A DNA stretch of 60,142 nucleotides. It comes from Nemertoderma westbladi. Its lineage: Eukaryota > Animalia > Xenacoelomorpha. Location of the stretch: the NCBI GenBank assembly GCA_032718475.1, contig JAUCBJ010000180.1:1-60142 (forward strand). Reading direction: 5' to 3'. A program made the position numbers and the translations under genes. Under the pieces are notes generated by a model. The model was not told the origin of the DNA, did no database searches, and saw only the letters and a list, made by a program, of their open reading frames with translations. Positions 1-60,142 of this stretch are shown piece after piece (position 1 is the stretch's first letter; each line of letters opens with the position of its first letter).

Positions 1-87
1 TATTAATATTTACATAATTTCTTTATTATGACTGAATATAAATAACTGGGACACAATCCAATTAAATCACATCAATTAAACCGAATA

Positions 88-657
88 ATTACAAATAATT
101 AATATAAAGGAATAGGGTTAGCTCATAATAATGATCCTTCAATAAATACAAATAATTAATATAAAGGAATAGAGTTAGCTCACAATAATGATCCTTCAAT
201 AAATACAAATAATTAATATAAAGGAATAGGGTTAGCTCACAATAATGATCCTTCAATAAATACAAATAATTAATATAAAGGAATAGGGTTAGCTCACAAT
301 AATGATCCTTCAATAAATACAAATAATTAATATAAAGGAATAGGATTAGCTCACAATAATGATCCTTCAATAAATACAAATAATTAATATAAAGGAATAG
401 GGTTAGCTCACAATAATGATCCTTCAATAAATACAAATAATTAATATAAAGGAATAGGGATAGCTCACAATAATGATCCTTCAATAAATACAAATAATTA
501 ATATAAAGGAATAGGGTTAGCTCACAATAATGATCCTTCAATAAATACAAATAATTAATATAAAGGAATAGGGTTAGCTCACAATAATGATCCTTCAATA
601 AATACAAATAATTAATATAAAGGAATAGGGTTAGCTCACAATAATGATCCTTCAATA
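88..657. repeat. 57-bp minisatellite, ~10 copies
   Basis: Unit AATACAAATAATTAATATAAAGGAATAGGGTTAGCTCACAATAATGATCCTTCAATA in tandem; gives the 19-aa periodic ORF 89..655. Confidence 0.95.
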
Positions 658-2913
658 ATTACAACAGCTGAAAATCTGATTTGGTTTCATTTCAGTGTTC
701 CATATAGGAATGTAAGTATATAGAGAAGGAACCCTGTGTATCCAATACAGACCCCCCTGGGTTTACTGAACAAGTCTGTAACCAATCCACTGGTCGCTGT
801 AATTAATGCTAAATATATCCTTTATAAGGATATAAATAGCTGAACTGGAGATTTTGGATGCAGAATGGAGTGCGATTGTCCAAACAGAGTTGATAGTTTA
901 GTAACACGGACGGACGTACAATGACATAGGGTTGTCGGGTAACTTTAGGGAAACCACAACCAGCCACAGTGGGACCGAGATAATTAGAATAGATTAGATA
1001 AACATATAACATTATAGTAGTTCTGAATGGGAACCAACTCCGTTACACTCAATGTAAACCAATGTTTTATTGGTTAAATAATATAACCAATGGGAACCTC
1101 TGAGTAATAATTAAAACTTTATATTAGTGGATGGACCAGGTTTGTATCTACCAAAGAGACGTAGGAGATACACAGGTATTACTCGAATACTCAATACAGA
1201 TAATATGGGAATAAAATTATCATTTATGTATTTATATCTGATATAAATTAATTATTTTAGATCTAATTTTAGCGAAAATTGCGAGCTCTCCCTAAGCAAA
1301 ATAATTAAATCTTTGTTATTATTTATAATATAAATAAAGTTATAAAATTCCCATAATATAAATTATTCATAAACCTATTTATAATACTGGCCCTCAACAT
1401 CAATACTATTAAATATTTTCGGTAACTGAATATAATATTCTGTAAGATACGGTTTTGAACTGGTGTTATTCAATCAATTGATCTGATCTTTTTTTGAATA
1501 CTTAGTATAGTTTGAGTTTAGAACATCGGAACTACTGTCTGTCTGTAGGGTTGGATTACTTTATTGGGATGTTATTTGTTAATTTGTTGATTTGTTATAA
1601 TTAAGTTTCTCTTCTCTGATATTCCAATATTATATATATAATAATCTGCTTCTGTTTTCTTATATTCCAAATGGCATCTTGTTTGGTTTGCGATTATTCT
1701 GTAAATATAGAAATGAAATAGGTCCATAAAATTTGCATATTATTGAAACTTTTTTTTATGTTACATTTCTTTATATAATATTTAATTTATTTCGAATATG
1801 CACCAAATAATACCCCCCACCAACAGTCAACATGAATTCATTGACCAAGTAGAAAAGGGCGGGAAATTTAAAACTATCAGTATGATAGGCCCTAGTGATA
1901 TAAGGCGGGAAATTTAAAACGATTTCAACATTGAAACTATTTCAATGAAACTAAATAGTACAGTAATAATTTTAAGGAGCATTTCTAACATTCTAAAAGG
2001 AGAAATTTCTTCCTGACTGAAAACCAAAATTATTTCTAGAGGCCTTTGGGACTCAATGTATCTCACCTTAATATATCGAAGATTCAACTCCTTAAATAAA
2101 TCGGATTGTTGGTCTAGTTGGAATATAAGATATGTTGCCGAAATCTCAATGTTAAATAATAATCTGTCCGAGTTGAACTGAAGTTGTTGATTTAGAAGTC
2201 AAGAGGTGATACTTGTCTGGAAAATAGTAAAACGGAAATGATTTCGTATAAAAATTGATTAGCTTATCTAATAATTAATTTTTAACGAATTCGTTTATTT
2301 AATTTTTCACTCACCAAAATGTAAAATAATCGTAATTTTTATCTTAAGTATTTCCCTAAGTTCTAAACAGAGACATTATTTTTGAATAATGGTTCTGGGG
2401 TTGGTTTTTCAACTCAATGTAACTCACCGACGACATATCGAAGCTTGTCTTACTGGATCTTTCGGAGATTTTGAGCTAATTTCATTGAGTTGTAGATTTG
2501 GAAACCTTCTAGATAATTGTCTGAAATATAACAAAAATGAAATATTATGATTTCATAACTTTAATTAGCTCATCTAACAGCTTAGCTTAACAAACTCTGT
2601 GCAACAAATTAATAAACACTTAGTTTGTTGTTGTTATTTAATAGCAAAAACCAATACCGGTACCATTATTATAGAGGTAGGACAAGTAACTAAGTCATTG
2701 TATATGTTATGCCTGACTGCTATACTTACTTTAGTATTTATTTAGTTAATGGCAACCAACTGGGTTTCTTCATTAAATTTACTAATTTGTGTTTGTGTTT
2801 CTTTTTGCGGCAGACTTAATCTATAAATAAATTAGGAATAATAAATGTCTAAATGGCGGTTTAACGGAAAATTAAATCATTAGCTAAACATCAGCTGGAG
2901 AAAACAAACTAAC

Positions 2914-4049
2914 AAACGCCGAGTTCTATGGTACTATATCATCTGTATCAACCACCCTCCGTGAACGCAGATCTCTATGGTACTTTACCAACTGTATCAA
3001 CCACCCTCCGTGAACGCCGAGCTTTATGGTACTATACCACCTGTATCAACCACCCTCCGTGAACGCCGAGCTTTATGGTACTATACCACCTGTATCAACC
3101 ACCCTCCGTAAACGCCGAGCTCTATAGTACTATACCACCTGTATCAACCACCCTCCGTGAACGCCGAGCTCTATGGTACTATACCACCTGTATCAACCAC
3201 CCTCCGTGAACGCCGTGCTCTATGGTACTATACCACCTGTATCAACCACCCTCCGTGAACGCAGATCTCTATGGTACTTTACCAACTGTATCAACCACCC
3301 TCCGTGAACGCCGAGCTTTATGGTACTATACCACCTGTATCAACCACCCTCCGTGAACGCCGAGCTTTATGGTACTATACCACCTGTATCAACCACCCTC
3401 CGTAAACGCCGAGCTCTATAGTACTATACCACCTGTATCAACCACCCTCCGTGAACGCCGAGCTCTATGGTACTATACCACCTGTATCAACCACCCTCCG
3501 TGAACGCCAAGCTCTATGGTACTATACCATCTGTATCAACCACCCTACGTGAACGCCGAGCTCTATGGTACTATACCACCTGTATCAACCACCCTCCGTG
3601 AACGCCGAGCTCTATGGTACTATACCACCTGTATCAACCACCCTCCGTGAACGCCGAGCTCTATGGTACTATACCACCTGTATCAACCACCCTCCGTGAA
3701 CGCCGGCTCTATGGTACTATACCACCTGTATCAACCACCCTCCGTGAACGCCGAGCTCTATGGTACTATACCACCTGTATCAACCACCCTCCGTGAACGC
3801 CGAGCTCTATGGTACTATACCACCTGTATCAACCACCCTCCGTGAACGCCGAGCTCTATGGTACTATACCACCTGTATCAACCACCCTCCGTGAACGCCG
3901 AGCTCTATGGTACTATACCACCTGTATCAACCACCCTCCGTGAACGCCGAGCTCTATGGTACTATACCACCTGTATCAACCACCCTCCGTGAACGCCGAG
4001 CTCTATGGTACTATACCACCTGTATCAACCACCCTCCGTTAACGCCGAG
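2914..4049. repeat. 49-bp minisatellite, ~23 copies
   Basis: Unit GAACGCCGAGCTCTATGGTACTATACCACCTGTATCAACCACCCTCCGT; variant units recur 294 bp apart (6 units). Confidence 0.95.
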
Positions 4050-4241
4050 TCAACACACCAGTCGGGATTCCCTCGCCAACTCGGGGGTCCCGTCGCAAGA
4101 TATATAAATCGTATTAGCAATACTTAATTAAGAAGCAATTAATGGTCAATCAAATAATATAGACTATTGGTTGGAATTTGTAAAATATCATATTTTGTTA
4201 ATTTACCACTCACCGAAAATAGGAAGTCCCACACCCGTGTT

Positions 4242-5375
4242 CTGAGTTTGGTCGATTCACATATCGTGGATTCGAGTTTGGTTGGTTCACATATCGTGGT
4301 TCAGAGTTTGGTTGGTTCACATATCGTGGATCAGAGTTTGGTTGGTTCACATATCGTGGGTCAGAGTTTGGTTGTTTGTCATATCGTGGATTCGAGTTTG
4401 GTTGGTTCTCATATCGTGGATTCGAGTTTGGTTGGTTCACATTCGTGGATCAGAGTTTGGTTGGTTCACATATCGTGGTTCATAGTTTGGTTGGTTCACA
4501 TATCGTGGGTCAGAGTTTGGTTGTTTCTCATATCGTGGATTCGAGTTTGGTTGGTTCACATATCGTGGTTCAGAGTTTGGTTGGTTCACATATCGTAGTT
4601 CAGAGTTTGGTTGGTTCACATATCGTGGTTCAGAGTTTGGTTGGTTCACATATAGCGGATTCGAGTTTGTTTGGTTCTCATATCGTGGGTCAGAGTTTGG
4701 TTGGCTCTCATATCGTGGTTCAGAGTTTGGTTGGTTCTCATATCGTGGATTCGAGTTTGGTTGGTTCACATATCGTGGTTCAGAGTTTGGTTGTTTCTCA
4801 TATCGTGGTTCCGAGTTTGGTTGGTTCACATATCGTGGGTCAGAGTTTGGTTGTTTCTCATATCGTGGTTCAGAGTTTGGTTGGTTCTCATATTGTGGTT
4901 CATAGTTTGGTTGGTTCTCATATCGTGGAACAGAGTTTGGTTGGTTCACATATCGTGGTTCAGAGTTTGGTTGGTTCACATATCGTGGTTCAGAGTTTGG
5001 TTGGTTCACATATCGTGGTTCAGAGTTTGGTTGGTTCACATATCGTGGATCAGAGTTTGGTTGGTTCACATATTGTGGTTTAGAGTTTGGTTGGTTCACA
5101 TATCGTGGTTCAGAGTTTGGTTGGTTCACATATCGTGGTTCAGAGTTTGGTTGGTTCACTTATCGTGGATTCGAGTTTGGTTGGTTCACATATCGTGGTT
5201 CAGAGTTTGGTTGGTTCACATATTGTGGTTCAGAGTTTGGTTGGTTCACATATCGTGGTTCAGAGTTTGGTTGATTCACATATCGTGGTTCAGGGTTTGG
5301 TTGGTTCTCATATCGTGGTTCAGAGTTTGGTTGGTTCTCATATCGTTGTTCAGATTTTGGCTGATTCCCACATCG
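4242..5375. repeat. 30-bp minisatellite, ~37 copies
   Basis: Unit CAGAGTTTGGTTGGTTCACATATCGTGGTT; reads VNQPNSEPRY on the minus strand, with one frameshift (~4441) and one stop (~5160). Confidence 0.95.
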
Positions 5376-5670
5376 TTCACATATCCTATATAATTATCAG
5401 CTTATGAGGTTTTGCTGGAATATATTCGACTATATTTAGTAGATTTCGGTAGTTGAATTCGGAAATGATTCACGGTGTTTTACCTATTAGAACAATAATT
5501 TAATAATTTTAATTTAAAAATAAAGTTACAATGAAGTTGGTGCAAATTAAAATAAAGTTATAATGACAATGACGATGAGATGGACTGATCTGATTAGAAA
5601 GTAATTTGTAATATAAAATCAATTTAATAACCTTATAATATATTATATTTACATTCCACTATACTATTTC

Positions 5671-8600
5671 CTAACTGTCTTTATGTTTTTTTCTAGTTAG
5701 TAATTTAACTAAGTGGCTCTGGTTAGTTTTATTCAATAATTCACAGAATACAATAAAGTCATCATAAGGTCTCCTTTTAATGGCTTCTATTAGTTCGCTG
5801 TTCCTTTGTAAACCAGTCGGCTGATATTTGATCTGCTCAATAAGATTTTCAGTAAGAATATTTCTACTTCTCAATAGCGGTAACAATTCACTCAGCTCCA
5901 TGTTATAAACCAGTTCAACTTTATTCCTCATAAGAATATTTTCAAATTCTACATCAACATTTCCTTTTATCATATCTACTAAATGTTGTTGGTTTGTTTG
6001 TGTTAAACTATCCATAAATACTTCCATAACGAACTCTGATTTCCCTTTCAGAGATTCTATAATGGCTCGGCTCTTTAGTATTTTCGTTTCTCTTGTTTCT
6101 ATAAACTGAATCTGATCATTGTTTAGTATAAAACTTTTTTCGATATATAGTAATAACTCAGTTGGTTCAAGTTTTTCTTCAAATTTTTTTGTTTCAACTT
6201 TTAAATATTCCTGATCCTTCGATTTAACTAAAAACCAAGTTTTATATTCCTGAGTTTCTATACTTGCATTATTCTCACAGGTAATTATTGGTTTACTCAA
6301 ACAATCTGATAGTAGAATAAAGTGGATACAGGATTCATTGTGGCATTTATATAGGCCATGCCTTTCACATTTATATGAACAAGGACATGTTACTTTCAAT
6401 TGAAAATCAACAATATTGTTCATTTTTCCAGCTGATATAAGTTCTCCCAAGCTGTCAACAATGTAATCTTTTACTCTGTTTGCAAAATCAGAATCTGGAG
6501 GACTTATAATATTTTCGTTGCTATCAATATTATCTTTAGGTTTCATAAGAACTTTTCTTACAATTTGAACTTTTATTCTAGAATAATGCCTTGGAGACAC
6601 ATATAGAATTATATCGTGATCAACATCACAGTATATAACTACAGACCGGTAGTAAAGAGTTGGTTCAGATTTAATATTTCCAATGAGATACGACCATTCT
6701 ATAAGGCGTTTTACTAGTCGATAAAATAGACCCTCAGGTAAAAAACCATTAAATGCAATAAAAAATTCAATATCATTTGCTTTAATAGGGTAAATAGGCT
6801 GATTGGCATTCTTAAGTCTACAAGGTACATAATATGATTTATTCATTTTTGACTTTTTTAACAATGTTTCTGATTCGTCTCCATTACCTGGCACAGTTTC
6901 TCCTATTCTTTCACATATTAAATCAAAACGCTCTAGGATTTTTAACATAAAATTTTTTTTGAGTCCCATATTACCCCAGATATCGTCCAGTAGATCCCAG
7001 TGCAATATACCCTTGTCATCCAAATCCTCAAAATATTTCAAATTTTTCCAATTGATATGTTCTTTGACTGTAATAATACTGGCAAACATTGAACTTAACC
7101 ACTCTGGTTTCAATATAATTGTATCACGCAACGATTCTTCATCAAAATAGATAATTCTACCTCTATCATGGTAAAATTCTAACATTGTCTTTAAACCGGG
7201 GTATTCAAATTCTACTTTTATTTCCTTTAACTTACATTCTAAATCTATAATATCAATATATACGTCACCATTTTTAAGTAATTGAGTTACAAGTTTTTCA
7301 AATTTTAAATAAGCCAAAGGAATTTCTTCCTTAAATTTGTCCATTTCTTTAACAATTTCTAGCTGTAAGTTTTGAAGTTCTTCATCTGAATCTGATCTTG
7401 CCTCTTTGCTATTTTCCACAGCAAATGCTTCTTTAACTAAAATATTGCAATGCCATGTGGACTTTAATAGTCGGAAAATTTCTTTAAACTTTTTACGAGC
7501 TAAAATGTTCTGAGTTTCTGGATCTTCATGCAAACTGGCTTTCTTTGTTCCAACTAAGAATACTGGAGGACCAGAAATGTTTGCGCCACTTTCTGAATTA
7601 TTTTTACCAAATGTAAATATATTGCGCAACCAAAAATCAATAAATTCTATATTAGTCATCTCGCTATATATCTTATTTATATTCTCTTCATCGGCTCTGA
7701 ATATAATGTTGGCTGTTTTATCAGCATCTTGGGTAAGATCAAAAACAACTATATAAATAGCCCGTCTACTTAGAAACATCTGATGGGTTGTGTAATAAAT
7801 ACATTGGCCACCAAAATCGACTATCTGTAGAGAAAAGCGACTGTCTTCCTCATTAAATTTAGCCAGAATATCTTGAGGTTTACCAGATAACAATATATCC
7901 TCTATACCTTTTGTGACTTCTGAAGGGATATCATATTTATTGTCCTCAAACTTTGATTCATGTGGCGTTACGACTTTTCCGCTATCAGATATATTTCCTC
8001 TTTCGCTATCTACTGAAATATCTTCTCTAATTTCCTTGCTGCTTTCTATTTTAACAGGCTTACCATAAGAACTGGTGCTTTTATTCATGTCTCTATCGCT
8101 ATTTTCACCAGATATTACTGATAAAGTTGATTGGATGCCAGAAGTGTATATTTTTTCACTGTCCACATTAGAAGCATCTTCTTGAACTTTGAATTCTAGA
8201 ACACTTTTTGCAACTTTCTTTGCAACAGCATTATCTGGATCAGCCTCTAAAATATCAACATTCTTTAAATTAGTCCAGTCTGTGTGTTTATCAGTATCTA
8301 TAACACAATTAGCCACTGAATCAATACCATCTGTTATTGGTTCATTAATATCAAACGGTTGACCAATAAGGGCCTTCTTCAAGCTAGTTTTACCAGCCCT
8401 CTCCTGTCCCACTAACATTAACCGGGTTTTCAATATCCATGTAGTCCCTTTAGAAAGAGCTGCTTTATAAGCAGCCAATGCTTCTGGCCCTCTCGCCAGT
8501 ATCTCTACAGGCAGTTTTTGTTCTTTTATATAATTAATTAAAAATTTTGGAAGTCTCATTCTATTTGTTCCACTTATATTCATAATCATAAGTCCCATGT

Positions 8601-8933
8601 CTCTGAATTTATTAACAATTTCTATTGTTGAAACTTCATCTAAACCCCAAATACTAACCAGATTCTGGGTTGTTAACTCAGAAATATCTGCATCCAGTCT
8701 AAAGTAAAGTTCTTTCTCTTTATCTGAAAGAACATCAACAGTAGATATAATTATATCAGTTATCTTACCCTGGAGTGGTTTATTTATGGGACCAACCCAT
8801 CCAATATACTCAACAATTTCCTTTAATTCTTCAGCTTTCTCCAATATACTTTTCACCTGTTTGATACTTTTCTTTGTTTCAGTTTGACCTTCACGGAACG
8901 TATCAATTACTGTAATTGTGCTGCCAACATCTC
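5671..8933 (-). CDS. ROCO-family protein, last coding exon: helical/winged-helix-like segment, Roc GTPase, COR, Cys/His-rich segment, two CARD-like domains
   Basis: Uninterrupted ORF 5671..8982. Pre-Roc motif LPVEILARGPEALAAYKAAL, P-loop LVGQERAGKTSL, G3 DFGGQ, YTTHQMFLS, G4 LVGTK, COR motifs (IPLAYLKFE, LEFYHDRG, IILKPEWL, YYVPCRL, FLPEGLFYRL). C-terminal duplicated CARD-like units ending F..SL.QTNQ.HL and FCE.L.KTNQ.HL. Acceptor TTATACTTTATGCAG ends at 8934. Confidence 0.9.
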
Positions 8934-8992
8934 CTGCATAAAGTATAATTATTGTTAAGTTGTCTTTCCACTGAGTTGACATCCAATATTAC

Positions 8993-9325
8993 GATGAAAA
9001 ATTCTGGGTTGGAGCAAGTTAAATTTTATTAATCAAATTACAAATATATTTCTAAATATATTTCCTTAAGGCTCTCCAATATGCACCTACGGTCCCTATA
9101 CGTTTCCCTGCCTATGTCTTCTGTTTTTTGGTTACAACTTTTATTCTGTTTTTAGTGAAATTTTCAACAGATAACAAGTCGTACATTACGTAAGTCAATT
9201 CTGCAATTTATATTAGAATTTGTACTTTATTGATAAAGATAGCGCTGAGCTACCGAAATATATTTATAATAATATTTGAAATTTGATTAATATATTTAAC
9301 TTGCTCCAACCCAGAATTTTTCATC
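8993..9325. mobile_element. MITE-like element with ~45-70 bp terminal inverted repeats, inside the intron
   Basis: GATGAAAAATTCTGGGTTGGAGCAAGTTAAAT at 8993 and its exact reverse complement ending at 9325; complementarity continues imperfectly inward. Confidence 0.75.
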
Positions 9326-9420
9326 AAATATAACTGACATCTAAAACTTTCTTATAGTTAATTATTATTGCAAAAAAAAGGTATATAAAAGGTAAAAAAA
9401 GGATTATTGCAATAATAAAC

Positions 9421-9514
9421 GGGGCAATAGGCGGGACAATAGGCGGGAAAATAGGCGGGATAATAGGCGGGACAATAGGCGGGACAATAGGCGGGACAAT
9501 AGGCGGGACAATAG
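9421..9514. repeat. 12-bp tandem repeat (GGCGGGACAATA)n; related copies at ~12030-12113
   Basis: About 7 units seen directly; gives the PPIV repeat of ORF 9324..9590. Confidence 0.85.
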
Positions 9515-9591
9515 GATGGTTAAAATTACAAAAATAAGTTTTTTGCAATATTTCTGAGCCGAAGTATGAAGCTGAAATACAATATCTCACT

Positions 9592-11823
9592 GATACTGTA
9601 TACTGTTAATATAAACAACTACCCGCGATACTGTATACTGTTAATATAAACAACTACCCGCGATACTGTATACTGTTAATATAAGCAACTACCCACGATA
9701 CTGTATACTGTTAATATAAAAAACTACCCGCCATACTGTATACTGTTAATATAAGCAACTACCCGCGACACTGTATACTGTTAATATAACTACCCGCGAT
9801 ACTGTATACTGTTAATATAAACAACTACCCGCGATACTGTATACTGTTAATATAAACAACTACCCGCGATACTGTATACTGTTAATAATAAACAACTACC
9901 CGCGATACTGTATACTGTTAATATAAACAACTACCCGCGATACTGTATACTGTTAATATAAGCAACTACCCGCGACACTGTATACTGTTAATATAACTAC
10001 CCACGATACTGTATACTGTTAATATAAACAACTACCCGCGATACTGTATACTGTTAATATAAACAACTACCCGCGATACTGTATACTGTTAATATAAACA
10101 ACTACCCGCGATACTGTATACTGTTAATATAAACAACTACCCGCGATATTGTATACTGTTAATATAAACAACTACCCGCGATACAGTATACTGTTAATAT
10201 AAACAACTACCCGCGATACTGTATACTGTTAATATAAACAACTACCCGCGATACTGTATACTGTTAATATAAGCAACTACCCGCGACACTGTATACTGTT
10301 AATATAACTACCCGCGATACTGTATACTGTTAATATAAACAACTACCCGCGATACTGTATACTGTTAATATAAACAACTACCCGCGATACTGTATACTGT
10401 TAATATAAACAACTACCCGCGATACTGTATACTGTTAATATAAACAACTACCCGCGATACTGTATACTGTTAATATAAGCAACTACCCGCGACACTGTAT
10501 ACTGTTAATATAACTACCCGCGATACTGTATACTGTTAATATAAACAACTACCCGCGATACTGTATACTGTTAATATAAACAACTACCCGCAATACTGTA
10601 TACTGTTAATATAAACAACTACCCGCGATACTATATACTGTTAATATAAACAACTACCCGCGATACTGTATACTGTTAATATAACAACTACCCGCGATAC
10701 TGTATACTGTTAATATAAACAACTACCCGCGATACTGTATACTGTTAATATAAACAACTACCTGCGATACTGTTAATATAAACAACTACCCGCGATACTG
10801 TATACTGTTAATATAAACAACTACCCGCGATACTGTATACTGTTAATATAAACAACTACCTGCGATACTGTTAATATAAACAACTACCCGCGATACTGTA
10901 TACTGTTAATATAAACAACTACCCGCGATACTGTATACTGTTAATATAAGCAACTACCCGCGACACTGTATACTGTTAATATAACTACCCGCGATACTGT
11001 ATACTGTTAATATAAACAACTACCCGCGATACTGTATACTGTTAATATAAACAACTACCCGCGATACTGTATACTGTTAATATAAACAACTACCCGCGAT
11101 ACTGTATACTGTTAATATAAACAACTACCCGCGATACTGTATACTGTTAATATAAGCAACTACCCGCGACACTGTATACTGTTAATATAACTACCCGCGA
11201 TACTGTATACTGTTAATATAAACAACTACCCGCGATACTGTATACTGTTAATATAAACAACTACCCGCAATACTGTATACTGTTAATATAAACAACTACC
11301 CGCGATACTATATACTGTTAATATAAACAACTACCCGCGATACTGTATACTGTTAATATAACAACTACCCGCGATACTGTATACTGTTAATATAAACAAC
11401 TACCCGCGATACTGTATACTGTTAATATAAACAACTACCCGCGATACTGTATACTGTTAATATAAACAACTACCCACGATACTGTATACTGTTAATATAA
11501 ACAACTACCCGCGATACTGTATACTGTTAATATAAACAACTACCCGCGATACTGTATACTGTTAATATAAACAACTACCCGCGATACTGTATACTGTTAA
11601 TATAAACAACTACCCGCGATACTGTATACTGTTAATATAAACAACTACCTGCGATACTGTTAATATAAACAACTACCCGCGATACTGTATACTGTTAATA
11701 TAAACAACTACCCGCGATACTGTATACTGTTAATATAAACAACTACCCGCGATACTGTATACTGTTAATATAAACAACTACCCGCGATACTGTATACTGT
11801 TAATATAAACAACTACCCGCGAT
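9592..11823. repeat. 35-bp minisatellite, ~64 copies, intronic
   Basis: Unit GATACTGTATACTGTTAATATAAACAACTACCCGC with recurring short-deletion variants. Confidence 0.95.
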
Positions 11824-13137
11824 GCTATATAATGTTACCTATGTTAATGAGTTATCGTTTATTGTATTGCTTAGAAAAGCCCGCCACTGTAACCTGCTCC
11901 TTTCCGTTAATTAAGAAATCTAGGAAGTAAACTGGGGAGTGTTCACAGCCTAGGCTGAGAAGACTGGGGAGTCATATTTGGTGGGGAGTTATCTCAGCCT
12001 GTTACATCGGACGAACTTCCAATTAAAATAGGCGGGACAATATGCAGGACAATATGCAGGACAATATGCGGGGCAATAGGCGGGATAATAGGCGGAACAA
12101 TAGCCGGGACAATAATCAAAATGATAATAATGATAAAAATAATATCACGTTCTAGAATGTTGTTTTTATATTAATTATAATAAATGACCTCCAGCGAATG
12201 ATAATTTAGCGCAATCTTTGAACGCCAGTATTATATCTCAGCTGTTTCTCAACGAAACTCAAAATATATTTATATTTGGAATCCTTTACAACTCAAGCTT
12301 TCTAATAATATGTCATTGTGGCTAATAATATGAGGAATGGCCGTAATGCAATGAAGGCGATATCGCAAACGTTAAACGTATATAAATTCAAAATAGAAAA
12401 TTCTACGTAGCCTCATGTTAAATAAAGTATGATAAAGATTGTATAAAAATAAGGTGGGGTGTGGGTTAGGGATGTCCCTTCTTATCTAAAATGACACTTT
12501 ATTACGGGCAAGGTGTTATATATTATTATAATAAGCCTTTGTTGTAAGTAATGGGACCTAAATATGAAAGTTTTTATTATACATTACCGGTTGTATTCTC
12601 TCTACAGTTACTTTACTGCATTGCAGTACCGGTAGGCCTATTGGTACCATTCTAGTTTGTTTATTTAAGTAGAACTACAAGTTGGTTAAAACGCCATTGA
12701 TACAAACCAATAACAAACAACCTAACAGATAACTGAATACATAATATTATTAAGCTAATTGCTGGTTATTAGTTTATTTTTATGTTACATTTACCGGAAC
12801 CAAACCGCAACTAAAACTATCCGACTACAGGGACTACTGTATGTTGTAATGGTCTATATTCTGATACCCCTGTTAGACTAATTTAAATTTCGTTCCCATG
12901 GTACCCAATATTGGCAGGAGGCAGTGAAGGTAATGTTCAGTTAATCCGCATCATATCGGTAAGTAAATTATTAATTAAATAAAATAAAATTAAATAATAA
13001 TAATTAATGTAATTAATTCATTTAAGTGTTATCATGATTATTACTTACTATGGTACGTGGTACGGTACTGAATTAGACCCTAGGCCTAATTAATTAATTT
13101 AACGCGTTTTAATAAAAGAGGTCTATTAATTAATTAC

Positions 13138-13990
13138 CTGTAATAATATGCCGGTCATCTTTACAGAAATCGACAGCACCGATGCGGCTCCCAGTTCCTT
13201 CAATACGGTTGATAACCTCCCCAGTTACAGAATTTAGAATATAAATCAACCCGGTGTTCCACCCAACAGCAGCGATTCTGGATCTGTTAGGACTCAATAC
13301 GATCCCCCGGACCCCAGGAGTTGCTTCTTGTCTCCACGACTCCCCTGTACCAACAACGAAGCAATGGATCCCTCCTCCCTCATCTACCGACACCACTGAC
13401 TCCCCATCCGGACCCCAACCCAGACTGTAGACCCACCCATTGTGCCCCCGGTATTGGTACAACATCTCCCAGGTTTCGGTCACCCAAACTTTTACTGTTC
13501 CATCACTCGAACCGCTGGCCAACCGGGACCCGTTCGAGTCGAACCGAATACAGTTAACCAACCCAGAATGCCCCACCCAGTTCGTTACCTTATATTTCCT
13601 CCCAGTTATTGATATAATATAAATCCCCCCGTCGGACCCACAAGTTGCAATGACGTCCCGGTTGGAGGGATTTATATCTATTCCCAACCTATATTCATAC
13701 TCCCCCCCACCAACCACTAACTCCCTCCACGGTACCTCCACTACGACCCTCCAACCGGTCGCTTCCCGCTCCCAGACAGTCACCGACCCCCCCACCACCC
13801 CGGTTCCCGAGGCAACGCGGTTCCCGTCCGTAGAAACCGCAACTCTAATATAACTGGTAGAACCTCCGGATCCCGGTAGATATTCCTTTTCGTAGAGAGT
13901 CGATGAGTTTATGATACAGGGGAGGTTGCGAGAAACAAAGACAACCTCCTCGGTACCCGGGATCGTTTTGAGTTCCACGATCGCCGCCAT
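13138..13990 (-). CDS. WD40-repeat coding exon, probable first coding exon of the WD40-ROCO-CARD gene
   Basis: WD40 repeats GHSGLVNCIRFDSNGSRLASGSSDGTVKVW and GHNGWVYSLGWGPDG. Acceptor TTTTATCTTTTAG ends at ~14011, upstream of the ATG. Phase-1 donor ACAG|GTAATT at 13138/13137. Confidence 0.85.
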
Positions 13991-14317
13991 TGTTAGGGGG
14001 ATTATTGAATCTAAAAGATAAAATAAAGTAAATTGCCGCTAAATTGCTAAAGTACTAATAAGTATTACAGCGCTAGTAATTGTTATTAGATAGTCAGCGT
14101 AGCCAGTAATTATTTACTAACTGTTTTTATTTATTCGGTTTGTATAAATGATCAATATAATATTTAATTTATTTTTAATGTTCCAGTAAAACAAAGTGTT
14201 CTAGAACCTTAATTGATAACGAAATTGTTCTTGGAGATTAAAAAGTAGCGACAACTAGTTAGTTTAAATAATTTATGTTTTTTTAAATAAAATGTTCTAG
14301 AACAAAATAAATATGTT

Positions 14318-16285
14318 TGTTTGCGGTATTTCAACTTTTCATAACGCGAGTTGAATATTTTTTGTATTTATTTAAAATGATTATTCCGATATCACTACTG
14401 GGTGCGGGACCATGGGTTTTGGGGACATTCAATGGACTGGGGGCGATTTATGGGCGAACATTGGGGCGACTTACAGGGTACGGGACTAATTTCATGTTTA
14501 TAAGGGCCAGGGGTGGGAGGAAAAGTTAAGCAGTATTCAGGTTAGCCTGAGTACTATTAGGCCCTGGCCAACTTCCTGCTGCCTGTAGAGGTGGATTTGG
14601 TAACGCGCCAGGCCTAAAGGACAAGGACTGCCCTTAGCGGTCCCTGGCCAACAGCAGTTATTACGAGCCTGAAAAGGACATCGGAAAGTCTGCTGCTGGT
14701 GTCAGGGATTTGCGACGGGAAACGACAGCCCCCTTAGCCAAGCCGTACTGGTTCTTGATGATCGTTCCCTTTGGGGTTCGTGAGGGGTGGGACGGACATT
14801 CGACAGGGTCGGCCGACTAACAGAGGAAGGGTTTGACGAGGACTGCCCTTAGCGGTCTCTGGTCAACAGCAGTTATTACGAGCCTGAAAAGGACATTGGA
14901 AAGTCTGCTGCTTGTGCCAGTGATTTGCGACGGGAACCGACGACAGACCCCTTAGCCAAGCCATACTGGTTCTCGATGTTCGTTCCCTTTGGGGTTCGTG
15001 AGGGGTGGGACGGACACGCGATGGGGTCGAAAGACAAAGGACTGGACTCTACTGGCCTACCGACTGTTCGGAGCAGTTTCTCGGCTGCCGAAGCGACTAC
15101 GAGCCTGAATAAGGACTCGGAAAGCCTAGGTGGTTGGGTCTCTGCGATGAACCGACGGACCCCTAGCCAAGCCGTACTGGTTCTCGATGATCGATCCCTT
15201 CGGGGATCGGGAGGGGTGGGACGGACACGCGAACGGGTCCACCGACATGACAGACTCCTAGCCAAGCCGTACTGGTTCTCGATGATCGATCCCTTCGGGG
15301 TTCGGGAGGGGTGGGACGGACACGCAACAGGGTCGACCGACACCGACACTACGGCACCAAGACTAGGACCGAGGGAAAATCTGGGGAACATTAGTTAGGC
15401 TAAAATCTGAGCGAACAGTGGGTAATTAAATAATATACTATAGGGATTTATATTGTCGTGTATAATTATTGTGAATATTTGGTGTATATTGATTTGGGGA
15501 AGCCCAAAATTATTCTCAATCAGGATTGTAACAAGGTTCAGTGAGATTAGCTCAAGGTTCAACTGTAGGGAAGTTACATTAAAGAGTATATCCAACCAAT
15601 GCAGCTTTTCCTCAACCGCAATCTTGCATTTAGGAAATTATTCCTTCTCCACAATCAATATCCGGTGACTGGCCGGGATTCCGTGGTCTGAAAAATTCCG
15701 CCTCCAGCATCGGCGTTTTCCCCCATGGTGTTGGGATAACGGCAACAAAATTGAGAATAATTCGCGGCCAACTTCAACTGGTGGAAGTTGGGAATCCTAC
15801 AATACTCTTCAAACTCTCTCAGTGCTTACCCAGCACCCACTACGAGGAAACTCTGGTATTTGAGTTAAGACAAAGCCGTGGTTTAATTAATCAACAAACT
15901 CGATCTCACCAACTCGTAGTCGGCAGATCCCATATTTGGAGAGTTGTTAACAGGGAATGGAAGTATCGATCACACCCATTGATATAATCCAAGTTGAGCC
16001 AGGAATCTGGCACTTCGAGGTGGAAGTACAAGGAACGAACGTCGGACGATTTAGGATTACCCTTCGGGTAGTCCAGGCTGAGTACAATACCTACGAGGAA
16101 TTATTTTACGACATCGCACATCTAGCTATCAACGAGGCGCTAGAATGACGACGAATAACGTATCCGATACCGATGAGATGGACCACCACACAGACTTGGA
16201 AGTCGACAAGGTACCGAACGTCAAGAACATGGCCCGTCGACTAGGTGCTCTCAAAGGCGGAGTCACTCGAGCATATCAACGTATA
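14318..16285 (+). repeat. Element 1 left repeat: 5' LTR, leader and gag start; true LTR end uncertain (candidates 15417, 15725, 15747)
   Basis: Near-identical to 27023..28983 (I found 2 substitutions and one 7-bp indel). TATA-like TTTATAAG at ~14498. Internal ~90-bp repeats. Confidence 0.9.
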
Positions 16286-19200
16286 GAGAGACAACTCAAG
16301 GGAGTCGAAACCCCCTCAACGAGATACAAACTCAGCTTCAGAATATCCGAAGTATCTTACAACGATATGAGAGAATGATACAGGCGTACCAAGAACTCAT
16401 CCCCGCCACCGACCAGGTGAACTACCCCAAATTGGAAGAACACGTTGCACGTCTAGATGAATTCTGCAAACAACACCGGAGGACCCTCAGCCTCGTGAGA
16501 GGCTACGAGGAACAGTACTACAAGAGAGGTGATAGAACAGACGCAGAATCAGTGCGAACCTCCAACACCAGGACCACAATTCATCGAAAGAGAACGGGGT
16601 CCTCAAGACACCAGCACTCCAGCGCTAGGAGCGAGATATCCGGCTCAGCGCGCAATTCTCAAGGGGGACATCCACTCTGAGATCAGCTACGAGAACAGAA
16701 GGCATTGGCCCTCAAAGCTCGGATGGAAGATGAGTATGTTCAACTGCGAACCGAGCAAGATGTATTAGCCGCCGAAATGCAAAAACGAGAGGCCGAACAA
16801 GCGGCCGAACGGCAGGTCGAACAACGCGAACAGGAGGCTGAACAACATAGACGAGAGGCCGAACGGCAGGCCAAACAACGTGAACAGGAAGCTGAACAAC
16901 ATAGACGAGAGGCCGAACGGCAGGCCGAACAACGTGAACAGGAAGCTGAACAACGTGGACGAGAGGCCAAACAAGAGATCGAACAACGTAAATGGGAAGC
17001 AGAAATGCGTAAACAACACGCCGAGGCCCAAGCGATTCTTATCCACAAAAAGAATGCGGATATTGCGAAACTCGCGGAATATGAAGCCGCACTTATAGAA
17101 CGAGATATTCAAATATACGAGGACTGGGAACGGGATATAGATCAGAACTATGAACCAATACCGATACCAGAATTAGAGAAGTCATTAACGACACCGACGG
17201 TGAAACTCCCGAAACCCAAGTTCCCGCCTACCATACAGTCTACATTATCGGCACAAGCACCAGTGTTCCATCCCCCACAGGTTACGCCTAAGAATGAAGA
17301 ACCTTACTCCCCATCCAACCCCATGGTACCGGGTGTACCCAAGTACGAGCCTGAAAGGGACTCGGAACGGGACTCCACCCCTCGATCCAACAACCCGTTT
17401 ATATCCACACCACAAATCCGTAGCCGTGTCATCATTAAAACTCCACCTATCCCCGATCCATCGTGTATGGGAGAGAGTGCCAATAGCTATAACCCTCCTA
17501 GTCATTCCGGTTCAGACGACGTCAGTATCATCCGGGCATTAGAGAACCGACTGGCCATGCCCAAGATGGAGATCCGCACCTTCGAAGGTTACCTCATCGA
17601 TTACCTCAGATTCAAGAAACGATTCTTTGCGCAGATTGGATCAACGGACATAGCTGACGCACAGAAACTGGTATATTTATCATAATACCTGGGTGACAAA
17701 CCACGCCAAATTATCGCATGCTTTGAGGGAGGAGCTCATGAGGCATACTATGACACATGGAAGACTCTAGATAAAAGAAAATGGAAAAACGGAAATATCG
17801 GGACTATAATTAATAAAATTCTCGAGAAACTGATACAGGACGCAGGATCCCTAGGGGACCCACAGAATATCCAGGAATTCTCCGATTCCATGAAGGATGC
17901 CTACTACACTCTAAAACCATTAAATAAGGAGGAACAAGTAAACAACATTCTAAACCTCCGACAGATCGCCCGGAAGTTCCCCGGATGGTTGCAAAGTAAG
18001 TGGGCCTATAAATGCGTAGATCTCCGGCGCAGACAGCCAGATCGAGATCCCAGCTTCCTTGAAATGTCGGCATTCCTGGACGATATCTCCGAAGCCATGA
18101 ATGACTCGATGTTCTCGAAACAAAGTCTCGCCAAGTTAGACGGAATAGAGAGCAACTCCAGGAGTAAGACACCCACTCAGAAACCGAGATTCCGTCCCCC
18201 TCCAGTGAGTACGATAGCTATCACCATGGCCGAGGATTCCGACGACGAAGATTACGAGGAACCGACGTCAGCCGAGGAATGGGCGTGTTATCTCGCGAAT
18301 TGGGCACCCGAGAGGGAAGGCATCACAAACTCCCTCCTCTGTCTCTTCTGTGGAGAGAAACATAAAGTGGAATTCTGCAGGAAGTTCCAGTTTGCCGAAC
18401 TAGTCCCACGCTTCGAGGCGATTATGAAACACCGAGGATGCTTGCGGTGTCTTGGAACAGGTCACTATGTTCGGGATTGCAAACAAAGATCGTGCTGTGC
18501 AGTCTGTAACGACCTACGTCATCACACGCTCCTCCATATCCCCGCTAACTTTGACTTCACTACCCTCCCCCTTCGGATTGAAGCCAAGCGAAAAGGAGAA
18601 ACGAACCATGTTTCTAAAGGAACCCGGACAACCCAACGGAGAGAAACCATCCCGATTAAAACCTCCACTAACGCATCACAAGTGACAAACATCTCAGCCA
18701 CGATCAACCTTATAAATCACCGTTACATGGTCTTCGCCAAAGTAATCCCAGTAAGAATTCAAGGGGTCGGCAAATCCTTGACGACGCTCGCGTTCCTTGA
18801 TAACGGGTCGGACGGAACCATCATCAACCTGGATTTCCTCGAACAACTCGGCATAGACTATGAACCTTGCAAACGGCCCATACAAACTATCACCGACCAC
18901 AGAGAGGTAGAATCCGGGGAGGTGCAGCTCCAGATGGAAGGAGTAATGAAGGGCTACGAGACGGTTAAGCTGACCATCAAGAACGCCTTGATACACACAG
19001 ACCTCCGAGTGCGGTTCCGACAATCAGCCGAGTACGCCCCCCTCATACAGTTGGACCGAGACGATGTAGACCTAAGGTGCCCGCCGTTGGATGTAAACCG
19101 TATCACCCTACTGATCGGACTTGATACACCGGAATTACACATACCCACCGGAGACGTCGCCCGATCTATAAAGCAGGATGACGGCTTCTACGCTGAATGA

Positions 19201-22200
19201 ACAATAATGGGATGGACACTCTGCGGCATCAAGGAAGAGACTACTGACACCTATACATACCTTCCAAAATGTCAGATTAAAGAGAATGCAACATCCGTGG
19301 GTTATTGCTCAGCTACAGACATTGACGAGGATTTGTTTCTTGAGACCGAGAAAACCCAGCAAGAGATGACTAAATACTTTAATCTAGAGACCCAAGAGTT
19401 CGCTGAAAAGGACGAAAACCTGTCCGAGGAGGATCAATATTGTATGGACGTCCTTGACCAGGCCACGTTCAAAGATGGACACTGGTGTTCACCCATGTTA
19501 TGGAAGGACCCAAATAAACCAATGGCGAATAACGCCAACATGGCCCTTAGGCGACTTAAGGGGATCCTACGCCGGCTGAATGACCAACCCGAGATAAAGG
19601 AGAAATATAATACTGTAATCAAAGGATATCTCGAAGATGGATTAGCAGAAATGGTACCCCGGAATGAACTGCAAGGGGGTAAAAGAACATATTATCTTCC
19701 AACCCACTATGTGGTAGAAGCCCGGAAGGGTGGTAAAATCCGAGTAGTCAATGATGCCGCCGCTATGTATCAAGGCGAATCCCTGAACAGCCAGCTTTAC
19801 ACGGGGCCCAACATATACAGTACACTCATTGGCGTGTTGATCAGGTTCAGGGGAAACCGGATAGCATTCACCTGCGACATCAAAGCCATGTTTCACCAGG
19901 TCCGTATGCTACCAAGAGACTCAGACTGTCTACGTATACTATGGACGGATAAAACATTAACTCAACAGGAGATTAGTCAACTTACAATGAAGGATGTAGA
20001 CGTAATGCGCATGATCGTCAGGATCTTCGGCGCTAAGGACTCACCGGTAGCATGTAGTGACATGCTAAATAAAACGGCAACTATGTGCGAAAACGAGTTT
20101 CCTCCAACCGTCATAGAAACCATCCGACGATGCTTCTACGTGGACGACGGATGTGCCGGCGCAGATAATGTCGACGAGGCATATCGGCTAGCAATGGGGA
20201 TAGTAGAATGTTTAAAGAAAGGAGGTTTTCCGCTCGTGAAGTTCAGATCCCACGACAAGAAACTTACGGAAAAGTTTCCGGAGGAAATCCGACTGGACAA
20301 CAACAAAATGTATTCCGAGGATGCGGAACACCGTGTACTCGGTATTGAATGGGATATAGAATCAGACGAATTCATTTTCAAATATAACCCCCTACCCAAG
20401 CCTATGACGAAAAGGGGATGTTTGTCGATAAAAAGCGCAATATTCGACCCACTAAATTTCATATCTCCGGTAACCTTGGCCGGAATGAATCTAATTATGG
20501 AAATGTGGATAGAAGGACTGGGATGGGATGAAGAACTCCCCCCACACCGCAGTATCAAATGGAGAAAATGGACGGAACAGTTCGAACACCTACATCTTAT
20601 GCAGATCCCTCGACCGTTCTTCCTCGATAAACTACCCACCGATATCTTCCAGCTCCATACATTCTCGGATGCTTCGAATACCGGAATCGGCGTAGTTACC
20701 TTCTTAAGAAGACTAAGCAACGATGGAAACGGCAATACAAGCTTCTTATTTTCTAAAGCTAAGACAGTATCCGGGGAATTCGTAGCAACGATTCCAAGAC
20801 TTGAGCTACAGGCTGCAGTTTGGGCAGTGAGACAGAACCGCATGGTCATGCGGAACCTACGAATCCCCATCGAATCCCAACACTTCTGGGTCGATTCGAG
20901 TATCGTCCTCTACTATCTCCACTCTCCATCACGGCGTCACACCACGTTTGTAGCGAACCGAGCCACGGAGATAAAACAGTGTACCGGCCGAGAACAGTGG
21001 CACGACGTGAACGGGAAAGAAAATCCAGCGGACTTATCTAGCCGAGGCGCCACCCCAAAACAACTCGGTAAGAGTAAACTCTGGCTTACAGGCCCGGAAT
21101 TCCTATAACAGCCACAATTAACATGGAGTACCCGATTCGATCCCGAACTCGATAGCGGAAAATACTCCAAGGACGACAAAGAGATCCGTAAAGTCCATAG
21201 AAGCAACGCAGTGGAAATTTATAGTTGTCTGACCGAGCCTGCAAAGGACTCGGGCAGGCACTATAGCGTCGCGACGATCACTCAACCAGCGGCGTCTTTA
21301 CATCTGTTGATAGAGCGAACTTCATCAATGAGACGGCTCGTCCACCACGTTATAACCCTTCGCAACTTCCTACAGTGGAAAGACAACAAGCCGATAGTTC
21401 AACGGAGTATACAAGAACTCATTATCGCGGAGAATTGTATTGTTGGATATGTCCAGAGAGAAAGTTTCCCCGATGAGTGGGAACAACTCAGTGCGGGCAA
21501 GATCTTGAAACTGGACAGCCCAGTCTACCAACTGAGACCAATGATGGGAGAGGACGGACTGATCCGACTGAATACCCGGATGGCAAACGCCCCGGTTGAA
21601 TATGAGGTTAAATACCCGGCACTTCTGCCCGGAACATCGACACTAGCCAAGCTATTAATTCAACAGTGTCACGAGGAAAACCATCACGCAGGACAGAATT
21701 GGACTATAGCTAATATAAGACAAAGATATTGGATCACCCACATCCAACCACTGATCCGGAAAGTGTTGAAACGTTGCTTTCCCTGCAGAAGATATCTAGC
21801 GCCACTACTCACACAAAAGATGGCAGACTTACCAGCCACACGTCTACTGTCTGATTCCCCCCCGTTCTACGTCACCGGAGTGGACTGTTTCGGACCGTTT
21901 ACGGTCATCAAACGACGATCCAACATCAAATGCTGGGGAGCCATCTTTACCTGCCTTAGGTCTAGGGCGATCTACCTAGACATTGTGGTGAACCTTATGC
22001 AACACGCATTCATCAACGCCCTGCGTCGCTTCGTGGCGAACAACGGGACATGTCGTCATATGTACTCCGATAATGGCACAAACTTTGTGGGAGGAGAAAG
22101 ACAACTTAGGGAGGCGATTGAGGGATGGTTTACCGAGGACACCACATCCCAAGTCTGGAGGGACCACCACATACAGTGGCACTTCCAAACACCCTTAGCA

Positions 22201-22968
22201 CCCCATACGAGCGGGGTATGGGAGAAGCTGATCGACTTAGTAAAACGATCCATGCGCACCGCATTAGGAGACACCCAGGTAACCCACGACACCCTCCGCA
22301 CAACATTCTGCGAGATCACGGCTACCCTGAACAACCGGCCCATTGTCCCTATCCGCGACGACCCCACAGACCTGGAGCCCCTCACTCCCAACCACCTACT
22401 GGGAAGACCTAAATCCCATATTCTCCCAGAGACAATGTTTCCGGATCCCAACGATATCGCGAGACATACAAATTGGAAGAAGGCCCAAGCGTTGGCAGCG
22501 CATTGGTGGAGAATCTGGGCCCAGGAGTATCTCATAACCCTCCGAACCAGGAGGAAGTGGAACAACACCTACAGGAACGTCGCAGTTGGCGACATGGTAC
22601 TAGTGAAAGAAGATCTTAAAGACCGCGTCCACTGGCCTGTGGCGCGAGTCGTGACAATACACCCGAGCAAAGACGGACTTGGGAGGACTGTGACGATACG
22701 AACGGCAAAGGGCCACTACCAACGCCCTATCCAGAGGCTGTGCCTTCTTGAAGGCAATGCCAGTGGTGACTCTACGAGAGGTGATAATTCCCCTACTCCG
22801 GATCCTGCTGCAGACATTGGTGACAATTATAAAAAGGGCCACTACCAACGCCCAATCCAGAGGCTGTGCATTCTTGAAGGCAATGACAGCGGTGACTCTA
22901 CGAGAGGTGATAAGTTCCCTACTCAGGATCCTGCTGCGGACATTGGTGACAATGATAAACCCGTTTAA
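16145..22968 (+). pseudogene. BEL/Pao gag-pol polyprotein with one frameshift and several in-frame stops
   Basis: Coiled coil; capsid-like LAMPKMEIRTFEG; knuckles CLFCGEKHKVEFC, CLRCLGTGHYVRDC, CAVCNDLRHHTLLH; protease FLDNGS; RT YLPTHYV..KIRVVNDA and FYVDD; RNase H FSDAS, TIPRLELQAA, NPADLSSRG; integrase HHCC, GVDCFGP, SDNGTNF, GVWE. Stops at 16678, 17683, 19198, 21106. Confidence 0.95.
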
Positions 22969-24229
22969 ACCCTTCTCATCCTGTTGACAAACTCTTAAAC
23001 TGTGATTTATTGACAATGAAAATGGACCCCCCTTTAAACAACTGTAACCACGCAATGGTATTTGTGTTTCCTCGTGTGTTATGTGGAGTTCAGCGTCACC
23101 CCGCAGATGTTTCGACTGACGCAGGGTCGTTTATGTATTGTTTACCCTGATTTTGGTCATCGGGACCAACGATATTGGATTATTGGAAATAGTAAAGATT
23201 TAAAGTGGAATTCATTGTATCCATTGTATTATGCTATGTTGTCCGTTGCGTGCGCAGTTCGGGGCGTAGGCGGTGTAACTAGTCCAGCTGTAGATCCCGG
23301 ATTGCCGCGCAACACCCCCTCTATCCCGTTATTCTGGTGGGTCCATGGTGCATCCACATGACTTCGACGATAGAGGTTTTATGTTTCTCAGTCGCGTTAT
23401 TCTGGTGGGACTGTTGCGTGGATTTTGGGGCGTAGGCGGTGTAACTAGTCCAGCAGCTGTAGATCCCAGAATGTTGCGTAACCCCATCCCACATGACTTC
23501 GTCGGCTGAGCTTTATGTTGTTGGGAGTGTTATTCTGGTGGGTCCCTGGTGCATTCCATGTGACTTCATTCCCAGCGTCTTCATTGTCCGTTACGTGCGC
23601 AGTTTGGGGCGTAGGCGGTGTAACTAGCCCAGCTGTAGATCCCAGATTGCCGTGTAACACCCCTTCCACAACGAAAATTTTCCAAAGAAGATGATTGAAT
23701 GTAGTTGGAAAAGATGAAAAGAAACAGACGACATTACTATAAACCAAATGATGACGCATATGATGATGAAAATGTAATGATGCGCACCCTGGTGCTGCGC
23801 TTATAACAAATGATGATAGCCGGGGGGCTATAAACCCAATGATGATAATTGAAATAAATAAAATGTGAAATAAATGTGAAATAAAGATGAGATGGTGGAA
23901 CTAAATGATGAAATATATGTTGAAATAAAAGAAATATGAAATGAAATAATAATGAGAAATAAAAAAGAAAAAAAATGTATAAAACGTATAAAGAAAAGAA
24001 TTGGAAAAAGAAGAGGACATAAAAAGTCAAAACTGGTTGGATATTAATGTATAGCTATAGTAACTGTAAATGCTGAATGTATTAGCAATAAGATGGTAGA
24101 TGCCTATATAGCAATGTTATTTAATAAACTGAATTACAAATAAACTGAATTATTCTGCAATCACTATAGTTTCAGACTTTCTGGACTTATAATTAACTGA
24201 TGTAATTTGCAACGGACATAATCGTAAAT

Positions 24230-26829
24230 ATGGACCCAAATCGCCAAATTATGGGCGAATTACGTAATACGATAGACCTACTGGAATATCTGCAACCTGG
24301 ATCCCCTAACTTTGATACGAATTGGAACGCCCTGATAAATGAGAATGTGCGAGTCGTTAAATTCACCGGGCGAGAGGGACCAGATTCCCGGAACCTACAA
24401 GAGCTCCGGTTGTCCGATGCAAGTATGAGACTGAAAAGAACTCGGAACGCAAAGGCAACCGGAGGGGACGAGTTGTCGTTCTGGGAAACGTTCCGACAAA
24501 GCGTCTACAAATCCCGATGTTTGATATACGACAATGAGGGAAACGCGACGCCCACCTCGAAAGCGATTACGTTGGCGCGATGTCAAAGTTTCGTCGACGA
24601 CAAGAGTACGTACCTCGCCCACTGGGGAAACCTGTCGGAGTGTACGGCGACGCTACGAGAGGAACGTGTATCGATCATCCAGAATCACGACGACTACCAG
24701 GAAAAGTACGGGGCGAAAGAATACGGTCGATCCTTGGTCGTCGTCCTCGGAACCCTGGATGGTTTGGTATTGGTGTGTCGAATATTCCCGACACCCAAAC
24801 AGGAAGTGCAGGCAGCCGGAGCGATCTGGTTACTACCTCCGGAAATCCAAAAGATCCTCTTCGACTTCGACGTCATTAAAATCGGGTCGGATATAAAAGC
24901 GGACGTCTGGAACGACTACGCGAATGCTCCTTTAGGAAGAGACCGTCGAGACGACCTCAACGCCCTTAGTCATAACATCGACACCCAAACGCTATTAGCC
25001 TGGTTACGATTCGCCGAATTTATGCGAGGATTTCGAGAGGTGAGACAGACGAAATCCGGGATCGGCTACCTCGCAGTGCTAAACGGTGGCATCGACTTCA
25101 AACCTCAGAAATTTCGGGATTATAATAAAATATATGGTGGATACCCGGGATTAGAAATAAAGAGCGAGCGGGAGGGTCGATGGAAGGACGTTGAGAGAAA
25201 GTGGACGATACACCAAAGGTGGGAGAATCCGGATCGACGGAACTACATCTACGTCGTTATGGAATCATACACTGTCGCTAAGTTTATCTGTAAAACTCTC
25301 GATAACCTCATTACAGCGGTTCCTCTTTCCTTTGTCGACTACGACTGGAACGAGGTTATAAACCACACATTCAAAGCGGTCGAGAATGTTACACCGGGCG
25401 AGACGAAAACGCTCGCCATTATCGATTCCTGGGACGAGAGCGGACCTTACAACATCCCTACGATTACCGATCTTCTCGGTGTGGAGGAGCCTTTGATTTC
25501 TTCGGGAGGGAAGAACTATGGCTACATGAGGGTGTTCTACTCTCCACCCCGAAGCGACAACTCGAGCCGGAAGCCGCTTACCAACCGGCCGCCAAACAGG
25601 TTGCCTCTGCCGAACCTGCGACAGAAGCGGGCATTTCAACCCCACTTGGCTCCGGTAGCCCTGCGAGGGAGTTAGTCACTACCTCCGCATTGAGCGACTT
25701 CGGCGACATTTGCCAAAGGTTATCCCCATATCCTTTCCCGGGAGGCGAAGACTGGTCTTCGGAGATTCCGAGTACCAGCACTCAACGGTCCCGCTCAGCG
25801 ATACTGGTTGAAAAGGGTCCCAGCGCCGCGCTGACTCCCGACGATCTCCTCGGAATCCCTCCGTCGAAAACCCCGGCACCTCTTCGCCGACCAGCGGTGG
25901 CAACTACACCCTCCGTTCCACAGGATCCTATGCGACTAACCCGATGGTACGCCAAGCAAACCGAATGGATCCACCGCCAGAAACGGTCGTCCGAGTTGAG
26001 ACCGGCAGGACATAAAGAAGGTTATCGGAGCGAGGACCTACTACGCAAAAGCCCAGCCTTCCATGGGCTACCGGCCACCGCGAATATTCAAAAGAGCGAC
26101 CGACGACTCGAGTATTACGTCGGCGTCCCGATTCCGATATTCCCCGGTCGAGAGATGCAGTTGGAGGTGTGCGGTAACTGCGGTTCGGAGCAGTGCCCAC
26201 GCGGTAGAAGAAATCGGGTTACCGATTCGTGCCTCCAGCTCCTCGGGATACTTTATTGCCCATACTGCGCGACATCGGGCCATGATGTTTCAGTCTGTCC
26301 GATCCTATATAACCTCTGCACTACATGCGCTTTCCATGGACATTCCGCTAGCCCCCGCTGCTATATAAAATGTCCTACAAAAGACATTACCGCTATGGGA
26401 AATATGGTCATGTTCGAAACATACGCAAACAGCCACATAAGGACCAAAGTGCGGAGAAACGTTCGGAATATCGCGCAGGAGATGGTGTGCGGGTATTTTT
26501 CCTTCCCGGAGCGCCTCCATACGACGGCAAAGCTACCTTTCCATTACATGGATCTGCTGCTGAGCGCCGGATTATTCGGCCCATTCGAAGTCCTTAGACG
26601 CTTATACTCGTATAAAGAGGAGTTCGGTGACGGAAAGTGGTTCCTTGAGGCGCGCAACACCGAGTTGGAAAGACGAACCGATATGATCCCGATGCCATCG
26701 AAAGGAAGAGCCGCCAGGAGACAAGCCAAAGCGTTGCTCACGATGGATGTTGACGCTCCCCTTCCAGCTCTAGCGATCGATGAGAGTCGACGGGCGAAGA
26801 GGAGAAAGGCGTATCAGAGAAAGAAATAG
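24230..26829 (+). CDS. Accessory ORF of element 1: DEDDy (WRN/EXD2-like) 3'-5' exonuclease plus zinc-knuckle cluster; one frameshift near 25490
   Basis: ExoI IYDNEG; ExoII LPPEIQKILFDFDVIKIGSDIKAD; IDTQ; GIGYLA..IDFK; ExoIII-like W...YVVME. Then CGNCGS..C, CPYCATSGHDVSVC, CTTCAFHGHSASPRC. The frame of ORF 25690..26829 is open back to ~25480. Confidence 0.8.
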
Positions 26830-26998
26830 TGGACCGGGATATTCCATGAACATTTATTGAACATTTATTTTTATACATATATAAATATATTAACTCTAGG
26901 CCAAATTAATCAAGACTATGCAATATTAAATTTGGGTTTTTTATATGGGAAATGACCTACGCAAACTCGATCTACCGATAGACCTTACGAAGGTCATT

Positions 26999-27020
26999 GG
27001 GGGGGGGGGGGGGGGGGGGG
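26999..27020 (+). promoter_or_regulatory. Polypurine tract of element 1
   Basis: 22 G followed by AC and then the LTR-initial TG at 27023. Confidence 0.85.
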
Positions 27021-27022
27021 AC

Positions 27023-28983
27023 TGTTTGCGGTATTTCAACTTTTCATAACGCGAGTTGAATATTTTTTGTATTTATTTAAAATGATTATTCCGATATCAC
27101 TACTGGGTGCGGGACCATGGGTTTTGGGGACATTCAATGGACTGGGGGCGATTTATGGGCGAACATTGGGGCGACTTACAGGGTACGGGACTAATTTCAT
27201 GTTTATAAGGGCCAGGGGTGGGAGGAAAAGTTAAGCAGTATTCAGGTTAGCCTGAGTACTATTAGGCCCTGGCCAACTTCCTGCTGCCTGTAGAGGTGGA
27301 TTTGGTAACGCGCCAGGCCTAAAGGACAAGGACTGCCCTTAGCGGTCCCTGGCCAACAGCAGTTATTACGAGCCTGAAAAGGACATCGGAAAGTCTGCTG
27401 CTGGTGTCAGGGATTTGCGACGGGAAACGACAGCCCCCTTAGCCAAGCCGTACTGGTTCTTGATGATCGTTCCCTTTGGGGTTCGTGAGGGGTGGGACGG
27501 ACATTCGACAGGGTCGGCCGACTAACAGAGGAAGGGTTTGACGAGGACTGCCCTTAGCGGTCTCTGGTCAACAGCAGTTATTACGAGCCTGAAAAGGACA
27601 TTGGAAAGTCTGCTGCTTGTGCCAGGGATTTGCGACGGGAACCGACGACAGACCCCTTAGCCAAGCCATACTGGTTCTCGATGTTCGTTCCCTTTGGGGT
27701 TCGTGAGGGGTGGGACGGACACGCGATGGGGTCGAAAGACAAAGGACTGGACTCTACTGGCCTACCGACTGTTCGGAGCAGTTTCTCGGCTGCCGAAGCG
27801 ACTACGAGCCTGAATAAGGACTCGGAAAGCCTAGGTGGTTGGGTCTCTGCGATGAACCGACGGACCCCTAGCCAAGCCGTACTGGTTCTCGATGATCGAT
27901 CCCTTCGGGGATCGGGAGGGGTGGGACGGACACGCGAACGGGTCCACCGACATGACAGACTCCTAGCCAAGCCGTACTGGTTCTCGATGATCGATCCCTT
28001 CGGGGTTCGGGAGGGGTGGGACGGACACGCAACAGGGTCGACCGACACCGACACTACGGCACCAAGACTAGGACCGAGGGAAAATCTGGGGAACATTAGT
28101 TAGGCTAAAATCTGAGCGAACAGTGGGTAATTAAATAATATACTATAGGGATTTATATTGTCGTGTATAATTATTGTGAATATTTGGTGTATATTGATTT
28201 GGGGAAGCCCAAAATTATTCTCAATCAGGATTGTAACAAGGTTCAGTGAGATTAGCTCAAGGTTCAACTGTAGGGAAGTTACATTAAAGAGTATATCCAA
28301 CCAATGCAGCTTTTCCTCAACCGCAATCTTGCATTTAGGAAATTATTCCTTCTCCACAATCAATATCCGGTGACTGGCCGGGATTCCGTGGTCTGAAAAA
28401 TTCCGCCTCCAGCATCGGCGTTTTCCCCCATGGTGTTGGGATAACGGCAACAAAATTGAGAATAATTCGCGGCCAACTTCAACTGGTGGAAGTTGGGAAT
28501 CCTACAATACTCTTCAAACTCTCTCAGTGCTTACCCAGCACCCACTACGAGGAAACTCTGGTATTTGAGTTAAGACAAAGCCGTGGTTTAATTAATCAAC
28601 AAACTCGATCTAACCAACTCGTAGTCGGCAGATCCCATATTTGGAGAGTTGTTAACAGGGAATGGAAGTATCGATCACACCCATTGATATAATCCAAGTT
28701 GAGCCAGGAATCTGGCACTTCGAGTACAAGGAACGAACGTCGGACGATTTAGGATTACCCTTCGGGTAGTCCAGGCTGAGTACAATACCTACGAGGAATT
28801 ATTTTACGACATCGCACATCTAGCTATCAACGAGGCGCTAGAATGACGACGAATAACGTATCCGATACCGATGAGATGGACCACCACACAGACTTGGAAG
28901 TCGACAAGGTACCGAACGTCAAGAACATGGCCCGTCGACTAGGTGCTCTCAAAGGCGGAGTCACTCGAGCATATCAACGTATA
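27023..28983 (+). repeat. Element 1 right repeat: 3' LTR, leader and first ~47 codons of gag, then an abrupt break
   Basis: Copy of 14318..16285; ends ...CAACGTATA with no terminal CA and no TSD. Confidence 0.9.
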
Positions 28984-31559
28984 AAAAATAATTGCTGTAA
29001 CGCGGTTGGGGGTAATGGGGGTACAAAAAATAGGTCGGCAATAGGGGCCAAAAAGGGCCAGAATTTGTAAAGTAGTTTTTATCGAATAACTTTTTATTTT
29101 TAACTTTAGTTGGTTAAGGTACATTCTATACAATCAATATCTATACGGGGAATTCAAATATGCTATCGGTTTTGCTCCAAGGATGATATTAAAAAAATGA
29201 GGGCCAAAATTATAATTTAGCGCTTCAAACTTGCTTCGCGGGAAATCGTATAGCTCGAAAACTACTTAACTTGCGGGAGATTTGTTTACACAGACTTATA
29301 GTGCGTTAAATTATCTATCTAACAGCGTTAATCACAGCGCCGGAGGTATTATAAAACTGGAGCGGCAGGCGATCGTGTGAAATATAATATTTATAAAAAG
29401 GGACGAAAAATTTTTTTTTTTAACAAAACGATATTCCATTATAATTTAGCGTATTGCGCCAAAAGTACCTGTAAAAAGTATCAAATTAACTCCGCTATCT
29501 TTTATCTTAACATATATAATTAAAATTACGAATTTTAAGGGTCGAAAAATATCGCGTTATTTTGGCCCTTTTTTTTAATTTTTTTGGGGCCAAAAATAAC
29601 CCCTTCTCAAAAGATTAAGAAAAAAATTACGGCAAAGAATATACCAATTTTATTGAATTAGGACCACCAGAACCGAAGTTAGAGCGATTTTAGGGAAAAA
29701 ATTGCAAAAAAGTTAAGAATGGTCAGGTCAATATTGGATTTCGAACCCGCGAACTTAGGTTTCATTAACGTGATTGATAACCACTAGACTTTGTGACCAA
29801 GTGAATTTGAAATTTTTGAGTGACTATTTTTAAACATAAATAACTTTGGTTCTACAGGGCCGTTTAATCTGAAACTTTTTTCATTGGATAGAGAATAGAT
29901 CGTAGTGTGTGAAATAGGATAAAACTTGGGAAAAGACTTATGTGCACTTAGTGCAAAATGCACTTAAATAGTGAACATTTTTTCGATATTTCAAACACTA
30001 TTATTTCCAGTTCTATTCATCGTAGAATGTTATTTTTTGGATTAAAATGTAGTTTGGAGTGATTTCTAACTATAATCGTAACATTTGTTTAACTTTTTAT
30101 GTCTATAAAGTGACTTAAAATGTCCATGAATATGGTCCAAAATCGCAAATCCAGATTTATTAAATTGGATTTTTGACACTTTTAGCGACTGACACTTGAT
30201 CATACACCATCGTAGATCGGTAGAGGATAAACATAAGTTTGTTAAATAAGAGCCACCATTACGATCTGCTAAAGTGCACTTGTACAAATAAGTGTGCAAA
30301 AGTGCAAATTTTTTAATAAGGTCAAATTATATAGTATTGGGTTCTTTTCTTTGCAGATACTTTATTTTCATATTAATATGTTGTTTGAACCTTACTGAGC
30401 GCATTAGGGGATATGCGTACAAATAACCGGCCCTTATGAGGCTTCGATTGGGTAAATTAATAAAACATAAGGTTGTATAGTATAATATTATAAAAACCAG
30501 TGTGATATTAAATGCACTTAAAACAATAAATAGAGATCAAACAACAAATGGACCACACAATTAAAAACTCGCACAATTTTGTACTTATTATATCGCTTCA
30601 AATTAATTTAACAGTGGATATTTGGGGGAAGGGGGAAGTTACAGTGTGCATTCGGGGGAAGTTTGGTGAACTGCATTTATGCAGTGAATCCAAACTTTCC
30701 CCTTTGATATATCATATACTTAAGACATGCTAGGGTGACGGGGAAATATTTGTTACTGTCACACTTTGCTTCCATTTATCCTATCCTTTATTATTACCCC
30801 AGTCAGATAAGAGATAATAATCAGTAAAAACTAAACTAAACTGTCTTTCATGCAAACAAATTTCTAACTAAAGACGGGTGAATGACCATGACCATGGAAA
30901 TAATTTAAAATATAATTGTATATCAACTATTTGGGGAGGCTTCCAAGTTAAACCCGAAAACAATTATTTTGTTACATATAGTAAATAACGTTGTATGTTC
31001 TTCTTCCTCTCATAATAAAATATAAATGAAATATCTCAGATCGCTATGCCCTGTAACATTTCACAACCAAAATATTTAAGTGTGAAAAGTGAAGGCCTAC
31101 CACACTCCGCCCAAACAACCGCAAACGCATAGCCAACAAATTCAACAAAAGGTTACATACATGTTGGGTTCATGACGAGATGAGTGAAAATTGATCGCGT
31201 AATATAAAGTAAAAAATTAAGAGACGGGCTGGCTCTCCTCCACTTTCTTACCCAATGGATATGTTGTTGTAATAATCTAATATTGGGGCGGCTTTCTCTC
31301 GTTTTATTTTATTTGAACATAATATTATAATTGTTCTAAAGTAGCAACCATTTAAAATCTCAAAAAATTTATTGAAAAAATGCTGCAAAATTAAAAAAAA
31401 AACGCCTCACACATCGGCTATGTAAAAGTGCCCCTTCAATATTACCCCTGTTTTATTGTTAACAACTGTTCTATTCCTATTAGCTATAAAAGTACAATTT
31501 TATTTGTTACACATTTATTAGCGGGATTATAACTATCTCTAATGCTGGGCTACGGCCAT

Positions 31560-31846
31560 AAAAGTTATTTTGCTAAAGTTAAATTAAAGTTATATTGGGG
31601 AAGCGACTCTTAAGCCAAGGAATGCCTGTTCACCACCATGGGTGATCTTCAACAGTAAACCCTTCCACTCTGTTTCCCAAGTTGCCTTGGTTCCCATTTA
31701 TCGACCACTGAAGGATGAAAGCCGGGGTTGGGCTAGGCTGCAGCATTTAAAGCACTGTGCCCAAACAGTGCTGCCCCATCTACGGATCGAACCCGGGCTC
31801 CCTAATCGGAAGCACAGGAATGTCACCACTAGACCAAGCTGCTGCT
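31560..31846 (-). mobile_element. tRNA-derived SINE with a Deu/Nin-like core
   Basis: Minus strand: A box TGGTCTAGTGG, B box GGTTCGATCC, then GGCTTTCATCCTTCAGTGGTCGATAAATGGGAACC (resembles the Deu/Nin core as I recall it) and a TAACTTT-type tail. Confidence 0.7.
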
Positions 31847-32950
31847 TGAATTTAAGAATTTAAGAATAAAATTACGTATTATATGTCAAAAAACGTAGGG
31901 CCTAGCACATTTTTTTCAATATTCTCTCGACCCTTTATTAATTTCGCTGGCGCTCGGCAAATAAAATAACTCGAGTATAGTGGATAAGTTGTAACTTTTA
32001 TTTTCCTAAGTACTAAATACTTAATTATACTAATAAAATGTATTTAATGTGAACAATACCATACCGTCTGTGGGTAATGGATACATGACTTGTCCACCAA
32101 AAATACTATTCAATTAATTCAGCCAATTTAGTTATATATCCAATTTGAAGTTTATGCAATATGTTACCCCTAGCGGCCAACATAAGGAAAATATAGAAAT
32201 TTTAGAAAGTAAACCATTTAAATAAGTTTGACATCAATTTTTATTAACAAATTCGGGTGATTTTTGATGATCGAATCTTACGGCGATTGGATGAATTAAG
32301 CCTAGAGCTATACAACACACATGACACAGTAATGTTTTACCTTGGAGCTTGGGTGTTATTATTCCCTTGGGCAAAATAACACCTATGCAATTAATGAATT
32401 AAAGTGAAACACACCGAAAATTTTCCAACTCCCTTGGGAAAAATAAATATAAACACCCCCAAAACTTTCCAAGCCCCATTTTGTACTCTCTTCCCCCAAA
32501 CAATGCCCTTTTAGAATCTGTAAATAGTTGTTAAGGGGCAAAAATAATCGAAATGCATACCATAATAAATGTGTAACAACTTACTTATTCCCCAGAAGTT
32601 AGTTAAACAACCCGAGGGCGAAGCCCGAGGGTGTTCCTGCCCAAGGGTTAAGCATAGAGCAATATAAATTTGTTATTAATAGAAATTGTTTCCAACTTTA
32701 TAACTACATGTAAAAATGGAAGCAGGACAATTCGGTCCCGGACAATTCGATCCCATTTATTTTGTGTTATGGGACCGAATTGTCCGGGACCAAATTAAAT
32801 TGGTACTATAATGGTGAATATTCTCAACCTTAGTATATATTTTTCTACGGTAACTAGTGTTTTTTTACTATAGTTATTCATTTAAAAATTCACTTTTTAT
32901 CCGCAAAATGCGGACATAAAAGACTTTTTTGTCCCCATATGCGGACAAAC

Positions 32951-35680
32951 CCGGATGCGGATACACCCCTTCCACAGATCCCCCCATACCTCCCACCCCG
33001 TCTCCTACGCCATCCACAGATCCCCCCATACTTCCCGCACCGCCTCCCACGCCATCCACAGATCCCCCCATACCTCCCACTCCGTCTCCTACACCAGCCA
33101 CAGACCCTCCTGTACTTCCCACTCCGTCTCCTACACCCTCCAAAGATCCTCCTGTATTTCCCACTCCGTCTCCTACACCATCCACAGATTCCCCCCATAC
33201 TTCCGACTCCGCCTCCCACACCCTCCAAAGATCCTCCTGTATTTCCCACTCCGTCTCCTACACCCTCCACAGATCCCCCCATACCTCCCACTCCGTCTCC
33301 TACACCATCCACAGATCCCCCCATCCTTCCGACTCCGCCTCCCACACCCTCCTAAGATCCTCCTGTACTTCCCACTCCGTCTCCCACACCCTCCACAGAT
33401 CCCCCCATACCTCCCACTCCGTCTCCCACACCCTCCAAAGATCCTCCTGTACTTCCCACTCCGTCTCCCACACCGTCCACAGATCCTCCTGTACTTCCCA
33501 CTCCGTCTCCCACACCGTCCACAGATCCTCCTGTACTTTCTCTCCGTCTCCCACACCCTCCAAAGATCCTCCTGTACTTCCCACTCCGTCTACTACACCC
33601 TCCACAGATCCCCCCATACCTCCCACTCCGTCTCCTACACCATCCACAGATCCCCCCATACTTCCGACTCCGACTCCCACACCCTCCAAAGATCCTCCTG
33701 TACTTCCCACTCCGTCTCCCACACCCTCCACAGATCCCCCATACCTCCCACTCCGTCTCCCACACCCTCCAAAGATCCTCCTGTACTTCCCACTCCGTAT
33801 CCCACACCGTCCACAGATCCTCCTGTACTTCCCATTCCGTCTCCCACACCGTCCACAGATCCTCCTGTACTTTCTCTCCGTCTCCCACACCCTCCAAAGA
33901 TCCTCCTGTACTTCCCACTCCGTCTACTACACCCTCAACAGATCCTCCTGTACTTCCCACTCCGTCTCCTACACCCTCCACAGATCCCCTCATACCTCCC
34001 ACTCCGTCTCCTACACCATCCACAGATACTCATGTACTTCCGACTCCGCCTCCCACACCCTCCAAAGATCCTCCTGTACTTCCCACTCCGTCTCCTACAC
34101 CCTCCACAGATCCCCCCATACCTCCCACTCCGTCTCCTACACCATCCACAGATCCTCATGTACTTCCGACTCCGCCTCCCACACCCTCCAAAAATCCTCC
34201 TGTACTTCCCACTCCGTCTCCTACACCCTCCACAGATACCCCATACCTCCCACTCCCTCTCCTACACCATCCACAGATCCTCATGTACTTCCGTCTCCAC
34301 CTCCCACACCCTCCAAAGATCCTCCTGTACTTCCGACTCCGCCTCCCACACCCTCCAAATATCCTCCTGTACTTCCCACTCCGTCTCCCACACCGTCCAC
34401 AGATCCTCCTGTACTTCCCACTCCGTCTCCTACACTCTCCACAGATCCCCCCATACCTCCCACTCCGTCTCCTACACCATCCACAGATCCCCCCATACTT
34501 CCCACACCGCCTCTTACACCCTCCAAAGATCCTCATGTACTTCCCACTCCGTCTCCCATACCGACCACAGATCCCCCATACTTCCCACTTCGCCTCCCAC
34601 ACCCTCCACAGATCTCCCATACCTCCCACTCCGCCTCGTACACCATCCACAGATCCCCCCCATACTTCCGACTCCGCCTCCCACACCCTCCAAAGATCAT
34701 CCTGTACTTCCCACTCCGTCTCCCACACCCTCCACAGATCCCCCCATACCTCCCACTCCGTCTCCCACACCCTCCAAAGATCCTCCTGTATTTCCCATTC
34801 CGTCTCCCACACCGTCCACAGAACATCCTGTACTTCCCACTCCGTCTCCCACACCGTCCACAGATCCTCCTGTACTTTTCACTCCGTCTCCCACACCCTC
34901 CAAAGATCCTCCTGTACTTCCCACTCCGTCTCCCACACCCTCCACAGATCCCCCCATACCTCCCACTCCGTCTCCCACACCCTCCAAAGATCCTCCTGTA
35001 TTTCCCATTCCGTCTCCCACACCGTCCACAGAACATCCTGTACTTCCCACTTCGCCTCCCACACCCTCCACAGATCCTCATGTACTTCCGACTCCTCCTC
35101 CCACACCCACCAAAGATCCTCCTGTACTTCCCACTCCGTCTCCCACGACCGTCCACAGATCCTCCCATACCTCCCACTCCGTCTCCTACACCATCCACAG
35201 ATCCCACCATACCTCCCACTCCGTCTCCCTCACCCTCCAAAGATCCTCCTGTACTTTTCACTCCGTCTCCCACACTCTCCACAGATCCCCCCATACCTCC
35301 CACTCCGTCTCCCACACCCTCCAAAGATCCTCCTGTACTTCCCATTCCGTCTCCCACACCGTCCACAGATCCTCCTGTACTTCCCACTCCGTCTCCCACA
35401 CCGTCCACAGATCCTCCTGTACTTTCCACTCCGTCTCTCACACCCTCCAAAGATCCTCCTGTACTTCCCACTCCTTCTCCTACACCCTCCACAGATCCCC
35501 CCATACCTCCCACTCCGTCTCCCACACCCTCCAAAGATCCTCCTGTACTTCCCATTCCGTTTCCCACACCGTCCGCAGATCCGCACACCGTCTCCTACAC
35601 CCTCCACAGATCCCCCCATACTTCCCACTCCGTCTCCTACACCATCCACAGATCCTCCTGTACTTTCCACTCCGTCTCCC
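32951..35680. repeat. 42-bp C-rich minisatellite, ~65 copies
   Basis: Unit ACAGATCCTCCTGTACTTCCCACTCCGTCTCCCACACCGTCC ([14 protein letters not shown]); frequent 1-2 bp indels shift the frame. Confidence 0.95.
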
Positions 35681-36711
35681 ACGGAAGCAGGACAATTCGG
35701 TCCTGGACAATTCGGTCCGGACAATTCGGTCCCGGGCAATTCGCTCCTGGACAATTCGGTTCTAAAACAAATTCGGTCCCATATTTATTTAGTGTTTGGG
35801 TTCAGATAGTTTCAGATATGATTTTTTCCAGTTTAATTTATGGTATACCTGCAGTATTCCAACACCGATCACCTTAATTAATATTGCTTTAATTATTTTA
35901 TTAAACTATTTACATACTTGTGTGTAAAGTAGCACTTTATTACATACTTGTGTGTAAATTAGCACTTTACAGTGTGATGATCCGAGTGGCTTTGTTACAC
36001 GAACGAACGTTAGTGAGTGAGTGAAAATAAAGCCACGAGGATCAGTACACTGTAAAGTACTTTGCAACAAGTATGTATGTAATTCTATTCCAAAATTGTA
36101 ACATTACGAAATGATTGTATATATATTATAAGTGATAGAAACTGCACAAATTAAATTAGTTGCTGTATAAATAATTGTAAAATTGATATAAATTATTAAT
36201 AAATAAGTTAGCTTATATTTAGGGTGGCGTTTGGAGCCATGTTATAATAATATAGCTGGGCCCTACTGGTTATTAATAGCTATACCCCGCCTACCGGTAG
36301 GTAATGCTCCCTTAGTGGGCAATACTTAACGCCGTCATGGGTTACCACGTAAACAATAACACCAAATGCAATAATAAATGTACAGGCCAATACAATGCTG
36401 TAATGTCCTCTAAAGTTGTAAAGTGCTAAATAACAACTCGCTGTTAATAACGGTGTTGAGTAATGTTACAATTTCAGAATGAAATCTATTACCTCGCACA
36501 TCTAAAATACAAGTAACATTATAAAATATAAAACAAAATTACAACTTACATTAGGTTGATTTACAGTTGTTAAGTTCTGGAACAGAAGGTTATTAGATGG
36601 AACAACACGGAACGTTGGTAACTGCGGGTAAATGTTTATAAACACTTTGTATCCGATCTTGTGTATCGTTGAACAATCTAAATATAATATAATAATATTA
36701 CAAATTGATTG

Positions 36712-36793
36712 TATCTCTCCTTGGACTCTGTCCTCGAGCAGAGAATCCGAGCCATAGCGCGGTGTGCGAGGATAGAAGGTTCTCCTTCACCCC
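36712..36793 (+). mobile_element. CRE-like (restriction-like endonuclease) non-LTR retrotransposon fragment, left half
   Basis: Translates HSAVCEDRRFSFTP up to the ACCCC TSD and continues in frame at 55785. Confidence 0.7.
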
Positions 36794-39084
36794 TGTTAAA
36801 CTAGCGCGTCACCTATACTAACAGCAGAACTGTTGAACAGACAAATACCCGTATACTTCTCTGCCAACCTAATGAGTTCTCGCCTAACCAATAAGACACA
36901 AAGACTGCTCTACTGTTAAGTAAAAGGGATCAGGAGCGTGCTATTGCTAAAATGTAGGGCTGCTAAATACAAAACCGCTACTTACCGTTGGATGGCGCTA
37001 ATCTGCCGTCCGCTAATATATTTTACTAAATTTACACGGCTCCTGCAAAATCGCTTGTTCCTTTCTCTACCGATCGCTCGACAGAGAGCTAACTCTTCGA
37101 ATCTATAAGCCACGCGGGAATAACCAAAACAATAAACCCGAGTCGGCTCCCTAAGCTTACTTAAGATGAGTGCGAGAGGCTTTGCACTCAGAGTATTCTT
37201 ACGCCTAATTTTTACTACTGTTGAAATACGCTAATGCCTACGTCTTTTCTAATCGCGAATACTAGGGGTTCCCTAACGGAATGTGTGAATGCGAGAATAT
37301 TTAAAATAATCAAAATGGTACAGAACACTGTCTTTACGTGCGTAACACCGCTCTGGGTCTAAACTCGCCTGCAGCTGGCTTTAGGCCAGTAAACTACTAA
37401 TGCGTTTGCGTACTGACTACTGCAATCTAGCTTATTGCCCGCTAATTCAAATAACCGCTCAGCGTGAATAGTTTACGGTACTCTAAATTATTACCTTAGC
37501 TACTCTCCGCTATGCTGCGTACTAATTCTTAATTTTACTAATTAATTACAGTCACAAATATGTAACAGCGTACTAATTACTAAGAGTTCCAGAATGTGTA
37601 ATTCTAATTTATTACACAACAGGTTTCGCTAGTAATAGCCTAAAATGCCGTATTACTTTGACCTAATCAGTAATTATTTGTTGTAAACAAGAAATAGAAA
37701 TCAATCAATGAGAAAAAGGGCGCCTACCTAAGCATTCGTAATCATAGGCACACTTCAGTAACACACCAATCAGCATCAGCAATCACAGATCACAATAGTA
37801 CAACTTGCAATTATACAATCCGCAATTATATAATTCGCAACGTAATAGTTTGCAATTGACTGTAGGGTATGCAGGCCTCTCCCGGGTACATCTAGGCTTC
37901 CTAACTAACCCAATTCCTGCCCCCCTAATACTAAAATAGAGACAAAACCTGGATCATCAGCCCCCTAATTACCGTACCAGCGAGCGGTCTGTACACTACA
38001 ATGCGAATTGCCCGACCGCAACGGTGACCCCCCGCCAGCGTTACCCGCCTTTGAATCCTCCGCACTCCCTTCGTCGCTAACCCCCCGATGCGCCCACCGC
38101 CTACCGGCACCTTAGCCCTCCATTAAAATGAATAGATACCGTAGCGGCGCATGCAAATCACAACAGTCTGACAGTTTCAGAAATCCCGTAGGATTATTGC
38201 GTCGAAATGAATTACATAGAACCATTAACGAAAGAGGTAGAAATCATAGTTCCAGTTGTAATTAGCAGTAATCATTGGGATTGATTGAGAAACACAATTG
38301 AGAATAGTAGCACTAACGAATCATTTCAAGAAAATTGATCAAAAGGGTAGAAATGCAGAAAATACGCACAAATTGTACTCCTAAACTTAACACAGAATAA
38401 TGAGATTGTGGTGGTGTAAGGTTGAGATTGTTGTAAGATAGGGCTCTACCGGCAAACAGCCAATTTATAGGTGATCCGAGTGGGGTGATGCAATAGCTCT
38501 CTCATTGGCTCTCCAATCCGCGCTTATCATTAGACCAACCTGGAAGCAGTTAGTCCAATAAGAAAGCCGGATTGTAGCCCTATTGCCCCCCAAACCCACA
38601 AAACGTCACCATACAAGGTAATTTTGCCGATGCTTAATTTAGCGGTACTAATAACATGATGTACAAACATTAATTTAGCGCAATTATAGAAAATCAAACC
38701 CGTGATAGCTAGCCCATCAAGGCTAATAACAGCAAGCCCGAAATCCAGGGTCCAACTGAACTTGCTACCCTGGAACTATCTACTTATATCATATTACAAA
38801 ATTACATAGGTAGGGCTACATACTATACAAAATGGATGAATTCAAATATATGGGCGTTTCAATTTCCTTATCTAAATGTCACTGTGCTATTATGTCTTAT
38901 CTAAATAATTATATTGCATAACGGACTAATATTGCGTACAGTATAACGGGCTAATATATTATACTGTATAATGGACCAATATTTTATACTGTATAATGGC
39001 TAATAATGTGTACTGCATAATAATTAATATCGTGTATACAGTACAACGGCTAACAATGTGGATACAGCGCCATATACCGTAACA
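36794..39084 (-). repeat. 3' LTR of element 2 (2291 bp)
   Basis: In element orientation TGTTA...TAACA; about 99% identical by eye to 53495..55784; preceded by a short purine-rich GGAGCGG (weak PPT). Confidence 0.92.
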
Positions 39085-40940
39085 CCGCTCCAAGGGAAAT
39101 TATGCAATGTTTCCCTCCAACTGTAGAAGAGTATAGGGTGATGTATACAAACAAAATAAAATTCTTTCAAATAATCTAAATACTTGATACTATAAATTCT
39201 ACTATTTACAAAATATTGCCATAGATATTGCATAATGAATTGCATACAAATTAAATTTACAAAATAATATCTCTCTCACTGTTTAACGATTATTACATAC
39301 AAATTAAATTTACAAAATATTGTTTCTCGTTCGTTCTTACATAATGATTACTACATACAAGATCAAATATAAAAAATTTTGCTAGGGTAAGTGAAAGGAG
39401 TAAGCCAAACCCGCAGGTTTGTCTCCCCAATCACTTCCTTCGCCTCTCTCATAATATAACGCTTATGTCCTTCTGGGCTCCTCCCCGAGGCGCACCCACG
39501 AGGCGGACGCTTTTCCACAACCCCTGGGGCCAGTCCGACTGATGTTATTATTAGACCGGGCCGGGGGATGGCCCGATGCTTCCCGGGTTCAATTTTCAAT
39601 TCCCCGATCACACCAGCACAGCTCGTCGAACGTGTAGCCAGATGGGCGGCTACTGTCAACTTACTGTGGCCTGACTGTACATTGAGCCAACTCAGAGAGT
39701 CAACCGGCAGGTGGACCAGTCGATAGCGATTGAGCACCAAGGTCGCCCTTGGGCCTAACCGACGGTCTTGTCCCATGTGGGCTTGTGCTACCCAACATGG
39801 AATTTTGACTCGTTTTCACCTGCCTCGCCGGCAGTATTGAAAAACAATACTGTCTGTAGCTCAAAAGCTACTGAACAAGTAACCACTTACCAGTCACTGT
39901 ACACGTGTACTCAACAGATGTTCACAATATCAAGTACACAAATTGGACACATACCATGCACACACAGAGGACATAATCGGTAAAGAAAAAATCGGGGTCA
40001 AAATCGGGAAAGACAAAATCGAGAGGGAATAGTTGTATCGACTAGAGAGAACATTAGAGTCGAGAGTACCTTATTTTGCCGTCAGGGCAAAATAACTTTG
40101 TGTGCACAAAGGATGCTGGGGCGCAGTAAAATATGGTCCTACTAATACCAGTGGCGACTGAGCCAACTGGCAAGGTTTCCCACACTCACTCGCAGTGGCC
40201 ATACACACAATCACGTGTACTCACGTACCCACAGCAACAGAAAACTCAAAGGCCCAAACAAATCCCAAAAACCAATCAGCTGAACATGGAGACAATAACA
40301 TATAGTATCAAAAAAACGGAACAGTTGATGGCCAAAGGAACCCATACGAGCCCCAAGTAAACTGTCACTGATCGCCCACATACAAACCACAGTTCACACC
40401 ACATGAACCACAAATCACGCCATGCCACCACCCCTACTGTGTACAGGACTGGCAGTACGGCAACATGCCGACTAGACGGTACCATGGCACCATGGCAATT
40501 CATGGTTCGCTAGACACGAGGGCCTTCAGTGACTCCCTTGCACTATATCGTCAATTTAACGTGCCCCCAGACCCTCACGAGTCCGCCGCCGCCTGTTTTG
40601 AACACCCTTATAGAGACCTCACCTCTTTAGGTATTCAAAACGATATGACTAGTGTATATGAGTCTAGTTGAATATTTCCAAATGCTACAATATACATCAG
40701 AGCGACGATGATGTACATATCTAGAGTCTGTCGCCCCGTGCTATAAATGCATTATCGACCCGCTCCTGGGTTCTTTGGGCTCGCTACCCTCTTTCGCCCT
40801 CTTCCCAGATACACTAATCGTCCTCTGGTCGATTCTGTTGACGGCGTCCGTGAGGCGTCACTCCCCGGAACCGGCGACGATTTTCCCTGAGCCCCGACAG
40901 ATTCCCGGCTGGTACTTCTACCTCGGCCTCGTCCCGATTG

Positions 40941-43900
40941 TCATGCTCCTGTGGTCGCTTCCGCCAATTCTTCCTTCTGCAGTTGCACCCTTGCCTTCTC
41001 TGACGCTCCCTGCGCCTTGCATTGCAACCTTTGTGCCTCTATAATGGAGTGGTAGTGGTCGTCCTTGACCTGACGCTTGTCTTGGACCTCTCCTCCTGGT
41101 TCTCTCCGCGAGCCTTGAGCTCCAGCAGCTGTCGCTGTGGTCGCTGCGATTCTCTGCTCCTGTATCCTCTCAGCGGTCAATGACCCCACTGGTACATGAG
41201 TCAACAAAAACTCGTTGCGGTATTGTATAGCCGCCATCCTCCAATCCCCTCGCGCGCGTACCACCTTTCTAGTTTCCGAAAACAGACCTTTCGTAATCCG
41301 GTCGCAAATAGCAACGAAGTTCCAAGTATACTTGTTGTCCATATTCAACTGTCTGAAGTATTCTCGAACTACAATAACTCCAGTGTTTTGTGGAAGGTCT
41401 TGAGCGGTCAAGATGAGCTCCTGATATTGTGGCAAAGACTGTAAATACGGCTCATACGCGCGGTGAGATGGGTCTACTGCCCAGAATCCGTATCCCGCCT
41501 TAAATGGTAACTAACGCATCTGCGCTTGGATGTGGTAGTCGGCCACACCCTCCCACTTATCTAGCATCTCCCGAAGTAGGTTAGCGCTGTGGTTTTGGAA
41601 GGAATCATCTCGCAGCTGACATCTCGCGCTGCGATGTCCCTTTACCCCACAGTATCCGCATTGAGAAATGAAGATGGTGCACGTGTGAAACGAATGGTCG
41701 GTCTCATTGCACCAACGGCAGACCTTATGCGCCGCCTCTACTACCGCGTCGCACGATTTTTGATTGAGCCTTGTGCTGCCGCACAACTTACACCTACGCG
41801 CTTGTGGAAACCAGGCCCTCTCATATATGAGGTCTCCAATCGGTTTTGCACTTCCTTCTTTCCCAATGTCTAATACGGTTGTCGATCCGGAACAAAGTAA
41901 ACATCCTCGCCCTTGTCCTCTATCTCCAATATTTCCTCTCGTGTTCATTTCGGATATGTCTTCTCCACCGGAAGATCTACTCCGAACACCTCTACTAACG
42001 TCTCCGGCCAACCCTCCTTAACGGGTCTATCAGCCTCCGAGTGGAAGGGAGTACCAAACCCGCGGGTTTGATTCCCGAACCACTTCTCCAAGGCCTCTGG
42101 CGTCGGATACTCCATCGACGGTCGGTCTCCCAAATCTCCGATGTTCTGTCAATATACTCCTTCGAATATCGCTAATCCTCTCCTAACCATTGACGTATTC
42201 TCTAACGATTGGTTGAAGAACGGGGTTAAGAAATGCTTCATCACGTCGGATTGGATTCCCCCTTTCGAGCGAACGTATTGATCTCCTCCGAATACCAATG
42301 GATGACGCTTCAAAACTCGCGCAACAATATCCGCTAATAAACAAGTTACCGTGTTCGACTCAAGCACCAAATAATATTGTAGCGACGCATGGGGTGGCGC
42401 GCAAATGTTCCAATACACTAACGCTTGCCGCTTGAAGTGGGATTTGAACTCCGCTCCCGGTGGCGTGTTGTATTCACCATACGCCTCCTCGTACTTCTTC
42501 TGCGTCTTTAACTTAAAGTCCCAATTATACAACAAATGTGCTATGAAGCCCATACCAGTCTTGGCAGAGTTGGGATACTCCCTATAAATTCCAATATCCT
42601 GTGCCCATAGCAACAATAGATTGGTGTCGACAAACGGTCTCGGCAATCTATCTTCCAAATCAGTCATGGCGTTGAAGTCACTCTCCAAATCGCTCTGGAC
42701 TCCCGATCCCACCTTGACATAATCTTGGTTGAGAATAGCCTCTCTAACCTTCTTGGGTAGCATCCTGGCGTTGATACGCTCCGCTCCGTGCATACCTCCT
42801 CGCCTGCATACCTCCAAAATCTGTTCCCTAGGATCCTTCCCCTTCCGATATTGTGTCGTTATGATGGGCTCCGGTCTCTCTCGATCCGCCCTCACGCGCA
42901 TAAACTCATGAGTCACACCATCGGCTACGCGAATTTGAATGCACTTGCTAGTCAAACATTCTTGATGGGACCCTCCTTCATTGTCATAGAACATCACCCT
43001 CCAATCCTGCAGTGATTCCTCCGTTTTCCTCCACTGACGCTGAATCTCGTCTGATGGGGTCCACATGCGCTCAATAGCCTTGTGGTCATCATATCGGGTG
43101 TAAGAACCCTTCCTCCTCAGCCACGTCTGGTCTACCTCCTCGTCGTCTGGGAATGTAGCCACCGCGACCCATACTTTGATGTACTTGTCTAACCATCCAA
43201 ACAATTTGCTCTCCTTCCCCGGAGCTCCAATCTTGTCCAATGTGTCATAGTCCGTGATCTGCATCGGGACATCACGCAAGAACTTCGTGCATAAAACTTC
43301 CCGTAGACAGTCAACGTTCCAATGATCTGACATCCTCACCATCGGCAAGAATCTAATCGCTTCTCGCGACTCCGGATTATCTACCAATATCGCAGGTTCG
43401 TTGCCGTCGGAATAATACACCGGTCGGGGTTGAGATACGGCCTGTGGAACAAATCCGGTCACTCTCCTCGTCTCCTCCTGATGTCTATCCGTGGTCTTAT
43501 TATACTCCGCTATCCGCTTCTCGAATAACTCTTTCGCCTTCGCCGCTCGCTCCTCCTGCCGCAACGCGTCTATGTCGTCCTGATGCTCAGGCGTGAGGCT
43601 TCTCACTCGGTGAGGCGAAGTAAACGTAGTCCAGGGACTCGAGAGCTCCAAACCCGTGGGTTTGGTACCCGAGTCCCGTGCCGCTTCACGCCGCGCCTCT
43701 AGGTCCTTATAGGCTCGGTATAGCGAAATGGCTGCTGCCGTCTCTATCAAACTGGGTGTCGAACAGGGTTTAATCTCCGTATACGGATCCAATGTCGTAA
43801 CGGTCGGCGTAATGGGTCTTGGAGGTCGCTTTCCGCTGAAGTCGATACTGATCATCGGGTTGCTCATTGGGTAACCTCCCTCGTTGTATCTAAGGAACTG

Positions 43901-44437
43901 GTGAGCTTGACATCACGTTAATATCGGTTCTGGATGTTGCTCGTCCAGTCGGTCGGGAATCGACACGTCTTGTTTGTTCATGCATTCACCACACTTGTAA
44001 AACAGCTTGTACATGCTGAAGATCTTCGGCGTCTCTTGATCCTCGCCTCTAGTCCTCCGGTACAGATGCATTCCGTCGAACTGGTCTCGGACTGCAGGTA
44101 GAGGTTCTTCGTGTCGTAAATACATGTTCATATGGTACAGCCACGCGATCTCCTCATCCGGGTCTGCACTAATGTCACATACGTCTAAAGCGAAGTCGTA
44201 GGGATACCGAGTGCGATACTCTCTCCGCAAAACTTCCATACGGTCCCCCAACGTTCTCATTCTTTCCCTCCTTAGTTCCTTATCATACGCGGGTTTATAC
44301 TTTCCATTTAGCTCCATCACCGACCTCCCATGGTAGTAAACGTTCGAATCTTTACATCCCGGTCGCGCAAATGGTTACTCCGCCTCCTCTCTAGCAGTAA
44401 ATCCTCTCCGCGGTTGCGCTCTAATTTCCTTCTCCAT
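40941..44437 (-). pseudogene. Accessory ORF of element 2: DEDDy exonuclease plus zinc knuckles, broken into fragments
   Basis: ORF pieces 43913-44320, 42149-43867, 41945-42133, 41511-42011, 40941-41435. Motifs FYDNEG; LPKKVREAILNQDYVKVGSGVQSD; FVDTN; GMGFIA..WDFK; YLVLE; CKLCGS..C, CRWCNETDHSFHTC, CGYCGVKGHRSARC. Confidence 0.8.
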
Positions 44438-45192
44438 TATGCGCCGCGTATATACATATATATATCCAATAAGTGCCGTTACGTAACCAATTACACTATG
44501 GGAAAATCAGTTAGATGTCGTCGAAAGACAGACCTCCCGAACCCCCCCGCTGCCTTCCAGCAGTTCAGGTTCGACTGTCTAGATCCTGTCTCTTCCTAAC
44601 TATCCTCTAACCTATTCCCATGCATAGCGCAAAACTTTGGAGATAAACTGGCCGTGACCAACTCACTTTTTGATGCCCAAACTACTCCCGTTATTCGTAC
44701 TAAACTACAGTAGTTAGAAAGGACAATAGTCTTGATGTTCGACTATACCAAACCCACAGGTTTGATAATCAAACATCTCACTTCACTGCAAACTACTGAG
44801 TGGGGTCCGTGTACGCCTCTGGTGCTACTAACCTTTAGCACCCTAGTTGCACTGTTGGCACCAATCTGTGGAAGTTGCTAAACTCAATTTACACTCCTAC
44901 ATAATATAGCCGTCACCATGGTTTCTAAATGCTATTTTCCAGGCTTCACGACTTTTCAAATTACTGTATATCTATAGACGAATTCTAAAACGCGTCTATA
45001 CACAGCGTCTGGAATTGTCTTGGGTTCACTTCTAATTTTTTAAAATTTTCTAATTTTCCAAAATTTTTGAAAATAAAATTTTGTTTTGATACCCACCAGA
45101 CAAAACTCAACGCAAATCACCACAACCCCACTCCTATGCATTTCCTTGTATTTCCATACGAGGAATGCATACGAAGTGAGTTGCGTCTAACA

Positions 45193-48100
45193 CTAATTTT
45201 TATTTGAGGCAGGAGACAAATTATAATCTCCTGTCTCGATGCTTGTCTCTTCTAATAACACGATATCTTGGACCGGTCGGTCCAAGGTGTGTAAACCATT
45301 AGTTTTACACTTCTTTGGGTGCGGACACTTGCACCTAATTTTCACAGTGACTGTGCGCACTATGTTTTGCACATCTGGGTGTATATGCAAGATCACTCCC
45401 GTCTCCCAATATTTTCTCTTGACAATCGGTTCGGTTATCAATACGTAATCTCCCCTTTGGAGACTCCGAACCGTTTTGTACCACTTTGTTCTGGTAGATA
45501 TGGTGGGAAGATAGTATTCCCGCCAATATTCCCAGAATGTGTATGCGACTAATTGAGTCATTTTCCAGCTTTTACGACTATATAGGTCGGCACTAATGGG
45601 TTCTGATGCCGGCACAAGAAATGCTGGACTCTGCATTAGCAAATGATTCGGCGTTAATGCAACACCGTCTGGTAACATAGCTATCGGCCTCGAGTTTAGG
45701 GTATGCTAGATTTCGATGAAAGCTGTGACCAGCTCGTCGTCGGTAAGTTGTTTGTTCACAGGCAACGTTTTAGCAATAGCCTGCTTTACAGAGCGAACTA
45801 AACGCTCCCAACTTCCTCCTCTCCAAGGACTTTCTGGAGTATTAAATCTCCATTCTATTCTTTGCGGCAAAAGTGCTGCAGAGATTTCTCTATTCTGCGC
45901 CGCCCTATGAGCCGCGTTTAACTCGCTGTTCCCCCCGACAAAGTTTGTACCCTTATCGGAGTAAAACGCTTTTACTAGTCCTCTCCTGGCCATAAATCTC
46001 TTTAAGGCCAGGAGCAGAGATTTGGTCGACATGTCTGCCACACGCTCGATATGTATGGCTCTACTAGCCATGCATGTCAGTAGCAGACCCCATCGCTTGT
46101 GGATCAGCCGTCCACTCTTTGCCTCAATCGGACCAAAACAATCCACCCCTGTGTTCGTAAAAGGTGGGTCATATGCCTGCACTCTCGCTTCCGGGAGTTC
46201 AGCCATCTCCTGTTCCAATACTCTGGCGTTCACCCTCTTGCAAACCAGACAGGCGTCGTACATAGTGCCTACTGCCCTGCTTGGCTGCAATAGAATGAAT
46301 CGCTGTCTCGCCGTTGACAAACAGTGTAATTTTCCCGCGTGATGCAACCTCTTGTGTATATCCCATAGAATCGCTCTTTGCAATTCTATTGGGTGACTAG
46401 GGATTATCACTGGGAACCTAAACTGTGAGTTTATGTCGACAGTCTGGATTCTCGATCTATGACAAATTAAACCCTTATGGATTAATGGACTCCATTTTCT
46501 AAAGGGTTTATAGAGAACTGGTCATTGAGCCGATAATAGATAGAATTCTTTTGGGAAGGCACACATTTGATAATGTTTCAAATGCTTTAATTCCACTTGA
46601 TCAATCTCATCCTCTGTCAGAGGTTGTTTCAATTTTTGAATTCGCTCAATATTGGCGCTCGTTCGTTCTCCTAAATGTTCCGAATGTTTTATACAAAGGT
46701 ACGAAATGTATCGGCTTAACCACGCAGTTCTTTTACAAATTGTCAGCCAAGAGGCAGACGAATTTAGTAATTTGTCATAAATACTACATGGCTCTAATGC
46801 CAGCGACGGTTGTCCGCTAACTAATGGAAGTTTTGAATCCAAACCTGCAGGTTTTGAAACCAACGGCTCCATTGCGTCGGTCATTTTCTGTCCGTCACTT
46901 ACCAACTGTGACTCTGGTTTAGTCTGTAAGGGTGGTTTTATGTCATAACTTACCCTTCCTGACCTAGTAGTCACGTAAGTCTGTTGGTCTGACAGGTGTC
47001 CAGGCCGCTCCAATGACTCTTCAGGCCGCTCCAATGACTTAAGTTTTGCTTTAGACTTTGACTTAGAGACTTTCTCCACTTTGACTTCTGCATCTTCAGG
47101 CATCGGATTGGTCACTATCTTTAGTCGCTCTGGCCAATGTTCCTGTGTCCTCGTTAGAAAATCAGGTCCATGCAACCAAAACTCCTGCAACTCTTCCTGA
47201 CAGAATTCCGCCGGCATTGCACCTCTCGAAGTTATGTCGGCCGGGTTCAACACTCCCGGACAATGTCTCCATTGTTCCTTCGTCGTAAAGTCGACGATCT
47301 GAGCGCGTCTGTTGGCCACGAATGTCTTTAGTGCAATATTGTCGGCTGCAATGTATACTAACACCAAGGATGCGTCCGTCCAATAGAATAAGGTCAATGT
47401 CGTGTCTAACTCCTCTATTATCTGCTTACTTACCTCGACTGAAACTACAGCCGCCTGTAACTCTGCACGAGGGACAGTCATATATTTGACCAGCATTGTC
47501 TTGGATCTAGAAGTCACAAAGGCCGTCTCAAACCTATCTTGACTTACCTCTCGGCGAAGGTAGGCTACCATACCAAAGCCGGTGTCACTTGCGTCACTGA
47601 ATAAATGGAGTTCGAGATCAGCTGGAAATACCAGCTGATTCGGAAAGTAGGAGCGGGGTACATCTATGTTTTTCAATAGATGCAACTCGGCTTCCCACTC
47701 TCTCCACTGCTTTGCATGTATAGGAGATATTGGTTCGTCCCACTCTAAGTCGGACAACCAAATTTTCCTCATGCACGCTCGTGCCTGTAATATTACCGGA
47801 CTGATAAAGTTCATCGGGTCAAATAGTCTACTCAAAGTCGATAAGCAAATTCTCTTAGTCAAAACTTTGTCTGGGCTACTGGGCTCAAATCTAACTCTTA
47901 CCTGGAACTTATCTGAGTTCGGGTTCCAAGCGAGTCCCAGTACTCGCGCCATGGGAATGGGTTCCACCCCCAATTCAATGTCTCTGCTCCCGCGATCTTT
48001 TACCGGGAATGACTCTAATAGGGCCTCCGAATTAGTGGTGAACTTGGTCAGAGGGAAACCCCCTGTAGCCAAGCACTCCTGCTGGCCGTGAGCCACTTCT

Positions 48101-51100
48101 ATGGCTTGTTCCGCTGTGTCCTTGGACACCAATCCGTCATCCATATAGAAGTTTCTCAAGATGGACTCGATTACTTCTACTGGATACTTACCAATCTGGG
48201 CTGTTGCCGTTTTCTTTAAAACGAACAGCATGCCATTCGGACTATGGCGGGCGCCAAATATGCTAACGTACATTTGGTATGTAACCACTGGGCCGGATAA
48301 GTCTTCATTCTCATACCAGAGAAATCGAAGGCTATCCTGGTCTGCCTTACAGGCTCTTACCTGGTGGAACATCGCCTCGATGTCACAAGTAAATGCGAAT
48401 CGCCGCTGTCTAAAACGTAACAGTATACCTATCAAATAATTATTCAGGTTGGGACCATCCATCAACTCTGAATTCAGGGACATACCTCTATAGACTGCTG
48501 CGCAGTCATTGACTACTCGGACTTTGTCAGGTTTGTCAGGTCAGGTTAGTCACATAGTGGTGTGGAAGGTAATATGTCTGGTCTGTCACTAAGTCAGGGT
48601 CCTCTACCTTCCCAGCAAATCCCTTGGCGAAATAGTTGTTGATCTGGGCGCAATACTTCTCCCTAATGTCTGGATTCCTCAACAACCGAGCCCTTACTCG
48701 GTTTAATCTTTTCAAGGCTAAGCTGTAGTTGTTCTCCAACTTAGGAGGTTGTCGACGCCACAACATTCCAACTTCAAATGTCCAGTCGGTAGCAGACGTA
48801 TGGTATCTTCCATCATCTCCAGCGACCGTTTCTCATCAGTAGACATGGTTAGGTCATATCCACCGGGTTCCATTGCGTCCCTATCCAGCCATTCGACGGT
48901 TCTGGCTCCTGTCTCGAGGTCCTGGCGTATCAATTCCTTCTGTAGCTCCTTCTCACTGTATTGGAAGATGTCTAGGTCTCGATATTTAGCCACTTGACCC
49001 TCCACTATGTCGGTATAAGTCAAAACGTTAGTCAAATAGGTAGCGTGGGCCGCTGAACCAGACCCACGGGTCTGATAACAGTAGTCCTCGGGTTCACTAT
49101 CTGTCCGGTCATTATGAAGTGGTTCCGACAACCTAACATTATCGGGAATCAACTCCTCGTCCGACTCGCTAACGTCACTATAATGGTCAATACAGGTTCT
49201 CCTAAACTCGTCTATGTCTGGTGGTTCTACTAACGGTGGTTCAGTTATAGGCTGTAATTCGTCGTATCTATCTATTGGCTTGTTGCCACCTGTAAACTCA
49301 TAAGACATGGGTACTCGTGTATACCAACCTAATATAGTCCTATGGGCATGTGGTCCATTGACATGCGGCTCAGCTGGTCTCGTTTCCCATATTTGGTGTG
49401 CGATCAGCTGTTCTGCACCAATTAACATAGAAACATTCCTATAACCTACCTGGTGTCTTGGTACTCTGAGTTTGTCAAAATACTCCTGTGCTATGGGACT
49501 CATCGGCGGCACCTTACCTAACTGCCTGCCAAACCCCTTCCTAGCTAGACACTTAAATCCGTCCAATGGCAAAGCTCTCTGTTCTTGTCGAGTATGTTGG
49601 TCTCTCGGCAGTAGGGAATCTAGTTCTACAGATATCCTGTGTCCCTTGAGGTCACCTACCTCGTGCATAGACTTCAACTCTATTTGGATTTCCTCGGCGT
49701 CCTGGAAGCTAGAAACGGCTCTCGCCACTTCCTCGTCGATATATGATAATGTGGACGCAGTGTCCAACATCACATATATTCGCTTCGATCCCTTATTGCC
49801 AGTAAGTTTCACCGGAATCACGCTAAATATTTCCAACGTGGCCGATGATAAATACGTCCGCGCGCTGGTCGATGAACTGTAGCAAATACTGGTCTGAAGC
49901 AAATAGTTGAACTTCTCGTTGGGAGTAAAGGTGCTGTTGGTCAGCTGTTCATCGACATCGGTTTTAAACGTCCTCCAGTGCTTATGGTTGCCTATAAACT
50001 TCTGGGGTTGTTGCGTCGGCAGTCCTTGCCTGCAGCAAACTTACCTATGTCCCTAAGGGTTGCGTCATTCCGGGTTAACAAATGGTTTAGTTCCGCAGGG
50101 TTGTTAAGTCTGGTCCTTTCCCGGGGATTAAGACTTACCTGCTCCGCGTCCGTCCTTCTTTCCTTATAGTTTCGGGACTTCTGACGTCTCATGTCTTCCT
50201 CTTCATCGCTTGACTTGGTGTCAGTCCTTAGTGAAACCTTGGCAGGTTTGCGTGCCGAGTTCCTGACCCAAGCTTCCTGAATAAACCTTTCTGCCGAATT
50301 TTCGAAATTGGGATTATGGATATTCGGGACAGGCATCCTTACCTGAGGTCTATGTATAGTTGCCTCTGATATACGTACTCGTTGACTAGGTTGGACTTTA
50401 TCTAACTCCGGCCTGCTAGGATTTGAATTACTTCTTACCTGGGTTGCTTCCTTTAACTGTAGGTTACTAAGCATGTCCGTTATAGGTTGGATGTGCGGTG
50501 ATATAGCTTGCGCTAAACTGGCACTTAACTCACCCCTCGTAATAAATTCCTGGCTAGGGTTCTGTTGTATAGTCGGCTCTATCTGAGTAATCCGCTGTCT
50601 CTCATATGATCCCTCTTCCGGTTTAACCCAGAAGTTCTCCGTCGAACTGGGTCAGCGCTCCGTCCGCGTATTCCAAACCCGCGGGTTCGGTTCGCCAAAT
50701 ACTCGGCCCGTCGGAGTTTCTCCTCTAAACTCTCCGTTGTCACGTTCGGTATGTAGTGGTGCGGTGTTAGGATGACGTGGATCCTGCGCGATGGGTGAAG
50801 CACTAATACCAACTGGTGTGCGATATGTAGAGAACGGTTTAGCGATTCGTGTACTCGTAATAGCAGGACCGGGTATAGGAATTCTGGTCGTCGTCGACTC
50901 GCGTATAGTCGGAGTTCTCGCTTCCTGTTCGGCCTTCTGCAGTGCGAACAGTTCTCGCAACTCAGTACCTACACTCGCCCCACATTCTTCGATCATTTGC
51001 ATCCCCTTCTCGGCGATTTCATTCGCCTTCCTGGTCCGTTCTTCGCTCTCTAAATTTAATCTCGCACTTTCTAACTGCGCCAGTTTATGTTCTTCTTCTT

Positions 51101-52424
51101 CCCTCGCTCGTCTTGCTGCGCTCTCTTCTTCTACACGCGCCTTCTCTTCATACAACGCCCATCGCTCCTTCTCGATCTCGAGTTCGCGTTCTTTGCACTC
51201 GCGTTCGAGTTGGAATTCACGTTTCTTCTGTTCGCGTTCGAGTTGGAGTTTGCGTTCTTTCGCTTTCCGTTCGCGTTCAAGTTGGAGTTCGCGTTCCTTC
51301 TGTTCGCGTTCTTTCTGTTCGCGTTCGAGTTGGAGTTCGCGTTCAAGTTGGAGTTCGCGTTCCTTCTGTTCACGTTCCGCTTGCTCATGCTTACCTTTCT
51401 CTTCCAACTCTCGCAACTTTGTGTCTAACTTAGGTGTGCGCTCCCGTTATCGTTCGGCTTCTTTTCGTGCTTCCGATGCACGCAAAACTTCCGCCTGCTG
51501 TTCGTCTAGTCGGCGTCTTCTCTCCTCCGCCGAGTTGTGAGAAACAAGGGATCTAGCACATATAACTTTCCCTCGCTCGTGACTAACCTGGGAATCGCCA
51601 CTGTCTCTGGATGCGTCGTCGGATGGAGTCAACGTCCTCTGTTGGATGTTCTTCGTCGTCGGTAGCACCTGGCCTGGTACCACCACTCCGCTCTGCATCA
51701 GCCAGCTAGTAACTTCCCTCTGATAACGGCGCTCTTTTTTGTCTTGGATCTCTTCCCGCTCCACTAAGTCTCTCAACTCTGCGTCACTCACCTGATTCGC
51801 CTGCGCTTATGATGCCCATAGCAACCAGTTCTCCGTCCTAACTCGTCGAAATCGCTCCGATAACGCGCGGTGCTCCAACAGGGCTGCCAAAACCCTATCG
51901 TAAACCCTCATCGCCACGTCGCTCGACTGGGACTCCACTGCTCTCTTTGCTAGGACTGCAAGCTCCTCCGTCTGCTTGAATAATGCCTTATATCCCTTTC
52001 TAATCTCTACTAACCCTTCCCTTCCGATGTTTGCTGAGTCGGCTAACATCTTCCTTACCTTGTCCGTCGTCCGAGTTATATGTCCGGCATGCGCGCGAAG
52101 TTTCTTCTTTATCGCGATGTCAAGTTCTCTCTCGCTTACCTGACTCACACTTGGTGGACTTGAAGGATTATTTCGGGAACTACGGGTACTCCTTACAGCC
52201 GTTGGGACCACGGTACATACCATACCCACAGGTCTGGAAACCGGGCTCCGGGCTCTCACTTCTGCTACACTACCCTCCTTATCACAAACCTCTGTCCGGG
52301 CTGCTGTGCAGTCCTTCCTTACAGTAGTGGTAGGGGATCCTAATACTATTACCTGAGGTTGTTGTTCTTCCTCACTAGTTACTGTCTCGTCCTCCTGTTC
52401 ACTTACGTCAGCGTCGGCACTCAT
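45193..52424 (-). pseudogene. BEL/Pao gag-pol of element 2, disrupted and apparently missing capsid and nucleocapsid
   Basis: Coiled-coil gag N-terminus; protease MLDTAS; RT YYLPHHYV and FYMDD; RNase H FSDAS, TVPRAELQAA, NPADITSRG; integrase HHAG..CLVC, GVDCFGP, SDKGTNF, GSWERLV; many stops and frameshifts. Confidence 0.93.
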
Positions 52425-53494
52425 AGTCTAAATAATATTTGCCTTCCGGCAAAATATCTCGCAAAAGTTCGAGATATATATATATAATTTAATCGAAATA
52501 CGATTAAATTATTTGACAAATAATTACTTGGTCCAAAATGTCAAAATAAATTCGCAATGCAATATTGTGAATTTAATAGGATATAGTTATAGCAAATACT
52601 AGCACAATATTTAAACAAAAATATTATTATATAGCTATTATAGCAATTAAATACCGGTATGACACAAAATAATTTCTGAATCTAATACGAATATTCAGAA
52701 TGAAATTGCCACCCAAATAATTCCAATTTTGAATATATAGCTCTAATCAACGTAATTTTAATTTCAAATATTATATGTATCCACTAGCGCGTGGCTACAT
52801 CTTCGGGTTGTGACTCTCTCTAACTCTCTCTCTAACTTGAGCGATTCAAAACCATGGCCGGCTAAACCTAACTAACCTAACTAATAAATTGAGTTCAGCT
52901 TCGCAGTTAAACAACCGGTAATTTTTTACTGCTTCCACAAACACAATGGTGCCAACAGAACAACTAACCTTGTTTGCTGTGAGATTCCACATCCGCGTCC
53001 AAAGATTCAGGCTCTTCGCTGATTGCAAACCGAACCCGCAGACCCACACGAACCCCAAACTCAGAAGTTCCGTCTTGCCATGTATCTCCAGATGGTATAA
53101 AATAACTAAGAGGTTATACCTAACATACCGGTACAAAACTCTAGATTTTTACAAATAATTTTGACCGAAACTGAATTCTCGCAAACCTAGCTAAAATTTT
53201 CAAAAAACTTACTAATTACAGTTTGCCCTAAGGCCTAAGGAACTGCTGTATTCGCAATTAGTAAAAACGCACTACCGTACATCCACCGTACGCAGTAACA
53301 GCAATCAGCCTAATGTACTACTGTACTATTGTACACGACCAGTGAATACAGTAATCTAAACTAACAGCCTGAGAATACTCTATTTACTGTATGCTACGGC
53401 CTACAGCAAACAAAACATACCCTACTGTTAAACTATAGTCTAACTCTGAATACACTCTTTACTGTTGCAAGCAACAGCAAATCACATACCCTAC

Positions 53495-55784
53495 TGTTAA
53501 ACTAGCGCGTCACCTATACTAACAGCAGAACTGTTGAACAGACAAATACCCGTATACTTCTCTGCCAACCTAATGAGTTCTCGCCTAACCAATAAGACAC
53601 AAAGACTGCTCTACTGTTAAGTAAAAGGGATCAGGAGCGTGCTATTGCTAAAATGTAGGGCTGCTAAATACAAAACCGCTACTTACTGTTGTATGGCGCT
53701 AATCTGCCGTCCGCTAATATATTTTACTAAATTTACACGGCTCCTGCAAAATCGCTTGTTCCTTTCTCTACCGATCGCTCGACAGAGAGCTAACTGTTCG
53801 AATCTATAAGCCACGCGGGAATAACCAAAACAATAAACCCGAGTCGGCTCCCTAAGCTTACTTAAGATGAGTGCGAGAGGCTTTGCACTCAGAGTATTCT
53901 TACGCCTAATTTTTACTACTGTTGAAATACGCTAATGCCTACGTCTTTTCTAATCGCGAATACTGGGGGTTCCCTAACGGAATGTGTGAATGCGAGAATA
54001 TTTAAAATAATCAAAATGGTACAGAACACTGTCTTTACGTGCGTAACACCGCTCTGGGTCTAAACTCGCCTGCAGCTGGCTTTAGGCCAGCAAACTACTA
54101 ATGCGTTTGCGTACTGACTACTGTGATCTAGCTTATTGCCCGCTAATTCAAATAACCGCTCAGCGTGAATAGTTTACGGTACTCTAAATGATTACCTTAG
54201 CTACTCTCCGCTATGCTGCATACTAATTCTTAATTTTACTAATTAATTACAGTCACAAATATGTAACAGCGTACTAATTACTAAGAGTTCCAGAATGCGT
54301 AATTCTAATTTATTACACAACAGGTTTCGCTAGTAATAGCCTAAAATGCCGTATTACTTTGACCTAATCAGTAATTATTTGTTGTAAACAAGAAATATAA
54401 ATCAATCAATGAGAAAAAGGGCGCCTACCTAAGCATTCGTAATCATAGGCACACTTCAGTAACACACCAATCAGCATCAGCAATCACAGATCACAATAGT
54501 ACAACTTGCAATTATACAATCCGCAATTATATAATTCGCAACGTAATAGTTCGCAATTGACTGTAGGGTATGCAGGCCTCTCCCGGGTACATCTAGGCTT
54601 CCTACCTAACCCAATTCCTGCCCCCTAATACTAAAATAGAGACAAAACCTGGATCATCAGCCCCCTAATTACCGTACCAGCGAGCGGTCTGTACACTACA
54701 ATGCGAATTGCCCGACCGCAACGGTGACCCCCCGCCAGCTTTACCCGCCTTTGAATCCTCCGCACTCCCTTCGTCGCTAACCCCCCGATGTGCCCACCGC
54801 CTACCGGCACCTTAGCCCTCCATTAAAATGAATAGCTACCGTAGCGGCGCATGCAAATCACAACAGTCTGACAGTTTCAGAAATCCCGTAGGATTATTGC
54901 GTCGAAATGAATTACATAGAACCATTAACGAAAGAGGTAGAAATCATAGTTCCAGTTATAATTAGCAGTAATCATTGGGATTGATTGAGAAACACAATTG
55001 AGAATAGTAGCACTAACGAATCATTTCAAGAAAATTGATCAAAAGGGTAGAAATGCAGAAAATACACACAAATTGTACTCCTAAACTTAACACAGAATAA
55101 TGAGATTGTGGTGGTGTAAGGTTGAGATTGTTGTAAGATAGGGCTCTACCGGCAAACAGCCAATTTATAGGTGATCCGAGTGGGGTGATGCAATAGCTCT
55201 CTCATTGGCTCTCCAATCTGCGCTTATCATTAGACCAACCTGGAAGCAGTTAGTCCAATAAGAAAGCCGGATTGTAGCCCTATTGCCCCCCAAACCCACA
55301 AAACGTCACCATACAAGGTAATTTTGCCGATGCTTAATTTAGCGGTACTAATAACATGATGTACAAACATTAATTTAGCGCAATTATAGAAAATCAAACC
55401 CGTGATAGCTAGCCCATCAAGGCTAATAACAGCAAGCCCGAAATCCAGGGTCCAACTGAACTTGCTACCCTGGAACTATCTACTTATATCATATTACAAA
55501 ATTACATAGGTAGGGCTACATACTATACAAAATGGATGAATTCAAATATATGGGCGTTTCAATTTCCTTATCTAAATGTCACTGCGCTATTATGTCTTAT
55601 CTAAATAATTATATTGCATAACGGACTAATATTGCGTACAGTATAACGGGCTAATATATGATACTGTATAATGGACCAATATTTTATACTGTATAATGGC
55701 TAATAATGTGTACTGCATTATAATTAATATCGTGTATACAGTACAACGGCTAACAATGTGGATACAGCGCCATACATACATACA
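53495..55784 (-). repeat. 5' LTR of element 2 (2290 bp)
   Basis: Copy of 36794..39084; the outer 10 bp differ; followed by TSD ACCCC. Confidence 0.92.
55160..55262 (-). promoter_or_regulatory. Putative LTR promoter (TATA box plus CCAAT boxes)
   Basis: CTATAAATTG on the minus strand at ~55161-55170, with several CCAAT/ATTGG motifs 35-95 bp upstream. Confidence 0.5.
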
Positions 55785-56192
55785 ACCCCCCTTGTCGGAA
55801 CCACCGATGAGGTGTGGTGCAAGGAGACTGATACCTTCATCAGCCACCTCGCTGAGACCCTTGTGGCTCGGCGGCAGGGGATGCGGGGATGTGGCCTAGC
55901 CTGCGTTCTCGGGGGAGTTCGGAGGCGGCTTCAGTTCGCGCTCCTCCGCTCCAACTCCCTCTATTTGCGTGGTGGCCGGCGTCCCTGGAGGGCGCTGGGC
56001 TTTGGGGATGGTGCGGGTCTGCGGGGGAATGACCTCGCAGACCATTATTAATTCACGGTGCACCATTTTTAATTGTATGTTAAATTTTATTGTCTTAATT
56101 GTTTTGTCCTGATTGGTGGTGGGATGCTGGTGCAGTTTTATATTTAATTTTGGTTTTATGGATTTGGGTCAACTTTATGCTGAATAAATACT
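55785..56192 (+). mobile_element. CRE-like non-LTR retrotransposon 3' end (RLE C-terminus and 3' UTR)
   Basis: TPLVGTTDEVWCKETDTFISHLAETL...VRRRLQFALLRSNSLYLRGGR matches the CRE-clade C-terminal pattern; T-rich UTR ending with AATAAA at ~56183. Confidence 0.75.
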
Positions 56193-56569
56193 ATTCTTGG
56201 ATTTCTACTGAAGGAATGCAAAAACGATGGCAGGTTTAGTGTACAAATGTGTATGAGGTAGATCTATTGGCTAATTAATGTGTTTTAGAAAATGGACCAA
56301 AATATTTTAATTTGATTTGTTTGTCTAACCAAAACAATAAATGAACGTCATTTGCGCAGGATACAGTAATCAGATATTTGATCATGGTTTCCAAACAATA
56401 AATTCGCTACTACTGCATGCTTATCTGGAATTCGGAGATATTATTACAAATTAACGCCTTTTAGTGCACTACTTAACTCTATTACCACTGGGGGGTGGGG
56501 GGGGGGGGGGGGGGGGGGGGGGGGATCGGCCCCTTCCTAGTTTTTAATTGCTGTATCTATGCAACCACA

Positions 56570-57200
56570 TTCCGAAGTTTTGATTTCAACGCATTTTTAT
56601 GGGTTTTCTGGCCCGCTTAATCGAATGAAAGTAATATAGAAGTCTCAATTCTTAGAGGTACATCATTTTTGGTGCACCAAAATTAGGGCGTGGCAAGTAG
56701 GCTTACTTCAAATTTTCATAATTACGATATTCAGAAAATACCACAAGGTTTTCATTTCAACCCATTTTTATAGGTTATCTGGACCGCTGAATCGATTGAA
56801 AGTAATATTGAAGCCTCAAGTCTTACTGGTACGTCATTATTGGTACACCAGAATTAGGGCGTGGTACTTTTTCAAAATTTGAATAAGTACCACTCCCTAA
56901 TTTCGGTGCACCAAAAATGCCGAACCACTAAGTCTTCAGGCTTCTATAGTACTTTCAATTGATTCGACGGTCCAGGTAACCTATAAATGTGCGTTGAAAT
57001 CTCAACTTTGGTTTATTTTCCGAATCTTGTATTTTTCAATATTTGAAGTGCCACACCCTAATTTTGGTGCTCCAAAAAGGACGATCCACTAGTCTTCAGG
57101 CTTCGATAATATTTTCAATCGATTCAGCGGTCCAGAAAACCTATAAATACGCGTTGAAATCAAAATATGGGGTTATTTTCCGAATATTGTATTTTTCAAA
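56570..57200. mobile_element. Foldback/MITE-like palindrome made of two ~175-bp units per arm
   Basis: Centre ~56878: AATTAGGGCGTGGTACTTTTTCAAAATTTTGAATAAGTACCACTCCCTAATT; arm motifs such as GGACCGCTGAATCGATTGAAA recur inverted. Confidence 0.7.
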
Positions 57201-57453
57201 ATTTTAAGTGATAATTAGGATAATTATCGTAATTAGGTTTTATTAATAATATAGCATTCAGTTCAATTTTAGGAAATAGAATATAATCACATTCGATTCA
57301 GCATAGTGAAAAACCTACTAAAGCTAGCCAACAATGCCACACTATCAGTTTTTAGAATATCAAAAAAATGTATATTTTGTCCTGGGACTACTTCTATTTT
57401 TCATGAAAATTATTATACTTGTATTTATAAATGTCAATACAAAAAATCATCGC

Positions 57454-57850
57454 AGTGTACGTGTTTATACAGGGGCTGTCCCCATCAGGAACTGCTAGTT
57501 TACGTGTTTATACAGGGGCTGTCCCTGTCAGGAACTGCTAGTGTACGTGTTTATACAGGGGCTGTCCCTGTCAGGAAATGATAGTGTACGTGTTTATACA
57601 GGGGCTCTCCCTGTCAGGAACTGCTAGTGTACGTGTTTATACAGGGGCTGTCCCTGTCAGGAACTGCTAGTGTACGTGTTTATACAGGGGCTGTCCCTGT
57701 CAGGAAATGCTAGTGTACGTGTTTATACAGGGGCTGTCCCTGTCAGGAAATGCTAGTGTACGTGTTTATACAGGGGCTCGCCCTGTCAGGAACTGCTAGT
57801 GTACGTGTTTATACAGGGGCTGTCCCTGTCAAGAACTGCTAGTGTACGTG
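57454..57850. repeat. 43-bp minisatellite, ~9 copies
   Basis: Unit GTGTACGTGTTTATACAGGGGCTGTCCCTGTCAGGAACTGCTA. Confidence 0.95.
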
Positions 57851-58241
57851 TGGATACAGTTTGGCAGCGCAGGTTCGAATCGGACTGAATGCTGGGGATA
57901 TTTTCCGTGTTGTTTCCATCAGCAAAAAAATAGACATTGCCCAATCGATAGATGCAATGGGATTAAAGATACGGTTGGATAGATATGTAATGTAGTGTTC
58001 AGCCTTGGGAGTTAGTGTGTTCCCAGCCTGCTGTATACTTAACAGCCAAGAGAGAGGAGTCTTCCTGTTCCACACCTCACCAGTCACTGAACAAACCAGC
58101 ATTAAATTATTTTGCAACATATAAAATATCAGACTTGAGGAACCAGTTAGGCAGTAGTATGTAATTCACACCCAAACTTGCAGACAGTCTATGAACTTTT
58201 TCCATTTACCTCCTAGAACTGAGGAATGTATCCGTGAATGT

Positions 58242-58450
58242 GGGGCGAGCCACGAAGTGAGTGAGCCTTAGCGTAGTGGTACCATTAATCAACCTGTCGT
58301 TCTGTCGTTCTGTCGCGTTCAATTTTAAACGTTAATAACTCGGCCAATCTTTGATGAAATCTATCCAAACTTGGTACACATGTTGTTTGGCAAAAGTTTA
58401 GAAATTTTCCAAGTAGAATTTCCGTGTGGCCTTCGAGAAGCTAAGATAAT
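58242..58450 (+). mobile_element. Possible DINE-1/Helentron-like non-autonomous element fragment
   Basis: GCGAGCCACGAAGTGAGTGAGC hairpin, (CTGTCGTT)n microsatellite, AATAACTC and CCAAACTTGGTACACA, a layout typical of such elements. Confidence 0.4.
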
Positions 58451-59304
58451 AGCAGTTAATTAGTTAATTAAGTTGATTACTGTAAAAACACCATTTTCAA
58501 CCTGCCTTTTAAAGGAAATTAATTGTTTTACAGTATAAGATTTAAATAATTATACTTAAAAATTATACAGATGTAATCCACATACGCCATTCTATTATAG
58601 TTTTTAATTAGTTCAAGTGATTTGCTTTAATAATTGTGTCTTTAATTGATCTAAAGTAATTAAAAACGGCGTAAAAAATTGATTCTCATTAAATACTGCT
58701 CATTTATTGGCTAACATGCTGGTACATCGATGGAAGGATGTATCTTAAGCCAGCCAGTTGCTGGGAATGATTATTGGTCAAGTCTCTGCTATGCTGGTGT
58801 GGAGCTAGCTGGGAGTTGTGGCTGTAGACTAACCAGAGAGGAATTGTAATAGGCAACCAGTATTGCTATTCCAGCCCAGACAGCATTCTTTATATCCAAC
58901 ATCCCAACATTGACTCTACTATAAGTGTTGTATTGCTATCTCAGGTAAATGACAGATATAATAACATAAATACCATCCATGGCATGGCTGTTGTAGGCTT
59001 CTGAAATAGTTTATTCCACAATGTATATGTCTGGTTATTTTTTAATATGAATTTTTGCAAAGTAGTAAAATTTATGTTCTTAAAAATATTATTATTATTT
59101 TATATGTAACCTAGGAAATTAGCTAAATTTTTTCGCTGCAGCTTTAAGAGTGTACATTGATTTACTATTATTTCAATACCCATATTACTACATCGGCATA
59201 AGATGCGTTGGCGTTGTATCACACATCTCCACATATCACACATCTCCACATAGATGTATCAACAGTTACTCGCACAGTTTCGAAACTTCGCATAGTTATA
59301 ACTG

Positions 59305-59595
59305 TATAAAGATCGTCAGTCTGCGTTTAGGAAAAATATTTTATGACAAAACAGGACAAGCGACGAGCGCAACGAGGCATATAATGAAGACGGGTACTGC
59401 GTTGACTAAATTATTATATAAACCACCTGGCTTCACATATTGATCGCATCCCTAGTTATTATTATTATAAAGATCGTCCTAGCCTGCGTTTAAGAAATAT
59501 ATTTAAATACAAAACAGGATGAACGCAAAGAGGCTTATAATGAAGACGAGTACTGCATTGATTATATTCCTATAAACCACCTGGCTTTGCATATT
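59305..59595. repeat. Diverged direct duplication with ~160-bp period
   Basis: TATAAAGATCGTC...ATAATGAAGACG.GTACTGC...TATAAACCACCTGGCTT occurs twice. Confidence 0.7.
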
Positions 59596-60142
59596 TTAAC
59601 GTGCGATTGGAAATAAGTTTGTGCTAGATGTCGCGGTTATGTATTGGTGGTTGGGAAGGGTGGGGGGGGGGGGGGGGGGGGGCGCGAGAGATTTAAAAGG
59701 GGTAAACACGTACTGTCCCCCTTTCTTTGATTGATTGGTGGTGTGGGTAAATTTCTCAAAACCTGATTTTGTGATACAGTCGCACAATATTAATTAGTTA
59801 TTAACTATATATATCACAGATTTGTGTTGATTCTGGAAACTACTAACCTTTTTCTTCTAGTTTGTTGAGATGTTATATTGGTTGCGTTATAGTATGGTTG
59901 TTGTTAATTAATAATTAATTAAATTAATAATTAGAATGCAAAACTGAATTAGCAATAAATAATAAACTCTGTATTAAGGGGCGTTTCACTCTATATTATA
60001 TTCAATAAGGTAGCAGCAGTAATAATTGTTGGCTATATTTGAAATGTTTACTTTGCCTACCTAGCTACAGTATACACAATGTATTCAAATCACGTTTGGT
60101 ATCTGTGAAACGATGGGAGATGCCAAAAAATAGATTATTTGT

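Follow-up and report, generated by a model that had tools for sequence, protein, structure and literature searches.

A BEL/Pao-lineage retroelement of Nemertoderma westbladi that probably primes reverse transcription with its own LTR sequence

The primer-binding site (PBS) of a large retroelement of Nemertoderma westbladi, here called element 2, is exactly complementary to ten bases within the element's own long terminal repeats (LTRs), and this complementarity is real and non-random. Taken with the sequence comparisons described below, it makes self-priming of reverse transcription, by whichever route, very probable for this element. Self-priming had already been proposed in a first-pass annotation of the window, by which the whole 60,142-nt stretch of DNA analysed is meant. 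The proposal gains support from a matched five-letter change in related copies and from distant families, 13 of 15 of which show this signature too, whereas the route suggested for it, in which the 3′ LTR copy is trimmed back by the element's own exonuclease, is not supported, as relatives carry the signature and have no exonuclease ORF.

Element 2 is a BEL/Pao-lineage element of approximately 19 kb on the minus strand of the window (its features are given on that strand unless stated otherwise), with LTRs of about 2.29 kb and a 5-bp target site duplication (TSD). The 5′ LTR (53495..55784; 2290 bp, TG...CA) and the 3′ LTR (36794..39084; 2291 bp) share roughly 99% identity, with 29 differences, six of these within the first 10 nt. 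The LTR edge previously placed at 53495 was confirmed: the end of the 3′ LTR at 36794 fixes it, as does the TSD ACCCC found on either side (36789..36793 and 55785..55789, plus strand). A short polypurine tract, GGAGCGG (39085..39091), adjoins the 3′ LTR and, at 7 nt only, is similar to the tract of the relatives; TG...CA LTRs, a short TSD and a purine tract, which together serve as a BEL/Pao criterion, were thus all found. The gag-pol region (45193..52427) is interrupted by stops and frame changes and includes RT-RNase H (46522-48540) and integrase (45193-46521). It follows the BEL/Pao order PR-RT-RH-IN, with Pao-type domains detected in the order RT, RNase H, integrase (PF05380, E 6e-38; PF17921; PF18701, E 2e-18). 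The four RNase H acidic motifs were judged by eye to be present in the translation, and no Pfam match was obtained in the three pieces scanned of the gag region, which is broken and in which a CCHC nucleocapsid was sought. A search with the RT returned 505 matches at E ≤1e-50, with PF05380 in all 120 matches listed; among these the best relatives were BEL/Pao proteins of 36–42% identity, whose sources, where named, were marine invertebrates or other marine animals and fish. Element 2 is accordingly placed in the BEL/Pao lineage by its pol sequence alone, with the published tRNA-type PBS absent.

The sequence directly after the 5′ LTR end, PBS1, reads GTAGGGTATG (53485..53494); it is not TGG, and no TGG occurs in the first 8 nt, in agreement with the earlier statement that a tRNA-type PBS is lacking. 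The exact 10-nt complement, also reported before, was found in both LTRs, as the candidate self-primer CATACCCTAC at 54563..54572 (nt 1213-1222 of the 5′ LTR, 1068 nt from the LTR end) and as the same ten bases at 37862..37871 in the 3′ LTR. Two G-U pairs lengthen the helix on the side away from the LTR edge, as had been described, giving 12 bp in total. It had also been claimed that pairing stops exactly at the LTR edge; the unbroken helix does stop there, with A opposite A, but predicted pairing resumes weakly beyond. Overall the chance of such a match is approximately 0.1–0.3%: the 10-mer was present in 4 of 5000 first-order Markov LTRs, at least 10 nt was reached in 6 of 2000 simulated LTRs when offsets 0–2 were allowed, and a complement of at least 10 nt exists in the LTR for 40 of 14,370 internal positions. 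The published criterion for self-priming asks for a 10-bp complement 0–5 nt after the 5′ LTR, and here 10 nt was found at offset 0. ARAGORN detected no tRNA anywhere in the window and Rfam gave only two weak miRNA matches, both elsewhere; a ribozyme or tRNA in the LTR was rejected, neither Rfam nor ARAGORN giving a match there. The primer site was also considered as the 3′ end of an intron (the window reads ...TAC AG), which was rejected because other versions of the site continue with other dinucleotides, and a longer primer made by splicing was rejected for element 2 with a best case of only 8 nt.

A feature missing from the first-pass annotation is an exact duplicate of the PBS together with the final 10 bases of the LTR, located 69 nt downstream (53416..53435, with PBS2 at 53416-53425) and embedded in a repeat that is otherwise 79% identical. 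As the LTR end and PBS are repeated exactly, element 2 possesses two PBS copies. Six AACAGTA units occur in the last 500 nt of the LTR and the leader. These units, together with a predicted preference of the primer for PBS2, may speculatively point to LTR growth by repeated capture of downstream junctions, while a protein-binding motif would be an equal reading of the AACAGTA units.

Related copies in the host were sought in contigs from four DNA runs and one run guessed to be RNA, with runs X1 and X2 representing one sample; in the contigs of the guessed RNA run, X5, the PBS and primer lay outside coverage. LTR sequence was very abundant in the DNA runs. PBS variants and LTR-site variants sit on separate short contigs and were compared by sequence rather than copy by copy. 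One X1 contig joins the leader to the LTR end and carries a single PBS that differs from that of the window at positions 4–8, this being the only variant PBS readable in full. On the LTR side, 18 of the 24 rows with loose ends were listed and 11 span all ten bases, yielding at least seven versions of the site other than the window's, all joined to the same upstream block. This block (54573..54625) immediately precedes the primer and is common to copies whose primers differ, with contigs matching the block and going loose at the primer; we infer from this arrangement that it is a candidate TATA-less core promoter. The five letters of the variant PBS were found in three of the seven LTR-site versions listed, one of which is identical to it throughout its ten bases. 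Estimated by hand, the chance of this agreement is approximately 0.4% (4 distinct 5-mers among 1024), a figure that transition bias would raise somewhat. In addition, a G-to-A change at PBS position 4, found in runs X1 and X3, agrees with six of the seven versions listed. As regards the covariation that had been proposed as a check, the five-letter change in the PBS is matched by LTR-site variants on separate contigs. The varying primer site argues against a fixed host primer, and a matched pair would be expected to vary in this manner if plus-strand synthesis wrote a retained primer into the PBS.

Distant BEL/Pao families were collected by a metagenome scan with an RT alignment, which recovered 80 loci, grouped into 52 clusters at 90% identity. 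Long-spaced direct repeats were found at 36 of these, and 16 loci, representing 15 families, were used as having the inner end on both copies; the 20 left out comprise L046, L055 and L075 and 17 others in which no inner end could be read at the contig edge. An own-LTR complement of 10–15 nt was present in 13 of the 15 families, against 5 of 272 cross-pairings, two of which were between two sister families. The match is contiguous in four families (L023, L040, L052 and L071) and ambiguous in L054, while eight reach 10–15 nt across a canonical GT-AG intron with strong sites (0–1 of 100 shuffles each). No LTR complement was found in the remaining two families, L032 and L080, whose LTR ends are uncertain. 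It should be noted that three choices were made after seeing the data: for L023 the score was taken from the 5′ LTR, its 3′ copy yielding 7 nt, the L054 donor was added to the splice pattern, and the LTR end of element 1 was chosen as described below. A blind scan with no LTR end fixed gave at least 11 nt in 15 of 74 loci compared with 3 of 74 shuffles. Intact relatives with a TGG PBS had been named as evidence that would speak against self-priming; none of the 16 loci has TGG directly after the LTR, L054 having it one base later.

In every matching family the end of the helix coincides with the LTR edge or lies at most 4 nt away, and the 3′ end of the 13 primers is AC in ten and AT in two. 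The 5′ boundary falls at an initiator-like pyrimidine-A step in 8 of 13 (p ~0.01), the broader pyrimidine-purine start test being only borderline (10 of 13, p ~0.05), and the narrow range of primer lengths, 10–15 nt, would fit a primer whose 5′ end is the start of the RNA. In a FastTree phylogeny with long branches and no outgroup, L023, which is contiguous with offset 0 like element 2, was placed as sister to elements 1 and 2 (support 0.94). Element 1, the comparator within the window, has a 13-nt candidate primer at 15508-15520 and a PBS at 15750-15762 (15508..15762, plus strand), the latter 2 nt past a candidate LTR end (15747) that was picked by its match, with no TSD fixing it. One related contig, L014, carries the spliced form at its 5′ LTR and the intron at its 3′ LTR, a weak hint that the 5′ copy is the one used. 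Equal spacing on the polypurine tract and PBS sides was true in some relatives and false in others, and the idea was dropped. Scanning metagenome contigs for an exact 23-nt sequence yielded no matches, and two scans of viral contigs yielded no confirmed relative.

The signals around the primer were examined in relation to a possible RNA start. A TATA-like box (55164..55169, LTR nt 616) lies approximately 600 nt upstream of the self-primer, as had been noted, and is accompanied by CCAAT/ATTGG boxes at LTR nt 526, 568 and 577. This distance had been put forward as a caveat against simple Tf1 5′-end geometry; the distance stands, but it is not decisive against that geometry, since a TATA box approximately 30 nt before the primer site is missing from all 13 relatives checked. 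The only strong splice-acceptor-like site upstream of the primer (54631..54653) has its AG ending at LTR nt 1154, 58 nt before the primer; a candidate donor lies at window position 54744. The only AATAAA of the LTR (54309..54314) follows the primer by approximately 250 nt, and each of the 13 relatives checked has an A[AT]TAAA signal 11–128 nt past its primer.

RNA starting at the primer was predicted to fold with the primer paired to a PBS in approximately 100% of cases (20% with PBS1, 80% with PBS2), and RNA starting at the acceptor with such pairing in approximately 67%. The leader is also predicted to form other strong hairpins. An additional helix, joining the leader past PBS2 to the bases that precede the primer, was at 6 bp too short to count. 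Homology of a TATA-proximal stretch (LTR nt 633-653) with the primer region was likewise set aside as not significant, 12 of 221 control windows reaching its score. One X2 contig has a better-pairing stretch in the TATA-proximal region, which is a hint only.

On balance, a Tf1-like route, in which RNase H would release the primer from the 5′ LTR copy, is favoured from these sequence features and is somewhat more likely than not; the rest of the probability of self-priming is divided between a primer in trans, trimming of the 3′ copy and, for a small remainder, other self-priming routes. RNA starting at or near the primer would fold to bring primer and PBS into a duplex, and the RNase H of the RT would cut after the terminal AC to give a 3′-OH. 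Minus-strand strong-stop DNA would then jump by means of the ~250-nt stretch between the primer and the poly(A) site, and plus-strand synthesis would copy the retained primer into the PBS. The Tf1 primer is reportedly retained as well. If the retained primer is copied in this way, the PBS would inherit changes made at the LTR site, and primer and PBS would be free to drift together from one subfamily to another. Against the Tf1-like route, the TATA/CCAAT group (LTR nt 526-621) resembles a real promoter and related copies diverge just past it, the predicted primer–PBS pairing drops to approximately 1% for RNA from the TATA-predicted start (long-range folds being unreliable), and the flanking pairs around the PBS are weak and interrupted, so that flanking duplexes of the Tf1 type are not evident. 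Further points against it are that the PBS and LTR-site variants come from separate contigs, with one variant PBS readable in full, that the relatives share only 36–41% identity in RT-RNase H, that two of the 15 families show no match, and that L054 has TGG one base beyond its LTR.

An extra, stop-interrupted ORF after the integrase (42149..44374) contains a DEDDy-like 3′-5′ exonuclease domain at approximately 42350-43000, followed by a Cys/His knuckle-like stretch (41511..42017) in the same order as in protein P0121. The exonuclease ORFs of elements 1 and 2 share 27% identity over 172 aa and both have motifs at the ExoI-III positions (D-x-E, D and Y-x-x-x-E, the reference ExoIII being Y-x-x-x-D). 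An atlas score of 0.91 to the PF01612 3′-5′ exonuclease cluster was obtained, with 154 shared features. The ORF itself had no Pfam match, P0121 reached only E 0.2 against PF01612, a word-indexed protein search gave no match and the PDB none that was useful, and a single-sequence fold had a pLDDT of 32. A library of 1.8 billion proteins gave two matches to the element 1 version, one being a real-looking homologue with the exonuclease and knuckle layout. A tblastn search of the 80 related loci (E up to 1) gave no match to either exonuclease ORF, and at the 16 loci where both LTR ends were available gag-pol is followed by no other sense ORF of at least 150 aa. Since the same signature is found in relatives lacking the exonuclease, this protein is not needed for it, and nor is a trimming route.

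Trimming at the 3′ end was weighed nevertheless as one of several alternatives to the Tf1-like route. It would have the 3′ LTR copy anneal to the PBS and the DEDDy-like exonuclease remove the poly(A) and approximately 270 nt back to the duplex, which would fit a transcript start at the TATA box, and both window elements do carry the ORF with its acidic motifs in place and the atlas link to PF01612. The signature in families without the ORF speaks against it, as do the putative status of the nuclease, the poor fold model and, as far as the accessible part of PMC5408684 goes, the occurrence elsewhere of DEDDy ORFs for which no link to priming was shown; this reading is unlikely. It also enters a broader and equally unlikely reading, that a wide BEL/Pao lineage has exchanged tRNA priming for a private, freely drifting primer–PBS key, ready-made or spliced, which in the family of element 2 would be the exonuclease-trimmed, polyadenylated 3′ part of an LTR transcript, with stepwise LTR growth as duplicated units of LTR end and PBS take over; if true, this would be a new way of starting reverse transcription. 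Slightly better placed, yet still rather unlikely, is priming in trans, whereby a short polyadenylated transcript internal to the LTR (spliced where there is an intron) would anneal to the PBS of the genomic RNA and be cut or trimmed. The abundance of LTR sequence in the DNA runs would suit this, and so would the position of the primer close before A[AT]TAAA in the relatives, with ~250 nt in element 2; it would further explain how spliced families inherit the intron whose removal makes the primer. Co-packaging and removal of a 3′ tail would however be required, the fold in cis is predicted to be favourable already, and L014 hints weakly at the 5′ copy.

The pairing might instead be a conserved RNA structure for packaging, translation or of the U5-leader type, with another primer being used. 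LTR-leader helices are common in retroelements, and this commonness, with the other strong hairpins predicted in the leader, lends the idea some weight. The constant position of the helix end relative to the LTR edge and the shared 3′ AC in the matching families count against it, no alternative primer site is visible, and a five-letter matched change arises more easily by templating than by five independent compensations, leaving a structural role improbable. Least probable is a host RNA, either a tRNA fragment or a small RNA, or an element-encoded tRNA-like primer, the LTR match then being incidental. C. elegans Cer7 reportedly encodes its own tRNA-like primer and would be a precedent for the last of these. 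Host primers are favoured by the 18-nt tRNA-Arg/Gly PBS of the family description (PMC8742986) and, from the accessible parts of the sources, by the tRNA-Tyr PBS of Achilles (PMC4580426) and by half-tRNA primers in copia lineages (PMC6317226). The absence of TGG, of any tRNA in the window and of any Rfam match beyond the two weak miRNA ones weighs on the other side, and a host primer would reset the PBS in each cycle, while the PBS varies among related copies.

Should the self-primer be true, tRNA-free priming would extend to a third LTR superfamily and to many invertebrate elements. Such elements would be freed from the supply of tRNA and probably from silencing by tRNA fragments, and filters based on a tRNA-type PBS would mis-score them. 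The matched, fast-changing pair offers a direct genetic handle on the copying of primer into PBS, and the splice-built primers of the relatives would link the start of reverse transcription to host splicing. What this locus contributes is a contiguous primer that covaries with the PBS within the family, a duplicated PBS and a signature for which the exonuclease is not required.

The ICTV profile of the Belpaoviridae describes an 18-nt PBS for host tRNA-Arg or tRNA-Gly and priming by host tRNA, while calling replication poorly understood (PMC8742986). Element 2 resembles the profile in its TG...CA LTRs and in the PR-RT-RH-IN order with PF05380 and PF18701. It differs in lacking the 18-nt tRNA PBS, in its size (LTR 2.29 kb and element 19 kb, compared with 0.2–1.2 kb and 4.2–10 kb; PMC8742986) and in having an extra exonuclease-like ORF in place of env. 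Self-priming in BEL/Pao was not reported in the literature searched, with most subscription papers, supplements and Repbase-type notes outside its reach; the accessible parts of PMC9094657, PMC554778, PMC8220671, PMC3601003 and PMC13524379 held nothing relevant, and the main text of PMC3118150 makes no mention of primer, tRNA, PBS or exonuclease. The exonuclease-like ORF recalls the DEDDy ORF3 of the bdelloid elements Juno and Vesta, likewise an additional ORF downstream of pol that is 3′-5′ exonuclease-like and has an altered acidic motif; DEDDy ORFs occur in bdelloid LTR and Penelope-like elements, no link to priming being shown in the accessible text (PMC5408684). Compared by description, the ORF of element 2 differs in residing in a BEL/Pao element and in being followed by Cys/His knuckles.

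The closest likeness in priming is to the Tf1/sushi group of Ty3/gypsy chromoviruses. According to the accessible parts of the sources, the Tf1 primer is the first 11 bases of its own RNA, cut by RNase H (PMC7175516), priming takes place in a three-duplex structure (bioRxiv 2022.12.06.519325) and Tj1 was proposed to self-prime like Tf1 (PMC4600332). Element 2 shares with Tf1, Tf2 and Tj1 an LTR-adjacent PBS, an own-LTR complement of ~10–11 nt and the lack of a tRNA site (same sources). Judged by its pol, it is not a Tf1/sushi member, having a Pao-type pol and no chromodomain match in a Pfam domain scan. Its primer site is separated from the LTR end by 1068 nt and from the best TATA box by 600 nt, its distant relatives assemble the match across an intron, and a primer at the RNA 5′ end and a three-duplex pretzel are features of Tf1, whereas element 2 is known from DNA sequence. 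On present evidence element 2 would nonetheless work like Tf1. Self-priming has been predicted in the plant lineages Tcn1 (gypsy) and TAR (copia), which, in the accessible text, means that more than one superfamily has evolved the signature (PMC6317226). Element 2, with an LTR complement of at least 10 bp that starts 0–5 bp after the LTR, resembles these lineages while belonging to another superfamily and another host kingdom.

The end of the LTR and the leader of element 2, the 19-kb minus-strand BEL/Pao element, were found to carry the heptamer AACAGTA in six copies within 505 nt (53420–53925; LTR nt 1861–2365, counted in element sense), against an expectation of 0.04. The motif was absent from LTR nt 1–1860 and from the 14.3 kb of internal sequence of the element. 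These copies may represent either a ladder of former junctions of the LTR end with the primer-binding site (PBS) or a protein-binding site. A 35-bp satellite at 9592–11837 also contains this 7-mer. The satellite at 9420–12114 has 12-bp repeats on its flanks, an arrangement shared with a 42-bp tandem array at 32690–35760, whose flanking 15-bp repeats include an inverted one near 32729–32796. The window also contains an intron-free ROCO-type ORF with CARD domains (5671–8988) and a WD40 ORF (13130–14038).

In element 2, six of the ten nucleotides at the LTR starts (55775–55784 and 39075–39084) differ between the two copies, with the remainder of the LTRs being approximately 99% identical. Between its extra ORFs and the 3′ LTR lies a region of approximately 1.9 kb with poor coding capacity (39085–40940). 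The second BEL/Pao family in the window is represented by element 1 (14319–28983), which shares 43% reverse transcriptase identity with element 2 and also carries its exonuclease-like ORF. The gag-pol regions of element 1 (16681–22968) and element 2 (45193–52427) each contain several in-frame stops, with all three kinds of stop codon occurring, in contrast to the near-identical LTRs. The second repeat of element 1 continues beyond the likely LTR end and into gag, which marks it as a truncated tandem copy rather than part of a plain LTR pair. The LTR of element 1 also contains, at 14620–15342 and 27325–28047, structured repeats of ~95–170 nt with UUCG-capped hairpins, for which no Rfam match was detected.

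Among the distant BEL/Pao loci of the metagenome scan, the full-length complement of the PBS spans a canonical LTR intron in L004/L005, L014, L017, L024, L025, L049, L063 and L072. One of these, L014, has a 5′ LTR without the intron and a 3′ LTR with it. The intron-crossing complement in these families measures 11–15 nt, a length equalled in zero or one of 100 shuffles in each case.
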